A stretch of DNA of 64,000 nt from an uncultured bacterium (GCA_965372795.1 CBDVDR010000002.1:96001-160000), one strand, 5' to 3'; shown: positions 1-64,000, numbered from the stretch's first letter. Translations and numbers: made by a program. The notes: a model not told the origin generated them from the sequence alone.

Positions 1-1
1 T

Positions 2-322
2 GTTGACGGCCGGTTTGTTAATAAAGAAATTATTGAGAACGGACTTGGCTATTTATATTTGTTCAAGGATAATGATCTGTCCAGTTCGGAAATTAAAATA
101 ATGCTGAACAGTCAACGTGATGCTCTTCAAAAAAAACAGGGGATATGGTCAATCAAACATGCTGATGAAGATTATTATTTAAACCCACAGGGATCATTCC
201 GACTTCACCGCCCCGGATGTAAATCTATCCAACGATCTGATAAAAACAAGATGCAAAAATTTTCTGAGAGATTTGATGGTTTTATTCAAGGACTGTCACC
301 TTGTCGTAATTGTAAACCATAG
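2..322 (+). CDS. Partial (5'-truncated) thermonuclease-family protein with C-terminal Ada-like Cys/His metal-binding domain
   Basis: Frame is open from the window start: VDGRFVNKEIIENGLG...GIWS (SNase-like), then HRPGC...GLSPCRNCKP. Confidence 0.65.
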   Translation, partial: VDGRFVNKEIIENGLGYLYLFKDNDLSSSEIKIMLNSQRDALQKKQGIWSIKHADEDYYLNPQGSFRLHRPGCKSIQRSDKNKMQKFSERFDGFIQGLSPCRNCKP

Positions 323-478
323 GTTTTGGGTGTTAGATAGTTTAGTGCCATTAACGCATCAAAATTATATTTAATCATATTATACCAATCAAATTTTTCT
401 TACTCAAAAGAGTGGATTGTTAGGTCGCTGATACGCAATGGTTTTAGTGGGTGATGACCATCCATCTTTAATAGAGAA

Positions 479-494
479 TGTGATGAATATCACA
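479..494. promoter_or_regulatory. CRP/FNR-family binding site
   Basis: TGTGA-tgaata-TCACA, a perfect consensus, about 50 bp upstream of TTGACA (542-547) before the S8 protease gene. Confidence 0.55.
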
Positions 495-756
495 AGCGAT
501 GTGATAGTGCAATTATTTTATGTTTAAAATGAAAATTTAATTTGACAATGTTTAATGATTTGTCTTAACTATAAGCGTAGTCGGATTAAACGTGAATAAA
601 TAATAATCAAAAGACATATATTTTTTTAAAAACTGAACATAATTGTATTAAAAAAACAATATCTACAAGAGCACAACCCTATCCACAAGAACAGGAGGTA
701 ACGGTCGTATAGTTTTTTTAACATAGATTCTCATTAAAATTTTTAGTGGAGGAATT

Positions 757-3700
757 ATGAAGAAGTTTTTAACCGCCATACTACTATTAACTTTTTTCGT
801 TTCCAGTTCGCTTTTTGCGGTGGGTAATGATCAAATTAAACAGGTCGATCGCAGTTTTTCCAAAGATGCACCTGCTTTTTTGGGATATAAGACTGATGAA
901 TTGATTGTTGTCATGAAGGATGATCTTCCTTCGATAAATTTAACCAAATCATCAAAAGGCAATATGGCTCTCGGCATTCCAACGCTGGATGTTATTTCAG
1001 AGAGATTTGCTGTTTCAAATTTTGAACGTCAATTTAAAGGTAGTGAAAATTCTACTAAGAGAGGTGCCTCACAGCTCTCCAGGTATTATAAAGTAAAGAT
1101 TAATGACGGCAAACTTGATGATGCAATGGCAGCTTATGAAGCTGACCCAATGGTTGATCATGTTGAAAAAATCGGAATGCATCTCATGTATGCCACTCCT
1201 AATGATGGTTACTTTGACCCGTACCAGTGGTATCATAATCAGGCTAATGATGATGATTTAGATTCTCCTGAAGCGTGGGATATTCAGACCGGTAATTCAT
1301 CAATAATTCTTGCAATTTTAGATTCCGGAACCCGTTATTACCACCGTGATCTTGGTGGTGGCAGCACCAACCCCGGTAACCCGGGTGCAGCTCGCGGAAA
1401 TATGTGGATTAACGATGCCGAGTTAAACGGTTCTAACGGTGTTGATGATGATGGCAATGGTTATACCGATGACTGGATTGGGTATGATTTTATTTCATCA
1501 ACCAGTAACTGCTGGCCCGGTGAAGATTGTAATACGCAGGATAATGATCCCAGAGATTTTAACGGTCATGGAACCCATACTGCAGGTATTGTTGGTATGA
1601 TTACCAATAACGGCTACGGTATGGCAGGTGTTGCCGGTGGATGGGGAAATGGTTCCGAACAACAGTATGGCAACGGCGTAAAAGTAATGGCATGTCGAAT
1701 GGGCTTCTCCTACAATCATCCAATCTATGGTGAAGTAGGCGTTGTTTATATGGATGCTGCTGCTGAAGCATTTTATTATGCTGCTGACAATGGGGCTACT
1801 ATTGCATCCTGTAGCTGGGGTTCATCAAACTCCGGTGGTATCGCTGCTGCTGCAACATATTTTGTTAATGCCGGTGGGTTGATCTTTGTTGCCTCAGGTA
1901 ACGATGGTTCCCAAAATGCCGGGTATTTAAACAGTCGTAATGATTGTATTTCTGTTTCTGCAACCGATCAAAATGATGGTGCCGCAAGTTTTACAACTTA
2001 CGGAACCTGGGTAGATATTTCTGCTCCGGGTGTTGGAATTTATTCAACCCTGCATGATCATACCGATCCCAATACCGATTATTGGGCATCAATGGACGGA
2101 ACCTCAATGGCATGTCCAATGGCTGCCGGTGTAGCAGCAATGATCTGGTCGCAGAATCCTTCATGGACGGCATCTCAGGTTGAAAATCAATTGTATTCTT
2201 CTGCTGATAATATTGATGCTGAACTTGGTGGTCAATATATTGGTAAAATGGGAGCGGGTCGTGTAAATCTTTATAATGCGGTGAATACCGGTCCTCCTCC
2301 GGCTCCGGTTGCTAACTTTAGTGGTTCGCCTACATCAGGTACCGAGCCATTGAATGTGAATTTTACCGATCTTTCAACCGGAAGTATCACCGATTGGTAC
2401 TGGACTTTTGGTGACGGTGGAACCTCGACCTCCCAGAGTCCTTCGCATACATATACATCTGCCGGGACTTATAATGTAAGTCTTGAAGTTAACGGTCCGG
2501 GCGGTAATGATACGAATACTAAAAACGGATACATTACTGTTGATCCTTGTGTAGCTCCTACAGCAGGATTTACAGGTTCACCGACTTCCGGTGACTATCC
2601 ATTAAATGTAAGTTTCTCAAATAGTTCTTCAGGTGCAACATCGTATAGCTGGGATTTTGGTGACAGTGAAAATTCAACCGCTGCCAATCCGAGCCATACT
2701 TATAATTCAGCTGGAACTTTTACAGTTACTTTAACAGCAACTAATTCATGCGGGTCTGATCAACAGGTCAGAACTAATTACATCACTGTCACAACCCCGC
2801 CGTGTGATCCTCCTGTTGCTGATTTTAATGGTTCACCAACTTCCGGTGATTATCCATTGAACGTAAGTTTCACAGATGCCTCAACCAACAGCCCGACTTC
2901 ATGGAGTTGGACCTTTGGTGAAGGTGGTACATCAACATCGCAAAATCCGAGCTATATATATACAGCTGCAGGCACATATACTGTGACAATGACAGCAACC
3001 AATAGTTGTGGTTCAGATGGCGTGACTAAAGTTGATTATGTTACAGTAACCGAACCAAGTCCGGTTGGGTCAGTGTATGCGTTGTCTGATATTGTTATCG
3101 CGGGTACAGTAAGCGGGAATTACACCAATACTCAAAGCAGTGATAATTCTTATGAGTCTATTACTGAAAGAGAATCTGGTGGTAAACCTGCTAACAGAAA
3201 CAGTTATCTGGAACATAAGTGGAATTTCAATGTTCCCTCAAGTTCAGCTCTGACTTTTTATGTGGAAGGTTATCGTCCGAACAATGCTGAAGGTGATAAC
3301 TTTACTTTTGCATATTCAACTGATAATAATAACTTTACTAATCTGGTGACGGTTAACAGTGCAACCGAACAGGTTTATTCAGCTTCGATTCCTTCAAGTG
3401 TTTTCGGAACAGTTTATATTAGAGTGGTTGACACCGACCAGAGTACAGGTGCGAAAAATCTTGATGCTGTATATATTGATGAGATGTATATTGAATATTC
3501 ATCGGTACCGGTTGCTCCGGTTGCAGATTTCTCGGGATCGCCAACTTCTGGAAGCTCACCCTTAAATGTCAGCTTTACAGATTTATCATCCGGTAATCCA
3601 ACATCATGGAGCTGGACTTTTGGTGACGGTGGTAATTCAACCGCACAAAATCCATCCTACACCTATAATTCCATAGGCACTTATTCCGTGTCATTAACTG

Positions 3701-4380
3701 CTACCAATGCCAACGGGTCAGATGGTGTAACTAAAACTGATTATATCACTGTCTCAGCAACGGCTTCTGATATGCATGTAAATGCTAATACAGTAACAAG
3801 GGCAGTTAATAAGAAGAAGGGAAGAGGCGCAGCCACTATTGTGATCTTTGATTCCAATAGTCAGCCGGTTGCAAATGCAACGGTATTTGTAAACTTTGAC
3901 GGTCCCAATGCCGGATCATTAAGCGGCTTGACTGCTACTGATGGTTCAGTTTCATTTAATACGCCATGGAAAACAAATCCTGGTGGCGAATGGTGTTTTG
4001 AAGTTACTAATGTAACTCATGCATCATTAGCTTACAACTCGGGCGACAATGTTGTAACTCGTTCTTGTGAGAGCGGACCGGCTTTCAAGAATGAAGGTTT
4101 GAATAGTTTGATGCCTGAGGCTTATGCCTTGCAGCAGAATTATCCAAATCCGTTTAACCCGGCAACCGGCATCAGTTTCAGTCTGCCACAAAGCGGACAT
4201 GTTAGTTTGACGATATATAATGTCGCGGGCCAACAGGTTGAGGTTTTGGTCAACGGTGTTATGAATGCCGGATACCATACGGTTGAATGGGACGGCTCAA
4301 GTTATTCATCGGGAGTTTATCTCTATCGTTTGAATACAACCAATTTTGCTGATACTAAGAAAATGGTTCTGATTAAGTAA
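757..4380 (+). CDS. Secreted S8 (subtilase) serine protease with 4 PKD domains and C-terminal FlgD-Ig/T9SS-like sorting domain
   Basis: Signal peptide; triad ILDSG/HGTHTAG/GTSMACP; four PVAxFxGSPTSG...WTFGDG repeats; QNYPNPFNP...KKMVLIK; RBS GGAGG. Confidence 0.92.
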   Translation: MKKFLTAILLLTFFVSSSLFAVGNDQIKQVDRSFSKDAPAFLGYKTDELIVVMKDDLPSINLTKSSKGNMALGIPTLDVISERFAVSNFERQFKGSENSTKRGASQLSRYYKVKINDGKLDDAMAAYEADPMVDHVEKIGMHLMYATPNDGYFDPYQWYHNQANDDDLDSPEAWDIQTGNSSIILAILDSGTRYYHRDLGGGSTNPGNPGAARGNMWINDAELNGSNGVDDDGNGYTDDWIGYDFISSTSNCWPGEDCNTQDNDPRDFNGHGTHTAGIVGMITNNGYGMAGVAGGWGNGSEQQYGNGVKVMACRMGFSYNHPIYGEVGVVYMDAAAEAFYYAADNGATIASCSWGSSNSGGIAAAATYFVNAGGLIFVASGNDGSQNAGYLNSRNDCISVSATDQNDGAASFTTYGTWVDISAPGVGIYSTLHDHTDPNTDYWASMDGTSMACPMAAGVAAMIWSQNPSWTASQVENQLYSSADNIDAELGGQYIGKMGAGRVNLYNAVNTGPPPAPVANFSGSPTSGTEPLNVNFTDLSTGSITDWYWTFGDGGTSTSQSPSHTYTSAGTYNVSLEVNGPGGNDTNTKNGYITVDPCVAPTAGFTGSPTSGDYPLNVSFSNSSSGATSYSWDFGDSENSTAANPSHTYNSAGTFTVTLTATNSCGSDQQVRTNYITVTTPPCDPPVADFNGSPTSGDYPLNVSFTDASTNSPTSWSWTFGEGGTSTSQNPSYIYTAAGTYTVTMTATNSCGSDGVTKVDYVTVTEPSPVGSVYALSDIVIAGTVSGNYTNTQSSDNSYESITERESGGKPANRNSYLEHKWNFNVPSSSALTFYVEGYRPNNAEGDNFTFAYSTDNNNFTNLVTVNSATEQVYSASIPSSVFGTVYIRVVDTDQSTGAKNLDAVYIDEMYIEYSSVPVAPVADFSGSPTSGSSPLNVSFTDLSSGNPTSWSWTFGDGGNSTAQNPSYTYNSIGTYSVSLTATNANGSDGVTKTDYITVSATASDMHVNANTVTRAVNKKKGRGAATIVIFDSNSQPVANATVFVNFDGPNAGSLSGLTATDGSVSFNTPWKTNPGGEWCFEVTNVTHASLAYNSGDNVVTRSCESGPAFKNEGLNSLMPEAYALQQNYPNPFNPATGISFSLPQSGHVSLTIYNVAGQQVEVLVNGVMNAGYHTVEWDGSSYSSGVYLYRLNTTNFADTKKMVLIK

Positions 4381-4412
4381 GAACTGAATATACTCACCTA
4401 TATTCTTCTAAT

Positions 4413-4443
4413 AAAGTACCCGGTTTTCCGGGTACTTTTTTTT
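4413..4443 (+). terminator. Rho-independent terminator
   Basis: AAAGTACCCGG-tttt-CCGGGTACTTT followed by T-run. Confidence 0.85.
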
Positions 4444-4542
4444 ATGGCTTCATTTGTATAATTTTGTATAATAGGTATCAAATTATATCGTCTGACTAAA
4501 CAGACTTCGTCTGACTGAATAATTATTTATTGGGATATATAT

Positions 4543-5163
4543 ATGATGAAATTAAAAGTTATATTATTGATACTGATGATAGTGCCGTCTGTTTTTGGGC
4601 ACAGTAAATCAAATTACCTGACTCCTCCCGAAGATTCGGCTGATACCGAAAATATGCGAATATGGGTGCCGGTTGAAAGGAGCACTAATTGTCGAATCAT
4701 GATTGATATTTTTGACAGCAAAGGTCAAATGATCCGACAGTTTATTAACAAGAACCATCCGGTCGGATACTATAATTATTTTTGGGATAAAAAAGATGAC
4801 AATAAGTTGTATGTGGATGAAGGTGATTATAAGTATCGGATACAGGGGTGCGGGCTTGATAAGAGCGGGACGCTCAAAGTTATTTATAAAAAGTGGGAGA
4901 GATTTTGTACGGTTGATTTATTTCCCGGTAAAAAACCGGAAGGCTTAAATTTTACCCTAAAAAGAGATTCTGCTTTAATCTCCATAGACATTCATTATTT
5001 CACCGGAAAACTTATTGATAAGCCTATCATTGATTCGGTGATGAACCGGGGTTCGCATAAATTTCATTGGCAGCCGCCGGAATCGGTTTTGCCGGGAAGA
5101 TATAAAGTAAAAATCTATGTCGGTGATATAATGGAAACCTTTATTATTTGGAATCTTAAATGA
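4543..5163 (+). CDS. Secreted protein with two FlgD-Ig-like domains
   Basis: Signal peptide; IDIFDSKGQMIR...YFWDKKD...GDYKY and a second similar unit ending PGRYKVKI. Confidence 0.6.
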   Translation: MMKLKVILLILMIVPSVFGHSKSNYLTPPEDSADTENMRIWVPVERSTNCRIMIDIFDSKGQMIRQFINKNHPVGYYNYFWDKKDDNKLYVDEGDYKYRIQGCGLDKSGTLKVIYKKWERFCTVDLFPGKKPEGLNFTLKRDSALISIDIHYFTGKLIDKPIIDSVMNRGSHKFHWQPPESVLPGRYKVKIYVGDIMETFIIWNLK

Positions 5164-5624
5164 ACCGATGGTTAAAATATTCCTTTCTGGTTTTGACGCT
5201 GTTGTTGTTTTTGTCAAGTTGCGGCAAAAAACAGACAATGATCTACAGTCAGCCGGAATTGCCAGGTGCGGTTTACTATCAAAAAGCCTGGGTTGAACCA
5301 AAGATAATTTTGTCTGATACTTTAATTACTTTGATAAAAGCCGAACGGATCGATTCATTTTTGGTTAAGACCCCTTCAAAGCTTACGACCCGAATGGATA
5401 ATTCAATTCAGTTTGAAGTGACGCAGGACAGTTGCTATACTTATGCCAATTTGTTAAATGCCAAAGGACAGGTCATTGAAGTGCTGATGACCGAATATCT
5501 GTCCAAAGGATTTTATAAGCTGAATTGTGATGTCGGGCGGATCAATTTTGAAAATAATAAGGCCGGTTATTTCTTTATCAAAGGGCGTTATTGCGGGTCT
5601 GAGATTTCCCGAAAAATCCCCTGA
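5160..5624 (+). CDS. Lipoprotein with FlgD-Ig-like C-terminal domain
   Basis: Lipobox LSSC; LLNAKGQVIEVL...KGFY...AGYFFIK; overlaps the upstream stop (ATGA). Confidence 0.6.
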   Translation: MNRWLKYSFLVLTLLLFLSSCGKKQTMIYSQPELPGAVYYQKAWVEPKIILSDTLITLIKAERIDSFLVKTPSKLTTRMDNSIQFEVTQDSCYTYANLLNAKGQVIEVLMTEYLSKGFYKLNCDVGRINFENNKAGYFFIKGRYCGSEISRKIP

Positions 5625-5766
5625 ATCGTTTGTAATTCAACAATATTCATCAATAAATCTGTCTAATATTTGCGCAGGAATCGCCTTAACCAGTATGGGG
5701 ATAAGCCGATAATTCTTAAGTAGACAAAATAATTAGGTAAACAATTTTACGCCCTTAGGAGTATGC

Positions 5767-7149
5767 ATGCCAAATATACTTGTTGTCGATGACAAAGATT
5801 CTATGCGCAATATGCTCCAGCAAACCCTTATTGAAGAAGGGCACCGGGTTGATGCTGTTGAGAGTGGCGAAAAAGCACTGGAACTTGTCCAGAATAAATC
5901 ATACGATCTTGTTTTAACCGATTTAAAAATGCCTAATATGGGCGGACTCGAAGTTTTATCAGGCGTCAAGGATGTCGATGCTGACACTTCGGTTATCGTC
6001 ATGACCGCTTATGGAACTATTGAAGATGCGGTTCAGGCAATGAGAAACGGGGCTTATGATTTTATTACCAAGCCTTTTGATACCGAACATCTTTGTGTCC
6101 TGGTAAATAGAGCGATTGAAAACAGACGGATGGTTGCTGAGAATGCTCTGTTAAGAGAAGCCCAGATGGATGATTCGGGGCTGGATCAGATTATTGGTAA
6201 AAATTCGAGCATGATGGAGATAAGCAATTTAATTCGCAAGGTTGCCAAGTCGGATGCTTCGGTTTTACTTCAGGGCGAATCAGGAACCGGTAAAGAACTT
6301 TTTGCCAAAGCTATTCATAAAATTTCTCATCGTGAAGATGGTCCTTATATAGCCATTAATTGTGCCGCAATTCCTCATGAACTGTTAGAGAATGAATTAT
6401 TCGGATCGGAAAAAGGCGCCTTTACGGGTGCTCATGCCAGAAAGATGGGTAAGTTTGAAATAGCGAATGGTGGTTCGATATTTTTAGATGAAATCGGCGA
6501 TATGGATATCTCTTTACAGGCAAAATTATTGAGAGTTCTCCAGCAGAAAAATTTTGAACGACTGGGCGGAACAAAAACCGTTGATGTTGATGTCAGAGTT
6601 ATTGCCGCGACCAATATGGATTTGACCCAGCTTATTAAAGAGAAAAAATTCAGAGAAGATTTATTTTATCGTCTGTCGGTATTCCCGATAACAATTCCGC
6701 CGTTAAAAGATCGGATTGATGATGTCAGAGAACTGGCTGATTTTTTCATCATGAAATTCTGTCGTGAGATGAAAAAACCGTCAAAGTCTTTGTCGAAAGA
6801 TGCTGTCGGAATTTTAGAAAAATATCACTGGCCCGGAAATGTGCGTGAACTTGAAAATACCATGGAACGGGCAGTCATACTCGCCGAAGGCAAAAAAATA
6901 ACGCCCGAACAGTTGGCGATCAGAATCAGACGCACCGATGAGATTCAGTTAAGAGATGGATCGGGATTAAAAGAGATTGGCGCCCATGCCCAGATGGTTG
7001 CTGAAAAAGGAACCATTATCAGAGTGCTCAAAGATGTGCGTGGCAATAAACGGAAATGTGCCAAGGTTTTACAAATTGATTACACAACTCTGTTTGATAA
7101 AATCAAAAAATACGGGGTTGAAAAAGAGATGTACCCCGGTAAAGAGTAG
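5767..7149 (+). CDS. NtrC/AtoC-family sigma54-dependent response regulator
   Basis: REC domain (VVDD, TDLKMP), Walker A GESGTGKE, GAFTGA, WPGNVREL, Fis-type HTH. Confidence 0.95.
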   Translation: MPNILVVDDKDSMRNMLQQTLIEEGHRVDAVESGEKALELVQNKSYDLVLTDLKMPNMGGLEVLSGVKDVDADTSVIVMTAYGTIEDAVQAMRNGAYDFITKPFDTEHLCVLVNRAIENRRMVAENALLREAQMDDSGLDQIIGKNSSMMEISNLIRKVAKSDASVLLQGESGTGKELFAKAIHKISHREDGPYIAINCAAIPHELLENELFGSEKGAFTGAHARKMGKFEIANGGSIFLDEIGDMDISLQAKLLRVLQQKNFERLGGTKTVDVDVRVIAATNMDLTQLIKEKKFREDLFYRLSVFPITIPPLKDRIDDVRELADFFIMKFCREMKKPSKSLSKDAVGILEKYHWPGNVRELENTMERAVILAEGKKITPEQLAIRIRRTDEIQLRDGSGLKEIGAHAQMVAEKGTIIRVLKDVRGNKRKCAKVLQIDYTTLFDKIKKYGVEKEMYPGKE

Positions 7150-7216
7150 TCGTTGTAAATTTGCAGAGCAGTTTTTTTTGTTCTGTGTTTATATATAGAT
7201 CGTATTTTACCTCGCA

Positions 7217-7250
7217 AAATAGCCGCTCCGACACAGGCGGCTATTTTTTT
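7217..7250 (+). terminator. Rho-independent terminator, probably bidirectional
   Basis: AAAATAGCCGC...GCGGCTATTTT between convergent genes. Confidence 0.75.
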
Positions 7251-7296
7251 CACACTTCGTGTGTTTTTATGGGGCGAGGTGAGAACGTCTGCCCCA
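7251..7296. repeat. CACACTTCGTGTG mini-hairpin plus degenerate ATGGGG...CGTCTGCCCC REP-like hairpin
   Basis: Same unit recurs at 9020-9082 and, degenerate, at about 59307-59347. Confidence 0.7.
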
Positions 7297-7309
7297 AAAA
7301 AAAATAAAA

Positions 7310-7978
7310 TTATTTGCCAAAACTATTAATGTAATCTTGCCTTTTTTTAACCCAGTCAATAGTCTTTTTAGAATTCATTGTTTTATAATCATTAATTAAT
7401 ATTATTAAATTATCTTCAATAAATTCTTTTATAGTTTCTTTAAAAGTGGAACGAGGTGTTACTCCATATATAGTTTCTTTCCAAATATTACATGTAACAC
7501 CCGGAAGACCAATAATTTTATTAAATGTATTAGATTGCCGCCTTGAATAAACTAAGTTTTCTGAAACGCTCAAAGTATACATGAATACAATATTTTTAGA
7601 GAGTCTTCCATCCTCAAATTCAGTTTCAAAATAACTTATATTACAATTTAATGTTGGTACATTATATAAACAACTATCATTATATGTCTCTTCGTATGTT
7701 AAATATTCTTTAATTTCATGCTCTTTTAAGGCTAGTCCTATTTGAGATTTAAAGAGAGCTTCTGTGCCAAATTTAACTGGAAATTTATCATTAATAGTAA
7801 CTGTTACAAAGAAGCCATCAACGGCATATAAAGGGATTTCTCTTCCTGAGAACAATTCAGATAAATTAAAACTTTGATCATCTTCCCCAAGTAATAATAT
7901 TGGAAGAAATATAAGCAACCCAAAACTAAAGGCTAAATACTTAACATATTTCATTGTGTCACTCCTATATATGTACAA
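7310..7978 (-). CDS. AT-rich hypothetical exported protein (start possibly at MKYVKY)
   Basis: 222-aa ORF with N-terminal hydrophobic segment; no recognised family. Confidence 0.7.
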   Translation of the reverse strand: MYIYRSDTMKYVKYLAFSFGLLIFLPILLLGEDDQSFNLSELFSGREIPLYAVDGFFVTVTINDKFPVKFGTEALFKSQIGLALKEHEIKEYLTYEETYNDSCLYNVPTLNCNISYFETEFEDGRLSKNIVFMYTLSVSENLVYSRRQSNTFNKIIGLPGVTCNIWKETIYGVTPRSTFKETIKEFIEDNLIILINDYKTMNSKKTIDWVKKRQDYINSFGK

Positions 7979-8013
7979 TATAAAAAAAAATAATTAATCA
8001 ATCAACTTACATA

Positions 8014-8616
8014 TCAATTTGAGCAATCTTGGTATCCACCACTCGTAAATTCAATTGAGTGAATGAAAGCATTTTTATGGTATCCATATAATGAGATATA
8101 ATACAGTTCTATCTTACCACAACCTGCAATACTTTCTGGGAATCTATTATAATTTCCCGGCATTGGTCTACTTTTGATAAATCTTTCAATTGTACCGTCA
8201 CCAAGGTTTAAAACAATTACTATATTTTGTGCAACAGCATTACCGAAGTTTTGAAGCCTAATTGAAAAGGATGTAGATTGTAAAGGATTTTGAGCAGATC
8301 CGTTTACTGTCGCACTCAAAATAAAACCAGTTACATTTGCAAAACCAATAATTGGAGTTTGATCAATATAAATAGTATCAATTATATAGACATAAAATGA
8401 ATCGGGAGGTGAATATATATTTATTGTATCAATAACAAGAACAGTATCTTGAATATATAATGTATCAATCATCAAGATCGTATCATGAAAAAAAACGGTA
8501 TCAATACTTTCATTAGCTACATTTTTTTCAGGTTCCAATACAGATTTATTAGAACACGAGAATAAAAAAATAAGGAATAGCAATGATAACCCTTTTAGAT
8601 TTATGCTAATAGTCAT
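8014..8616 (-). CDS. AT-rich hypothetical lipoprotein with DT(V/I/L) hexapeptide repeats
   Basis: Lipobox LFSC; DTVFFH-DTILMI-DTLYIQ-DTVLVI-DTINIY; C-terminal Ig-like region. Confidence 0.7.
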   Translation of the reverse strand: MTISINLKGLSLLFLIFLFSCSNKSVLEPEKNVANESIDTVFFHDTILMIDTLYIQDTVLVIDTINIYSPPDSFYVYIIDTIYIDQTPIIGFANVTGFILSATVNGSAQNPLQSTSFSIRLQNFGNAVAQNIVIVLNLGDGTIERFIKSRPMPGNYNRFPESIAGCGKIELYYISLYGYHKNAFIHSIEFTSGGYQDCSN

Positions 8617-8823
8617 ATTTTAAAACCTCATAATACTAATAAATAAAATTGTTTATTTACAGCATAATTATTGAATCTCTTTGTACATATATATGAGCCT
8701 ATTTTTTTATTATCTATTATTTCCCTACTCACACCCTATGCTGTAGATCTCTATCAATTATAATCAATATAGGATATATGTACCGTTTAGTCAATAAATA
8801 ACGATCTCCATCCTACACACAAA

Positions 8824-9234
8824 TGTCGAAACCACAGGGGTTTCGACCTACTCAAGAATAATATTTGAAAGAGTTATCTGTATTGGTCAGGTCTCCAAGA
8901 GAACACACTTCGTGTGTTGATGGGGTAGACGAGATGGCAGGATCACAGGAATCCTGCCCTACAAAGAAAATCAGCTGTCGGGTCACAATTTACCTTTGGT
9001 AAATCAGGACCCAACAGAACACACTTCGTGTGGTTTATGGGGCAGACGAGCACACGAGATGTGGTTGGCGTCTGCCGCCCACGAAACACACTTCGTGTGT
9101 TGATGGGGTAGACGAGATGGCAGGATCCCTGTGATCCTGCCCTACAAAGAAAATCAACTGAACCCTATGGAAGACTGTCGGGTCACAATTTGCCTTTGGC
9201 AAATCAGGACCCAACAGAACACACTTCGTGTGTT
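8824..9234. repeat. Mosaic cluster of REP-like hairpins with an internal ~130-150 bp duplication (8902-9032 / 9085-9232)
   Basis: Hairpins ending in CCTAC (GTAGG foot on minus strand) at 8824-8851, 8936-8962 and 9119-9145; long hairpins at 8976-9016 and 9176-9216; four CACACTTCGTGTG copies. Confidence 0.85.
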
Positions 9235-9457
9235 TTTTTTCTGGCGTAGTTTGAAGATGTGTTAATTTCTAAGCCACATTGGGGCAGACAGGGATTTATA
9301 ATAGCTGTAACTTTCTTATTGACAAAAACAGCTTTTTTTCAGAAATTTTACTTTATTGGAGATTCACCTCGGGTACATACATGATTCCTGCCAGGTACTT
9401 CAAGCTCAAGCACCACGATAACGCCTGGCTTTTGTTTTTATTTTTAATAGAGGTTTT

Positions 9458-9979
9458 ATGACTACCTCAATTGTTAACAAGCCAGTATTGCTGCTAAATC
9501 AAAATTATGAACCGTTACAGATATGTTCTGTCCGGCGGGCCTTCGTTTTAGTCTTTCAAGGTAAAGCCGAATTGATCGAAAAAGCTGATGGACTTATACT
9601 TAGAAGCATTTCGAAAGATTATCCGCTGCCTTCGGTGGTGCGACTCTGGCATTATAAAAACGTGCCCCAAAAAACCGTTTTGTTGAGCCGGAAGAATATT
9701 TTTTCGCGTGACTCTAATCAATGTCAATACTGCGGTACTACAAAAGGACCGCTAACTATAGATCATGTCATCCCAAAACGGCATGGGGGAGAAGACACCT
9801 GGGATAATCTGGTTTCAGCCTGTGTCCGATGTAACAGCAAAAAAGGTCATAAAACCCCCGAACAAGTAAATATGCTGCTCCTCAAAGCACCCAGCCGACC
9901 GACATTTATTACCTTTATTCAGCGTAATATACAGATCTCAGACCGATGGCGGCCGTTCCTTTTTATGGACGCCTCGTAA
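9458..9979 (+). CDS. HNH endonuclease (McrA/COG1403-like)
   Basis: VLLLNQNYEPL N-terminus; RD..CQYCG...TIDHVIP...GG..W.NLV.AC..CN..KG. Confidence 0.9.
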   Translation: MTTSIVNKPVLLLNQNYEPLQICSVRRAFVLVFQGKAELIEKADGLILRSISKDYPLPSVVRLWHYKNVPQKTVLLSRKNIFSRDSNQCQYCGTTKGPLTIDHVIPKRHGGEDTWDNLVSACVRCNSKKGHKTPEQVNMLLLKAPSRPTFITFIQRNIQISDRWRPFLFMDAS

Positions 9980-10113
9980 GCTCAAGCGGTCTAACGCAGT
10001 AGCCACCCGAAAAAATATAAAACTCTCTGAAGTTTTTAATTGATTTAATTTTGCAATTATTGTAATTTCAGCCCTAATTAGGATAGTTATGTTCTGGCTT
10101 TGGAAAGGCGGAT

Positions 10114-11130
10114 ATGGTCGATACTACTGAGAAAAACGACTCCAAAAAGAAAAAAGAGACAATCCTTTCCGGAATGCAGCCTACCGGATCGCTTCATATT
10201 GGCAATCTTGAGGGAGCTTTACGAAATTGGGTAAAACTTCAGGATGATTACTGGATGTTTACCTGTATTGTGGACTGGCATGCCTTGACGGCGGAGTATA
10301 AAAATCCTTCGATTCTCAAAGATAATATCTATAATATGACAATAGATTTTCTTTCTGCCGGTTTAGACCCTGATAAATGCGCTATTTTTATCCAGTCGGA
10401 AGTCAAAGAGCACGCCGAGCTTCATTTGTTGTTTTCAATGCTGATAACGGTGCCGACTTTGACCCGTCTGCCTACGTATGTTGAGAAAAAAGATTATCTC
10501 GATTCTTACGGTTTTTTGGGGTATCCGGTTTTGCAGGCGGCTGATATCTGTTTGTATAATGCTGATAAAGTTCCAGTGGGGAAAGATCAGGAAAAACATA
10601 TCTGGCTGGCGAGTGATCTGGCTAAGCGGTTTAATTCGACTTATAAAAAGACATTTATTGAACCGCAGGCTCTGTTTACAAAGATTCCTTTGATTCGCGG
10701 CGCTGATAACCGGAAGATGTCAAAGTCGTATGATAATCATATTCCGTTTGAGTATACCGAAAAGCAGACCGAGAAACGGTTAAGATCATTTTATACCGAT
10801 CCGACCAAACTGAGGAAAGGTGATCCGGGTCATCCTGATGAATGTCCGATTTATCTATTACATTTGATCTATACTGAAGATCCTGAAACAGAGATTGCTC
10901 CGGATTGCAAATCGGGAGTATTAGGGTGTGTGGATTGTAAAATGAAATTATCGGCAAATCTTAATGAGGCACTTCGTCCGATCCGCGATAGGCGGGTTGA
11001 ACTGTTAAAACAACCGGATTATATCTGGGATGTTTTGAAGGTTGGCGCTGACCAGGCGCGAGTGCGAGCGCAGAATGTTATGGGGAAAGTTTATAAAGCT
11101 ATGAAAACTAATTATCGAGGCAATAAATAA
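10114..11130 (+). CDS. trpS: Tryptophanyl-tRNA synthetase
   Basis: SGMQPTGSLHIGN (HIGH motif), KMSKS, VPVGKDQ, Cys cluster C..G..GCVDCK. Confidence 0.97.
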   Translation: MVDTTEKNDSKKKKETILSGMQPTGSLHIGNLEGALRNWVKLQDDYWMFTCIVDWHALTAEYKNPSILKDNIYNMTIDFLSAGLDPDKCAIFIQSEVKEHAELHLLFSMLITVPTLTRLPTYVEKKDYLDSYGFLGYPVLQAADICLYNADKVPVGKDQEKHIWLASDLAKRFNSTYKKTFIEPQALFTKIPLIRGADNRKMSKSYDNHIPFEYTEKQTEKRLRSFYTDPTKLRKGDPGHPDECPIYLLHLIYTEDPETEIAPDCKSGVLGCVDCKMKLSANLNEALRPIRDRRVELLKQPDYIWDVLKVGADQARVRAQNVMGKVYKAMKTNYRGNK

Positions 11131-11132
11131 AA

Positions 11133-11939
11133 ATGGATGCACCTGTGAAAAACCAAGACAGCAATTATCTGGTCGACATCACGATTTTCCAGGGACCGCT
11201 TGATCTTCTGCTTTATCTGATCAGGAAGGAAGAGGTCGATATTTATGATATTCCGGTTTCGAAAGTAACCCGGCAGTATCTTCAGTATCTTGAAATGATG
11301 AATACTTTGAATTTGGAAATTGCCGGTGATTATATTTTTATGGCGGCTACTTTGATCAGAATAAAATCCAGAATGCTTTTGCCGCGCGATGAATCGGATA
11401 CCGAAGAAATGGATCCCCGTGAAGAGCTGGTCATGGCTTTGATGGAGTATAAAAAATACAAGGAAGCCGGTGAGATATTCCGTGAACAGGCCGTTATGGA
11501 GGAGCGTAATTTTGTTCCACCGTCACCGGTCGGATCATTTAAGGGGAAAGTTGATTTGACCCCCTCGACTACAATTTTTGATCTTCTGACGGTTTTTAAA
11601 GAAGTGTTAGAAGGACGCACCGAAGAGATTGTGCACCATGTGGATGTAGAAGAAATTTCTATTGAAGATAGAATACAATATGTGATGAACTATTTGAGCG
11701 CGAATGAGTTTGCAACTTTTATAGATTTGTTTAATGACATGCCCAAAAAAATCGTAGCAGTTGTGACATTTATTGCGATATTGGAATTGACCCGTTCGCG
11801 AAGAATTACAATCCGACAATCATTTCCTTTTGAAGAATTGAGAGTTTACCGCGGAGAAGATTTTGACAAGCCGATTAAGGCTATTGATCTTGTCGATGTA
11901 AAAGGAGTTCTTGAAGAGGTGGAGAAAGTATATGACTGA
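11133..11939 (+). CDS. scpA: Segregation and condensation protein A
   Basis: FQGPLDLLLYLI...DIYDIP; IKSRMLLP; VVTFIAILEL. Confidence 0.95.
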   Translation: MDAPVKNQDSNYLVDITIFQGPLDLLLYLIRKEEVDIYDIPVSKVTRQYLQYLEMMNTLNLEIAGDYIFMAATLIRIKSRMLLPRDESDTEEMDPREELVMALMEYKKYKEAGEIFREQAVMEERNFVPPSPVGSFKGKVDLTPSTTIFDLLTVFKEVLEGRTEEIVHHVDVEEISIEDRIQYVMNYLSANEFATFIDLFNDMPKKIVAVVTFIAILELTRSRRITIRQSFPFEELRVYRGEDFDKPIKAIDLVDVKGVLEEVEKVYD

Positions 11940-12789
11940 TAATAATGTAGCCATCGTTGAAGCTTTGGTTTTAGCCTCACCGGAACCTATTACGGCAAAG
12001 AAAATTGTTGAGGTTTTGGATGACATGACTTCATCAAAGGTAAAAGATGCGATTGAAGAATTAAACAGCAGGTATTCAGAGACCGGATGCGCCTATCGAA
12101 TCAGAAACATTGCCGGCGGTTTCCAGTTTTATATTATTCCTGAATTCACCGGTTATGTTGAGGAGCTTTTTACCCGGCGGCGTAAAATGCGTTTAACCCG
12201 GGCGGCTCTTGAAGTGATGGCAATAATTGCCTATCGTCAGCCGGTGACTAAAACTGACATCGAACATATCCGGGGGGTAGCCTCGGATGGGGTTATTCAT
12301 AATCTGCTTGAGAAAAAACTAATTACAATGAGAGGTCGGGCTGTTACTGTGGGCCGTCCGTTACAATACGGTACGACTGATGATTTTCTTAAATTCTTCG
12401 GTTTGAATAAACTTGAAGATCTGCCGAAAATGTCTGAAATTGAGGAACTTATCAAAGCCGCCGAACCGACTAATCAGACCGAACTTAATCTATTAGATGA
12501 GATATCTGAAGAAAATAGTCATAAGCTTAATATTGCCGACGGAACTTACACGCCTGAAAAAAGCGAAAAGGTTAACGAAGTTAACGTGGCTAACGAGGTT
12601 AACGACATTAACATGGACAAAGCAGACGACCAGATAGAGGTTGACAAAGGGGATGAGTTGAATGATACTAAGGCGGAAAAAGTTGAAGAAACTAATGAGT
12701 CCGCCGCTGATTTAGATGATTCGGTGGAAGATTCTGAAACAGAGGATAATGCCCATGCGGGAATTATTATTGATATCGACGCGACTTAA
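11932..12789 (+). CDS. scpB: SMC-Scp complex subunit ScpB with acidic C-terminal tail
   Basis: LTRAALEVMAIIAYRQPVT...IRGV; GRPLQYGTT..FL..FGL..L..LP; ATG at 11932 chosen for its RBS. Confidence 0.95.
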   Translation: MTDNNVAIVEALVLASPEPITAKKIVEVLDDMTSSKVKDAIEELNSRYSETGCAYRIRNIAGGFQFYIIPEFTGYVEELFTRRRKMRLTRAALEVMAIIAYRQPVTKTDIEHIRGVASDGVIHNLLEKKLITMRGRAVTVGRPLQYGTTDDFLKFFGLNKLEDLPKMSEIEELIKAAEPTNQTELNLLDEISEENSHKLNIADGTYTPEKSEKVNEVNVANEVNDINMDKADDQIEVDKGDELNDTKAEKVEETNESAADLDDSVEDSETEDNAHAGIIIDIDAT

Positions 12790-12841
12790 CAGCTTCGATA
12801 TCAGAATAAGAGCACAATATTTTTAGTCCGGGATCGCCTTT

Positions 12842-13573
12842 TTGATTAGAATAAATAAATATCTTTCGATATGCGGTGTAACTTCAAGACGTGGTGCAGA
12901 GACCCTTATTGCTGACGGCAAAGTTACTCTCAATAATAAAACAATTGAACAGCAGGGTGTATTAATTGATGAAACTAAAGATGTTGTTAGAGTAAACGGC
13001 ACGGTTGTTACCCCTGTTGATGAGAAGGTTTATCTGGTATTTAACAAACCATCCGGTGTCATGACCACGTTGTTTGATCCCTTTAAAAGAAAAACAGTAG
13101 CCAGTTATTTGAAAGATTTTCGGTGTCGGGTTTATCCGGTTGGTCGACTCGATTTTGATACGAATGGAGTTTTACTTCTGACTAATGATGGCGACCTTGC
13201 TTACCGGCTGACTCATCCCAAGTATCAGGTGAAAAGGGTTTATGAGACAAAAGTCAAAGGCAAATTTTTAAAAGAGTCGGCTCTGTTAATTCAAAAAGGG
13301 ATTAAACTCGAAGATGGGGCAATTGGCAAGGCGGTTAAAGTTGATATCCTGCAAGTCAGCAGTCGCTGGTCGCGCCTTCGGATTGTACTGACTGAGGGCA
13401 GGAAGCGAGAGGTTAAGCAGCTTTGTAAAAATGTCGGCCATGCGGTCCTTAGGCTAACACGGGTAGATTTTGCGGGTATCAATGTACGCGGAATGTTGAG
13501 CGGCAGTTATCGAGTTCTTAGTGATCAGGAAGTCAAAAATTTAAAGAAACTGGTCGTTATAAAAGAGAAGTAA
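12842..13573 (+). CDS. rluB: 23S rRNA pseudouridine synthase (RluB/RsuA family)
   Basis: S4 domain, GRLD motif, GVLLLTNDG, EGRKREVK; scpAB-rluB synteny. Confidence 0.88.
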   Translation: MIRINKYLSICGVTSRRGAETLIADGKVTLNNKTIEQQGVLIDETKDVVRVNGTVVTPVDEKVYLVFNKPSGVMTTLFDPFKRKTVASYLKDFRCRVYPVGRLDFDTNGVLLLTNDGDLAYRLTHPKYQVKRVYETKVKGKFLKESALLIQKGIKLEDGAIGKAVKVDILQVSSRWSRLRIVLTEGRKREVKQLCKNVGHAVLRLTRVDFAGINVRGMLSGSYRVLSDQEVKNLKKLVVIKEK

Positions 13574-13634
13574 AAAAAAACGAGCAAAGAATATCTTTGC
13601 CCGTTCTCAGAAAATTTCAAATTCAATCAATCAA

Positions 13635-14129
13635 TTAATATTCTTCTAAATTATTCCATTCGGCATCAGCCAGCCATTGGGTGGGACGATCTAAAAATTG
13701 AATAACATTTTCCATAGTAACCCAATGTTTATGTTCTTCATCGGCAATCTGGTTGAAAATAGTTTTTTGGTTTTCATCATCAAGTTCTTCCGCTTTTTCA
13801 CGGTAGAAAGCTTCCGATTTTTTTTCAACTTCTTTAGCATGTTCCCAGATCGCTTTAGCTTCTTCAGCAAAGTCCAGTTTTTGATTTTCAGATTTGAGGA
13901 CATCAAAAACATTTTTTACCGAAGTAAAAATAGTAGTTGAGTCAGCTTGTTCGTATTCAGCTTCCAGCCCGTCCCGCATGGCTTTAAAAATATTGTAGTG
14001 TTTTTCTTCATCCGAGGCCAGTTCGAGCAGAATTTCTTTTAGTTTGGGATGTTCGACGGTTTCAGAATGTTTTTCATAATATTCTTTTCCATCGAGTTCC
14101 ATTTGCATGGCAAATTCAAATACGTTCAT
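13635..14129 (-). CDS. Rubrerythrin/ferritin-like diiron protein
   Basis: Two E...ExxH units (EEKH, EHKH) in tandem helical pairs. Confidence 0.85.
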   Translation of the reverse strand: MNVFEFAMQMELDGKEYYEKHSETVEHPKLKEILLELASDEEKHYNIFKAMRDGLEAEYEQADSTTIFTSVKNVFDVLKSENQKLDFAEEAKAIWEHAKEVEKKSEAFYREKAEELDDENQKTIFNQIADEEHKHWVTMENVIQFLDRPTQWLADAEWNNLEEY

Positions 14130-14289
14130 GATATCTCCAAAAAAAAATTAAAGTTCGTCACTTTGTTGCTAATAAATGAATATACGCATCAGTTTGTCAA
14201 CCGGATAAACAATTTATCTGCAAATTTGTTCCGCACCAGACGTCGATGTCTGAACTTGATAAATTATTATTATTCATTATCTTGGGCAG

Positions 14290-15261
14290 ATGAATTTGAG
14301 AAAGAAATTATTATTATTTATCCTTTGTTTTACCATTTGGGGTTTGATTGTCGTTGCAGACGATAATTTAAAAACCGGAGTAGAAAAAGGATATTTTATT
14401 TATCATTATGATAATGAAGCTTTTATTCCCCGATCTGAAATTAAATTAAACGAGACTCGAATCAAACTTATATCAATCCTGAATGATACCCTGAATTATA
14501 AGCCGGCCGTTTATCTGATTGAAGAACAACAAAGATTTGATCAAATTACGCAAGGGAGGATGCCTGATTGGGGGATTGCGGTAGCTTTGCCGGAACGGAA
14601 GTTGATAGCTTTAAAAGCTCCGGATAAGTTTAATCTGAATCGTTCGCTGGAAGAGTTGCTGGCTCATGAATACAGCCATCTGGCAATCGCACACCGAGTC
14701 GGGTTTCATAGGGTTCCGCGCTGGTTAAATGAAGGCATGGCGATGTATACTTCAATGGAATGGAGCTGGTCGGATAATCTGGCCATGAGCCGGGCGGCGG
14801 TATTTGGACAGTTGTTGAATTTGATTGATATCGAAAAGGTCAATCAATTTTCAGCCGGCAAAGCTCAGCTTTCGTATGCCGAGTCGTATCTGGCGGTTGA
14901 TCATTTTATTAAAGAATTCGGGTTAAAATCTCTAAACATATTTCTTGATCAGATCGCAGCCGGGGAGACAGTAAATAATTCATTTATCACAGCGACCGGA
15001 TATACGTATCAGGAGTTTGATGATGAGTTTAAAGCAAATTTGATGAAACGCTATAACATAGTGAGTTTATTTATGGACACAATTCTATTTTGGTTGTTCC
15101 TTGCCGTATTAGTCATAGTGGGCGGTTTTATGAAGTTTAAAAAACGGCGCGAATATTTTAAGCGTTGGGAAGAGGAAGAAAAATTGCATTCGACCGATTT
15201 TGATTACGGCGACCCTGATAATCCAGAAAAAATTGATGATGACGAACCATGGCGAAGTTAA
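14290..15261 (+). CDS. Peptidase MA-like zinc metallopeptidase with C-terminal TM anchor
   Basis: LAHEYSH (HExxH) and PRWLNEG; signal peptide; TM near C-terminus. Confidence 0.8.
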   Translation: MNLRKKLLLFILCFTIWGLIVVADDNLKTGVEKGYFIYHYDNEAFIPRSEIKLNETRIKLISILNDTLNYKPAVYLIEEQQRFDQITQGRMPDWGIAVALPERKLIALKAPDKFNLNRSLEELLAHEYSHLAIAHRVGFHRVPRWLNEGMAMYTSMEWSWSDNLAMSRAAVFGQLLNLIDIEKVNQFSAGKAQLSYAESYLAVDHFIKEFGLKSLNIFLDQIAAGETVNNSFITATGYTYQEFDDEFKANLMKRYNIVSLFMDTILFWLFLAVLVIVGGFMKFKKRREYFKRWEEEEKLHSTDFDYGDPDNPEKIDDDEPWRS

Positions 15262-16136
15262 GCCATAGATTCGAATATTTATTTGCGCTGGTAATTCAAA
15301 CGATTGCCTGTCTGCTTTCTGAAAAAACTGCGGATGTTTTTGGACGGTATCTGGGGAGGATGGTCTGTTTTTTCTGGGGTTCAAGGAGAAAGATTGCCTT
15401 TGACAACCTTAAAAGTACAATCGGTAAAAATTTAAGCGATTCTGAAATTGATAAAACGGTTCGGTTAGTATTTGAAAATATAGGACAAACATTTATAGAA
15501 GTTGCCCGATTCAAGCTGATTACTCCAAGTCGTGCCCGTGAGATAGTTTCAACCGGCTGGGAAGATTCTTTACGAAAAATACAGGGTGAAGGGAAGGGCG
15601 GGATTCTTTTTACAGCTCATTATGGGAACTGGGAGTTACTCGGACATTTTTTACATGCCGAAGGGTTTAAGACTGATTACCTGGTCGTTACGCAGCATAA
15701 TGTTCTGTTTGATGAACTTCTTGAAAAAGCCCGAAAGTCCGTTGATGTGGAAATCATCCATACCGATAAAAGTATGCGGGGAATCTATCGTTCCTTTGAA
15801 AAAAATAAATTTGTTGCGATAGCTTCAGATCAACATGATCCATCAAAAAGCTTAATAATGGATTTTTTAGGCAAACCGGCTGCGGTTGCGAAAGGGGCGG
15901 CAGTATTGGCGCTTCGGATCGGAGTGCCGTTGATTCCAATTCTTACCCGCAGAGTACGATACGATCAGTTTGAACTGATAACCGATGAACCAATCTATCC
16001 GCCTGATGGCGGGGTGACTGATGAAAACATCAAATTCATAATGAATAAGTACCATGAGTTTTTAGAAAAACAGATCAGGTTATATCCCGGACAATGGCTC
16101 TGGACGCATCGGAGGTGGAAAATAAAGGAACAGTAA
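15249..16136 (+). CDS. Lipid A biosynthesis acyltransferase (LpxL/HtrB family)
   Basis: TAHYGNWE, DQ motif, PGQWLWTHRRWK. Confidence 0.88.
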   Translation: MAKLSHRFEYLFALVIQTIACLLSEKTADVFGRYLGRMVCFFWGSRRKIAFDNLKSTIGKNLSDSEIDKTVRLVFENIGQTFIEVARFKLITPSRAREIVSTGWEDSLRKIQGEGKGGILFTAHYGNWELLGHFLHAEGFKTDYLVVTQHNVLFDELLEKARKSVDVEIIHTDKSMRGIYRSFEKNKFVAIASDQHDPSKSLIMDFLGKPAAVAKGAAVLALRIGVPLIPILTRRVRYDQFELITDEPIYPPDGGVTDENIKFIMNKYHEFLEKQIRLYPGQWLWTHRRWKIKEQ

Positions 16137-16209
16137 ATTTAGGCAACTATGTGACTTTTGGAACGTAAAAGGTTTTTTAGAATGGAATGTGGTCAGAGAA
16201 AGGGAAAAT

Positions 16210-17466
16210 GTGAAAAAATATCTATTTGTCGGGATAGTTATAGTTGTATTAATCGTTGGTTATTACGGGGTGAATGCTCTATTCACCAAAACTTATGAAA
16301 TTCCAACCACCTCAATTACTAATAGTGAATTTGTAATTTCACTAAAAACAACGGGTCGGGTAGATGCGGTTCGGGCGGTAACATTGTCAACGCCGAGAAT
16401 TCGCGGTCTACAAATTACCTGGCTGGCTCCCGAAGGCATTATTGTCAAAAAGGGTGCTCCGATAATTAAATTTGATGCTTCGAAACAGATGTCGGATTTG
16501 GCGGATAATGAATCTGATCTTAAGATAAAAAATTCAGCCTTACAACGGACGCGTCAGGAATATAATATTCAGGAAAAACAGCTGACTCTTGATCTTGAAA
16601 AATCACGTCGGAATTATGATGAGAAAAAACATGAAGCGGTCCGTATCGGCGAAGAGGCTAAGATGGAACTGGAACTGGCGGAACTTAATTTTAATGCAAA
16701 ACTTGACCAGCTAAAAGCTGATGTTGAAAAAGCGGAGGTGGAAGTTCAGCGGGCGAAAGATAAAGTTCAGTTAGCCACTAAAGAATTAGCCCAGATGACA
16801 ATCAACGCTGCTATTCCCGGTCTGGTCGTCTATCTTGAGATTTGGAAAGGCGGGACAATGGATAAGGTGCAGGAGGGTGATTCCCCCTGGCCGGGTCAGG
16901 GTTTAGTGAATATTCCCGATCTGTCGGAGATGAAAATTGAGACGACCGTTTCAGAAGTGGATGCCAACAAAGTTGATACCGGTCAGGCTGTGGAAGTTGT
17001 GCTGGATGCGTTTCCTGATGAAGTTTACGAAGGAGTGGTACTGTCCAAAAGCACTCTTGCCCGTAGAAAAGAATCGGGCTCAAAGATAAATGTATTTGAT
17101 GTTGAAGTGGCAATTACAAAACAGGATAAAAATTTCAAACCGGGAATGTCAGCCTCGTGTAATATTATTATAGAAAGAATCCCCGAGGTTCTGTCGGTGC
17201 CGCTTGAGTCAGTATTTGAAAAAGACGGGATCACGGTTGTCTATTTGAAAAACAAAAAAATGCGGGAAGTTGAAGTGGGCCGCAGGAATGATATGTCGAT
17301 TGAAATTGTGAGCGGGCTTGACGGTGACGAGGAAATTTGTCTGGTCGATCCAACTCTGGACGAACAGGGACTGCCCGGAGAACGGGCAACCGAACCGGAG
17401 TTGAATAAGAAAAAGAAGAAGGGCGGGAAGCCGAACGGTACAAAGCGGGTTAAAAAAGGTAAATAA
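16210..17466 (+). CDS. MacA-like periplasmic adaptor (membrane fusion protein)
   Basis: N-terminal TM, coiled coil, lipoyl halves, KPGMSA; GTG at 16210 preferred as start. Confidence 0.85.
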   Translation: MKKYLFVGIVIVVLIVGYYGVNALFTKTYEIPTTSITNSEFVISLKTTGRVDAVRAVTLSTPRIRGLQITWLAPEGIIVKKGAPIIKFDASKQMSDLADNESDLKIKNSALQRTRQEYNIQEKQLTLDLEKSRRNYDEKKHEAVRIGEEAKMELELAELNFNAKLDQLKADVEKAEVEVQRAKDKVQLATKELAQMTINAAIPGLVVYLEIWKGGTMDKVQEGDSPWPGQGLVNIPDLSEMKIETTVSEVDANKVDTGQAVEVVLDAFPDEVYEGVVLSKSTLARRKESGSKINVFDVEVAITKQDKNFKPGMSASCNIIIERIPEVLSVPLESVFEKDGITVVYLKNKKMREVEVGRRNDMSIEIVSGLDGDEEICLVDPTLDEQGLPGERATEPELNKKKKKGGKPNGTKRVKKGK

Positions 17467-18776
17467 TGAATTACCAAAGAATTTTACAAGTTTCCCTCGG
17501 CGCTTTAACCGGTCACAAACTACGCACCTCACTTACGATGCTTGGTGTGATCTTTGGAGTCGCCGCAGTGATTGCAATGTTGTCAATTGGCGAAGGGGCA
17601 AAGCAGGAAGCGTTGGAACAGATTTCAATACTGGGGATTAATAATGTTATCGTCAATGCCAAGCCTCCCGAAGAAGGGCTTTCCTCTACTATAAACCTCG
17701 CCCGATCGCCCGGTCTTTCTATTCTTGACGGTGAAAATATTGCACAATTTTCTGCTATGATTGAGAATGTTATACCTCAACGGTATGAACCGATAACAAC
17801 CATTTATAATGGTTCTGAGGAAGCTTCCGTTCGAGTTGTTGCAACTAATCCCGATTTTGTATTAGCATCCTCGATAGAAGTTGAAACGGGGCGGTTCATT
17901 ACTGATCGCGATAATCAAGATTTTTCCCAGATTTGTGTTTTGGGCGCCAATGCGAAAAGGTCGCTTTTCATTTTTGATGATCCGATTGGAAAAAGCGTTA
18001 AAATCGGCGAATTGAGTTTTACGGTTGTCGGGGTGATGGCTGATAAATATATCGGGCGCGGCAAAGTTGAAGGGTTCGAGCTGAAAAATTTTAATGAAGA
18101 TGTTTATATTCCGTTAAAAACAGCCCAGAAGAAATTTGATCGCACCCAATTGAACAGCGGCGGGGGCGGCGGCAGGCATTTTTATAGATTTTCTTCGGGC
18201 GATAATGCTGATCAAAAATATAATACTCCGGAGTTGGATCAGCTGACGATTACAGTTACTGATCTTAAATATATTAAACCGGTAACAGCTCTGGTCGAGA
18301 AAATTCTGAGACGCAGACATTCGGGCGTTGATGATTATGAAATTGTGGTGCCGGAATCGCTGCTGAGACAGACTCGAAAAACTCAGCAGATATTTAATAT
18401 TGTGATGGGGGCGATTGCGGGGATTGCTTTACTGGTCGGGGGTATAGGAATTATGAATATTATGCTGGCAACGGTGCTTGAACGAACGCGTGAAATCGGT
18501 ATCAGGCGGGCAATCGGGGCAACCCAGGTAGATATTTTAAGACAGTTTTTAATAGAGGCGGTGGCAATTTGTTTGACGGGGTGCGGTATTGGCGTGCTGG
18601 TTGGAATTGTACTTGCCAAAGCCATCGCATTTTATGCTGACTGGCCGACAATCGTATCGTTTTTCTCAATCTTTTTGTCAGTTGGCGTATCAACAACGGT
18701 TGGGGTAGTTTTCGGATTGTATCCGGCAAGACAAGCCTCACGCCTGAATGTAATCGACGCCTTGCGGTATGAGTAA
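17466..18776 (+). CDS. MacB-family ABC permease without ATPase domain
   Basis: LTMLGVIFGVAAVIAM; GGIGIMNIML..V.ERTREIGIR.AIGA; YPA..A...ALRYE. Confidence 0.92.
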   Translation: MNYQRILQVSLGALTGHKLRTSLTMLGVIFGVAAVIAMLSIGEGAKQEALEQISILGINNVIVNAKPPEEGLSSTINLARSPGLSILDGENIAQFSAMIENVIPQRYEPITTIYNGSEEASVRVVATNPDFVLASSIEVETGRFITDRDNQDFSQICVLGANAKRSLFIFDDPIGKSVKIGELSFTVVGVMADKYIGRGKVEGFELKNFNEDVYIPLKTAQKKFDRTQLNSGGGGGRHFYRFSSGDNADQKYNTPELDQLTITVTDLKYIKPVTALVEKILRRRHSGVDDYEIVVPESLLRQTRKTQQIFNIVMGAIAGIALLVGGIGIMNIMLATVLERTREIGIRRAIGATQVDILRQFLIEAVAICLTGCGIGVLVGIVLAKAIAFYADWPTIVSFFSIFLSVGVSTTVGVVFGLYPARQASRLNVIDALRYE

Positions 18777-18806
18777 ATTTATAATGACGTTTCTGAATGG
18801 AGCCTT

Positions 18807-20258
18807 ATGTATCGAAGATTAATGATATTTCTATTTTGCACCATAGGCATTAGTGTAATTTCAATAAATGCAGCCGAGGTGATAACTCTTGATGATGCCT
18901 TAAACATTGCGATTGGTCACTCGAGCCGGGGAGAAATTATCAAGGGCAGTCTTGAAGTAGCCGAGAAACAGTACTTTGCCAAAAAGGTTAATTTTTATGT
19001 GCCAAAAGTAATGTTGAACAGCTCGCTGCCATCTTATTCAGTTAATGAATCGTTCCGGTTTTTCGGGGGAGCAACCCAAAAGTCATTATTCAAGACCACT
19101 GATTTTGATTTTCGTTCCAACATTCAACTGAATCAAAGTTTGATTACCGGCGGTGATTTGTCGGTGACGGCTAATTTGAATCGTTCCGATGCCAAATATC
19201 CAAACACCGCTTTAGGTCAGGAGATATCGGAGCTTTCACAATTAGGGTTTTTTGATTTTAATTTTGTTCAGCCGCTGCTCCAACCTTCAACCCCAAAATT
19301 TGATCTTAATAACAGTCGTGATGATCTTGAGATTGCGCGGCTGACCCAGCTTGAAGCTATAGGTTCGTTAAAAAGCGAAGTTACCGAATCTTATATGGGG
19401 GTGCTGGTGACAACTCTGCAAAAAGAGATTGTCGCTGATAAAATAGAATCAGCCTACCTTAAAGCGGGAATTGATTCGTTAAAATTAATCGATGGTGTAA
19501 TTTCTGAGGAGGACTGGCTGGAAACATCCTCGGCGTTCCTTGATGCGGAACTTGAGCAGTTTGAAATAACAAACCAGTACGATGAGAAAATCAGAGAATT
19601 AACGAATCTTTTGGATTTAGACAGTGATAAAGAATTTAAGGCAGAAATTCCGGTGGTTCCTTCGGTGTTGACTACTTCAGAAAAAAAGAAAGCAGTTGAG
19701 AACTGGGAACATTCGGCTTCATTAAAAAGAGCCAAGTATCAATATGAAAAGGAAAAAAGAGCGGCAGATTTTCAAGCCGGTTCGCATGGCTTAACGGGGA
19801 ATCTGACGGCCAATTATTCTCTGGGTCGAGGGAAGGTTAAAACTGATAGCCGTCCAGATGATGATATTGAAACCAACAGCTGGGGGCTGTCGATCAACCT
19901 GACTTATCCCTTGTGGGATGGGGGAGCCTCGAAAGCGGCGGTTAATGCGGCTTATCTATCGGCTGAAAAATCGAGACTTGAGTATGACAGTAAAAGGAAA
20001 TCTTCGCAGGCAGAAATTATTAATTTGATCAACCGGATTGATGTAAGTCATCGAAAATTGGAAGTGCTGAACAAACAGACGGATCTTGCCAGAAACAGAT
20101 TGAAAATTGCCCAGTTTCGGATGGATGACGGGCAGATTTCTAAAACTGAATATTTGAGCAGTCATATCGGACATCTTGAGGCACGAATTAAATATATTGA
20201 AGAATTAAAGAAAAATATAATTGACAGAATAACTTTGATGAGTCAATATAGATCATAA
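18807..20258 (+). CDS. TolC-family outer membrane efflux protein
   Basis: Signal peptide; two-repeat OEP architecture (..DGVIS / ..DGQIS; YPLWDGG). Confidence 0.8.
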   Translation: MYRRLMIFLFCTIGISVISINAAEVITLDDALNIAIGHSSRGEIIKGSLEVAEKQYFAKKVNFYVPKVMLNSSLPSYSVNESFRFFGGATQKSLFKTTDFDFRSNIQLNQSLITGGDLSVTANLNRSDAKYPNTALGQEISELSQLGFFDFNFVQPLLQPSTPKFDLNNSRDDLEIARLTQLEAIGSLKSEVTESYMGVLVTTLQKEIVADKIESAYLKAGIDSLKLIDGVISEEDWLETSSAFLDAELEQFEITNQYDEKIRELTNLLDLDSDKEFKAEIPVVPSVLTTSEKKKAVENWEHSASLKRAKYQYEKEKRAADFQAGSHGLTGNLTANYSLGRGKVKTDSRPDDDIETNSWGLSINLTYPLWDGGASKAAVNAAYLSAEKSRLEYDSKRKSSQAEIINLINRIDVSHRKLEVLNKQTDLARNRLKIAQFRMDDGQISKTEYLSSHIGHLEARIKYIEELKKNIIDRITLMSQYRS

Positions 20259-21289
20259 TGGCTCAAAAGATTTTAATAAGAACCCCGAATCATCTGGGTG
20301 ACTGTATCATGGCTCTGCCCATGATAAGCGAAGTCGGAGAAGCATATCCGGGGGCGAGGGTCTCAATCTTAGTACCGGACTATCTGGCTGAGATTTTTGA
20401 AGCTAATCCATCTATAGATGAAATTATAAAGCTTCCTCCTAATGCCGTGCACGGATTATTGGCGGTAATGAAAATTAAAGATATTATTGCACCTTATGAT
20501 TTTGATTTAGGGTATGTCCTGCCGCCATCTTTCGGGGCGGTTGCCGGTTTTAAACTGGGCGGTATCAATAAGCGGATTGGATATATCGCCGATGGCAGAC
20601 GGCTGTTACTTACCAAAGCTATAACACTTCCGGCTCCATTAAATGCTGAACATCGCAGCCGGTTGTATTTTAATCTGCTTTTAAGGAGCTGCGATACGAA
20701 ACTTGAATATGTTCCCCCGAAGCTGTTCCTTAATGATACCGATCTTCAAAACGGCGAAAAGATACTGGCTCAATTTGGAATTGAGGGTGATTCAAATTAT
20801 GCGGTAATTGCATATCAAGCTATTGCTGAATCGAGAAGATGGGGGATTAAAAATTATACGGAACTGTGCAAGAGGATTATTTCAAAATACAATTGTAAAA
20901 TAGTATTAATGGGTGGGGCTGAAGAACAAAAAACGGGTGATGAGATGGCTGCCTCAACCGGAGGCGGTGAAGTAATCAATTTAGCCGGTCGGACATCAAT
21001 CAGGGAATCAGCCTCGATAATGTCTCAGGCTAAATTTTTTGTCGGGAATGATTCGGGAGCGGCACACCTCGCCGCATCAGTCGGCTCGCCTTTAGTAGTG
21101 TTATCAGGAGCCGATGATCCGCAGTCAACCTCACCGATCTCAAAAAGTAAGCGAATGATCTATCTGGACAAATTAGAATGTATCAGCTGTGTGAAAAATA
21201 AATGTCTGTTGAAAAATGATGAATTTATGCAGTGTATGACCGGAATCAGGGTTGAAATGGTACTTGAAGAGATCAATAAGTTAGTTTAG
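20258..21289 (+). CDS. waaF: LPS heptosyltransferase II (GT9)
   Basis: PNHLGDCIMALP; NLAGRTS; GNDSGAAHLAA; C..C....C. Confidence 0.85.
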   Translation: MAQKILIRTPNHLGDCIMALPMISEVGEAYPGARVSILVPDYLAEIFEANPSIDEIIKLPPNAVHGLLAVMKIKDIIAPYDFDLGYVLPPSFGAVAGFKLGGINKRIGYIADGRRLLLTKAITLPAPLNAEHRSRLYFNLLLRSCDTKLEYVPPKLFLNDTDLQNGEKILAQFGIEGDSNYAVIAYQAIAESRRWGIKNYTELCKRIISKYNCKIVLMGGAEEQKTGDEMAASTGGGEVINLAGRTSIRESASIMSQAKFFVGNDSGAAHLAASVGSPLVVLSGADDPQSTSPISKSKRMIYLDKLECISCVKNKCLLKNDEFMQCMTGIRVEMVLEEINKLV

Positions 21290-21302
21290 TAGTATAAAAA
21301 TA

Positions 21303-21464
21303 CTAGTTAATATCATCATCATCTTCTTCTTCAAAAATTGAATCATCATCTTCATTAAAAATTGAATTATCAGATTCGTTATTATAGGGTTGTTCAGATT
21401 TATTTTGTTCTGGTTTTCCCCAAGAAAATAAGGATTTTAATAAACTGATTATATATTGTCGCAT
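21303..21464 (-). CDS. Unannotated 53-aa small protein with amphipathic N-terminus and very acidic tail, probably leaderless
   Basis: MRQYIISLLKSLFSWGKPEQNKSEQPYNNESDNSIFNEDDDSIFEEEDDDDIN*; ATG lies 6 nt after a consensus -10. Confidence 0.6.
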   Translation of the reverse strand: MRQYIISLLKSLFSWGKPEQNKSEQPYNNESDNSIFNEDDDSIFEEEDDDDIN

Positions 21465-21470
21465 AATGAA

Positions 21471-21499
21471 ATTATATCTTTAAAAGAGTATATTGTCAA
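21471..21499 (-). promoter_or_regulatory. Perfect-consensus sigma70 promoter
   Basis: Minus strand TTGACA-atatactcttttaaaga(17)-TATAAT. Confidence 0.8.
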
Positions 21500-21826
21500 T
21501 ATAAAGGATTAATAAATGATGAATTTATGCAGTGTATGACCGGAATCAGGGTTGAAATGGTACTTGAAGAGATCGATAAGTTAGTTTAAAAGCAAAAAGA
21601 TCACTTACATCACATCACATTTGTAGCAAATAAATATTATATAGTTATATATCAGAGAGTTACGATGCGATGCTGATCATTGAAAATAGAATTGTCTGTT
21701 AATTTTATAGATTTATAAACTAATATCAAAATTTCATGTATAATGCGAAGAAATGATTAAACGATTTGTGTCCAAGAACGTTATTTTTTATGGTTGTCGC
21801 AGAAGCTGCGTTGCGTAAAATATTGC

Positions 21827-21854
21827 TTGACAATCTGATAGCATTTTCTATCTT
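21827..21854 (+). promoter_or_regulatory. Putative sigma70 promoter for the peptide/activator operon
   Basis: TTGACA-N16-TATCTT; IHF-like TATCAGAGAGTTA at 21650-21662 upstream. Confidence 0.5.
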
Positions 21855-21961
21855 AAAGTCAGCAAGAGTTGCGAATGCGTAACTCGTCATGTTTTAAAGT
21901 CTTATGAACGAAATCTATATTTTTTGCATATTTTTTTAATAATTTTCTGGAGGTAGGCATT

Positions 21962-22321
21962 ATGAGAAGCTCTAAACTAAAATTAATGATGATAATTTTA
22001 TCATTATTATTAGTTAGCTTTTTGTCCGTGCCTGTCTATTCCGGCAACGGTGACGAAGATCCATGGGATGCTGATGGTACCGATGGTCCAAATGATGGAA
22101 CAATCGGCGACATTGTGATACCTGGTCATGAATTAAAATCAATCGAGATTGAAGATGACCCGGGCATGGTAACTCCTTTGGATAACTTGATCTTCTCAAT
22201 ATCCTTTGAGATAGTAAATTTCTTTTATGGAAGTTCAAGAATGCCAACCAGTCAGTTGCTGGTAAATAGAAGTGTTACGGATAGCCGTATAAATGGTTCG
22301 GTTAATTTGAGTCAGAAGTAA
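21962..22321 (+). CDS. Small secreted protein / candidate signalling pro-peptide
   Basis: RBS GGAGG; Sec-type signal ending VYS; mature N-terminus GNGDEDPWDADG, acidic and low complexity. Confidence 0.7.
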   Translation: MRSSKLKLMMIILSLLLVSFLSVPVYSGNGDEDPWDADGTDGPNDGTIGDIVIPGHELKSIEIEDDPGMVTPLDNLIFSISFEIVNFFYGSSRMPTSQLLVNRSVTDSRINGSVNLSQK

Positions 22322-22359
22322 TTGACAAATAACCATTAAATTTTAAACACAAAAGAGTG

Positions 22360-25284
22360 ATGAATAAACCCTCACCTAAAATCACTTTTGATAACCGTCT
22401 CATTGCTGTGGAAGAGCAATTAAAGCAGAGGTTTTACAGTTCTGCCATAAAGGATTTGGCCGAGCTGTCGGAATCGATGTTTCCCGCAAATTATGAGCAA
22501 GGGTTATTTTACTTACTCAAAGCAGAAGTAGAGTACTTTGAGGGTAATTATCGTAAATCACTTGAATTAGGACTCAAAGCGGCAAGAATCCTTGCCGGAT
22601 TTCCATTAAATTGTCGTTATGGCAGAGCTCAAATAATTCTTTCAAAATCATATTCCGCCCTTGGTGATTTAAAAAATGCAGAGATGCGCGCCCGCGATTC
22701 ATTGTCTGCTTATCGCCGGGCAACAGAGAAGGTTGGACAGGTTGATGCTCTGAACGAATTAGCGCGTATTTCGCATATCCGTTGTAATTATCATTCAGCC
22801 GGTGAGTATCTTGAGGATGCGATTTCGATGTTGATTGATTCGCCTCGTAAAACAGCCCAATTATCCGGTAACCTGGGTATGATAAAAGTCAGAACCGGGC
22901 AGTGGGATGAGGCGGAAGAAAACCTTCAGGATGCTTTAAAGTTTAATCAGCAGAATAAAGAAGAGATTTCAACAGCGATAAATCTTTTATCGCTTGGATA
23001 TTTACAATTAAGACGCCGTCATTTTATAATGGCGAGTCGTAATTTTGATCAGGCTCTTGAAATTATCAGCCGTTTGGGTTTGAAAAGAGAAAAAGTTATT
23101 CATCTGGAGTATGCCGGAGAATTAGCATTTGAAAAGGGTGATATCTTCAAGGCGAAAGCATTTTTAAGTGATGCTTACCAGAAGGGTATGATGCTGGCAC
23201 CGGGATCTTCATTAGTATCTCAAACGAGCCGTCGTTTAGGCGAAGTAGAACTTGCCCTGGATAATATTGATGATGCGATGAAATATGCCCAGAAGGCATT
23301 GGAGCTTTCATCTTCATTGGGTGAGAAACTTGAGATCGGCTTGTCACACAGAGTGATAGCTCAAGTATTTGTTTCCAAAGGCGATTATCAGTCAGCTTTG
23401 GAATATATTGATCAGGCGGTTGATATTTTACGAACCGTTGACGAGCCTTATGAATTAGCCCGCACGCTTTTAGTTCAATCTGATGTAAAAAACAATTCCC
23501 GGATAGACTCATCAGATTCAATAGACAAAATATTGCATGATGCCTTGAAAATTTTCAAGAAACTGAAACTTGAATTTTGGATAGCAAAAACAGATTATGA
23601 AATAGGCGTTTATTCCTGTCAGACGGGAAATCTTTCGAGCGGATTCAGACAGCTCAATCGAGCCGAGAAAATTTTCAGCAAGCTTGATGAACAGCCGGAA
23701 CTTAGAACCGTAAACAAATTTTTAAAGTCTCTTTCAGATCAGGCAGTAGCCTTATCAATTTCAAATCAGAATAAATTTAAAGTATTCGGCAACCTTGTCA
23801 CGCCCAACGATGAGTCTGATTTGGAAAGCGACCGGATGGAAGATATTCTTAGGGTTGTTTTAAAGAAAACCGATGGCGACCGCGCCGTTATTTATGCCCC
23901 TGATAATGAAGATGAGCAAGTTATAGCATCCTGTCCGATGAAAGAAGATAATGTCAGGCAATTTGTTACTAATTTTGAGAAGCTTTTAGGTGAAGAGGTT
24001 TCGAAACACAAGCCAACCTTGTTGCTTGATTGCCGGCGGGATCCATTTATTAATGGGCTGTTTAAAGATATCGCTGCCCAGATTGGATCTGTTATTGTAA
24101 TACCATTTAAGATGGCGACTAACGGGACTTGTTATTTATATCTTGATCGTATCTCACGGGAGAATACTTTGAATCCATTCAGTCAGGAGCAATTGAATTT
24201 TTCAGTCGGTTTCTCAGATTTGATCGGGTTTAAATGGACTGAAATTCAAAAGAATCTGCTGCTTGAGGATAATTTACGGCTTAAATCACAATTGATGGAG
24301 AAAGCCACTTTTTCGAAGATTATCACTCAGGATCATAATTTCCTTGAAATGTTAGCCCAGGTGCAGCATGTTGTAAATTCAAGTATTTCAATTTCAATCG
24401 AGGGTGATACCGGATGCGGCAAAGACCTTTTTGCCCGTGCGATTCATTATAATTCAGTAAGAAGAGATAAACGGTTTATCTCGGTGAACTGTGCGGCGTT
24501 GCCGGAGAGTTTACTTGAGTCGGAACTGTTTGGATATGTTCGCGGAGCCTTTACCGGAGCTGACCGTGATAAAGCGGGACTGTTTGAAGAGGCTGACGGC
24601 GGAACATTTTTCTTAGATGAAATCGCTGATATGCCGATGAGTGTGCAGGCGAAGATATTGCGGGTGCTTGAGTCAAAAGAGATTGTACGTCTTGGTGATT
24701 CGATCCCTAAAAAAATAGATGTTCGGATACTTTCTGCGACTAATAAGAATCTTAAAGAGCAAATGGATGCCCGACTATTCCGTCAGGACCTTTATTTCAG
24801 ACTGGCTGCCTTTACATTTAAACTGCCCGCCCTGAGTGAACGGCGCGGCGATATACCGTTATTGGTTGACCATTTCTTAAAAGGCAGTTCGAAGAAAATT
24901 TCTGCGGATGTGCTCAAAGCCTTTGATGGCTACGATTGGCCGGGAAATATCCGTGAACTTGAGAATGAGATCAAAAAACTGGTGCTTCTGTCGGGTGACA
25001 GCGTACTGATTGACACTTCGTTATTATCAAACCAGTTTAAAGAGAGCAATACTGTCTCTGATAATTCTGAAAAAGCATTGTTTGATTCTACAAAATCAAT
25101 CTCATTTAATGATGATTATTCTTTGTATGATTTCCTGTCTGAACATGAGAAAAGATTCATTATCAACGCCCTCAAAGAGAAATTGGGTGTGAAGAAACAT
25201 GCTGCGGCTTTACTAAAAATCCCCGAATCGACCCTTCGTCTGAAGATCAAACAGTATAATATTGACATAAAAAATCTTCACTAA
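22360..25284 (+). CDS. Sigma54 enhancer-binding protein with N-terminal TPR array, GAF-like domain, AAA+ and Fis-HTH
   Basis: About 460 aa of TPR-like helices; GDTGCGKD, ESELFG..RGAFTGA, FLDEI, WPGNIREL, HTH AAALLKIPESTL. Confidence 0.92.
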   Translation: MNKPSPKITFDNRLIAVEEQLKQRFYSSAIKDLAELSESMFPANYEQGLFYLLKAEVEYFEGNYRKSLELGLKAARILAGFPLNCRYGRAQIILSKSYSALGDLKNAEMRARDSLSAYRRATEKVGQVDALNELARISHIRCNYHSAGEYLEDAISMLIDSPRKTAQLSGNLGMIKVRTGQWDEAEENLQDALKFNQQNKEEISTAINLLSLGYLQLRRRHFIMASRNFDQALEIISRLGLKREKVIHLEYAGELAFEKGDIFKAKAFLSDAYQKGMMLAPGSSLVSQTSRRLGEVELALDNIDDAMKYAQKALELSSSLGEKLEIGLSHRVIAQVFVSKGDYQSALEYIDQAVDILRTVDEPYELARTLLVQSDVKNNSRIDSSDSIDKILHDALKIFKKLKLEFWIAKTDYEIGVYSCQTGNLSSGFRQLNRAEKIFSKLDEQPELRTVNKFLKSLSDQAVALSISNQNKFKVFGNLVTPNDESDLESDRMEDILRVVLKKTDGDRAVIYAPDNEDEQVIASCPMKEDNVRQFVTNFEKLLGEEVSKHKPTLLLDCRRDPFINGLFKDIAAQIGSVIVIPFKMATNGTCYLYLDRISRENTLNPFSQEQLNFSVGFSDLIGFKWTEIQKNLLLEDNLRLKSQLMEKATFSKIITQDHNFLEMLAQVQHVVNSSISISIEGDTGCGKDLFARAIHYNSVRRDKRFISVNCAALPESLLESELFGYVRGAFTGADRDKAGLFEEADGGTFFLDEIADMPMSVQAKILRVLESKEIVRLGDSIPKKIDVRILSATNKNLKEQMDARLFRQDLYFRLAAFTFKLPALSERRGDIPLLVDHFLKGSSKKISADVLKAFDGYDWPGNIRELENEIKKLVLLSGDSVLIDTSLLSNQFKESNTVSDNSEKALFDSTKSISFNDDYSLYDFLSEHEKRFIINALKEKLGVKKHAAALLKIPESTLRLKIKQYNIDIKNLH

Positions 25285-25396
25285 CTGACCTTCCTTTTTA
25301 ATCATTATATAATCTGAATTAACTCGCCTGAAGAAGCGTCAACTGTTCTTGTTGACTTATTTTAAGGAGCCGCCTACTTTTTTAATGAATTCATAA

Positions 25397-27163
25397 GTGG
25401 AGGCTATTCAGATTTTGAAAAAAATAGATGCGGTTTCAAAAACAATCATTTTGATAATGGTAATGTTCCTTATCAGTGTTTCAGGAGTAAATGCTCAGAG
25501 CAGGGTTTATCTTCAGAATGTTGTGGGTCTTAATCATCTTGACCGGATAATTCCTAATACTACAATTAAATTTCAGATTGCTTTAAAAAATAGTGAAAAC
25601 GCTAATATATTGACATTGTCGCATGGTTTTCAGGTTTATTCGCCTGATGGCGCAAGTTGGGGGGGGACTACGGCTCAACGAACGGGAAATATTAACACCA
25701 GTTTTGAGACGATTGCGCTGATTTTGTTAAATACCGATGGCGTTGGCGCTGATACGGTAGGGATCACAGCTGTTAATGGGAATCAAAACGGGATATCAGC
25801 CGGGTTTGATGCAATTTTTCTCGAGATTATATTAGATGGAATAAGTGAATTAGATTATGGCACAACAGTCTGCCTTGACAGCAGTTATTTAGAACCGGAC
25901 GGAATGTGGCTCTGGTCAAATTTTTATGGTGATTTGATTCCTGAGTGGGATGGTCCTCATTGTTTTGAGGTTGCCTGTATAACCGATGATGATTCTGACA
26001 GTGACGGGGTTGGCGATGTCTGTGATAATTGTCCTCTTATAAATAATTCTGACCAGTATGATTTTGATGAGGACGGGTTTGGGCAACTTTGTGATTGTGA
26101 TGATTTAAACGCCGATTTGAATGATAATTCTATCTGGCGTGTGGATGCCGATGGGGATGGTTTCGGGTCGGATGCTTTGACAATAGTTCAATGTGAGAAG
26201 CCGGTTGGTTATGTTTTAAATAATAGCGATTGTGATGATTCTGATGAAACTATCGGAGCACCTGAAACATGGTATGAGGATTTTGACGGGGATGGATATG
26301 GTAATCCGTTGAGTACGATCTTTAGTTGTGAAATCCCGAGTGGGTATGTGACTAACAGTTTGGATTGCGATGATGCCAAGAGTGAAATCTCACCGGAAAC
26401 GGTTTGGTATCTCGACGCTGACGGGGATGGTTATGGTAATGCAGTTGAAATGACATCAAGTTGTTTGCAACCTGATGGATATGTAGATAACGATACCGAT
26501 TGTGATGATACTAATAGTGATTTATCACCGGTAACAGCTTGGTATCTTGATGCTGATGGGGATGGTTACGGTAATGTATCTGAGAAGGTGTTAAACTGTT
26601 TACAACCGGATGGATATATAACAGATCTAACCGATTGTGATGATGCCAGGGCTGAAATCAATCCGCTGACACGCTGGTTTGAGGATGTTGATCTGGATGG
26701 GTTTGGGGATGTTGGAACTGTATTAATCGGGTGTGAACAACCGGACGGCTTTGTTTCAGATAGTACCGATAATTGTGTTGAGAAATATAATCAAGATCAG
26801 GCGGATATAAATAAAAATGGTATCGGGGATGTGTGCGAGGATCAGCAGACTTCGGTTGAGTCGGTCGAGTCAGAAAGTTTGCCGGATGAATATCAGTTGG
26901 GACAGAATTACCCGAACCCGTTTAATTCATCAACCATATTCAGGTATGGGACACCTAAATCCGGTTTTGTCAGGTTGACGATTCATAATCTGCTTGGGCA
27001 GAAAGTGCGAGTTCTTTATGATGGGGTGCAATCAGCCGGTTATTATTTAGCCAGTTGGGACGGAAAGAACGAGACTAACAAGAATGTCCCGAGCGGGATT
27101 TATTTTTATAAATTAGAATCTACGACGGTAACTATTTCAAGGAAATTGGTGCTGGTTAAATAA
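25397..27163 (+). CDS. Secreted protein with Cys/Asp-rich MopE-like metal-binding repeats, TSP3-like repeats and FlgD-Ig/T9SS-like C-terminal domain
   Basis: About 5 W(Y/R/F)xDxDxDG(Y/F)G...CxxPxG(Y/F)...D(C)D repeats; DSDGVGDVCDNCP; QNYPNPFN...KLVLVK. Confidence 0.8.
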   Translation: MEAIQILKKIDAVSKTIILIMVMFLISVSGVNAQSRVYLQNVVGLNHLDRIIPNTTIKFQIALKNSENANILTLSHGFQVYSPDGASWGGTTAQRTGNINTSFETIALILLNTDGVGADTVGITAVNGNQNGISAGFDAIFLEIILDGISELDYGTTVCLDSSYLEPDGMWLWSNFYGDLIPEWDGPHCFEVACITDDDSDSDGVGDVCDNCPLINNSDQYDFDEDGFGQLCDCDDLNADLNDNSIWRVDADGDGFGSDALTIVQCEKPVGYVLNNSDCDDSDETIGAPETWYEDFDGDGYGNPLSTIFSCEIPSGYVTNSLDCDDAKSEISPETVWYLDADGDGYGNAVEMTSSCLQPDGYVDNDTDCDDTNSDLSPVTAWYLDADGDGYGNVSEKVLNCLQPDGYITDLTDCDDARAEINPLTRWFEDVDLDGFGDVGTVLIGCEQPDGFVSDSTDNCVEKYNQDQADINKNGIGDVCEDQQTSVESVESESLPDEYQLGQNYPNPFNSSTIFRYGTPKSGFVRLTIHNLLGQKVRVLYDGVQSAGYYLASWDGKNETNKNVPSGIYFYKLESTTVTISRKLVLVK

Positions 27164-27221
27164 GTTAGTTTTCTTGTGCATCTGCTTGTTTTCTCTGTGA
27201 ATTATAATCATATTTATCGCT

Positions 27222-28007
27222 ATGGCGGCTCTGTTTTATAAGCATTATGCAGGTGATCCATATTTCAATATGGGTTTTGATGAATACCTTTTTTCCAAAG
27301 CATTCGAAAGTGATGAACTGTTTGCCCTGAGGCTTTACAGCTGGCAACCGGGGGGGATTACAATCGGTTTGAATCAGGATAAGGATAGAGCGATTAACTG
27401 GAGCAAGATTGGCCGGACGCCCGTTATTCGGCGGGTGACGGGAGGGAGAGCGATTTATCATGATCCGGGCGAGTTGACTTATTCGGTGGCTTATAGAAAT
27501 ATTAAATGGGTTGATTCAATTACTGCTGAAGATTTAAAAATGTTTTCAGAGAAAGTTGCCTCGGCACTGGTTGGTTTTTTGAAATTGATGGGGATTAGTT
27601 CGGAGTTCAAGCGGGTAGTGTCAAAGGCTGCCATTGAAAAGAATTATTTTCATAAGGCACCCTGCTTTGCATCGGTGGCCCGTCATGAGATATTATCAGA
27701 TGGACAGAAAGTAATAGCATCCGCTCAAAGGGTGGTTGAAAATAAAATTCTTCAGCACGGTTCAATCAAAATCGCAAGAATTTCGACTCATGAGGCACTT
27801 GTGGGGGGATCCGAAGAAACGGAAAAAGGGGAAGTGACACAAGCAGTTAGCTTTGAATATTTTACCCAGGCAGCTGGCCGGTTACGAGGATCTTTTGAGT
27901 CAGAGTTTGGAGTGTTATTTGAAGAATGTGAAGAATCTGACGGGGATGATAATCGTTTGCATGGAAAAATAGATAATGTTCGAAAAAATCCATTAATAAA
28001 GCGTTAA
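27222..28007 (+). CDS. Lipoate-protein ligase A / octanoyltransferase family
   Basis: NMGFDE, LRLYSW, RRVTGGRAIYH, KVIASAQR, LQHGSI. Confidence 0.88.
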   Translation: MAALFYKHYAGDPYFNMGFDEYLFSKAFESDELFALRLYSWQPGGITIGLNQDKDRAINWSKIGRTPVIRRVTGGRAIYHDPGELTYSVAYRNIKWVDSITAEDLKMFSEKVASALVGFLKLMGISSEFKRVVSKAAIEKNYFHKAPCFASVARHEILSDGQKVIASAQRVVENKILQHGSIKIARISTHEALVGGSEETEKGEVTQAVSFEYFTQAAGRLRGSFESEFGVLFEECEESDGDDNRLHGKIDNVRKNPLIKR

Positions 28008-28277
28008 AAAATTAAACAGTCAGTGCTAATAAAATGTCTATAAAATGACGAAATTGCGGTTTTAAAAGGAAAAATCGCTTGACTTGTGAGCCAATTTTTG
28101 GCTATTCTTTATTTTTGTATTCTTATTGTATATCCTTTTTAGTCTGGGGTATTATAACAATATGAAAACAAATAAGTTGGGAGCTTTCAGGGTGTAGAAC
28201 TCTGAGTCGTAAGCACTTTTTTTAAAAGTGTTATGAACTTGAAAAAATGCGATAAAAATATCCAGGAGGTAGTCTGT

Positions 28278-31200
28278 ATGCTTGGTCGTCAAAGACTCAA
28301 TCTGACAAGCTTTATAATCACATTTCTGTTGTTAGCAGCAGTGCCGGGAATGGTTTTCGCCGGACCTGGACAGGTTAAAGGTCAAGTAATTGATAAGTCG
28401 ACTAGTGAACCTGTCATTGGTGCATCGGTTTTTATAGTAGGTACAACCTTAGGTGCCCAAACAGATTTTGACGGTAACTATATTATTCGCCAAGTAGATC
28501 CTGGCAATTATGTTGTCCGCATAACTCATATCGATTATAACGCGATGGAAGTTTCTGATGTTACAGTTCAATCTGATTTATCCTTTGAAGTATCCCCGGA
28601 AATGGAACAGAAGGTTACCGATGTGGGTGTTACCATTAGGGTAACCGCCGAACGTGACATTATTGATAAATTTGTAGTTTCTAACCAGGTCTCGATGTCT
28701 AAAGAAGAGATTGCTCATCGTCCGGTAAGTACTGTAGATGAACTTCTCACTTCGGTTGCCGGGGTTGTCACGAATCAGTCGGGTGATATTTTCATTCGCG
28801 GTGGTCGTGCCGGTGAGGTTGCTTATTATGTTGATGGTGTGCCAATCGGTGATCCGCTTGGCGGACTTGGACAGGCCGGGGCAGCTTTATCTTTAGTTTC
28901 CGGTTCAATTCAGGAATTTACAATTATTAAAGATGGTTTTGATCCTGAGTATGGTGATGCGCTATCCGGTATTGTTAAGATTACTACCCGTACCGGTTCA
29001 AAAGACAACACTAATATTAACTTTCAGTACATAACAGATGATTTTGGAAATGCGTCATTGAATAAATATTCGCGTAACAGTGATTTTGTGCGTCTTTCAT
29101 TCTCCGGTCCGGATCCATTTTTGAAAAACAAAATTTTACCAGCCCTGGGATTGGGTTTTCTTGAAGATAAAGAATTTACTTATTACATTTATGCTGAAGT
29201 AGACAAAAACGACGGTACTTTCCAGTATCAGGATTATGACACTCCGATTACCCGCCGTGACAGTGATGCCTTTAATCTATTTGGCATTGACGTACCTGAT
29301 CGTTTAAATAATAAATATTACTGGATGGCTAACTTCAAATTCAGACCTCGTCCGAATCTGAAATTTATTGTATCGATAAAAGATTCTCAGACTCGTCGTA
29401 CCTTATTTAACTGGGGTCAGCGTTACAGTTCTGCTGTTGCTCCGGTACAAGAAGATAAATGGTCATCAGCATCTATTGAAATTTCACAGTCAATTTCAAA
29501 AGAGATGAACTACGAATTTTTGTTTTCATATAAGATCAATGAAACAAATCAAAAACCGGGTGATCCAAATAACCCCGGCAAAGGTTTGGATCCTGATCAG
29601 TTTTATTTAGATCGTGAATGGGAATCCTGGGATGATACAATTCAGAATGGTATCTATGATCCACCGGAACCGATTTATAACTTATTCCCTGATACGACAA
29701 CCAATTTACGCTATGGTGATTACACCGGACCGGTTTGGACCGGAAGTGAAGTACAGGCTGACTTTACCGATGCGGGATTGTATTTTGACAGCGGTTTCTT
29801 CCGATTCAACGATAATGGTGTTCTTGATATGCTTGAAGGCGAACCATTCCTTGATTTAAACGGTAATGGGGTATGGGATCGCGGTGAATATTTACATGAT
29901 CGCAATGGCAATGGTCTGTTGGATTATGATCGTCTTCCAAATATATCAAACAGTACTCCTGAACCATATACCGATGGTGACTCGATTATTGGTGAACCTT
30001 ATTCCGATGTCAATGCTAATGGTTTTTATGATCGCGGAATTGATATTTTTATTAAGTCAACCGGACCGGATAATATGGACTTTAACCATAATGGTCAGTA
30101 TGATGGTCCTAATATTAATGCTTTGGAATGGACCCCTGAAATTCCATTTGCAGATCGTAACGGTAACGGACTTTATGATCCGCCGAACGATAATTATGAC
30201 ATTGGTGAACAATTTGTAGATTTAAACGGCAATGGAAAGTATGATCGTGGTTCATCTTTTCTTGATCCAATGAACTATACTACTTCATCCACCTGGCATC
30301 ATCGTAAAACTAAAACGATGCGTGGTGAATTTAAGATATTCCGTCAAATGGGCAACCATGAAATAAAATCGGGTCTTGCCTTATTTCAAAATGATTTTGT
30401 ATATCAGGAAATCGTGAAACCATACCTGCTCTATACCGGTCGTCCTGATAGTGTTGGTGGCATTCCTGCTCCATATCCTACCCGGGGCGCTTTTAGAGAT
30501 ATGTTCCGTTATGATCCATGGGGTGGAACTTTCTATCTTCGCGATAAAGTAGAGTATGGTTCGATGATCGCGTCGCTTGGTTTCCGCTGGGATTTCTTTA
30601 TTCAGGATAAATATGATTTGGTCGAAGTTGCTAAGAACGATGATCTTGGCTCCGGCATAATTTTAGGCGATCGTCAGAAAATATCTCCTCGTCTCGGTTT
30701 CTCCTATCCAATTTCTGATAAAGCCAAAGTTCATTTTAACTATGGTCATTTCTTCCAGCTTCCATCGCTGGTCAGAATGTATTCTCGTAATACCAGTGCC
30801 ATTAACGAAAATGATGTTTTAGGAAACTACAATCTGGATTACCAGAAAACGATTCAGTACTCATTCGGTGTAAAATACGCAATGAGTGAGAACTACTCGA
30901 TTGATTTTTCAGGTTATTTTAAAGATGAATTTGACAAGATTAACTCTCACCAGATTAGAATCGGCGGTTTGACTCGTCAGCAGTATCAGAACGCAGATTA
31001 TGGTCGTGGGCGCGGTGTAGAAATTACAATGGAAAAACGCGGTGGTGGTTATGTTAACGGAATGCTTAGTTATACTTACGCTTTCTCGTTCGGTAAAGCA
31101 TCCCAGACTAATGAAGACTATTTGACTGATTTCGAATTGTCTCGTGAACCGTTAAGTGAAGCCTCACTTGATAATGATGTACGTCATTCGTTTAAATCAT

Positions 31201-31634
31201 CAATTCAGGTGTTTGTACCGGGAACCGTGAAACCTCGCTTATTTGGAGTTCCGATTCCAAATGGCTGGTCGATGTCGATTGAGACTCTGATTGAGAGTGG
31301 CCGTCCCTTTACTCCAAGTCGTGAATATCCAAACATCACTTCGGCTGTCGGTGAAGACATTCAACGAAACTCCTTACGACGCCCTACTATTATAAACTTT
31401 GATTTAAGATTTACAAAAGACTTCGAGCTGGTTGGACTTGATTATAAATTTATTCTTTGGGTTGAAAACATTTTTGATAATAGAAATGTAAATTTCGTCT
31501 ATTCCAATACCGGTCGTCCCGATACCCAGCAGAACATAAACCAGATAATTCTTGGCGGCACCGAATTCGATTTGAATCCTTACAACTGGGATTATGGTCG
31601 TCAGGTAAGAGTTGGCATAGAAATTAACTTATAA
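28278..31634 (+). CDS. TonB-dependent outer membrane receptor with N-terminal carboxypeptidase-regulatory-like domain and inserted DxNxNG repeats
   Basis: GQVID...EPVIGASV; IRGGRAGEVAYYVDG plug; SPRLGFSYP; C-terminal RQVRVGIEINL; RBS AGGAGG precedes ATG 28278. Confidence 0.9.
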   Translation: MLGRQRLNLTSFIITFLLLAAVPGMVFAGPGQVKGQVIDKSTSEPVIGASVFIVGTTLGAQTDFDGNYIIRQVDPGNYVVRITHIDYNAMEVSDVTVQSDLSFEVSPEMEQKVTDVGVTIRVTAERDIIDKFVVSNQVSMSKEEIAHRPVSTVDELLTSVAGVVTNQSGDIFIRGGRAGEVAYYVDGVPIGDPLGGLGQAGAALSLVSGSIQEFTIIKDGFDPEYGDALSGIVKITTRTGSKDNTNINFQYITDDFGNASLNKYSRNSDFVRLSFSGPDPFLKNKILPALGLGFLEDKEFTYYIYAEVDKNDGTFQYQDYDTPITRRDSDAFNLFGIDVPDRLNNKYYWMANFKFRPRPNLKFIVSIKDSQTRRTLFNWGQRYSSAVAPVQEDKWSSASIEISQSISKEMNYEFLFSYKINETNQKPGDPNNPGKGLDPDQFYLDREWESWDDTIQNGIYDPPEPIYNLFPDTTTNLRYGDYTGPVWTGSEVQADFTDAGLYFDSGFFRFNDNGVLDMLEGEPFLDLNGNGVWDRGEYLHDRNGNGLLDYDRLPNISNSTPEPYTDGDSIIGEPYSDVNANGFYDRGIDIFIKSTGPDNMDFNHNGQYDGPNINALEWTPEIPFADRNGNGLYDPPNDNYDIGEQFVDLNGNGKYDRGSSFLDPMNYTTSSTWHHRKTKTMRGEFKIFRQMGNHEIKSGLALFQNDFVYQEIVKPYLLYTGRPDSVGGIPAPYPTRGAFRDMFRYDPWGGTFYLRDKVEYGSMIASLGFRWDFFIQDKYDLVEVAKNDDLGSGIILGDRQKISPRLGFSYPISDKAKVHFNYGHFFQLPSLVRMYSRNTSAINENDVLGNYNLDYQKTIQYSFGVKYAMSENYSIDFSGYFKDEFDKINSHQIRIGGLTRQQYQNADYGRGRGVEITMEKRGGGYVNGMLSYTYAFSFGKASQTNEDYLTDFELSREPLSEASLDNDVRHSFKSSIQVFVPGTVKPRLFGVPIPNGWSMSIETLIESGRPFTPSREYPNITSAVGEDIQRNSLRRPTIINFDLRFTKDFELVGLDYKFILWVENIFDNRNVNFVYSNTGRPDTQQNINQIILGGTEFDLNPYNWDYGRQVRVGIEINL

Positions 31635-31670
31635 AAAATGATTTATAACATAGAAAAGGTTGAGGACAGC

Positions 31671-32663
31671 ATGGATTTGAAAAATAGTCAAACATATCAT
31701 ATGAATAAGAGGGCATTCAGTCGGACTGTACTGTCACTGATTCTTGTGATTGTTGTGTTTGCTTTGTTTTCTCCAACCCAGGTTTTTGCCCAGGCAAAGG
31801 TCGGAACCACGGGGGCACAGTTTCTTGAATTAGGCGTGTCAGCTCGTGCAATGGGGATGGCAGAAGCATTTACAGCGGTTACAGATGACATCTCAGCCGT
31901 GTACTACAATCCGGCGGGGTTGACTTCGCTATATGGTAAAGAAGCGATGTTTACTTATATAAAATTGCCATCTCATGTAAACTTCGCTTTCGGTGCAATC
32001 GGATTTCCGCTTGAATCGATTGGTGGAGTTTTAGGAATAGGTATGTATGCATTGACTTCGGGAAGCATGATTGAACGTACCTGGGGTTCCGGAACCTATG
32101 CGGGTACCGGAAGAACATTTGCCTGGAATGATTTTTCATTGTCTGTTAGTTATGGCCGTTATTTGACTGACCGTTTCTCGATTGGTTTTACAATGAAATA
32201 TATTGGTGAATATGTTCATGATTATACAGCCAGTGGCTGGGCCGCTGATGTTGGCACAATGTACGATACCGGTTATCGCGGTTTTAGAATCGGAATGATA
32301 ATTGCCAATTTCGGACCTGATATGACGTTTATTGATAATGGTTATCCTCTTCCTATTAACTTTAGATTTGGCGCTTCTATTAACGTGATTGAGGGATATG
32401 ATCATATCCTGACCTTCTCAGCCGAAGGCGCCCATCCTTCTGATAACCTTGAAAAATATAATAGCGGTTTGGAATATTCGTTTAAGGATATGGTTGTTCT
32501 CCGTTTTGGCGGACGATTCAATTATGATGTTGATGGATTTACTGCCGGTGCCGGACTGAGATTGCCTTTTGGTGAGGATCGGGAAATGAGCATTGATTAT
32601 GCTTTTCAGGAATTTGGAATCCTAACCGAAGTGCATCGCTTTACTTTTTCAATGGCATTTTAA
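31671..32663 (+). CDS. PorV/PorQ-family outer membrane beta-barrel protein
   Basis: AQFLELGVSARAMGMAEAFTA...YYNPAGL; C-terminal HRFTFSMAF. Confidence 0.85.
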   Translation: MDLKNSQTYHMNKRAFSRTVLSLILVIVVFALFSPTQVFAQAKVGTTGAQFLELGVSARAMGMAEAFTAVTDDISAVYYNPAGLTSLYGKEAMFTYIKLPSHVNFAFGAIGFPLESIGGVLGIGMYALTSGSMIERTWGSGTYAGTGRTFAWNDFSLSVSYGRYLTDRFSIGFTMKYIGEYVHDYTASGWAADVGTMYDTGYRGFRIGMIIANFGPDMTFIDNGYPLPINFRFGASINVIEGYDHILTFSAEGAHPSDNLEKYNSGLEYSFKDMVVLRFGGRFNYDVDGFTAGAGLRLPFGEDREMSIDYAFQEFGILTEVHRFTFSMAF

Positions 32664-32682
32664 ATAGAAAGACGGAGATGTA

Positions 32683-34854
32683 ATGAATCAAAAGATTAGA
32701 AATTTATTTGGATATTTTATCCTTACTATTGTAGCAGTTCTCTCAGTCTTTTCTGTTTTATTTCTCAGCGGGTGTGATAAAACCCTCGATGGAGATTTGA
32801 GAGCCAACAGTCTTCCGCTGGTAGAATTTGTGAATATTCCGCCGGGACCGGTTGTTGTGACTGATACTTTATATCCTGGAACCGATTCTTCGGATGTTGT
32901 GGTTGATACTACTTATACCCGATTTTCAAGAAATCCTTATATTTATTGGTATGGCACCGATGTTGACGGACAGATTGAATATTATCGTTATACGGTTGTA
33001 ACCGAAATTGAACTTGCCGGATCAACACCCGAAGAACATATGACAGTTATAGCGGCTGATTCTTCCGGTTGGATATACCTTGATGTTGTCCCGACTAAAG
33101 CAGATCCGCATACGACCGAGATTATTAAACTTCGTGCTTTGACTGAAGATCCGATTAATACATATCTGGTTCAGTATGTGTTCCTGCAGGCTTTTGATGA
33201 TAATAGTGAAGGCTCGGATATAGTTTATCGTGCATTTTCACGAAACGACAGTCCGCCGGTAACATCGATAGCCTATTTTGATCCGAATAAGAGTTTTATT
33301 AATTCAAAGACAGCAGGAATTATTACCGGTGTCTCAATGAGATGGGGAGCGGTGGATCCGGATTATCCGGGTGGTTTGAATGCTCCACCATTTGATTTTG
33401 AATGGCGTATGTACGGACCATATATTGATTATGATGCTGATAATGATGACTCGGTCTTTGTTCGCTTTTTAGAAAAATATGAAATTGATGCCTTCTTTGG
33501 CAGCAATGGAAAATTATATGTGCCGGGTGATACTTTAATAGAGTGTGATGTGAATTCGGGTTTCTGTGATACCTTTGTTATCGGTGAGGATGACATGTCT
33601 TCAGCTGATGGTAATAAAACCAGGATTCTGGATGTTGATCAGATTGAGCTTGATAACGATACTACAATGAATAAGTTAGCCTATAGTTCAAATGGCTGGA
33701 CTAATGATAGTAATATAGTTCTTTATGATGTTTATAAAAATCATCAGCCTCCAGATGGCGGCGATACCACAGTTGAGATGAACTTTGCCTTTTGGGTGAA
33801 GAGTCGTGATGATGCTCTGGTAGAAGATTTAGTGCCATCATATAGAACTTTCCGGGTAATTGACCCTCGTTTTGAACGACCGGTTATGGTTGTTGATTTT
33901 AATCAATTCTTCGGTACAGTCAACACTCCAAAGTCTGGTGCTGGAGATAGTGCTTTCTATCTGGCTCGTAATTTTTGGAAATCAGTAGTTAATCATTGGG
34001 GTGAAAAGGAATTTGCTAACTGGACCGATACAACATTCAATACTAATCTAAATGAAAAAAGGTCGATGGCACCAGATTATATGTTTGCAGCAAAGTTTAG
34101 CTCTGGTATTCCAGTCGTTGAGTTATTGAAACATAAGATTGTTATCATTTATAATGATGGTGTTAAACCCCCGGATAATAGAGAATTACAATATTCGTTT
34201 ATTTATGATGCAATTGATGCCGGAGTAAATGTCTGGTTAATTATGCGAACTCCATTAAATGGCGGTTTGGGTAGTGAGCCGATCTTTGGTGAAAGCCGCG
34301 TACAATGGATTTCAAATAATTATAAGAAGTTCTTTGCGGTCACATCATTCAACTATTCTGCCTGGCAGTTCCAATCATATTATGATAGTGTAAGGGTAGA
34401 AGATTTTGTAATGGCAAAAAGTGGCGCTGATCTTGGCGGATGGCCTAATATCCCAATTGATACAGCCTTGCTTCATGCAAATTATATTTGGAATGCTGAC
34501 TTAGGCTGCGGTTGGGATGGCTCTGTGGCAGCTTTGCCGGAAGTGAACTGGACCTCTTTCTCACAGAGATATACCAGCGACGGGGTATTGATTACCGCCG
34601 AGCCGATTTATCTTTACGGTTCAAAGTATGGCCAGGGTGGGCACCCTCTGGGTGGTCCGTTAGCTAACTATGATGGTTCACCGGTGGCTCATCTGGTAAC
34701 AGGTGAATATTTTAAGACAGCTTATTTCAGTTTCACACCGCTTGCATTGCAGCCGGATTCATTTATGATCGCTGCTGACAGAGTGTTAAACTTCCTTTAT
34801 GAACCAGATCCAGTGGAACCGGCCTCCAAGAATACATTCTCAGGAAGTCGGTGA
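32683..34854 (+). CDS. Large lipoprotein of unknown function
   Basis: Lipobox LSGC; YWYGTDVDGQI..Y Ig-like modules; C-terminal alpha/beta domain. Confidence 0.75.
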   Translation: MNQKIRNLFGYFILTIVAVLSVFSVLFLSGCDKTLDGDLRANSLPLVEFVNIPPGPVVVTDTLYPGTDSSDVVVDTTYTRFSRNPYIYWYGTDVDGQIEYYRYTVVTEIELAGSTPEEHMTVIAADSSGWIYLDVVPTKADPHTTEIIKLRALTEDPINTYLVQYVFLQAFDDNSEGSDIVYRAFSRNDSPPVTSIAYFDPNKSFINSKTAGIITGVSMRWGAVDPDYPGGLNAPPFDFEWRMYGPYIDYDADNDDSVFVRFLEKYEIDAFFGSNGKLYVPGDTLIECDVNSGFCDTFVIGEDDMSSADGNKTRILDVDQIELDNDTTMNKLAYSSNGWTNDSNIVLYDVYKNHQPPDGGDTTVEMNFAFWVKSRDDALVEDLVPSYRTFRVIDPRFERPVMVVDFNQFFGTVNTPKSGAGDSAFYLARNFWKSVVNHWGEKEFANWTDTTFNTNLNEKRSMAPDYMFAAKFSSGIPVVELLKHKIVIIYNDGVKPPDNRELQYSFIYDAIDAGVNVWLIMRTPLNGGLGSEPIFGESRVQWISNNYKKFFAVTSFNYSAWQFQSYYDSVRVEDFVMAKSGADLGGWPNIPIDTALLHANYIWNADLGCGWDGSVAALPEVNWTSFSQRYTSDGVLITAEPIYLYGSKYGQGGHPLGGPLANYDGSPVAHLVTGEYFKTAYFSFTPLALQPDSFMIAADRVLNFLYEPDPVEPASKNTFSGSR

Positions 34855-34888
34855 TTTTAGAAGTATTAAATTACTTCTTATAGAATTT

Positions 34889-34918
34889 AAAGACCGGGTA
34901 TTTGCCCGGTCTTTTTTT
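34889..34918. terminator. Bidirectional Rho-independent terminator
   Basis: AAAGACCGGG-tattt-GCCCGGTCTTT plus T-run, between convergent genes. Confidence 0.8.
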
Positions 34919-37070
34919 ATTGGAAATTTTTCAGGTATTGATTGCCGGGGAATTTTTGGTTAGCCAGTTCAAGGATGGAAGCCGCTTTATCGTTTTGTCC
35001 GGTTGAAATATAACCGCTGATCAGATTAACATAAGCCTCGACAAAAGATGAATCCAATTCGATGGCTTTGGCGGAATTATTTATTGATAGGTCGAATTTT
35101 TGTTTTATACCCTGTACAAATCCAAGCTGGTAGAAAGCTTCCGATCTTTTCTTTTGAAAATTAGCGGGACTGTTTCGGAAATATCTTTCAAAAGCTTCAC
35201 CATCGGTTTCAAAGGGCGGGGGAACAGCCATCGTGGCGCGATATAGAATTTCTTCGGAGAGTTCATATTTGGAGTTTTCAAAAAGTAATTTACCGGCATC
35301 GGTTAGAAAATATAGATCGTTGTTACTGTTTGTTATGGTGGTGTCGAGATAAGCTTGAATCAGGGAGGTATTTGATGTGTCCCGGGCTATAATTGATCGG
35401 AGCAGAAGAGTATTGGATTTAAGATCGTAAGGGTAGAGGTTTATTGATTGTTGAGCAAAGAAAATGGCAGAATCATAATTGTCATTGAGATAGCTTAAGG
35501 AAGCTAAATTTATATAGGCTTTGTGCCGTTGGGGGTTGTGTTTGATCTCTTCGTTATAATAGAAGGTGGCAGAGTCAGCCATGGCGTTGATAAAGAAACA
35601 GCTGCCGATGTTAAGATTTATTTCGGGATAAGTCGAATCATAATTTCTGGCGCGGTGGAAGTAATTTAAGGCGGTGTCATAATCGCCCAGATTAAAATAG
35701 TGCAGTCCGGTGCTCATCTCGTGGGAGGTCGGCGGTTTGGCTTCGGGCTGAACAATTGGGAAAAAAGAAAACAAGCCGGCTGTTAATCCAAGTGAAGTGA
35801 TAAATAGTTTACGTTTTGGATTATTTTTCCATGATTCCAAAAGATAGAATATTCCGGACGAGGCAAAGATTATATAAAAAGGCATGAGCGGTAATCGGAA
35901 TCGGCTGGTGAAGAAAAAGAGTGAAGTTGCCAGTAGATAGATAACGATTGATAACAGGATAATTTGAGTGTATTTGTTTTTTCTGATTGAATGGACAATA
36001 CCGATAGTTGCCAGAGCAAAGATTAAGGCAAAATTAAAGAAGTTGTATTTGAGAAGTGGGATTTTATTAACGAAGGTTGCCAGGCTGCGGTTATTTGCAA
36101 TTTCGAGGTTCGAGAAGTTATAATATAATTTTGTAAGATATAATTTAAAAAACGATCCGGGGTTTTCATAAATCCAATCAATAGCTTTGGTTGTCCAATA
36201 AGAGGAAATTTCTCCGGGGGAGAGTTTTTCGCCAAGTTCCTTTTCAGCGATTAACGAGATCTGGGAGACTCGCCAGTTGGTCCCAAGCGGTTCCTCAAGG
36301 CGGGCGCTGACACCATCGGCAAGCTCGTTGTTTCCAATATAGAGGTTGATACCTCCCTGGGATGAGACAATGACAGGGTCACCGGCAATGGTTAGGTTGC
36401 GGATAAAGATAGAGCCGACGATAATCAGAATCCCAATGAAAAAGGGAAGGATATATTTAAAGCTTTTATTGAAAATTTTATTGCGGTAAAAATAAATCAG
36501 TACAATCGGGATAAATATTAATGCGGTCGGTCGGGTAATTATTGCCAGTCCCAGAAAAATGCCGCATGAAAAACCATGCGATGGATTCTTTTGTTCATTC
36601 CATAGAATAAAACAATAACAGGTGATTTGCAGGAGAAGCATGAAAAGAGGGTCCAGTAAAAGCTCACCTTCAAAATAAAGAACCATCGGAAGAATCATCT
36701 GGAGGGCAGCGGCTAAAATTGCGGTCTTATTGGAAAACATTTTATTGGCAATTAAATAAGTATAGACAATCGAAAGAGCGCCAATGGTGATTCCAAAAAT
36801 TCGTGCGGTCCAAAGCGAGACTGAGAATAGTTTATACATTAATGCCAGGCAATAGATATAAAACGGAGCGCGGAAATAAGTTGTGTCTCCAAAGATATTT
36901 CCCGACATGATCGAAACCGCCCAGTTGTGGTGATAGAAGTTATCTACGGTTAATTGCTCCCAGTCGGGCAGTTGACTATAAAGATAGAGGTATAAGGCTC
37001 TTATTAATATTGCAATTAAGAAGATTATAATTAAAACATAACGCTGTTTAATATTTTGTAATATGGCCAT
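34917..37070 (-). CDS. GT-C (PMT/GT39-like) membrane glycosyltransferase with C-terminal TPRs
   Basis: Multi-TM; DNFYHH..A, P.Y.Y.LA, RP, GINLYIGNN, RFRLP; C-terminal TPR repeats. Confidence 0.82.
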   Translation of the reverse strand: MAILQNIKQRYVLIIIFLIAILIRALYLYLYSQLPDWEQLTVDNFYHHNWAVSIMSGNIFGDTTYFRAPFYIYCLALMYKLFSVSLWTARIFGITIGALSIVYTYLIANKMFSNKTAILAAALQMILPMVLYFEGELLLDPLFMLLLQITCYCFILWNEQKNPSHGFSCGIFLGLAIITRPTALIFIPIVLIYFYRNKIFNKSFKYILPFFIGILIIVGSIFIRNLTIAGDPVIVSSQGGINLYIGNNELADGVSARLEEPLGTNWRVSQISLIAEKELGEKLSPGEISSYWTTKAIDWIYENPGSFFKLYLTKLYYNFSNLEIANNRSLATFVNKIPLLKYNFFNFALIFALATIGIVHSIRKNKYTQIILLSIVIYLLATSLFFFTSRFRLPLMPFYIIFASSGIFYLLESWKNNPKRKLFITSLGLTAGLFSFFPIVQPEAKPPTSHEMSTGLHYFNLGDYDTALNYFHRARNYDSTYPEINLNIGSCFFINAMADSATFYYNEEIKHNPQRHKAYINLASLSYLNDNYDSAIFFAQQSINLYPYDLKSNTLLLRSIIARDTSNTSLIQAYLDTTITNSNNDLYFLTDAGKLLFENSKYELSEEILYRATMAVPPPFETDGEAFERYFRNSPANFQKKRSEAFYQLGFVQGIKQKFDLSINNSAKAIELDSSFVEAYVNLISGYISTGQNDKAASILELANQKFPGNQYLKNFQ

Positions 37071-37294
37071 GGTTATATATCTGTAAATTAAATTCTGCTG
37101 TTAATAATGCAAATCAAATCATCTAAATCAAATAAAGAATTACTGAAAATTGCATATTAATGCTGCATCCGGTTGCAATAAGTCCAAATTATCACGGTTG
37201 GAGTTATTTTCTAAGTTGTGCCGGGACAGCAGGATACCGATTGACGGTCAGGTTTAGTGCAATCTGTTTCATTTTGAAATAAGAAATCCGGAGC

Positions 37295-37310
37295 CGGCAT
37301 AGCCTTTGCT
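37295..37310 (+). promoter_or_regulatory. Sigma54 (-24/-12) promoter
   Basis: cGGCAtagcctTTGCt (GG-N10-GC) 33 nt upstream of the S8 gene; TGCA-N9-TGCA at 37151-37167 as candidate enhancer. Confidence 0.65.
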
Positions 37311-37343
37311 CAAATAGGATTGCGGACAATTTCAAAAGGATAA

Positions 37344-40277
37344 ATGATGAAACAACTTAATATCTCTTATTTGATAAAATCAATAATATTTGTTTTTGCC
37401 TTTTTGGTAGTTACCAATATAGGTATTGCCGAGGGGTTATCGCCCAATTTAGAAAAATTAGTTAATCAATATAATGAATCCGGTCGGGATTCTTTAATTG
37501 AGGTTGTTCTGTTTTTTGAAGATGATTATCGGATTCAAAAATTAGAAGAGATTTCATCCAATAAATTATTTTCCCGTTCCGATAGAATTGAAGCCGTCTT
37601 AGATGAACTTCAAACCAATCCGGTCTCGAAAATTTCACGAAATATCAAATCACTTAGCGCCAAGCCGGTTAAAGAGTATTGGATTGTGCCAGCCATGTCA
37701 ATGCAGATCAATCTTAGTCAGGTTGATTCGATTATGTCAATTGAAGAAGTTAATTCAATAGTTGAAAATGTTTATCTTGATTATATCGCTCCGGTTGAGA
37801 TGGAAGAAGTCAAGTCGGCGGCATCGCTGACGGCTTCGGTTACTGATCAATTGAAGCTTTTGAAGGTTCCGAGTTTATGGGCAAAGGGTGTTACCGGTAA
37901 AGGCAGTTTGATTTGTTCTTTTGATACCGGAGTTGAGGGAACCCACGAAGCCTTGCAATCAAAATGGCGCGGGAATAAGGCGACTTTGTCGGCGAGCTGG
38001 TTTTCAAAAGATACTCCTGATTCATTGCCCTCTGATAATATCGGTCATGGCACTCACACGATGGGAATTATGGTCGGTTCGACACCGACTGATAGTTTTG
38101 GCGTAGCACCGGGAGCCGAATGGATATCAGCCGGGGTTGTAGATCAGGGCAGAACCATGACGATGACGCTGGCTGATATTCTTGAAGCTTTCCAATGGGC
38201 TTTAAATCCGGATGGCAATACGAATACATTTGAAGATGTTCCTGATGTTATTTTAAATAGCTGGGGTGTGCCGAAAGGTTTGTTTGCGCCTTGTGATGAT
38301 AAGTTTAACGGTGTAATTGCCGCTTGTGAGGCAGCCGGAATCGTAACAATTTTTGCCGCCGGCAATGAAGGTCCTGACCCGATGAGTATGCGCTATCCGG
38401 CAGATTTAGCTATCAGCCCGCTAAATACATTTTCTGTCGGGGCGGTTGATAATTTTAAAGTCGTGGCAAATTTTTCAAGCCGGGGTCCTTCATCATGTGA
38501 CGAACGGTCGGTGAAACCTGAGGTGGTAGCTCCGGGGATGACTATCAGATCATCTTATAAAGGGGGCGGATATTTTATTATGAGCGGTTCTTCGATGGCG
38601 GCTCCTTATGTTGCCGGTATTGTTGCGCTGCTGCGTCAGTCTTATCCCAATGCTTCGGTTGAAGAGATCAAAAATGCTATTTTATATTCGGCGGAAGACC
38701 TGGGAGCAACCGGAGAAGATAATAATTACGGGTATGGTTTAGTTGATGCTGAAAAAGCGTTAGAGCTTCTTTCGGATCCTGATGAGTCAAACTTTGTGCT
38801 TTCATCCTTTAGTATTTTAAATAACGGTATCGCTCTTCCGGGTGAAACCTTTCAATTGCAACTTTCATTGCATAATCCAGCCGGAAATGTGGAACAGGTT
38901 TTTGGACATATCGCTACGGCTGAAACAAACGAGATTGAAATTTTGAATAATGATGTCGCTTTCTTTTTTGGAATTGGCGGAACGAACGCTTTGAGCAGTT
39001 CGGTATACAATATCAGCATCAGTGAAAATTTATATCACGGTCAGCAAGTTCAATTTGAATTGACGGTCAATAACCAGTTTGGTGAAATTATGAATACTCT
39101 TGGTTTTGAGATGACGGTCGGATTTATGCCTAAAGGTAAAAAGGGCGACCATGTAAATAAGGAAATTACGCTTACCGTTTCAGATTTTGGACAGTATGGT
39201 TTAGCCGCCGGATCAATTTATAATGCCAAGGGTGAAGGTTTAAAATATAACGGCAGTCAGAATCTTTTGTATGAAAGCGGAATTATTGTCGGTCGGGGGA
39301 TTGCTCAGATATCAAGTTCGGTTCGTGACAGCAACGCTTTGTTTGTACCCTCTGATTTTAAACCGGTGCGGGAATTAACTGATGGTAATTACGGAGTTGA
39401 CGGCGGGTTTCATCGGACAGCATCGTTTACCGATAACGGAAGTCCCCGTTCAGTGCCGATTATTATCAATCAGGAGACGATTCATTTTAACAATGGTTAT
39501 GATGACGGAATAGTAATTTTTAAATATTTTCTTAGGAATAGTCTGCTGGAAACATTGCATGATGTTTCGTTTGGATTCTTTGCCGATTTTGATCTACCCG
39601 GATTAGGGGAGAAGCTTGAGTTTAATAAAGATTTGAATCTGATTTATCAGAAGAACGCAAATGGGACAATCGTTGGTTTGGTCGGTTTAAATAATGTTAA
39701 AAACTTTACCGCTATTGAAAATTCTGATCCGACAATGGGTAAAACAGGCTTTACGGTATCAGAAAAATTAGATTTAATTATGAAGCAGGGTGTTGATGTT
39801 AATTCGAGCATAGTCGGGGATATGATGTTTTTGGCTTCGACCGAACCGTTTACTTTGAGTATGAATGATTCGATAGAAGTAACTTACGGGCTTCTAACGG
39901 GATCTTCGGTGAGTGAAATATTACAAAAAGCTTCGATTGCAATTTTGAAGTTTGGTCTTTTAACCGATGTTAATGAGAATATTCAGGAAGTTCTGCCATT
40001 TGACTTTGAACTGAACCAGAATTATCCCAATCCATTTAATCCGACAACGAGCATATCTTTTACAATTGCAAAATCAAGTGAAGTTGAACTGACCGTATTT
40101 AATATGCTTGGTCAGGAAGTGAAAAGCCTTCACACCGGATACCTTCAAAACGGCAATCATTCGATTGAATGGGATGGCACAAATAACGCCGGGATGGCTG
40201 TTTCATCGGGTGTTTATTTCTATCGTTTGTCGATGGCGGCCGGTTCTGAGACTAAAAAGATGGTTTTATTAAAGTAA
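37344..40277 (+). CDS. Secreted S8 protease (bacillopeptidase F-like) with FlgD-Ig/T9SS-like C-terminal domain
   Basis: FDTG / HGTHTMG / GSSMAAP; FSSRGP; QNYPNPFNP...KKMVLLK. Confidence 0.9.
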   Translation: MMKQLNISYLIKSIIFVFAFLVVTNIGIAEGLSPNLEKLVNQYNESGRDSLIEVVLFFEDDYRIQKLEEISSNKLFSRSDRIEAVLDELQTNPVSKISRNIKSLSAKPVKEYWIVPAMSMQINLSQVDSIMSIEEVNSIVENVYLDYIAPVEMEEVKSAASLTASVTDQLKLLKVPSLWAKGVTGKGSLICSFDTGVEGTHEALQSKWRGNKATLSASWFSKDTPDSLPSDNIGHGTHTMGIMVGSTPTDSFGVAPGAEWISAGVVDQGRTMTMTLADILEAFQWALNPDGNTNTFEDVPDVILNSWGVPKGLFAPCDDKFNGVIAACEAAGIVTIFAAGNEGPDPMSMRYPADLAISPLNTFSVGAVDNFKVVANFSSRGPSSCDERSVKPEVVAPGMTIRSSYKGGGYFIMSGSSMAAPYVAGIVALLRQSYPNASVEEIKNAILYSAEDLGATGEDNNYGYGLVDAEKALELLSDPDESNFVLSSFSILNNGIALPGETFQLQLSLHNPAGNVEQVFGHIATAETNEIEILNNDVAFFFGIGGTNALSSSVYNISISENLYHGQQVQFELTVNNQFGEIMNTLGFEMTVGFMPKGKKGDHVNKEITLTVSDFGQYGLAAGSIYNAKGEGLKYNGSQNLLYESGIIVGRGIAQISSSVRDSNALFVPSDFKPVRELTDGNYGVDGGFHRTASFTDNGSPRSVPIIINQETIHFNNGYDDGIVIFKYFLRNSLLETLHDVSFGFFADFDLPGLGEKLEFNKDLNLIYQKNANGTIVGLVGLNNVKNFTAIENSDPTMGKTGFTVSEKLDLIMKQGVDVNSSIVGDMMFLASTEPFTLSMNDSIEVTYGLLTGSSVSEILQKASIAILKFGLLTDVNENIQEVLPFDFELNQNYPNPFNPTTSISFTIAKSSEVELTVFNMLGQEVKSLHTGYLQNGNHSIEWDGTNNAGMAVSSGVYFYRLSMAAGSETKKMVLLK

Positions 40278-40327
40278 ATCTTTCATTTGGAACTTAAAGG
40301 AAAGTCATTTAGTTTAATATATAGAAG

Positions 40328-43120
40328 ATGGAAAACAAAAAACTAAAGATGAATCAGATCAACTCAATATATTTTACTCTCATCCTCACATTATTTATTA
40401 TTGGCAATACCGTTCAGGCGGTCGCACCATCGCCCGAGGTTCTTTCGGCGTGGGAGAAAAATGGGACGACTAAAGAGAATTTTGAGAAGTTAATGAAATA
40501 TAAAGAAATGGGGATGTGCGCTCCGGCTGAGAATTCTATATTTAACAAGAGTAAAGTTTCAAATCTGGCAACTGCCGGGGACGTTGATACAATTAATGTG
40601 CTTTTGTTATGTGTTGATTTTTCTGATCACGTATTTTTTTATTCAACGAATGGACAAACGGTTGTAGGACAGCCTTATCAATTTGATTCGGTTCTGTTTT
40701 CTAGAAAGTCTGATACAAAAAATAATCCTTCCGGTTCAATGACCGAATATTATCTCGAAAATTCTTATGGTAAATTATACATCAAAGGAAAATCTTCAAC
40801 CTGGCTTAGAATGCCTCAACCATACTCTTACTATGTCGGGGATGATAACGGAGTATCAAAAAGCAGAGAACTTGCCCGTCATGCAGTTGAAGAAGCCTTC
40901 GCACGGGGAGTTGTAAATTTTTCAGATTATGATTTGAATAATGATGGTGAGCTTGACGGTTTGATAATTGTTCATGCCGGACCGGGGGAAGAAGCTGATT
41001 CGGAGTCTGCCTATGAGGCGATCTGGTCGCATCGGTGGGTGATGGATTCGGCGGTGACCTATGATGGGGTACGGATGTTTGATTATATCACGGTACCGGA
41101 AGAGAGTAATGGCACCGTTTCACCAATCGGAGTGGTTTGTCATGAGTTCGGGCATTTACTTGGACTGATTGATTTATATGATACCAGTCCGGTCGAGCAA
41201 CCATCCTCCGGGTTAGGAAACTGGTCGTTGATGGCAAGCGGCAGTTATAACGGACATTCAAAAATACCATCGCACCTTGACGCCTGGAGTAAAATCAAAG
41301 CCGGTTTTGTCGTGCCGATAGAGATAACCAACAATTTATATCAACAGGAAATTCCTCGGGTAGAAGAGCTTCCGATCATATTCAAATTAGCCAACAACTC
41401 AATTACTTCGACTGAATACTGGCTGGTGGAAAATCGCCAGAAAGAAAAATTTGACTGGGCAATCCCCGGTGAAGGGCTATGCATCTATCATATTGATGAA
41501 AGCGTTGCCAATAATAACAACCCGAATCGTTTTCGAGTTGCGCTTGAGCAGCCGGATGGCAGGAATGAACTGGCTTTTGTCTTTAATGAATTAGGTGACT
41601 GGGGCGATGTCTGGCCAGATTCGGGCAGGGTAAATTTTCACGATCTTACGATTCCATCATCGCGCACCAATAGTTTTGTGACGACCGGTTTCGGGGTGTG
41701 GAATATATCTGATGAAGATTCGCTGATGTATGCTGATTTGGATGTTGGGTTTTCCCGTCCGTGGGTTGAACTTGACCGCGTTAATCCGGCTGAGGTATAT
41801 ACTTTTTATAATAACCGCGTGAACGATTTAATTGAACCGGGGGATACGGTAACGATTTATATTCGCGCCAAGAATTTTATGCGGACAACATATAACGCTA
41901 CCGCCACCATGAGCAGTAACCGCAATGATCTGACCTTTTTGAATAATACCGGTTTGCTGGCAACGGCTTTTGATAATTCACAATATTACCGGTCAGTGAT
42001 TAATCCGATTAAGTTTATTGTGGATGATTCGATTCGCCCGGCAATTGATTCTTTTTATGTGACGATTGTATCTGATTCGCTGGCTGATGGAAGTGGTGCG
42101 AAGTATACGAATGAGTTTGCCTTTACATTGCAGTTAGGGAAAACTTCGGTTCTGATTGTGGATGATGATGACGGGGAAGATTACGATACTGTTTATACCT
42201 CAAGTTTGTCACGAATAAAAATTGCTCATGATAAAATCGAAAGTTCGGCTACACTGAGTATTGAGGATCTTATGGGATACTCGATAGTTTTCTGGCATAC
42301 CGGAGACAGTTCTTCTGATGGGATTTCTTCAGCTGAGATGGATGTAATAAAACAGTATTTGGATAGCAGCAACGGTTCGCTGTTTATGTCGAGTCGTACA
42401 ATTGTTGAGGATGTCAGGAATGTTGATCCGTTCTTTTTATCAAATTATTTCCGGTGTACGGCGGCTAATGATAGTATTAATACTATTCCAATTACAACCG
42501 GAACAACAGTTGGGAACCTTTGGGAAGATTTAAGTTTTTTCGTTCAAGTTCCTAAATTTGAATATACACAGCTGATAGAACCGCTCTTTCCGGGGGAAGC
42601 GATATTTGCGCATGATTTTAACCCGGGAGCCAATAGTCCGATCTGCGGGGTGTCTTATTCGGGTGCTTTTAAGTCAATACTTATGACTATGCCGGTCGAG
42701 TATTTTGATAATGAAAATGTCAACTCAACGCCTACTGATTCGCTGTTTTCACGGGTGATTCAATATTTCGGGATGGGTTTTGTGACAGATGTTATTGAAC
42801 AGGATAATCGGCAAGGACTTCCGATCTCATTCAGTTTAAAACAGAACTATCCTAATCCTTTTAATCCTGAAACCACGATCAGATTTACAATAGATAACAG
42901 CTCGGGCAGTAAGAATAGTGTAAAAACTCAACTACATATCTACAATTCCATCGGTCAAAGAGTGAAAACATTGGTCGATGATTATATTTCAGCCGGTTTT
43001 TATCAAATTAATTGGGATGGGACCTCTACAAATGGCTACAAAGTAGCATCGGGGGTCTATCTGTATCAATTAATTAGGGGTAAACAGTCGGATAGTAGAA
43101 AAATGATCCTTTTGAAATAG
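40328..43120 (+). CDS. M6-family (immune inhibitor A-like) metalloprotease with FlgD-Ig/T9SS-like C-terminal domain
   Basis: IVHAG.G; IWSH; HEFGHLLGLIDLYD; WSLMASGS; EYWLVENRQ; QNYPNPFNP. Confidence 0.9.
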   Translation: MENKKLKMNQINSIYFTLILTLFIIGNTVQAVAPSPEVLSAWEKNGTTKENFEKLMKYKEMGMCAPAENSIFNKSKVSNLATAGDVDTINVLLLCVDFSDHVFFYSTNGQTVVGQPYQFDSVLFSRKSDTKNNPSGSMTEYYLENSYGKLYIKGKSSTWLRMPQPYSYYVGDDNGVSKSRELARHAVEEAFARGVVNFSDYDLNNDGELDGLIIVHAGPGEEADSESAYEAIWSHRWVMDSAVTYDGVRMFDYITVPEESNGTVSPIGVVCHEFGHLLGLIDLYDTSPVEQPSSGLGNWSLMASGSYNGHSKIPSHLDAWSKIKAGFVVPIEITNNLYQQEIPRVEELPIIFKLANNSITSTEYWLVENRQKEKFDWAIPGEGLCIYHIDESVANNNNPNRFRVALEQPDGRNELAFVFNELGDWGDVWPDSGRVNFHDLTIPSSRTNSFVTTGFGVWNISDEDSLMYADLDVGFSRPWVELDRVNPAEVYTFYNNRVNDLIEPGDTVTIYIRAKNFMRTTYNATATMSSNRNDLTFLNNTGLLATAFDNSQYYRSVINPIKFIVDDSIRPAIDSFYVTIVSDSLADGSGAKYTNEFAFTLQLGKTSVLIVDDDDGEDYDTVYTSSLSRIKIAHDKIESSATLSIEDLMGYSIVFWHTGDSSSDGISSAEMDVIKQYLDSSNGSLFMSSRTIVEDVRNVDPFFLSNYFRCTAANDSINTIPITTGTTVGNLWEDLSFFVQVPKFEYTQLIEPLFPGEAIFAHDFNPGANSPICGVSYSGAFKSILMTMPVEYFDNENVNSTPTDSLFSRVIQYFGMGFVTDVIEQDNRQGLPISFSLKQNYPNPFNPETTIRFTIDNSSGSKNSVKTQLHIYNSIGQRVKTLVDDYISAGFYQINWDGTSTNGYKVASGVYLYQLIRGKQSDSRKMILLK

Positions 43121-43148
43121 GCCTCCGCAACCTATTTATCCTTGATAG

Positions 43149-43173
43149 AAAAGCCGCCCTTTGGGCGGCTTTT
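43149..43173 (+). terminator. Rho-independent terminator
   Basis: AAAAGCCGCCC-ttt-GGGCGGCTTTT. Confidence 0.8.
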
Positions 43174-43235
43174 GTCGTTGTAGGACAGCAGGTTATGATT
43201 TGTGAAAAAAATAACAAATAATTGTTAAAAAAGCC

Positions 43236-43287
43236 TTGACAATACCGATAATATAGTTATCATTGAAATTGAAAATCGTTTTCAATT
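43236..43287 (+). promoter_or_regulatory. Sigma70 promoter with Fur-box operator
   Basis: TTGACA-N16-TATCAT followed by palindrome AATTGAAAA-tcg-TTTTCAATT (43267-43287) over the expected start site. Confidence 0.75.
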
Positions 43288-43309
43288 AGCTTTTAGGAGC
43301 GGAAAAGGC

Positions 43310-43828
43310 ATGAAAGAGTTTTTAAGAACAAAAGGATTTAAGATGACTCCCCAGCGGGAGTTAATTTTTCGATCTTTCTTTGAATTGGACAAACATTGTT
43401 CGGTCGAAGAGCTTTACGAGATCGTAAAGGACAAGGATCGCTCAATCGGTTACAGCACGGTCTGGAGAAATTTGAAACTTATCTGCCGTGTCGGACTAGC
43501 CCAGGAAGTAAACATTGGAGATGGAATTACCCGCTTTGACCGACTTTCGAAAGTTCCACATGGGCATCTTTACTGTTTGAATTGTAAAGAAGTGATTGAG
43601 TTTAATGTTGATCAGATTATTGGAATACTGGCTCAGACAGCTGTTGATAATAACTTCACCAATAAAGGCTTTAAAGTAGAAGTCCAGGGATTTTGTCAGA
43701 ATTGCAATGATGAAAGTGAGAAGAAGGCTGTTCCTTCTGAATCTGAAGGGGACAGTCAAACAATTGCATCTCCTCCGAGTGATTCATCTGATGGCAATGG
43801 GGATAGCAACGTAGAAGGAAATAATTAA
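43310..43828 (+). CDS. fur: Fur-family transcriptional repressor
   Basis: TPQRE, H.S.EEL, STVWRNL, HGHLYCLNC, G.CQNC; upstream of feoAB. Confidence 0.88.
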   Translation: MKEFLRTKGFKMTPQRELIFRSFFELDKHCSVEELYEIVKDKDRSIGYSTVWRNLKLICRVGLAQEVNIGDGITRFDRLSKVPHGHLYCLNCKEVIEFNVDQIIGILAQTAVDNNFTNKGFKVEVQGFCQNCNDESEKKAVPSESEGDSQTIASPPSDSSDGNGDSNVEGNN

Positions 43829-43846
43829 AATTTTAGGAATACAGCT

Positions 43847-44083
43847 ATGACACCACTGAACAAAATGATCCCGGGCCAAAAAGGTAAAGTCGTTGGTTTT
43901 GACGATGACTCTCCGGTTTCACGTCGATTAATGGAGATGGGGGTTGTACCCGGTCGTCCGATTAAATATGTCAGACGGGCTCCTTTGAGAGACCCGATGG
44001 TTGTGCAAGTTGGTAATTGTTGTTTGTCATTGAGACACTCTGAAGCTTCCTTAGTACAAATAGAAGTGGATGATAACTGCTGA
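43847..44083 (+). CDS. feoA: Ferrous iron transport protein A
   Basis: RRLMEMGVVPG...APLRDP...LSLR..EA. Confidence 0.93.
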   Translation: MTPLNKMIPGQKGKVVGFDDDSPVSRRLMEMGVVPGRPIKYVRRAPLRDPMVVQVGNCCLSLRHSEASLVQIEVDDNC

Positions 44084-44093
44084 AAATTGAATC

Positions 44094-46511
44094 ATGACTG
44101 ATGCCATTAAAAAGGGTACGAGTAAAGTATCAGGAATGGTCGCAATTTGCGGCAATCCCAATTGTGGTAAGACAACAATTTTTAACGCCATTACCGGCTT
44201 GTCGCAGAAGGTTGGTAATTATTCCGGTGTGACCGTTGAGCGGGTATCCGGTCAATTCTCCTTAGATAACAATTCTTCAAAAATTACAATTGTAGATGTT
44301 CCGGGAACATATTCGTTGTCGGCTTTTTCTCCCGATGAATATATCGCCGCCTCGGCATTATATGGCGGTATTGAGGGTGAGAACCGACCGGATATGATTG
44401 TCTGTGTGCTTGATGCCACCAATCTTGATCGATCTTTATATTTGATCTTACAGGTTCTCCAGACCGGGATTCCTATTATAGTTGTTTTGAATATGGTGGA
44501 TATTTCCAAACGCAAAGGGATAGATATTGATCCTGAGCGACTTTCTGAATGTTTGGGCGGGGTAACGGTTCTTCCTGTGGTTGGAAATCAGGGTAAGGGC
44601 ATTGAACGGCTAAAACTTGAAATCAGCAATTTACTTGAGACTCCATTTAAACCGGCTATTCCAGAGTATGAAGAAGTATTTGAGAATCTAATCAGAGATT
44701 TCCAGGAGATTAAAACCGAACGAGTGCGTACCCGGGCGGAACTTATCAGGGTCTTGTTAGATATTGACGGACCGGCTGAACAAAAATTTATTGCTGATTC
44801 AAATATTAGTAATCTAAAAGAAAAAATTGAAGTTTCCCGGAAAATGCTAAAAGAGAAACATCGGGCTTTATCATCAGCTGAAACAGTTATGCTGACTGAC
44901 CGAGCAATGGAAATTTCGAATTGTTCTGTCTCGTTACCAAAAGAGAGACCCAGAAGTAAATCTGAATTTATAGATCGTTTTTTACTGAATCCAATTTTAG
45001 GACCAGTAATTTTACTTGGAGTGATGGTTTTAGTCTTCCAGTCAATTTTCAGCTGGTCGGCTCCGTTTATGAATCTTATTGATGGTTCGTTTGGATCGTT
45101 GTCTGCTTATGTAGAATCGCTTATGGTTGAAGGTCCCTTGCGGTCTTTATTGACTGATGGCATCATCGGGGGCGTTGGATCGGTATTAATATTTCTACCG
45201 CAAATTATAATTTTGTTTTTGTTTATATCGTTTTTGGAAGATTCGGGTTATATGGCAAGGGCTGCATTTTTAGTCGATAGAATGTTTCGGTGGTGCGGTC
45301 TTTCGGGCAAATCATTTATTCCGCTGTTATCATCGTTTGCCTGTGCGGTTCCGGGGATAATGGCAACCCGTACCATTGAGGATAAAAAATTACGCACGAT
45401 CACAATTTTGGTCGCACCTTTGATGTCCTGTTCAGCCAGACTGCCGGTGTATACAATTTTGATTGCTGCATTTATACCATACAAGCCGGTTATTGGAATA
45501 ATTAATTTACAAGGACTGGTGCTGACATTTCTTTATCTGGCGGGGATACTGGTTGCGGTGGCGGTAGCGTTTGTCTTGAATAAAACGTTTCTCAAGGCGG
45601 AGCAGGGTACTTTTTTGATGGAACTGCCCAGTTATAAAATGCCAACTTTTAAAGCAACTTTCATTATGGTTTATTCGCGCGCAAAAACATTTGTGATCCG
45701 AGCCGGAACAGTGATTATGGCGATAACTATTATAATCTGGGCGTTGAGTTATTTTCCGCGGTCGGATTTTATTGCAACCCAATACAGCCGTCAGATTGAA
45801 TATCAGGAAAACCTGTATGAATCGAGACGCACCGAAATTAATGGCTCCTTAATTGGATATTCGGAATTTCAGACTCAAAATATAGACTGGTATGATAATA
45901 TTATTTTGCAGATAAGCGAGTCGGAGGATGAAGCGAGTCTGGTTGATGTGCGCGATGAAAATCCTCAGACTGATCCTGATAAAGCGCAAGTCATGGAATT
46001 GCTTTTGAACCGAAAATTATTCGAATTGACTTATGATTCCAAGATGCAGGTTTTGTATAACGAAAGAGCTTCAGATAATTTAGCTAATTCCTATTTTGGT
46101 CAACTTGGTCGGTTTGTGGAGCCGGTGTTTGCACCGTTGGGATGGGACTGGAAAATTACGATGGCAGTATTAGCCTCGTTCCCCGCTCGTGAAGTTATTA
46201 TTGCAACGCTGGGGACGATTTATAATCTGGGCAGTGATGTTGATGCGGAGTCATCTTCTTTGGTAGATAAAATGCAAGCGGCAACATACACCCATGGCGA
46301 GAAGGTTGGGGAGAAAGTTTTCACTCCGGCGGTGGCGATGTCGATAATGATATTTTTTGCGCTGTGTTGTCAATGCGGGGCGACCCTGGTTACGATTAAA
46401 GCGGAAACCAGCCGGTGGATTTATGCGGTTGGAACATTTTTATATATGACGGTGTTGGCTTATGCGATGGCATTTGTTGTTTTTCAAGTACTAACTAAGA
46501 TGGGATACTGA
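44094..46511 (+). CDS. feoB: Ferrous iron transport protein B
   Basis: GNPNCGKTT, VGNYSGVT, DVPG, NMVD, LEDSGYMAR, MSCSARLP. Confidence 0.96.
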   Translation: MTDAIKKGTSKVSGMVAICGNPNCGKTTIFNAITGLSQKVGNYSGVTVERVSGQFSLDNNSSKITIVDVPGTYSLSAFSPDEYIAASALYGGIEGENRPDMIVCVLDATNLDRSLYLILQVLQTGIPIIVVLNMVDISKRKGIDIDPERLSECLGGVTVLPVVGNQGKGIERLKLEISNLLETPFKPAIPEYEEVFENLIRDFQEIKTERVRTRAELIRVLLDIDGPAEQKFIADSNISNLKEKIEVSRKMLKEKHRALSSAETVMLTDRAMEISNCSVSLPKERPRSKSEFIDRFLLNPILGPVILLGVMVLVFQSIFSWSAPFMNLIDGSFGSLSAYVESLMVEGPLRSLLTDGIIGGVGSVLIFLPQIIILFLFISFLEDSGYMARAAFLVDRMFRWCGLSGKSFIPLLSSFACAVPGIMATRTIEDKKLRTITILVAPLMSCSARLPVYTILIAAFIPYKPVIGIINLQGLVLTFLYLAGILVAVAVAFVLNKTFLKAEQGTFLMELPSYKMPTFKATFIMVYSRAKTFVIRAGTVIMAITIIIWALSYFPRSDFIATQYSRQIEYQENLYESRRTEINGSLIGYSEFQTQNIDWYDNIILQISESEDEASLVDVRDENPQTDPDKAQVMELLLNRKLFELTYDSKMQVLYNERASDNLANSYFGQLGRFVEPVFAPLGWDWKITMAVLASFPAREVIIATLGTIYNLGSDVDAESSSLVDKMQAATYTHGEKVGEKVFTPAVAMSIMIFFALCCQCGATLVTIKAETSRWIYAVGTFLYMTVLAYAMAFVVFQVLTKMGY

Positions 46512-46669
46512 TGGATATTTTCTGGCAGAATTTTATTATTATTTTTGCAATGATAGGGGCATCGTTGTATTTGGTTTATAATTTTACCGTTGGGAAGAAA
46601 AAGAAACCGTCATGCAGTAATTGTCCGGCGGTTAAAGCGATGGGTCAAAGAAAACCAGTTAGAAAATAA
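46511..46669 (+). CDS. FeoB-associated Cys-containing small membrane protein (52 aa; absent from the ORF track)
   Basis: MDIFWQNFIIIFAMIGASLYLVYNFTVGKKKKPSCSNCPAVKAMGQRKPVRK; TGATG coupling to feoB. Confidence 0.75.
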   Translation: MDIFWQNFIIIFAMIGASLYLVYNFTVGKKKKPSCSNCPAVKAMGQRKPVRK

Positions 46670-46673
46670 AGCT

Positions 46674-46890
46674 CACACTTCGTGTGATTTTCTCTGGCGA
46701 AATTCTAACATTCGGAACTCCACTTATTAAGATGTCAGGAGCGCAGTGCTTTTGACCTACTCGAACTAATCCTTTCTTATTCAAGAATTATATTTGAGAG
46801 AGTTGTCTGTATAGATCAGGTCTCCAAGAGAAGAGAGACCTGACCTACGAGAGGTTAGTTTTTTGGTAGGGTACAGGTTTCTTGTACCCC
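46674..46890. repeat. REP-like hairpin cluster
   Basis: CACACTTCGTGTG (46674); GTCAGGAGCGCAGTGCTTTTGACCTAC; TCAGGTCTCCAAGAGAAGAGAGACCTGACCTAC; GTAGGGTACAGG...TGTACCC; homologous to 8850-8903 and 61170-61245. Confidence 0.8.
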
Positions 46891-46984
46891 TTTTTTTGTT
46901 CAAGCTTATAAACAGAAACAAAAATAAAGCTCTGTTTGACTCTAAAATTATAACCCTGTATATTGGTGGAAAAGAGGGAGTTTG

Positions 46985-47788
46985 ATGGTACAGGTTTCAC
47001 CAATAATACTCGGTCAATACCGTCCAATTGATACATTTCTACATCGGTTAGATACCCGTTCTAAAATGGTTCCGGTATTAGTCACGCTTGTGCTTTCCCT
47101 ATTTAGTAATTCCCTGACCTTCTATCTGTCCTGTTTGGCGATCCTTGGGGCAGGACTGTTCAGCAGCGGAGTTAGTGTGGTGACATTATGGCGAAATTTG
47201 AGACCGATCTTGATTTTGATTTCGATAACCTCGGCGTTCCATCTCTTTTTTTCAGGGCATGATTCAAAAACATTAGTTAATGTCTGGGGAATAAAAATTA
47301 GTGAGACCGGATTTTATAATGCGGGGTTTTATTCATTACGGCTGGTGGTTTTTATCGGGATAGCCTTTTTAGTAACGCTGACATCCTCGCCTTCTGATTT
47401 AGCCGAATCGTTTGTTAAGATTTTCAGACCACTTAGGAAGTTAAAAGTTCCGATTGATGATATGGCGATGATCGTTTTTATTGCTCTACGGTTTATTCCG
47501 GTTTTGTTTGAGGAATTTCAGGCAATCAGGAATGCTCAAATTATCAGGGGCGTGAATTTTAAAGGAAGTATGGTTAATCGGATTAAGAAAACAGCTTACA
47601 TATTAATTCCTGTTCTGCTGGCGGCAATTCAACGGGCTGATGATCTGGCTTTGGCGATTGCAGTGCGGGGTTATCGGTCATCGAATGACAGGACATTTTA
47701 CAGCCGGTTAAAATTTGCTTTGCCGGAATGGATGTTTATGATGGGCGGGTCGGCAATTATTATTATGTTGTTTGTTTATACAGGATAG
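46985..47788 (+). CDS. ecfT: ECF transporter transmembrane component T
   Basis: GQY.P....LHRLD.R.K; IALRFIP; AQ..RG; LA.A...RGY; promoter TTGACT-N17-TATATT at 46936-46964. Confidence 0.88.
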   Translation: MVQVSPIILGQYRPIDTFLHRLDTRSKMVPVLVTLVLSLFSNSLTFYLSCLAILGAGLFSSGVSVVTLWRNLRPILILISITSAFHLFFSGHDSKTLVNVWGIKISETGFYNAGFYSLRLVVFIGIAFLVTLTSSPSDLAESFVKIFRPLRKLKVPIDDMAMIVFIALRFIPVLFEEFQAIRNAQIIRGVNFKGSMVNRIKKTAYILIPVLLAAIQRADDLALAIAVRGYRSSNDRTFYSRLKFALPEWMFMMGGSAIIIMLFVYTG

Positions 47789-47790
47789 CG

Positions 47791-48546
47791 ATGTCAGAAA
47801 AAAATATTAAAATTATAATCGAATATGACGGGTCCGGGTTTTGCGGATGGCAGTCACAGGTTAATCAGAAAACAATTCAGGATGAGATCCTTGAGGCTAT
47901 TTTCAAAGTGACTTCTGAGAAAGTGAATCTAATCGGAGCCGGTCGGACTGATGCCGGGGTTCATGCTTTGGGGCAGACGGCGAATTTTCGAATTGATCAC
48001 CGGCTTGAGCCGGAACAGTATATGAAAGCCTTGAATTATTATTTGCCGGATGAGATCAGGGTGAAATCATCATGTGAAGTATCGTTTGAATTTAATTCCC
48101 GTTTTGATGCCAGATTTAGAAGGTATCGGTATTTGGTTGGGAACGAGAAATCGGCTCTTTATCGTAATTTCCGGTGGGAATATGAGTATGGTCTTGAGTT
48201 TGAAGTACTCAAAAAAGCGGCGAAGATTATTGAGGGCGTGCATGATTTTAAGCCGTTTTGTGTGGTCAGTTCTCAGAAAGAGGACAATCGCTGTACCATA
48301 GAATTCAGTAAATGGTACCAATTTGGACCACTTCTGGTTTATGAAATCAGGGGTAACCGATTTCTACACAGCATGGTACGGTCATTGGTCGGCGCCATGG
48401 TTAATCTGGCTAATCTAAATCCTGATAACAATAAGCTTAACTTGACATTAGACCAGTTTGAGGATATTATAAATTCCCATAATGAAGAAAGAATAATGTT
48501 CACCGCACCGCCTCAGGGATTATATCTTGTGTCGGTGGGATATTAG
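47791..48546 (+). CDS. truA: tRNA pseudouridine(38-40) synthase
   Basis: [39 protein letters not shown] of MSEKN used as start. Confidence 0.95.
48442..48470 (+). promoter_or_regulatory. Internal sigma70 promoter in the truA 3' end for the tal-purB operon
   Basis: TTGACA-N17-TATTAT. Confidence 0.5.
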
Positions 48547-48560
48547 AAAAAGGATTTGAA

Positions 48561-49208
48561 ATGAAATTTTTTATCGATACTGCCAACATTGAGCAGATTA
48601 AAGCAGCTTCCGCAATGGGGGTGCTTGACGGAGTAACCACCAACCCATCCTTGGCAGCCAAAGAGTCGATGCCTTATAACGAACTTTTAAAAGAGATTTG
48701 TGCGATAGTACCGGGACCGGTTTCCGCCGAGGTTCTTGCCGTAGAATTTGACGGGATGATGAAAGAAGCTCATGAACTGGCAAAAATTGCGGATAATATT
48801 GTTGTGAAAATTCCAACAATTTTAGAAGGTCTGAAAGCAATTAAAGCTCTTACCGGTGAAGGTATTAGTACCAACGCAACTTTGGTTTTCTCGCCCTCAC
48901 AAGCTTTACTGGTTGCCAAAGCGGGCGCCTCATTTGTGTCACCATTTATTGGACGGCTGGATGATATTTCGACTCATGGCATGGACCTGATTGAACAGAT
49001 CGTGACTATTTATCATAATTATGCATATACCACCGAAGTATTGGTGGCATCGGTCCGACATCCGATTCATGTGGTTGATTCAGCTCTGATCGGGGCTGAT
49101 GTTATTACGATGCCGTTTGATGTAATCAGCAAACTGATCAAGCATCAGTTGACTGATATCGGTTTGGCGAAATTTCTTGAAGATTATAAGAAAGCTCCAA
49201 AAAACTAA
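48561..49208 (+). CDS. tal: Transaldolase / fructose-6-phosphate aldolase (TalC/MipB type)
   Basis: [34 protein letters not shown]. Confidence 0.9.
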
Positions 49209-50503
49209 TGATTGCAAGATATACATTACCGGAGATAGGAAATCTTTGGACGGAAGAGTACAAATATCGCACCTGGCTTGAGGTGGAAGTCGAAGCTGCC
49301 CGAGCTATGGCAAAACATAAGATAATCCCGACTAAGGCTTTTAAAGTTATCGAGAAGAAAGCTGACTTTAAGGTTGACCGGATCAATGAGATTGAGAAAG
49401 AGACCAACCATGATGTGATCGCTTTTTTGACTTCAGTTTCCGAATTTGTCGGTGAAGAGGCTTCTTATTTGCATTTCGGGATGACATCATCGGATGTTTT
49501 AGATACTTCGCTGTCACTGATCATGAAAAGATCAGCAGCCATCATTGATAAAAAAATTGTGGCGGCATTGAAACAGATCAAAAAGCTGGCGGCAAAATAC
49601 AAGATGACTTATTGCATCGGTCGTTCGCACGGGGTTCATGCCGAACCAACGACTCTGGGATTAAAATTTGCAATGTGGTACACCGAGTTGCGCCGCTGTC
49701 ATGAGAATTTTAAAAATGCTACCGAGATAATTTCAGTCGGCAAGATTTCGGGTGCGGTTGGTAATTTTGCGAACCTTGACCCGGTTATAGAAGCAGAGGT
49801 TTGTAAGAAATTAGGTCTGAAACCAGCCGAGGTTTCGACTCAGGTAATTCAGCGTGATCGCCATGCTCAATTTTTGACCGCGATTGCAATTATGGGTTCG
49901 TCACTTGAGAAGTTCGGCACCGAAGTACGGAATCTTCAACGGACCGAAATTAATGAGATGGCGGAAGGATTTGCCAAAGGTCAAAAAGGCTCATCAGCGA
50001 TGCCTCATAAGAAAAACCCGATTACAGCGGAAAGAATTTCGGGGATTGCACGGGTGCTTCGCGGGTATTCACTTTCGGCGATGGAAAATATTCCACTCTG
50101 GCACGAACGGGATATAGCTCATTCATCGGTTGAGCGGGTGATAATACCTGATGCGACAATTTTGGTTGATTACAGCCTTCAGAAATTTAATGATCTTCTT
50201 AAGGGTCTGGTTGTAAATGAAAAACGAATGATTGAGAATATTTATTTCCGGGGCGGGATTGTTTTCTCGCAAAGATTGCTTTTGAAATTATCATCCAAGG
50301 TTGGATCGCGTGATAAAGCTTACCGGATGGTACAGAAAAATGCAATGGATGCCTCCGAAGGAAAAGGTTTGTTTAAAGAGTTAGTAAGAAATGATAAAGA
50401 GATTAATAAATTCATCAACTCTAAAGAGATCGACAGCTGTTTTGATCTGACTTATTATTCAAAAAATGTTAATAAAATTTTTAAACGGGTGTTCACCAAA
50501 TGA
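49208..50503 (+). CDS. purB: Adenylosuccinate lyase
   Basis: HDVIAF, GRSHGVHAEP, GSSAMPHKKNP. Confidence 0.97.
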   Translation: MIARYTLPEIGNLWTEEYKYRTWLEVEVEAARAMAKHKIIPTKAFKVIEKKADFKVDRINEIEKETNHDVIAFLTSVSEFVGEEASYLHFGMTSSDVLDTSLSLIMKRSAAIIDKKIVAALKQIKKLAAKYKMTYCIGRSHGVHAEPTTLGLKFAMWYTELRRCHENFKNATEIISVGKISGAVGNFANLDPVIEAEVCKKLGLKPAEVSTQVIQRDRHAQFLTAIAIMGSSLEKFGTEVRNLQRTEINEMAEGFAKGQKGSSAMPHKKNPITAERISGIARVLRGYSLSAMENIPLWHERDIAHSSVERVIIPDATILVDYSLQKFNDLLKGLVVNEKRMIENIYFRGGIVFSQRLLLKLSSKVGSRDKAYRMVQKNAMDASEGKGLFKELVRNDKEINKFINSKEIDSCFDLTYYSKNVNKIFKRVFTK

Positions 50504-51147
50504 TAGCTCGCGAAGGCTTAATATTTATCTTTAGCGGTGCCTTGATTACCATATTGACGATTTTAGCCGCCAGTCGATGGGATAGCAGGGTGCTGTTTAC
50601 AATAAGTATTATTTTCGGAATATTGACGATTTTTACGACCTTCTTTTTCAGAGACCCCGAACGTTCGTTTACTCCTGAAGATGGGATTTTGATTTCTCCG
50701 GCTGATGGTAAAATTATTGCGATTGATACCCTTTCGAATCATGATTATATCGGCGGCGAAGTAATTAAGGTCTCGATATTTTTATCAGTGTTTAATGTTC
50801 ATATCAATCGTATTCCGGCTGACGGGGTAATTGATTATGTGAAGTATAACCCAGGAAAGTTTTTTGCAGCCTTTGAAGATAAAGCCTCGGAACTGAATGA
50901 ACAGACCGAATTTGGCATGACGACTAAATCCGGTTCCAAGATTGTCTTTAAGCAGATAGCCGGATTGATTGCTCGCCGGATAATCTATAATTTGAATGAG
51001 AATGATGTTGTAACAGCGGGTGACAGGTTCGGATTGATCCGATTTGGTTCCAGGATGGAGCTATTTGTCCCAGCCGGAACGGAACTTCTTGTAAAAACCG
51101 GTGATATTGTCAAAGGAAGTGAAACAATAGTCGGGTATCTTAAGTAG
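50500..51147 (+). CDS. psd: Phosphatidylserine decarboxylase proenzyme
   Basis: FFRDPER, SPADG, VHINR.P, QIAG..ARRI, RFGSR. Confidence 0.93.
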   Translation: MIAREGLIFIFSGALITILTILAASRWDSRVLFTISIIFGILTIFTTFFFRDPERSFTPEDGILISPADGKIIAIDTLSNHDYIGGEVIKVSIFLSVFNVHINRIPADGVIDYVKYNPGKFFAAFEDKASELNEQTEFGMTTKSGSKIVFKQIAGLIARRIIYNLNENDVVTAGDRFGLIRFGSRMELFVPAGTELLVKTGDIVKGSETIVGYLK

Positions 51148-51157
51148 AAAGAGTTAG

Positions 51158-51943
51158 ATGATGGTTCCAACTCCACAGCCATACAAGACCAATTATCGCG
51201 GAATATTTCCGGGTACATTTACAATGGGGAATGTTGTCTGCGGGTTTCTGGCTATTCTGTCAGCTTTTGAAGGGAATATAACAACTGCCTGCTGGTTTAT
51301 AATTTTAGCGGCATTTTTAGATGCGCTGGACGGCAAGGTGGCAAGGTTGAGCGGTGGAACTTCCCAGTTTGGAGTCGAGCTTGATTCGCTGGCAGATTTT
51401 CTATCTTTTGGAGTAGCTCCGGCTGTTATAGTTTATGCTACCAAATTAAACTCACTTGGTAAGTGGGGCTGGATAATTTCGGTTGTTTATATAATGGCGG
51501 CGGCTTACCGGTTGGCGAGGTTTAATCTGTTTGCCGATACCGATGAGAAAAAAGGTTTTGTGGGATTGGCTGTGCCGGCGGCTGCGATTGCGCTGGTGAC
51601 TTATTTAATTTTCAGCTATTTCCTCTGGGGACAACTTGAGTATGGCGAACTTTTAGTTTCCATGATAATTTTACTGTCAATATTAATGATTTCTCAGGTG
51701 CCATATGACAGTTTTCCTGATAAGTTTGATACTCCTCAGAATCGGGTAAAACTGATTGTGATGGTCGTGGCCGGGATACTTATTTTGTTCAAGCCAAGAC
51801 TGCTGTTGTTTCCGTTGATTTCATTATATATATTATTTGGGATGGGTAGAGAAATGTATCGATTGCTGCACAAAGGAGTAGGGAAAGTTACCCGTCGTGC
51901 GGTAGAAAATCGTAATAATTATAAGGACAATAATAATGAGTAA
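51158..51943 (+). CDS. pssA: CDP-diacylglycerol--serine O-phosphatidyltransferase
   Basis: D.LDG.VAR....S.FG.ELDSLAD..SFGVAP; RLARFN. Confidence 0.93.
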   Translation: MMVPTPQPYKTNYRGIFPGTFTMGNVVCGFLAILSAFEGNITTACWFIILAAFLDALDGKVARLSGGTSQFGVELDSLADFLSFGVAPAVIVYATKLNSLGKWGWIISVVYIMAAAYRLARFNLFADTDEKKGFVGLAVPAAAIALVTYLIFSYFLWGQLEYGELLVSMIILLSILMISQVPYDSFPDKFDTPQNRVKLIVMVVAGILILFKPRLLLFPLISLYILFGMGREMYRLLHKGVGKVTRRAVENRNNYKDNNNE

Positions 51944-52184
51944 CCATAGTAAAGCAATTGTTCATGTCCGTTTAAAAGAGGGCGTGCTGGATCCTCAGGG
52001 AGTAACGATCCATAAAGCTCTCGGTCAAATGGGGTATGACGAATTTGAATCGGTTAAAACAGGTAGGTTTTTTGAACTGGAAATTAAGGCTGATGCAAAA
52101 GATGTAGATAAAAAGATTGAGGAAGTCTGTTCAAAATTACTTGCCAATCCGGTAATTGAAAATTTTGAAGTGGAGAAAATCTGA
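51936..52184 (+). CDS. purS: FGAM synthase subunit PurS
   Basis: LKEGVLDPQG...LLANPVIE. Confidence 0.95.
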   Translation: MSNHSKAIVHVRLKEGVLDPQGVTIHKALGQMGYDEFESVKTGRFFELEIKADAKDVDKKIEEVCSKLLANPVIENFEVEKI

Positions 52185-52897
52185 TGAAAGTCGGCGTTGT
52201 AACATTTCCCGGTTCCAATTGTGATTATGATGCTTATGCGGCGGTAAAGGATGTTCTGAAAGAGGAAGTAGAATTTTTATGGCATAAATCATCCGATCTG
52301 TTAGGGAGCGATATGGTTATTCTGCCGGGCGGTTTTTCTTATGGTGATTATCTCCGCGCCGGTTCTATTGCGAAATTCTCGCCCTTGATGGAAGAAGTGA
52401 TTAAGTTTGGTAAAAGCGGCGGACTGGTTGTGGGAATCTGTAACGGATTTCAGATTTTGACCGAAAGCGGACTTTTGCCCGGAGCTTTGATTCGGAATTC
52501 TCATTTGCGTTTCAGTTGTAAATATGTTTATCTGAGAGTTGAAAATAATAAATCTACTTATACAAATTGTTGTGATGAGGGTGAAGTATTAAAAATCCCG
52601 ATTGCTCATGGTGAGGGGAATTATTATGATTTTGGCGATCAGGTTAAAGAGCTTGAAGATAACAACCAGGTAATATTCAGGTATTGCGAACCGGATGGCA
52701 GTCTTAGTGACGATGCCAACCCGAATGGATCGCTAAACAATATCGCCGGAATTTGTAATAAAGAAGGTAATATTCTTGGGATGATGCCTCATCCTGAACG
52801 AGCGGTTGAGGATATTCTTGGATCAAGCGACGGCATAAAAGTATTTCAATCGGTAAAATCTTTTCTTAACCGTAGTAAAACTGTAGGTGTCAATTGA
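52184..52897 (+). CDS. purQ: FGAM synthase glutaminase subunit PurQ
   Basis: FPGSNCD, GGFSYGDYLR, GICNGFQ, MPHPER. Confidence 0.97.
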   Translation: MKVGVVTFPGSNCDYDAYAAVKDVLKEEVEFLWHKSSDLLGSDMVILPGGFSYGDYLRAGSIAKFSPLMEEVIKFGKSGGLVVGICNGFQILTESGLLPGALIRNSHLRFSCKYVYLRVENNKSTYTNCCDEGEVLKIPIAHGEGNYYDFGDQVKELEDNNQVIFRYCEPDGSLSDDANPNGSLNNIAGICNKEGNILGMMPHPERAVEDILGSSDGIKVFQSVKSFLNRSKTVGVN

Positions 52898-53160
52898 AGA
52901 ATCGAGAAGTAACTTTTATTATTATTGCTCTTTTACTGGGTGCAATAATCGGCGGCGTGGTTGGCGATGTGATCGGCTCATATCTTCCTCCAAGTGCGGC
53001 TAAGACATTATTTACCAAGGCAATAGAGGTAGGGATAAATACTTTTAAAGTCGATTTTTACGCTATATCCTTTACTTTCGGGCTGATGTTTAAAATAAAT
53101 TTTATGTCGGTCTTGTTTGTTCTGTTAGTTATTGTATATTTCAAATGGTGGTATTTATAA
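52894..53160 (+). CDS. Small membrane protein (DUF4321-like)
   Basis: LLGAIIGGVVG...ISFTFGLMFKIN pattern. Confidence 0.65.
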   Translation: MKNREVTFIIIALLLGAIIGGVVGDVIGSYLPPSAAKTLFTKAIEVGINTFKVDFYAISFTFGLMFKINFMSVLFVLLVIVYFKWWYL

Positions 53161-53184
53161 ATTTTATATAGATCGGAGGCTAAC

Positions 53185-53406
53185 ATGTTTGGCATGGGTC
53201 CCTGGGAACTTCTTGTAGTATTTTTAGTCATATTACTCCTGTTCGGCGCAAAGCGATTACCTGAAATCGCACAGGGTATGGGTAAAGGTATCAAGGAATT
53301 TCGCAAAGCAATGAAAGACACAACCGCAGAGATCAAAGGTTCTATGAATGAAGAAGAAGAGCCTGCGAAACCTGTTGAAAAAACTGATAATTCTAATACC
53401 AAGTAG
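53185..53406 (+). CDS. tatA: Twin-arginine translocase TatA
   Basis: G..EL.....LLLFGAKRLPE...GMGKGIKEFRK. Confidence 0.95.
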   Translation: MFGMGPWELLVVFLVILLLFGAKRLPEIAQGMGKGIKEFRKAMKDTTAEIKGSMNEEEEPAKPVEKTDNSNTK

Positions 53407-53430
53407 AATTGATCATTAAAACTTACTTAT

Positions 53431-53883
53431 ATGAAGTTTACAAAAGAAGATGTATTAAAAATTGCTCCAGTGGTTGAATGCAGCAATGTCGCTTATCAGA
53501 CAGATCATTATCGTTTGAAGGTTGTAAATGCTGATGACAATCGAGAATTAGTTTTGGAGATTTATCCTGAGACCAGTTTTGGCAAATCGCGCGGAGCTTT
53601 GGTTGTTGTCTATACCGGTAATTCTCATTTACAACTGCATAATTGCACCGGTTACGTAATATCGGCGGAATTGGGCGAGATTACTTTTATCGCTGAAACA
53701 GAACATCGACTTTCCGGTTTGGTTGTTGAAAAAGGCGCTTCGGCTTCGCTGTATGCCGCTTTGAACCGGGATTTGATTTCATCTGACTTTACTCAGCTGG
53801 GAGTAGAGGTAATGCTTTCGGGGGTGGCACTTTCATTGGCGGAAGAAATTCTGGGTGATGAAAATAAAATTGATGAAGATTGA
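53431..53883 (+). CDS. Hypothetical protein
   Basis: 150-aa ORF at operon end with host-like composition. Confidence 0.7.
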   Translation: MKFTKEDVLKIAPVVECSNVAYQTDHYRLKVVNADDNRELVLEIYPETSFGKSRGALVVVYTGNSHLQLHNCTGYVISAELGEITFIAETEHRLSGLVVEKGASASLYAALNRDLISSDFTQLGVEVMLSGVALSLAEEILGDENKIDED

Positions 53884-53898
53884 TAAATTTTAGAATTT

Positions 53899-53932
53899 AA
53901 AAAACCGCTGTAATTTTACAGCGGTTTTTTTT
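53899..53932. terminator. Bidirectional Rho-independent terminator
   Basis: AAAAAACCGCTGTAA-t-TTTACAGCGGTTTTTT between convergent operons. Confidence 0.85.
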
Positions 53933-53940
53933 ATGTCAAA

Positions 53941-56412
53941 TTATTTGTGAGTAAAAGCCTCAACAAATTCAGCCAGATCGTTAGTGATGTCGGATGCTTT
54001 CTGGTATCTGTCCTGAGGTTTCTTGCTGAGAGCTTTGGCCACGATATGATCAAACAGAAGCGGAATTTGCGGACGAATATTTGATGGTTTTTCCGGGTCC
54101 TTATTTAAAATAGAATAAATAAGCGAAGTAATGTTTTCACCTTTGAACGGTCGTTTTCCGATCAGAAGTTCATACATGACCACACCCAGAGAAAACAGAT
54201 CGGAACGGTTGTCGACTCTTAGTCCCTGGAGTTGTTCCGGTGAGATATAGTTTGGAGTTCCCATCGCTATGCCTGTTTTAGTCATTGAGCTTGACTCAAT
54301 GCGGGCGATGCCGAAGTCCATGACCTTGACCTGATAGTTCTGCAGAATCATAATATTTGCCGGTTTAATATCTCTATGGACGATATTTTTAGAATGGGCA
54401 TATTCGAGCGCCGAGCAAATCTGCATAATAATTTGCGATATTATTTTGTAATTGAAGTTGGTCTTCCTTTTGATCATCTCTTCAAGCGTCTGACCTTCAA
54501 GACATTCCATCGCGATATATTGTAAACTTCCTTCTGAACCAACATCATAAATAGTGACAATGTTCGGATGTGAAAGTTTGCCGACCGCTTGAGCTTCCTG
54601 TTGCAGACGGGTTTTGAGTTCTTCCATCTCTTCAGGGTCATTGATGAAATCGAGTCTGATAGTTTTTAAGGCGACCGGACGATTTATAGCCGGGTCGATA
54701 CCTTTGTAGACATGACCCATAGCGCCTTTGCCTAAGGTGCCTACGATTTGATATCTGCCCAGATTCGTTAACGATCCTGCGGTCGGAGTGGCAGAATGTT
54801 TCAGTGAATTCGCTGAATCGTTGGTGAGCCGTTTTACTTTTTCAGAATCGGATAGAGAATCATGATGAGTAGACACAATACCGAGGTCATCATTTCCTGA
54901 ATCAAAGTTATCCGGTGAATCCTCGATAGGCTTATCAAAGTTTACGGCAGTTTTGGATTCCGGAATAATTGTTTCGGACTCTTCGCCAGAAATATCAATA
55001 GCCGTATGATCTTCAATATAATCGGCATCCGATTTTGAAGCCTGGGAAATCATCTCTGTCTTATGCCAATCTTCATCAGCCTCTGATTCTTTTAACTCAC
55101 GAGTTTTAACTGGAGTCTTGTCGGCATCATCCAGATTGATTTTCGGCAATGATTTTTTAGAAGATTTTTTATCTGCCTGTTCTCCGGTGACCAGTTCGCT
55201 GTCTAAGATAGGTGAAATAAACATAAATAAGAGTAATTCCAAACCAAGATAGACAGTTTCTACGATAAGATTAAAGGAACTGAACAGGAAATAATTTACA
55301 TTAGCCAGGATCACAAAACCGCAGAATAATATTACCATGCGGTATAAGATTGAAACCTGGGGCAGGATAAAGGCACAAAGACCACCTAACACAAATAACA
55401 TTAACATCGTCATAGCTGTCATGTCAGTTTTGTGAGTCAGCAGGTTATTGTTAATTATGTTTTCAATAATAGTAGCGCGGACAATATGCTGGGGAGTTTC
55501 AAGTTCGAGCGGCGTTTGGAACATTTCGGTATAGTTGTAGTCGTTGACACAGATCAATACAAGTTTGTTTTTGAAGAGACTAAAGTTAAAGCCATCTTCA
55601 AGCACTTTTGCAGCGGAGAAACTTTGGAAAGGATTGCCCCTAGAGAAATTGATATACATTTCGCTTCTGGAGTTTATCGGAATTGTGATTTTGCTGCCAA
55701 GTTCGATGTTGACACCTTCATTAACCTGCACCATATCAAAAGGGATTTTCAGGAAGTTGGTTGCGGCAATTAATGACAGGGAAGGGTAGTAATAACCTTC
55801 ATAATTCATAGTCAGGGCTTGATGTCTTAGGATACGGTCATCATCCGGCATGATATATTCAAAGCCTAATTGAGGATCGGTTTTCAGAATTTTTAAAGCC
55901 GGCAGGAAAGTTTTTCTAACGAGCAGACTTGAGCTTTCGTTCATTAATCCCAACGGATTACTAACCTGCATAGAATAATTAAAGAGGTATTCCGGATTAT
56001 TGGTTTTACTGCTGCGGTAACTTGCCAGAGCGATATCATAGGGGAATACTATGTTTTTGATCCAGCTGAGTTGTCCGGCGAGGATGTTTGTATAGCCGGC
56101 AGAATCCTGGTAGGCATTTTCAGCCAGAGGGAAATCGACCACAATAGTTTTCGGTTCGGCGGCTGCGGTGGCGGCTAACAAGTCGGCAATCAGGTCCCGA
56201 TTCCAGGGCCAGGCTCCATATTTGTCGATGGATTGAGCATCAATATTTACTAACACAATATTTTGTTTACGGCCTTCATCGGCAGTAAAACTGCTGAACG
56301 AATCATCAACCCACCTTTGCAGGTTGTTCATCGGTCCGAAATTGTTTGCATATAGTAATACTACCAGTACCGATGTTAGCAAATACATTATATATGAGTA
56401 ATACTTTTTCAT
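53941..56412 (-). CDS. Membrane Ser/Thr (Hanks-type) protein kinase with N-terminal CHASE2 sensor
   Basis: IVLVNID..S....G.WPW.R (CHASE2); 3 TM; GKGAMG, VALK, HRDIKPAN, DFG, GTPNYISPEQ. Confidence 0.92.
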   Translation of the reverse strand: MKKYYSYIMYLLTSVLVVLLYANNFGPMNNLQRWVDDSFSSFTADEGRKQNIVLVNIDAQSIDKYGAWPWNRDLIADLLAATAAAEPKTIVVDFPLAENAYQDSAGYTNILAGQLSWIKNIVFPYDIALASYRSSKTNNPEYLFNYSMQVSNPLGLMNESSSLLVRKTFLPALKILKTDPQLGFEYIMPDDDRILRHQALTMNYEGYYYPSLSLIAATNFLKIPFDMVQVNEGVNIELGSKITIPINSRSEMYINFSRGNPFQSFSAAKVLEDGFNFSLFKNKLVLICVNDYNYTEMFQTPLELETPQHIVRATIIENIINNNLLTHKTDMTAMTMLMLFVLGGLCAFILPQVSILYRMVILFCGFVILANVNYFLFSSFNLIVETVYLGLELLLFMFISPILDSELVTGEQADKKSSKKSLPKINLDDADKTPVKTRELKESEADEDWHKTEMISQASKSDADYIEDHTAIDISGEESETIIPESKTAVNFDKPIEDSPDNFDSGNDDLGIVSTHHDSLSDSEKVKRLTNDSANSLKHSATPTAGSLTNLGRYQIVGTLGKGAMGHVYKGIDPAINRPVALKTIRLDFINDPEEMEELKTRLQQEAQAVGKLSHPNIVTIYDVGSEGSLQYIAMECLEGQTLEEMIKRKTNFNYKIISQIIMQICSALEYAHSKNIVHRDIKPANIMILQNYQVKVMDFGIARIESSSMTKTGIAMGTPNYISPEQLQGLRVDNRSDLFSLGVVMYELLIGKRPFKGENITSLIYSILNKDPEKPSNIRPQIPLLFDHIVAKALSKKPQDRYQKASDITNDLAEFVEAFTHK

Positions 56413-56425
56413 CAGTCTCCTCGCT

Positions 56426-57154
56426 TTATCTTCCGATGGATAAACGATCTATTAAAACTTTGGGCAAGGCTGCCTTTTCCATTTTTGCTTGTGTAGTTTT
56501 CACATCATATTCAACACGGTTGAAATATATATCCCACTCTTCGGTATCAACGATAACGTATGATGCTCTTGGGTCGTTATCGCGTGGCTGACCAACTGAT
56601 CCGACATTTATAATGTACCTATAATCAGGGTCCATGATGAAGTTATGACCAATTTTGAGTCGCGGGGCTTCACCTTTAATTTCGGTAAATATCATCGGTA
56701 AATGAGAGTGTCCTATAAAACAGTTATGTTCTCTGAGACTTTCAAAGGCTAAGGTTGCCTGTTCGGTGTTAAGAATATAATTCCAGTCTTTCGGACGATA
56801 GGGGGAAGAGTGAATAAGTAAACAATTTTCGATGACTGACTGAATTTGAAATTCTTCAATAATCGCAAGTTCAAAATCCGTAATCTCTTTACGGGTCCAT
56901 TGGTAGGAAATCTGGGCGGCATTATTACACTTTTCCATTGGGATAATGCCCAGCATCATGAATTCATGATTGCCGACAAGTTTTATGTCGCAATTTTTAT
57001 TTATTAAATCGAGACATTCTCTGGGATTGCTGCCATACCCGACTACATCACCGAGGCAATGAATTTTATCAACCTTTTGTTTTTCAAGGTCGGAAAGGAC
57101 AGCAGTCAGGGCTTCCAAGTTTCCATGGATGTCAGATATAAGTGCAAATCGCAT
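56426..57154 (-). CDS. Calcineurin-like metallophosphoesterase (PPP-like)
   Basis: SDIHGN, LGDVVGYG, GNHE, GHSH, NVGSVGQPRD. Confidence 0.9.
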   Translation of the reverse strand: MRFALISDIHGNLEALTAVLSDLEKQKVDKIHCLGDVVGYGSNPRECLDLINKNCDIKLVGNHEFMMLGIIPMEKCNNAAQISYQWTRKEITDFELAIIEEFQIQSVIENCLLIHSSPYRPKDWNYILNTEQATLAFESLREHNCFIGHSHLPMIFTEIKGEAPRLKIGHNFIMDPDYRYIINVGSVGQPRDNDPRASYVIVDTEEWDIYFNRVEYDVKTTQAKMEKAALPKVLIDRLSIGR

Positions 57155-57158
57155 CTAT

Positions 57159-57851
57159 TTATTTCCCTTCGACAAACTTAAAAGTAGATTTTCCAACCGA
57201 AATGATATCACCATTTTTTAACACACATTGTTCAATCGGTTCACCGTTGACCTGAGTTTTACCTTTTTTGCCAAGGTTTACCATCGAATATAAATTATCT
57301 TCTTTAACCAGTTTTGCCTGAATCCCGGAGAGCCAGAATCCTTTTACTCGTACGTGGCAAAATTTTGCTTTACCAAAAGTGGTCACATCACGATCAATTC
57401 TGAACTCAGAAAAATCGGCGTTTTCTTCACCGATGAGAACCGAGCCGTCATGCTTGGAAACGATCTCTTTTTCCATGCGGTCGTTTTCAATCATTTTTTT
57501 CTGTTTCTTAGTGTTAAGAACCATGGTTCCGTCAAAATCAGCAACTCCGTCAGCTTCCTGTGAGCTTTGGTTGTGGTAAATAAGATTGTATTTTCCGATT
57601 GTGATAACGTCGTCGTCCCGTAAAACTTCTTCATTAACCTTGCGGTTATTTACAAAAGTTCCGTTCAAGGATTCGTTATCAATAATCACAGCAGCATTAT
57701 TGTTAAATTCAATGAGGGCATGTTTTCTTGAGACGCCGCGGTTTTCGAGGACTATGTCGTTTTCATTGGTGCGACCGATAGAGAGTCTTTTTTTCTCGGT
57801 CACTATCCGTTCAACGACTTTATCTTCATATTTGACAATGATTTCTGCCAT
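57159..57851 (-). CDS. Tandem FHA-domain protein
   Basis: IGR...DI......VSRKHA...S.NGTFVN (canonical FHA) plus a second, degenerate FHA. Confidence 0.9.
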   Translation of the reverse strand: MAEIIVKYEDKVVERIVTEKKRLSIGRTNENDIVLENRGVSRKHALIEFNNNAAVIIDNESLNGTFVNNRKVNEEVLRDDDVITIGKYNLIYHNQSSQEADGVADFDGTMVLNTKKQKKMIENDRMEKEIVSKHDGSVLIGEENADFSEFRIDRDVTTFGKAKFCHVRVKGFWLSGIQAKLVKEDNLYSMVNLGKKGKTQVNGEPIEQCVLKNGDIISVGKSTFKFVEGK

Positions 57852-58157
57852 CAGAAAATCCTTTCATATATTTAATACATTATTTTTAAGCAGTTTCGAT
57901 CCATATTTAATAGTGGTTTGAATCGAAATTATCGCCATTCTGATTTATTCTTTTATCGGCATCTGGTTTTTAAACTTAAATAATGGTTATTGTTTCGGAT
58001 CAACTTTTAGAACCATTGGGGCGTAAATTAGGATAGTTGTTATCTCTGTTCAAATACTGAACAGGTAATATGTTCTGAAAATGGTTGCCCAGGATCGTAA
58101 AGGAATATATATTGTTCGGAATTGTGTTAAGTAACTATGTATATATAGGATAGATAA

Positions 58158-59120
58158 ATGAAAATACTCACCGTTGCTCTTCAAAAAGATGGTCAGCTTG
58201 TCCCGGCTTCGTTTGAATTAATCGAAGCGGCTAAAAAGCTTCAGGGCGAAATCATGACCGCGATATTGGCTGAAAATGCTCAAGCTTCCGCAGAAATACT
58301 GGCATCCCGGGGCGGAGGACAGGTTTTTGCTGTTTCTAATCCGGCTTTGAAATATTTTAATGATGAAGTTTATGTCAAAGTTTTGACTGAACTGATAAAG
58401 AAACATAATCCTGATCTGGTTTTGGGACCGGCATCGTTCTATGGGAAAGCTCTTTTCTCAAGACTTGCTGCCAAGAACGGATCAAAGATGGCTTCTGATA
58501 TTAATGGGTTAGCCCTTGATGGTGATAATGTTGTTGTGAGTCGTCCGAATTATGGCGGTTCGGTTATTTCTGATGTTGTCCAAAATGGCGACGGACCTTT
58601 CTTTGCAACCGTACGTCCGAAAATATTTCCGGAGTCTCAAGACGGTGCCGGTGAGGTAGTGGTTGAAGAAGTTGACGGCACAGCCTTTGAGTCTAAAATG
58701 GAAATTAAAGAGATGAAAGTCGAATCTGCCGGAGCCGTGAATTTGACCGAGGCTGATATTATTGTTTCGGCGGGTCGCGGTTTGAAAGATGCCGAATCGG
58801 TTGGCATCGTCAGAGATTTAGCCGATTCACTCGGAGCGGCGTTTGGCGCCTCGCGGGCGATTGTTGATGCCGGCTGGGTTCCGTATTCTGATCAGGTCGG
58901 ACAGACCGGTAAGACGGTTAATCCAAAATTGTATTTTGCGGTTGGTATCTCGGGTGCGATTCAGCATTTAGTCGGGATGCGTTCCTCTCAGACAATTGTA
59001 GCGGTGAACAAAGATAAAGATGCGCCGATTTTTAATGTTGCCAATTATGGCATTGTTGGGGATGCGTTTGAAATTGTTCCGGCGTTGACAGCGAAGTTTA
59101 AGAAAGAACTGCAGAGTTAA
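58158..59120 (+). CDS. etfA: Electron transfer flavoprotein alpha subunit
   Basis: RPNYGG, IVSAGRG, GASRAIVDAGW, QVGQTGKTV.P.LY.A.GISGAIQH. Confidence 0.95.
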   Translation: MKILTVALQKDGQLVPASFELIEAAKKLQGEIMTAILAENAQASAEILASRGGGQVFAVSNPALKYFNDEVYVKVLTELIKKHNPDLVLGPASFYGKALFSRLAAKNGSKMASDINGLALDGDNVVVSRPNYGGSVISDVVQNGDGPFFATVRPKIFPESQDGAGEVVVEEVDGTAFESKMEIKEMKVESAGAVNLTEADIIVSAGRGLKDAESVGIVRDLADSLGAAFGASRAIVDAGWVPYSDQVGQTGKTVNPKLYFAVGISGAIQHLVGMRSSQTIVAVNKDKDAPIFNVANYGIVGDAFEIVPALTAKFKKELQS

Positions 59121-59139
59121 AATAGATATTTGAGATTAT

Positions 59140-59169
59140 AAAAAAGCCCGCTTTGAGCGGGCTTTTTTT
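59140..59169 (+). terminator. Rho-independent terminator (partial second copy at 59276-59298)
   Basis: AAAAAAGCCCGCT-ttg-AGCGGGCTTTTTT. Confidence 0.8.
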
Positions 59170-59173
59170 GTGG

Positions 59174-59347
59174 CACACTTCGTGTGGATTATTTATATGA
59201 TATCAGACAATTAGTAGTTCTTGAGTAGGTCAGGAGCCCTGCGCTCCTGACTTTTTATTTTGTACTTTAAAAGTTCCGCTTTGAGCGGTTTTTTTTTTGT
59301 GGGGGAGCTTTGTGTTATGGGGTAGACGAGGGCGTCTGCCACCCACC
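59174..59347. repeat. REP-like cluster
   Basis: CACACTTCGTGTG (59174); GTAGGTCAGGAGCCCTGCGCTCCTGAC (59225-59251); ATGGGGTAGACGAGGGCGTCTGCCACCCAC. Confidence 0.8.
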
Positions 59348-59998
59348 CACTACATCACCTTGCCAAACGATGTCATCAATAATGGTAACTTCATGAACAT
59401 TTTTAGATGAATCATAAGTTAGAAGCGATCTTTGATTGATTCCTTCGAAAGTTCCAACTTCACCGTTCCATTGAAATGATACAATCACTCTTATATAAAA
59501 ATTTTGTTTCCAATTCTTTTTTTCTCGTGCGTCAATAGGTACACTATGAGTTTCATTTTTTCCTAATTTTCCAATTTTATTAGAAGCAGTACCAATTATT
59601 GATACTCCAAGGCTATCCCATGAATAAATACTTTTAATGTTCAGATTGTAAGCATCTGAAGCTCCATAATTCTTAATTGATAAATCACTCCGTAAAGTGC
59701 TATCTGATAATATTTCTACTTTAATCCCTTCAGAAAGTCCAGGTTTAGATAACATTCGTTGAAGCCTAACTTGTTCCTGAGTAAGTTGAAGTTGATTGTT
59801 TGTGCACATCAACCCAATAGCTACCAAAACAAGACCTATCGCTGAAATCCAATGTGGAGCATTTCTGATAATTTTACTTAACTTCGTTTGAGGTCGTTGA
59901 CAAACTGGACAGATTCTCGCACCTAACTTAAGTTCTGAACTACATGAACTGCATTCCCTTGATTCGTATCTTATTATCTTTTTATTTGTTTCTGACAT
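59315..59998 (-). CDS. AT-rich membrane protein with N-terminal CxxC..CxxC zinc ribbon
   Basis: CSSC...CPVC, one TM, C-terminal beta domain; last codons run into a REP. Confidence 0.7.
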   Translation of the reverse strand: MSETNKKIIRYESRECSSCSSELKLGARICPVCQRPQTKLSKIIRNAPHWISAIGLVLVAIGLMCTNNQLQLTQEQVRLQRMLSKPGLSEGIKVEILSDSTLRSDLSIKNYGASDAYNLNIKSIYSWDSLGVSIIGTASNKIGKLGKNETHSVPIDAREKKNWKQNFYIRVIVSFQWNGEVGTFEGINQRSLLTYDSSKNVHEVTIIDDIVWQGDVVGGWQTPSSTP

Positions 59999-60215
59999 TA
60001 CTGCTCTACCTTAAAATAATGTATTTCTTATTTCAATCCATCACTACTTATTCCAAAGTACTACTCAACAATATTATTTTTGTAAATCAATATTCCTGTG
60101 CCCTCGACTAGCTGGGTAGCCCACTCCTTGGGGTGGGTTTCTGTTCAATTAAATTTAAATAAGGATGAACTTTAAACGCACCCCAAGGGATCCTGCCCTA
60201 CAAAATTTGATCTGA

Positions 60216-60503
60216 TTATAGGTTATAATACTTTGTGATATAAGTTACCCCAACCATAACTGTTCCAGTCAAAATATGAAAAGCAATAGATTTTAATCCC
60301 CACCGTTTTTCCGGAATGTACGCATATGTCATTCCGATTGAAATAATCACTCCCGCAAGGAACCAGCCGAGGGTTAAATATCCCTTGTCCTCTAATATAG
60401 TCGCTAATGGAAGCCCGACACAGAATCCTGTGAATAGTATTAAATAACCTTTTGGCGTTATCTTTGTTTTAGATTTTTTTGTTAAGCTTGTTTTTTCTTC
60501 CAT
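60216..60503 (-). CDS. Small 3-TM hypothetical membrane protein (95 aa)
   Basis: Start MEEKTSL chosen from RBS GGAG within the shared leader. Confidence 0.7.
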   Translation of the reverse strand: MEEKTSLTKKSKTKITPKGYLILFTGFCVGLPLATILEDKGYLTLGWFLAGVIISIGMTYAYIPEKRWGLKSIAFHILTGTVMVGVTYITKYYNL

Positions 60504-60612
60504 AAATAAACTCCAGTTGTAATTGCTCAAGTAGGGTAAAACACTTTAGTGGTTCTCCAATTCGTCAAGAGCACATCCGCCTTGGCGGACTGACCTACTC
60601 AATCTGAACTGC

Positions 60613-60876
60613 TCAAATTTCAAGTATTTCTGAAACAAAGATGCCAAAAAATGCAGAACCAAAGGCTATGAATATTATTCCAGTTTTCATAAACTTTAAC
60701 CCTTTGGGAGTATACCAGCTTTTCAACCTCTCTGTGTAATCCGATGCAAATGGGTTTATATATTTCCAGGAAAAATACCCAAGGTGTTCTTCTGTTCGGT
60801 TTCGGTAACTGAGGACAGAAAACAAAATCCCCAAAAACATACAAATACTACTCAAAACACCAAAAATAATATTCAT
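60613..60876 (-). CDS. Small 2-TM hypothetical membrane protein (87 aa)
   Basis: Start MNIIFGV chosen from RBS AGGAG within the shared leader; the longer ORF only translates REP sequence. Confidence 0.7.
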   Translation of the reverse strand: MNIIFGVLSSICMFLGILFSVLSYRNRTEEHLGYFSWKYINPFASDYTERLKSWYTPKGLKFMKTGIIFIAFGSAFFGIFVSEILEI

Positions 60877-60915
60877 AAATAAACTCCTGTTGTAATTGTT
60901 CAAGTAGGGCAGGGT

Positions 60916-60961
60916 GAGATTGCTTCGTCGCTTCACTCCTCGCAATGACACCCTTCGGGTG
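60916..60961 (-). repeat. GTCATTGCGAG...GAAGCAATCTC palindromic element plus CACCC-TTC-GGGTG mini-hairpin
   Basis: Minus strand TGTCATTGCGAGGAGTGAAGCGACGAAGCAATCTC resembles a widespread intergenic palindromic repeat type. Confidence 0.6.
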
Positions 60962-61130
60962 CTTTTCTCTTTGTAGTATGAATAGTAAACCCACCCCAAG
61001 GAGTGGGCCACCCGCTTTAATTACAAATTCATGAGGATAATATAATCTACGTTATTTTAGTCCGATCAGCAAGAAAATTGTCCGTTGCACACGTAACCGG
61101 GGATTGGTTGATTATGTTCTGCGAACCTGC

Positions 61131-61362
61131 TGTCGAAACCACAGGGGTTTTACCCTACGGGCAGAACCCGACCTACTCAAATGAGAATATTTGGAAGTTC
61201 TCTGCTGACAGGTCAGGTCTCCAAGAGAAGAGAGACCTGACCTACGGGAGTAAAATTATGTGTAAATGTTAAAAATGAGCAAACGAACCCAAATTGTTGT
61301 AAGACCCAATAATAGAAAGGTTTGCAAATAAAAAAGGCAGGTCTCGGGGAGACCTGCCCTAC
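61131..61362. repeat. REP-like cluster homologous to 8824-8903 and 46753-46848
   Basis: TGTCGAAACCACAGGGGTTT...; GGTCAGGTCTCCAAGAGAAGAGAGACCTGACCTAC; GGCAGGTCTCGGGGAGACCTGCCCTAC. Confidence 0.85.
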
Positions 61363-61383
61363 AAATATAATTGTAATTTTGCG

Positions 61384-62955
61384 TTACGGGGTGGTGACGA
61401 TTATGTCCTGAGTTATAACATCAGTTCCACATGGATTGCTCACCGTTAAAGTCACAGTATAAGTGCCGGCATCTGTGAAGATGTAGGAAGGAGAACCAAT
61501 AAGGGAAGTGTCAGACTCAACCGCTGGGTCGCCAAAATCCCAAAAACGTGAAATAGACGCAGTCGACAGATCGCTAAACAATACCTCAAGTGGCGCATCA
61601 CCGGTAGTAACATCAGCACTCATAGCGGCAACCGGAACCTGATCGGAAATTCCAATAATGTTAGTCAGTTTCAAGGTGTCAATGTTACCGGCATCACGTC
61701 CGAAAACAATCAGCTGAACCGAGTATATGCCTTCAGTTAAAAAGGTATAAGTATATTCAGGTTCAATAGCAGTATAGACAATCGTGTCGTTTACAAAATT
61801 CCATTCCAGAGAATCTATGGCACCGGAAGAGTTATTGGTAAAAGTTATCAGGTCAGTGTTGCAGGCATTAACGAGGTCATAAGAGAAATCGGCATTGACC
61901 GGCAGGGAATCCCAGCGTTCGACTGATTCGCCTAAAATTTGATTGATGAAATTCGGGTTATGAACTCCAAAAGATCCGTCTCGTTCATAAATAAGATAGT
62001 TGGATAACATTCTTATAATATCAGGATTGAAATTATCAACCATGTTGATGTTGTTATTTTCATCAAGAATCGTTGTTGATTTTAGAATAGCTTCAAGGCT
62101 GTCTGAGAGGATTTTTATACTGGCTAATTTTGGCGGACTGTTAAAATCAGATAATGGCAAACTTGAATGACAACCGCTCTGGTTGCAATTATTAACGTAG
62201 TGATTGCCTTCATCATCAGCGAGATTAAAGGTATGTTCTCCGAATGAATATCCTTTGCCGTTTCCGAAGTGACAGATCAAGCAACCATCTGCATTTTTAA
62301 TAGCATCTTTGTGAGATGGAATGGTCGTTGTGTCGGTGAAAATAAAAGCATTGGTGCCGACGATAACATCAGCCTGAATACTGTTATGAGCCCCAAAATC
62401 AGCCGGGACTAAAGTATCTGAAGTGGCACCATTAGCAGGTGTCGTGAGGTCATTGATTCCTTTATGGCAATTAACACACATGATTGATTTGTCGTCGGTA
62501 TCGAGAAAATAATTTTCGCCGTTGGCGAGGGTCAGAAATCCGCCTTCAGCTCCGCCTCGTAATCTTGAGACCAGCGAATCATCCCAGATTTGATAATCAT
62601 AACTATGGGGGCTATGGCAGGTAAAACATCCAATGGTCGAATAGAGAGGGTCACTTGAGATAAAAACGGAATCAAATTCTTTGATATAGCCTTCATGCGA
62701 ATGACATTCTTCACCACACCCGATGGCAGTATCAATGTATAAGGCTGAAGCATGTTTTGAGTTTTCCCATTGTCCTTTGGGGCGGAGAAACCGGTTATCT
62801 GAGTCGGAGTGACAATTGTAACAGCCAATACCGAGGGTAGAGTCATATACGGTATTTTCGATTCTTTCGGTAACGAGTTCATCACACCCGGGCAGAGAAA
62901 ACGCCGCCGCTAAAATCAGCAAAAAGAAAAATGGGAGTAAACGTCTGCTATTCAT
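61384..62955 (-). CDS. Multiheme c-type cytochrome lipoprotein with two C-terminal PKD domains
   Basis: Lipobox LPGC; CYNCH, CFTCH, CVNCH, CLICH plus CGEECH and CNQSGCH; DGSFGVHNP; WNF / WDFGD PKD modules. Confidence 0.85.
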   Translation of the reverse strand: MNSRRLLPFFFLLILAAAFSLPGCDELVTERIENTVYDSTLGIGCYNCHSDSDNRFLRPKGQWENSKHASALYIDTAIGCGEECHSHEGYIKEFDSVFISSDPLYSTIGCFTCHSPHSYDYQIWDDSLVSRLRGGAEGGFLTLANGENYFLDTDDKSIMCVNCHKGINDLTTPANGATSDTLVPADFGAHNSIQADVIVGTNAFIFTDTTTIPSHKDAIKNADGCLICHFGNGKGYSFGEHTFNLADDEGNHYVNNCNQSGCHSSLPLSDFNSPPKLASIKILSDSLEAILKSTTILDENNNINMVDNFNPDIIRMLSNYLIYERDGSFGVHNPNFINQILGESVERWDSLPVNADFSYDLVNACNTDLITFTNNSSGAIDSLEWNFVNDTIVYTAIEPEYTYTFLTEGIYSVQLIVFGRDAGNIDTLKLTNIIGISDQVPVAAMSADVTTGDAPLEVLFSDLSTASISRFWDFGDPAVESDTSLIGSPSYIFTDAGTYTVTLTVSNPCGTDVITQDIIVTTP

Positions 62956-63068
62956 AGATTTGTATCCTATTTTTATTGTTGTTAAGTTATATAACTGTCC
63001 ATACGAATGAAGTCAATTGTTTATTTTTTAAACAGAAAACTATAATAAGTTTCATTTAAATGAATTAA

Positions 63069-63455
63069 GTGATTGAGGCGGGGTATTCAGAATTACAAAG
63101 AGTGGTGACCTGTCCCGGATGCGGGGCAGGATTGACATTGGAGACAGATATTTATGTGCTGAGTTGTAATTACTACAGTTCAGTTCTGTGGGTTATTATG
63201 CCTGAAATTCCGGCTTTTAACTCGCAGAATTATGACGGTCTTTTGCGGGTGGCGCGAAGAATGAGCTATGCTTTTAATAAGCTTGAATTAGAACCGGTAA
63301 TTGCATCAACCGAACAGTTTCAACCGGTAGAAGTTAATATCAAGGAAGCGATTCAGCAGTCATCTTTATTGCTTTATAAAGAACAGAATTACTTCTATCT
63401 CGACACGATTCTTGAGTCGATAACTTTTGAAAAAAATATGATAGAATCGGTCTGA
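63069..63455 (+). pseudogene. Possible degenerate zinc-ribbon protein fragment
   Basis: CPGCG followed by CNYY where a second CxxC is expected; no clear RBS. Confidence 0.3.
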
Positions 63456-63715
63456 TTCGGAACTCTTTCACATTATTACAGTACAATAAATAAGTTTGGA
63501 AACGGGTTGTTTTTTGATGCCTAATTTGCTTGCTTTACGGCAAGTTTGGGGCTATTTTCCCGAATGATTTTGCAGAAACAGAATTGCGGAATTTGAAAAA
63601 AATAGAACTGAGAAAAATATTAACAGCCGCCTTACCTGGGAATAATTTTTAGTATAAAAATTCATTTTGTACTAAGAATATATTTTAGGTGCGGTAATTT
63701 TTTTGGAGATAATGA

Positions 63716-64000
63716 GTGATTAAAATAGTGATTTCTTTATTCATGATTATTCTATTTCCGGTTATTGTAACAGCCGGAACCGCCAGTACTTTTGATCTCC
63801 CCGATACAGCTTATGCTTCAAATGTTGTCATTGATTTGTTAGAGGCTGATGGCATCATCTGGCTGGCAACTGATGACGGGTTGAACTTTTCATTGGATTC
63901 AGGGAAGACCTGGCTTTTGTATAACAAGGATAACGGGCTGGTCAGTGAGTCGGTCTCAGCCATGTTGTTTGTTGACGGCCGAATTTATGTAGCCACGAAC
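63716..64000 (+). CDS. Partial (3'-truncated) secreted beta-propeller protein
   Basis: RBS GGAG plus GTG; signal peptide; IWLATDDGL, S.DSGKTW (BNR/Asp-box-like), GL.SE.V, IYVAT; open to the window end. Confidence 0.7.
   Translation, partial: MIKIVISLFMIILFPVIVTAGTASTFDLPDTAYASNVVIDLLEADGIIWLATDDGLNFSLDSGKTWLLYNKDNGLVSESVSAMLFVDGRIYVATN

Follow-up and report, generated by a model that had tools for sequence, protein, structure and literature searches.

What role does a short gene for a signal-peptide protein play directly upstream of a cytoplasmic sigma54 activator that carries a helical-repeat sensor, and do the two encode a signal and the protein that reads it? The question is raised by a two-gene operon in the window, i.e., the whole 64,000-nt stretch of DNA that was analysed, whose host is a Candidatus Zixiibacteriota (Zixibacteria) MAG that is 98.65% complete. 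The gene pair is conserved and looks like a signal and its receptor, and no published description of it was found in the literature at the level of titles and abstract openings. The operon comprises two genes:

21962..22321, + strand: gene of a small, predicted exported protein of 119 aa (orthologues upstream of the activator; dN/dS below 1 in all regions)
22357..25284, + strand: gene of a TPR / GAF-like / sigma54 AAA+ / HTH_8 enhancer-binding protein of 975 aa (Pfam, NCBIfam, AlphaFold2 model)

A preliminary description of this DNA had reported a 119-aa ORF with a ribosome-binding site and a signal peptide, adjacent to a TPR/AAA+/HTH activator without a receiver domain, and this anatomy was confirmed: GGAGG lies 9 nt ahead of the ATG of the small ORF, and Pfam returned no receiver domain in the activator. 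The 38-nt gap that it gave is valid when counted to the ATG at 22360, while the GTG at 22357 gives 35 nt. An Rfam search over 20500-28500 yielded nothing but one sub-threshold snoRNA match.

The pairing of the two genes extends throughout the relatives, as the preliminary description had predicted for homologous TPR activators. An orthologue of the activator was present in 41/41 relatives (121 contig stretches encode a relative), and the small ORF stood upstream of it at every locus with enough upstream DNA. This held for all 30 loci read (this genome and 29 relatives), a count that leaves out G026, G029, G032, G034, G035, and G037, where the single-sequence query listed no adjacent small-ORF match. 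It held equally for 73/73 testable loci of a wider contig set, 69 of them recognized by a pattern (a signal peptide plus P[WFY][DNGE]) and 4 by eye as motif variants (EHAWDAD twice, EHPWTVE, and DNPWTED). Within the 1.1 Mb of six-frame sequence searched, the pattern lay at the expected place in 69/73 loci versus ~32 other places; the pairing is far beyond chance. Two further paralogue classes of TPR-sigma54 activators each have their own small ORFs, likewise predicted to be exported, with class-specific Trp-acidic motifs: (D/E)(D/E)HPWGG(D/E) in 14/14 fetched loci of class 2 (one with HNWGG) and looser acidic-W motifs in 6/6 fetched loci of class 3, so that the motif type tracks the receptor class. 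One such paralogue lies on contig C13 of this same genome, where a 126-aa ORF of the exported type (DDHPWGGEE) abuts the gene of a 749-aa TPR-AAA+-HTH activator. Small ORF and activator are separated by 25-127 nt in class 1, and they abut or overlap in classes 2 and 3.

The small protein begins with MRSSKLK, followed by a hydrophobic core and by VYS|GNGDEDPWD, where the bar marks the predicted cleavage. Three segments can be told apart:

21962..22042, + strand: residues 1-27, predicted Sec signal peptide with the cut following V-Y-S (sequence features)
22055..22075, + strand: Trp-acidic motif E-D-P-W-D-A-D, residues 32-38 (logo, dN/dS, representatives)
22175..22228, + strand: amphipathic aromatic helix, residues 72-89 (AlphaFold2 pLDDT 86-88; rest of the model disordered)

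The basic N-terminus, the small residues at -3 and -1, and the hydrophobic core (median 19-residue Kyte-Doolittle score 2.52 across 84 relatives) are the sequence features from which we predict that the protein is exported and cleaved; the AlphaFold2 model places a helix at 3-21, within the predicted signal peptide. Taken as a whole, the protein lacks an independent fold (pTM 0.30) and matches nothing in Pfam or NCBIfam. Its family nevertheless counts 303 representatives at E <= 1e-3, with a length of 79-136 aa (median 114.5) in 84 unique relatives and a range given elsewhere in the analysis as 79-140 aa. A word-indexed homologue search returned 15 matches, annotated as "hypothetical protein" or unnamed and lacking a Pfam family, and the ESM Atlas gave weak leads (0.81-0.82) to ~110-aa hypothetical proteins of Eiseniibacteriota. 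Towards the C-terminus the sequence varies, and the stop codon floats. We considered the C-terminal helix as a membrane anchor and rejected this, since its median Kyte-Doolittle score of 1.02, exceeding 1.6 in only 5/84 sequences, is not that of a typical transmembrane segment.

The strongest constraint falls on the motif, with a dN/dS of 0.02, compared to 0.35 for the helix and 0.35-0.49 for the mature protein outside the motif. Its family form, E-(H/D/N)-P-W-D-x-D, adjoins the predicted signal-peptidase site, and the logo of the 84 unique relatives reads E 65, P 82, W 79 (F 5), D 79, and D 78. PW[DEG] was found in 145/145 representatives listed; the proposal that a (D/E)xPW-type motif is conserved in the upstream ORFs was thus borne out. 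Across the phylum the motif hardly varies and is not dialect-like; paralogues of one genome, too, have similar motifs. In this it differs from diversifying pheromones, and cross-talk between the pairs becomes a question.

Located in a disordered stretch of the AlphaFold2 model, this 7-residue motif is a short linear element of the type recognized by TPR solenoids. An excerpt of PMC6214655 describes kinesin light-chain TPRs that bind "W-acidic" peptides in their concave groove, which is akin to the present case in that a Trp flanked by Asp/Glu within a disordered segment would meet a TPR_12-type solenoid. The kinesin system is eukaryotic, cytosolic, and without an export step, and we do not claim homology.

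The activator divides into a sensory and a motor half:

22393..23760, + strand: TPR superhelix, residues 13-468, proposed ligand-binding sensor (model and structural alignment)
23803..24156, + strand: GAF-like alpha/beta domain, residues 483-600 (model; weak sequence support)
24319..24816, + strand: sigma54-interaction AAA+ domain with GAFTGA (Pfam 8.3e-65)
25135..25257, + strand: Fis-type HTH_8 DNA-binding domain (Pfam 1.1e-08)

Pfam assigned TPR_12 as the best repeat family (1.9e-25, next to TPR_MalT at 5.3e-12), Sigma54_activat (PF00158) to residues 655-820 together with AAA_lid_14, and HTH_8 to residues 927-967. GAFTGA, Walker A, and Walker B are all readable in the translation, and rpoN is present in the genome (PF04552, 4.1e-56; contig C13, 95642-96118). 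Judged by its GAFTGA AAA+ domain, its C-terminal HTH, and the presence of rpoN, the protein has these features of a bacterial enhancer-binding protein. The AlphaFold2 model of residues 1-648 (pLDDT 91.2, pTM 0.84) falls into three parts: helical repeats (13-468), then an alpha/beta domain (483-600), then a long helix (610-647). The GAF-like assignment of the preliminary description is weakly supported: the NCBIfam models of NorR, NifA, and FhlA align from residues 491-499 on, Pfam GAF is covered from position 6 to 130 of its 133 with an E-value of 0.23, and a sequence comparison of this part with the PDB returned nothing significant.

Could the TPR domain be a peptide receptor? Structural alignment of the TPR model with the RRNPP receptors gave Z 28-29.4 for peptide-bound Rap, 25.4 for NprR, and 23-24 for AimR (~320-350 residues, rmsd 4.4-5.6), as expected from the likeness put forward earlier. 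However, APC5 (Z 31.4), APPBP2 (Z 30.9), and MalT domain III (Z 29.9) matched as well or better, and the first-ranked matches of Foldseek itself were LGN, TSK, and OGT, not RRNPP receptors, so that, as far as the model goes, the likeness in fold appears not to be specific. The MalT match (1hz4; rmsd 3.7 over 356/366 residues) points to a parallel of its own: in MalT and other bacterial transcription activators with TPR sensor superhelices, a TPR solenoid at the N- or C-terminus senses the ligand for an ATPase-driven output, as we propose here. In contrast to the present sigma54 AAA+ motor with its ever-present cognate small gene, MalT uses a STAND ATPase, responds to a sugar, and lacks a partner gene.

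Co-folding the whole mature small protein with the TPR domain gave a median of 0.37 (runs 0.37, 0.58, and 0.02), versus 0.00 for the best of three controls. The mark for such co-folds was reached by 116/157 solved complexes and 2/215 mismatched pairs. Of these passes, those with scores no higher than 0.60 comprised just 18/157 solved complexes, plus both passing mismatches. Across the runs, at least 21% of the contacts agreed, and the partner pLDDT was at least 30 (30-36). The margin over the controls speaks for binding, the run at 0.02 and the partner pLDDT of 30-36 speak against it, and the co-fold lends weak support to direct binding.

We assign a probability of roughly 0.4 to the reading that the small protein and the activator are a cognate signal-sensor pair, in which TPR binding of the Trp-acidic motif switches sigma54 targets. 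Here, the pair would be co-transcribed from a sigma70-type promoter, and the small gene would yield a largely disordered Sec substrate, with signal peptidase leaving G-x-E-H/D-P-W-D-x-D at or near the new N-terminus. The motif, either as a short peptide freed in the periplasm and re-imported or as part of the protein, would then reach the TPR domain and be bound in the concave channel of its 11-repeat superhelix. Binding would alter the hold of the TPR and GAF-like domains on the AAA+ domain, and the altered hold would switch the sigma54-dependent transcription of distant targets, for which a giant T9SS surface protein (see below) is the best candidate.

The same structural data bear on a reading that we regard as doubtful, in which the two proteins do not bind directly: the small protein would be a co-expressed periplasmic or surface effector, e.g., an acidic disordered metal or envelope binder, and the TPR and GAF-like domains would sense something else. 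A linker rich in G, D, S, T, N, and P in a protein without its own fold would suit such a role, small ligands are what the GAF domains of NorR, NifA, and FhlA bind, the sugar-sensing TPR of MalT matches as well as Rap does, and the co-fold support for binding is weak. Yet all three paralogue classes, each with a motif of its own, have retained the one-to-one pairing, genes that abut or overlap are typical of partners that interact, and the residues under the strongest constraint form a linear motif of the TPR-bound kind.

Besides the near-invariance of the motif, the unspecific fold likeness, and the weak co-fold, further observations count against the signal-sensor reading itself. Topologically, the motif is predicted to lie outside the cytoplasm and the sensor inside; moreover, the small protein exceeds known propeptides in length, and its conserved helix and tail, which are under purifying selection, would not be needed by a mere pro-region. 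As for a route of re-entry, the OppA family (PF00496) had 0 matches in this genome at its given completeness and matches in 8/41 relatives, whereas OPT transporters (PF03169) numbered 2 in this genome and occurred in 40/41 relatives; POT and CstA were not found in the profile searches. OPT, not Opp, is thus the candidate importer.

An importer would be dispensable if the small protein were an export-coupled anti-activator, where the TPR domain holds the unexported precursor (by its motif or its helix) in the cytoplasm until Sec export removes it, and the activator thereby reports secretion capacity or the state of the envelope. The same logic underlies FlgM/sigma28 and secreted T3SS regulators. 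Besides solving the topology, this would fit the tight coupling of the genes, the purifying selection over the whole mature protein instead of a short peptide alone, and the fact that the weak co-fold support came from the whole mature protein. We nevertheless consider it unlikely: Sec export is constitutive and fast, so that only a small cytoplasmic pool is expected, the strong hydrophobic core argues for efficient targeting, and at the level of titles and abstract openings the literature offered no precedent for a Sec substrate acting in this way on a sigma54 activator.

The spacing within the operon is relevant to yet another option. From the helix-coding region to the activator start, the distance is fairly constant (median 174 nt, sd 22), and tail length and intergenic gap compensate each other (r = -0.81) as the stop codon floats. 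Given that the operon places a signal-peptide ORF immediately ahead of the activator, this might suggest a secretion-monitoring leader like SecM, VemP, or MifM, whose export-dependent arrest tunes translation of the activator. We deem this highly improbable, given that the motif sits ~300 nt upstream of the activator start, away from the stop codon and the downstream RBS, that the C-terminal part, unlike in leaders of that type, contains no conserved arrest-like sequence near this RBS, and that the TPR domain would be left without a ligand.

Three elements precede the operon:

21796..21812, no strand: operator-like palindrome 1, shortly before the -35 box; GTCGCAGAAGCTGCGTT (family consensus GGCGCAG-N3-CTGCGCC)
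21827..21854, + strand: sigma70-type promoter of the operon, TTGACA, 16 nt, TATCTT (10/12 matches)
21859..21875, no strand: operator-like site 2, located where transcription is predicted to start; GCA-N5-TGCG (family consensus TGGCAAAATATGCG)

Palindrome 1 is the top-scoring site of the genome in a weight-matrix scan (22.5), and CGCA-N5-TGCG occupies its position in 67/70 upstream regions. Site 2 is present in 61/67 loci having site 1, the two sites, paired at 63 nt, make up the best-scoring pair of the genome, and a ATATTGCTTGACA block of the promoter region is conserved across loci. Enhancer-binding proteins of the NtrC type repress their own sigma70 promoters via 17-bp 7-N3-7 palindromes. 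The present activator shares with them the GAFTGA AAA+ domain, the Fis-type HTH, and the two 7-N3-7 palindromes flanking its own sigma70-type promoter; unlike them, it has a TPR plus GAF-like sensor instead of a receiver domain. From the position of the palindromes we infer that the activator binds them, and it probably autoregulates the operon promoter in this way. Sigma54 promoters were not found next to the operon: the GG-N10-GC matches upstream of the small ORF in 31/69 loci were rejected, many of them coinciding with the palindrome and not with a promoter, and the GG-to-GC spacing in site 2 is 2 nt too short.

Searches for targets elsewhere gave mostly chance-level results. Within the window, the sigma54 consensus matched 22 times versus 24.2 expected; in the whole genome, exact CGCA-N5-TGCG occurred 9 times versus ~15 expected, and the weight-matrix scan and site-pair search produced scattered candidates only. 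In 41 genomes, the pattern GGCGCARNNNYTGCG was not clearly above its reversed-pattern control, operon sites excepted (totals not summed). The preliminary description had named an S8 protease gene as a plausible target, and this found no support: the gene at 37344, an S8/T9SS peptidase, has no operator-like site upstream (best score -4.2), and its sigma54-like site (37295-37310, 2 mismatches) is of a kind whose count is expected by chance. A better candidate may be a gene for a giant T9SS-secreted surface protein on contig C12 of this genome, with a conserved sigma54-type promoter, TGGCAGGATTCTTGCA, and an operator-like site 192 nt upstream. Such a site lies 167-287 nt upstream of the promoter in 4/9 genomes versus 0.17 expected, and the arrangement persists in 3/8 when the discovery genome is left out. 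The candidate emerged from a scan of 48 sigma54-like sites, however, and the comparison is among related genomes. The homologues of this gene form repetitive paralogue families, which makes orthology beyond the gene start uncertain.

Downstream of the operon, synteny points to two putative neighbours:

27222..28007, + strand: LplA/B-like gene (Pfam), following the activator in 41/54 loci
28233..31634, + strand: CarboxypepD_reg/Plug outer-membrane receptor-like gene (Pfam)

The receptor-like gene was found downstream at no fewer than 22 loci of relatives (23 subject loci, the window's own possibly included). Both genes (27222..31634) are neighbours by synteny, putative members of the system at most; no sigma54-like promoter is conserved before either, and a T9SS-tail gene (25397-27163), placed between the activator region and these neighbours, is specific to this genome.

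How does the pair compare to known peptide-receptor systems? RRNPP(A) pairs, i.e., Rap-Phr, NprR-NprX, PlcR-PapR, and AimR-AimP, occur in Bacillota and in their phages and plasmids. As in those, direct gene neighbours here encode a small protein with a predicted Sec signal and a cytoplasmic receptor with TPRs, and several paralogous pairs exist per genome. The RRNPP signature in an excerpt of PMC10075063 (RRNPP_detector) specifies a receptor of 250-500 aa with a C-terminal TPR and a propeptide of 10-100 aa, and its authors discard receptors with N-terminal TPR regions. Here, in contrast, the receptor has 975 aa, carries its TPR region at the N-terminus, and has a sigma54 AAA+ motor as its output instead of an HTH or phosphatase, while the small protein has 119 aa and carries a second conserved helix besides the motif at its mature N-terminus. 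Furthermore, conservation of the motif spans the phylum, the pair sits in a diderm host, and OPT is present where RRNPP import uses an Opp permease, of which OppA was not found in this genome. The earlier claim of an RRNPP-analogous system thus stands in the pairing, the motif, and the TPR alignment, and falls short in size, TPR position, OppA, and the non-dialect motif; since several features of the signature fail, we speak of RRNPP-like logic and not of membership.

A wider picture, which we find rather unlikely to hold in full, is that Zixibacteria possess a family of Trp-acidic signals, exported by Sec, trimmed in the periplasm, and re-imported by OPT, each read by its own TPR-sigma54 activator. 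Several channels would then run in parallel per genome, with the PWD channel switching on giant T9SS surface adhesins. To our knowledge, cytoplasmic TPR receptors for encoded exported peptides are confined to Bacillota and their mobile elements, and sigma54 activators are governed by receiver, GAF, PAS, V4R, and related domains or through partner proteins. If this wider picture is true, it would represent the first case in a diderm of peptide-receptor signalling like that of RRNPP systems, and the first with sigma54 as its output. A phylum-wide, paralogue-multiplied cassette coupling an exported Trp-acidic protein to a TPR-sigma54 activator would constitute a new class of input for sigma54 regulation and extend peptide or protein signalling to uncultured diderms.

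The gene pair lies in a genome of 3.35 Mb (98.65% complete), and public records with orthologous loci are filed as Candidatus Zixiibacteriota, candidate division GN15 or FCB group. The pair consists of:

21962-22321, plus strand: small-protein ORF, 119 aa, with a GGAGG ribosome-binding site in front
22357-25284, plus strand: activator ORF, 975 aa, with a GTG start 35 nt past the small ORF and an alternative ATG 38 nt past it

Translation and domain searches confirmed what the preliminary description had read here, namely a small signal-peptide ORF just upstream of a TPR/sigma54 activator without a receiver domain. The small protein runs from the N-terminus MRSSKLK through a hydrophobic core to the predicted cleavage site, with VYS before and GNGDEDPWDADG after the cut, and has no family match in Pfam or NCBIfam. 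For the activator, the Pfam search returned TPR repeats, a sigma54-interaction AAA+ domain with GAFTGA (8.3e-65), an AAA lid and a Fis-type HTH, and no receiver domain. The AlphaFold2 model of residues 1-648 was confident (pLDDT 91.2, pTM 0.84) and displayed about eleven helical repeat pairs (13-468), an alpha/beta domain (483-600) and a long connecting helix. The GAF-like domain described earlier is tentative: NorR, NifA and FhlA models from NCBIfam align through the alpha/beta domain, but the Pfam GAF model, while matching over its full length, had E = 0.23, and we call the domain GAF-like only tentatively. The activator is a genuine sigma54 enhancer-binding protein whose sensor is unusual.

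The pairing proved to be strongly conserved. An orthologue of the TPR/GAF part was found in all 41 related genomes, which span four families of one order, at 36-71% identity. As had been proposed, a signal-peptide ORF with a conserved (D/E)xPW or a variant of it lies upstream of homologous activators, at 30/30 and 73/73 loci in two surveys. In the 30 loci read (own genome and 29 relatives), the small ORF sits on the same strand, encodes 79-152 aa, ends 18-148 nt ahead of the activator, and specifies a signal-peptide-like N-terminus followed immediately by E-x-P-W-D-x-D or a near variant. Weak small-protein matches directly adjoin the activator match in five further relatives, and one single-sequence query listed no adjoining match in G026, G029, G032, G034, G035 and G037, relatives whose loci were not read. 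The second survey, a scan of one genome per species for the activator, confirmed 121 stretches; 80 were kept, 7 of them with too little upstream DNA, and the 73 testable stretches all carried the small ORF, 69 by pattern and four by eye as variants (EHAWDAD twice, EHPWTVE, DNPWTED). Elsewhere, the six-frame sequence (1.1 Mb) matched the pattern ~32 times. Among 1.84 billion representatives, a profile search yielded 303 members of the family with E <= 1e-3, of which 142 had E <= 1e-10; those listed were all stand-alone proteins of 79-140 aa, PW[D/E/G] occurred in 145/145 newly listed representatives, and the source annotation was "hypothetical protein" or none.

Across 84 unique sequences, the motif reads E (65), then H/D/N/G, P (82), W (79; F in 5), D (79), A/V/S and D (78), and it usually starts 1-3 residues past the predicted cleavage site. 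Next come a variable linker enriched in G, D, S, T, N and P, an aromatic amphipathic helix, and a polar tail whose last residue is K or R in 51 of the 84. A model built from 150 sequences showed no compact fold (pTM 0.30), with a helix modeled confidently at 72-89 (pLDDT 86-88) and PWDAD forming a short turn; the helix has a median Kyte-Doolittle value of 1.02, versus 2.52 for the signal-peptide core, and is not a typical membrane span. Values of dN/dS from 23 pairs (55-97% identical and not independent, three being the same gene fetched twice with zero differences) were 0.15 for the signal peptide, 0.02 for the motif, 0.39 for the linker, 0.35 for the helix and 0.49 for the tail. The small ORF is therefore a real protein-coding gene, with the strongest constraint on a seven-residue linear motif. 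The stop codon floats (tail length versus intergenic gap, r = -0.81), while the activator start keeps a near-constant distance from the Trp codon (median 302 nt, sd 20). An alternative but unlikely reading of the small ORF is a SecM-like leader.

Foldseek placed the TPR domains of LGN/Pins, TSK, APPBP2 and OGT at the top ranks for the TPR model. Upon re-alignment of its matches, we obtained Z values of 31.4 for APC5 (rmsd 3.3 over 424 residues), 30.9 for APPBP2, 29.9 for MalT domain III (rmsd 3.7 over 356 residues), 28.2-29.4 for pheromone-bound Rap proteins from phage and Bacillus (about 350 residues), 25.4 for NprR and 23-24 for AimR. The suggested comparison with RRNPP receptors thus gave a divided answer, where Rap, NprR and AimR do align but APC5, APPBP2 and MalT score higher. 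As modeled, the TPR fold is a ligand-enclosing superhelix whose resemblance to peptide receptors is generic. When residues 1-648 of the activator were co-folded with the small protein in its mature form, both entered as alignments, the median score was 0.37 (runs 0.37, 0.58 and 0.02), with 0.00 for the best of three controls; the runs share at least 21% of contacts at a partner pLDDT of at least 30. The pass mark was reached by 116/157 solved complexes and 2/215 mismatched pairs, and at scores <= 0.60 by 18/157 complexes and both passing mismatches. The models thus hint at direct binding between the TPR/GAF part and the small protein, the alternative being that the two do not bind at all. Kinesin light-chain TPRs, according to PMC6214655, bind within a concave groove disordered segments in which acidic residues flank a Trp; the ligand type is similar, by analogy and not homology.

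Given the positive N-terminus and the acidic flank, the motif is predicted to be exported, whereas the activator is predicted to lie in the cytoplasm. The classical RRNPP route needs Opp. In this genome we found 0 matches to the OppA-type binding protein (PF00496), no POT transporter and no CstA; PF00496 matches occur in 8/41 relatives. OPT transporters are encoded by two genes here and are present in 40/41 relatives. A peptide returning to the cytoplasm would have OPT as its candidate importer, a presence that is permissive only; alternatively, the activator may bind the small protein before export. The analogy to RRNPP systems drawn in the preliminary description survives for the Sec signal, the TPRs and the adjacency, three of the five signature criteria in PMC10075063, but fails for the other two, the size of the peptide and the size or architecture of the receptor, and the Opp route is without support here. 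The pair is RRNPP-like in logic at most, and not an RRNPP member. No published description of such a pair was found among the titles and abstract openings of the literature searched; new here are the promoter/operator architecture, the census of Opp and OPT, the analysis of selection by region, the structural comparison and the candidate sigma54 target.

Consensus scans of the upstream regions revealed no sigma54 promoter for the operon itself. A shared architecture was seen in 67/70 regions, running from a GGCGCAG-N3-CTGCGCC consensus palindrome through TAAgATATTGCTTGACA (-35 box) and a -10 box to another site, TGGCAAAATATGCG, where transcription is predicted to begin:

21796-21812: operator-like palindrome 1
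21827-21832: -35 box
21849-21854: -10 box
21859-21875: operator-like site 2, at the predicted transcription start

The second site was rejected as a sigma54 promoter, its GG-to-GC spacing being two bases too short. NtrC-type autoregulation uses a 7-N3-7 geometry with sites around a sigma70-type promoter, and the operon's 7-N3-7 palindromes are placed likewise; we infer that they are bound by the operon's own activator. Farther upstream, the last ~22 codons of a heptosyltransferase gene (ending at 21289) are repeated at 21520-21589 (EFMQCMTGIRVEMVLEEIDKLV*), and the ~230-bp insert between the copies holds a very acidic 53-aa ORF on the minus strand (21303-21464) with a perfect TTGACA-17-TATAAT promoter (21499-21471). 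By sequence, the region 21290-21590 resembles a small insertion whose target was duplicated.

Downstream of the activator, an LplA/B-like gene occurs in 41/54 loci and a CarboxypepD_reg/Plug receptor-like gene in at least 22 relatives' loci; no conserved sigma54-like site was found before either across loci. Peculiar to this genome is an inserted T9SS-tail gene (25397-27163) that separates the activator from the LplA-like gene: its 588-aa product with thrombospondin-like repeats is absent at the matching position in the relatives examined, with one partial tail match in 53 loci. A PorV-like outer-membrane protein gene (31638-32663) lies directly 3' of the receptor-like gene, so that the syntenic pair may be part of the T9SS and not of nutrient uptake. 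In one relative (G011:C2:73349-80263), the orthologous activator is followed ~2 kb downstream by a gene for an OPT-family transporter; in the other genomes that gene lies elsewhere.

Control of the S8 protease gene at 37344, as proposed earlier, did not find support. The sigma54-like site CGGCATAGCCTTTGCT (37295-37310), 34 nt ahead of this gene, has two mismatches, and an operator-like site was not found; the S8 gene and a following M6 peptidase gene (37344-43120) both carry a T9SS tail. The genome encodes roughly 15 sigma54 activators. Among its 48 strong sigma54-like sites, one has a high-scoring operator-like site, as scored by a weight matrix, 192 nt upstream: AGCGCAGTGTTTGCGTT (score 17.0), with the sigma54-type promoter TGGCAGGATTCTTGCA, ahead of a giant gene on another contig:

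G000:C12:78963-84600: 1716-aa protein with PKD/Ig and T9SS sorting domains, behind TGGCAGGATTCTTGCA

In a same-genus genome, the promoter block is nearly identical amid diverged DNA, with a GGCGCAGAGATTGCG site 245 nt upstream. Homologues of the giant gene displayed a sigma54-type promoter, mostly TGGCC(C/T)nnnTCTTGCA, at 7/10 further gene starts (9/12 genomes in total), and the leader is long and conserved and includes a TTGAC...TATATT element. An operator-like site scoring >= 10 lay 100-300 nt upstream in 4/9 promoter-bearing genomes versus 0.17 expected, and in 3/8 without the discovery genome. Because the comparison involves related genomes and a selected first case, the giant T9SS gene, the only candidate output found, is a lead only. 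Three further operator-like sites, 55-76 nt apart, occur at G000:C23:476-623, where 550 nt without an ORF separate a tRNA-like contig end from the 3' end of a convergent gene; no promoter or gene is evident there.

The genome also carries a paralogous module:

G000:C13:82285-85965: second pair, a 126-aa exported ORF (DDHPWGGEE, TGYLILDF-type helix) and a 749-aa activator

Here the small ORF stops 2 nt ahead of its activator, which has TPR, AAA+ and HTH parts without the GAF-like one; past the module follow ~1 kb without an ORF >= 110 aa and, 11 kb further, rpoN. We fetched 20 paralogous loci out of many secondary matches of the activator search. Class 2 (activators of ~750 aa) had a small exported ORF in 14/14, with (D/E)(D/E)HPWGG(D/E) and in one case HNWGG, and class 3 (710-735 aa) had exported ORFs in 6/6, the activator start being unresolved in one, with looser acidic-Trp motifs (DEDPWGEG, GDDTGWHE, YAHPWDDP, EWPWVDG, GDEGGWDEP) and tandem copies in two. 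Class-2 operons have a TTGACA promoter, their upstream regions lack the palindrome of class 1 (the PWD pair), and their leaders contain conserved GGGA...TCCC hairpin-like elements. Since the class-2 and class-3 ORFs carry their own motif types, motif type tracks receptor class, as would be expected of cognate partners.
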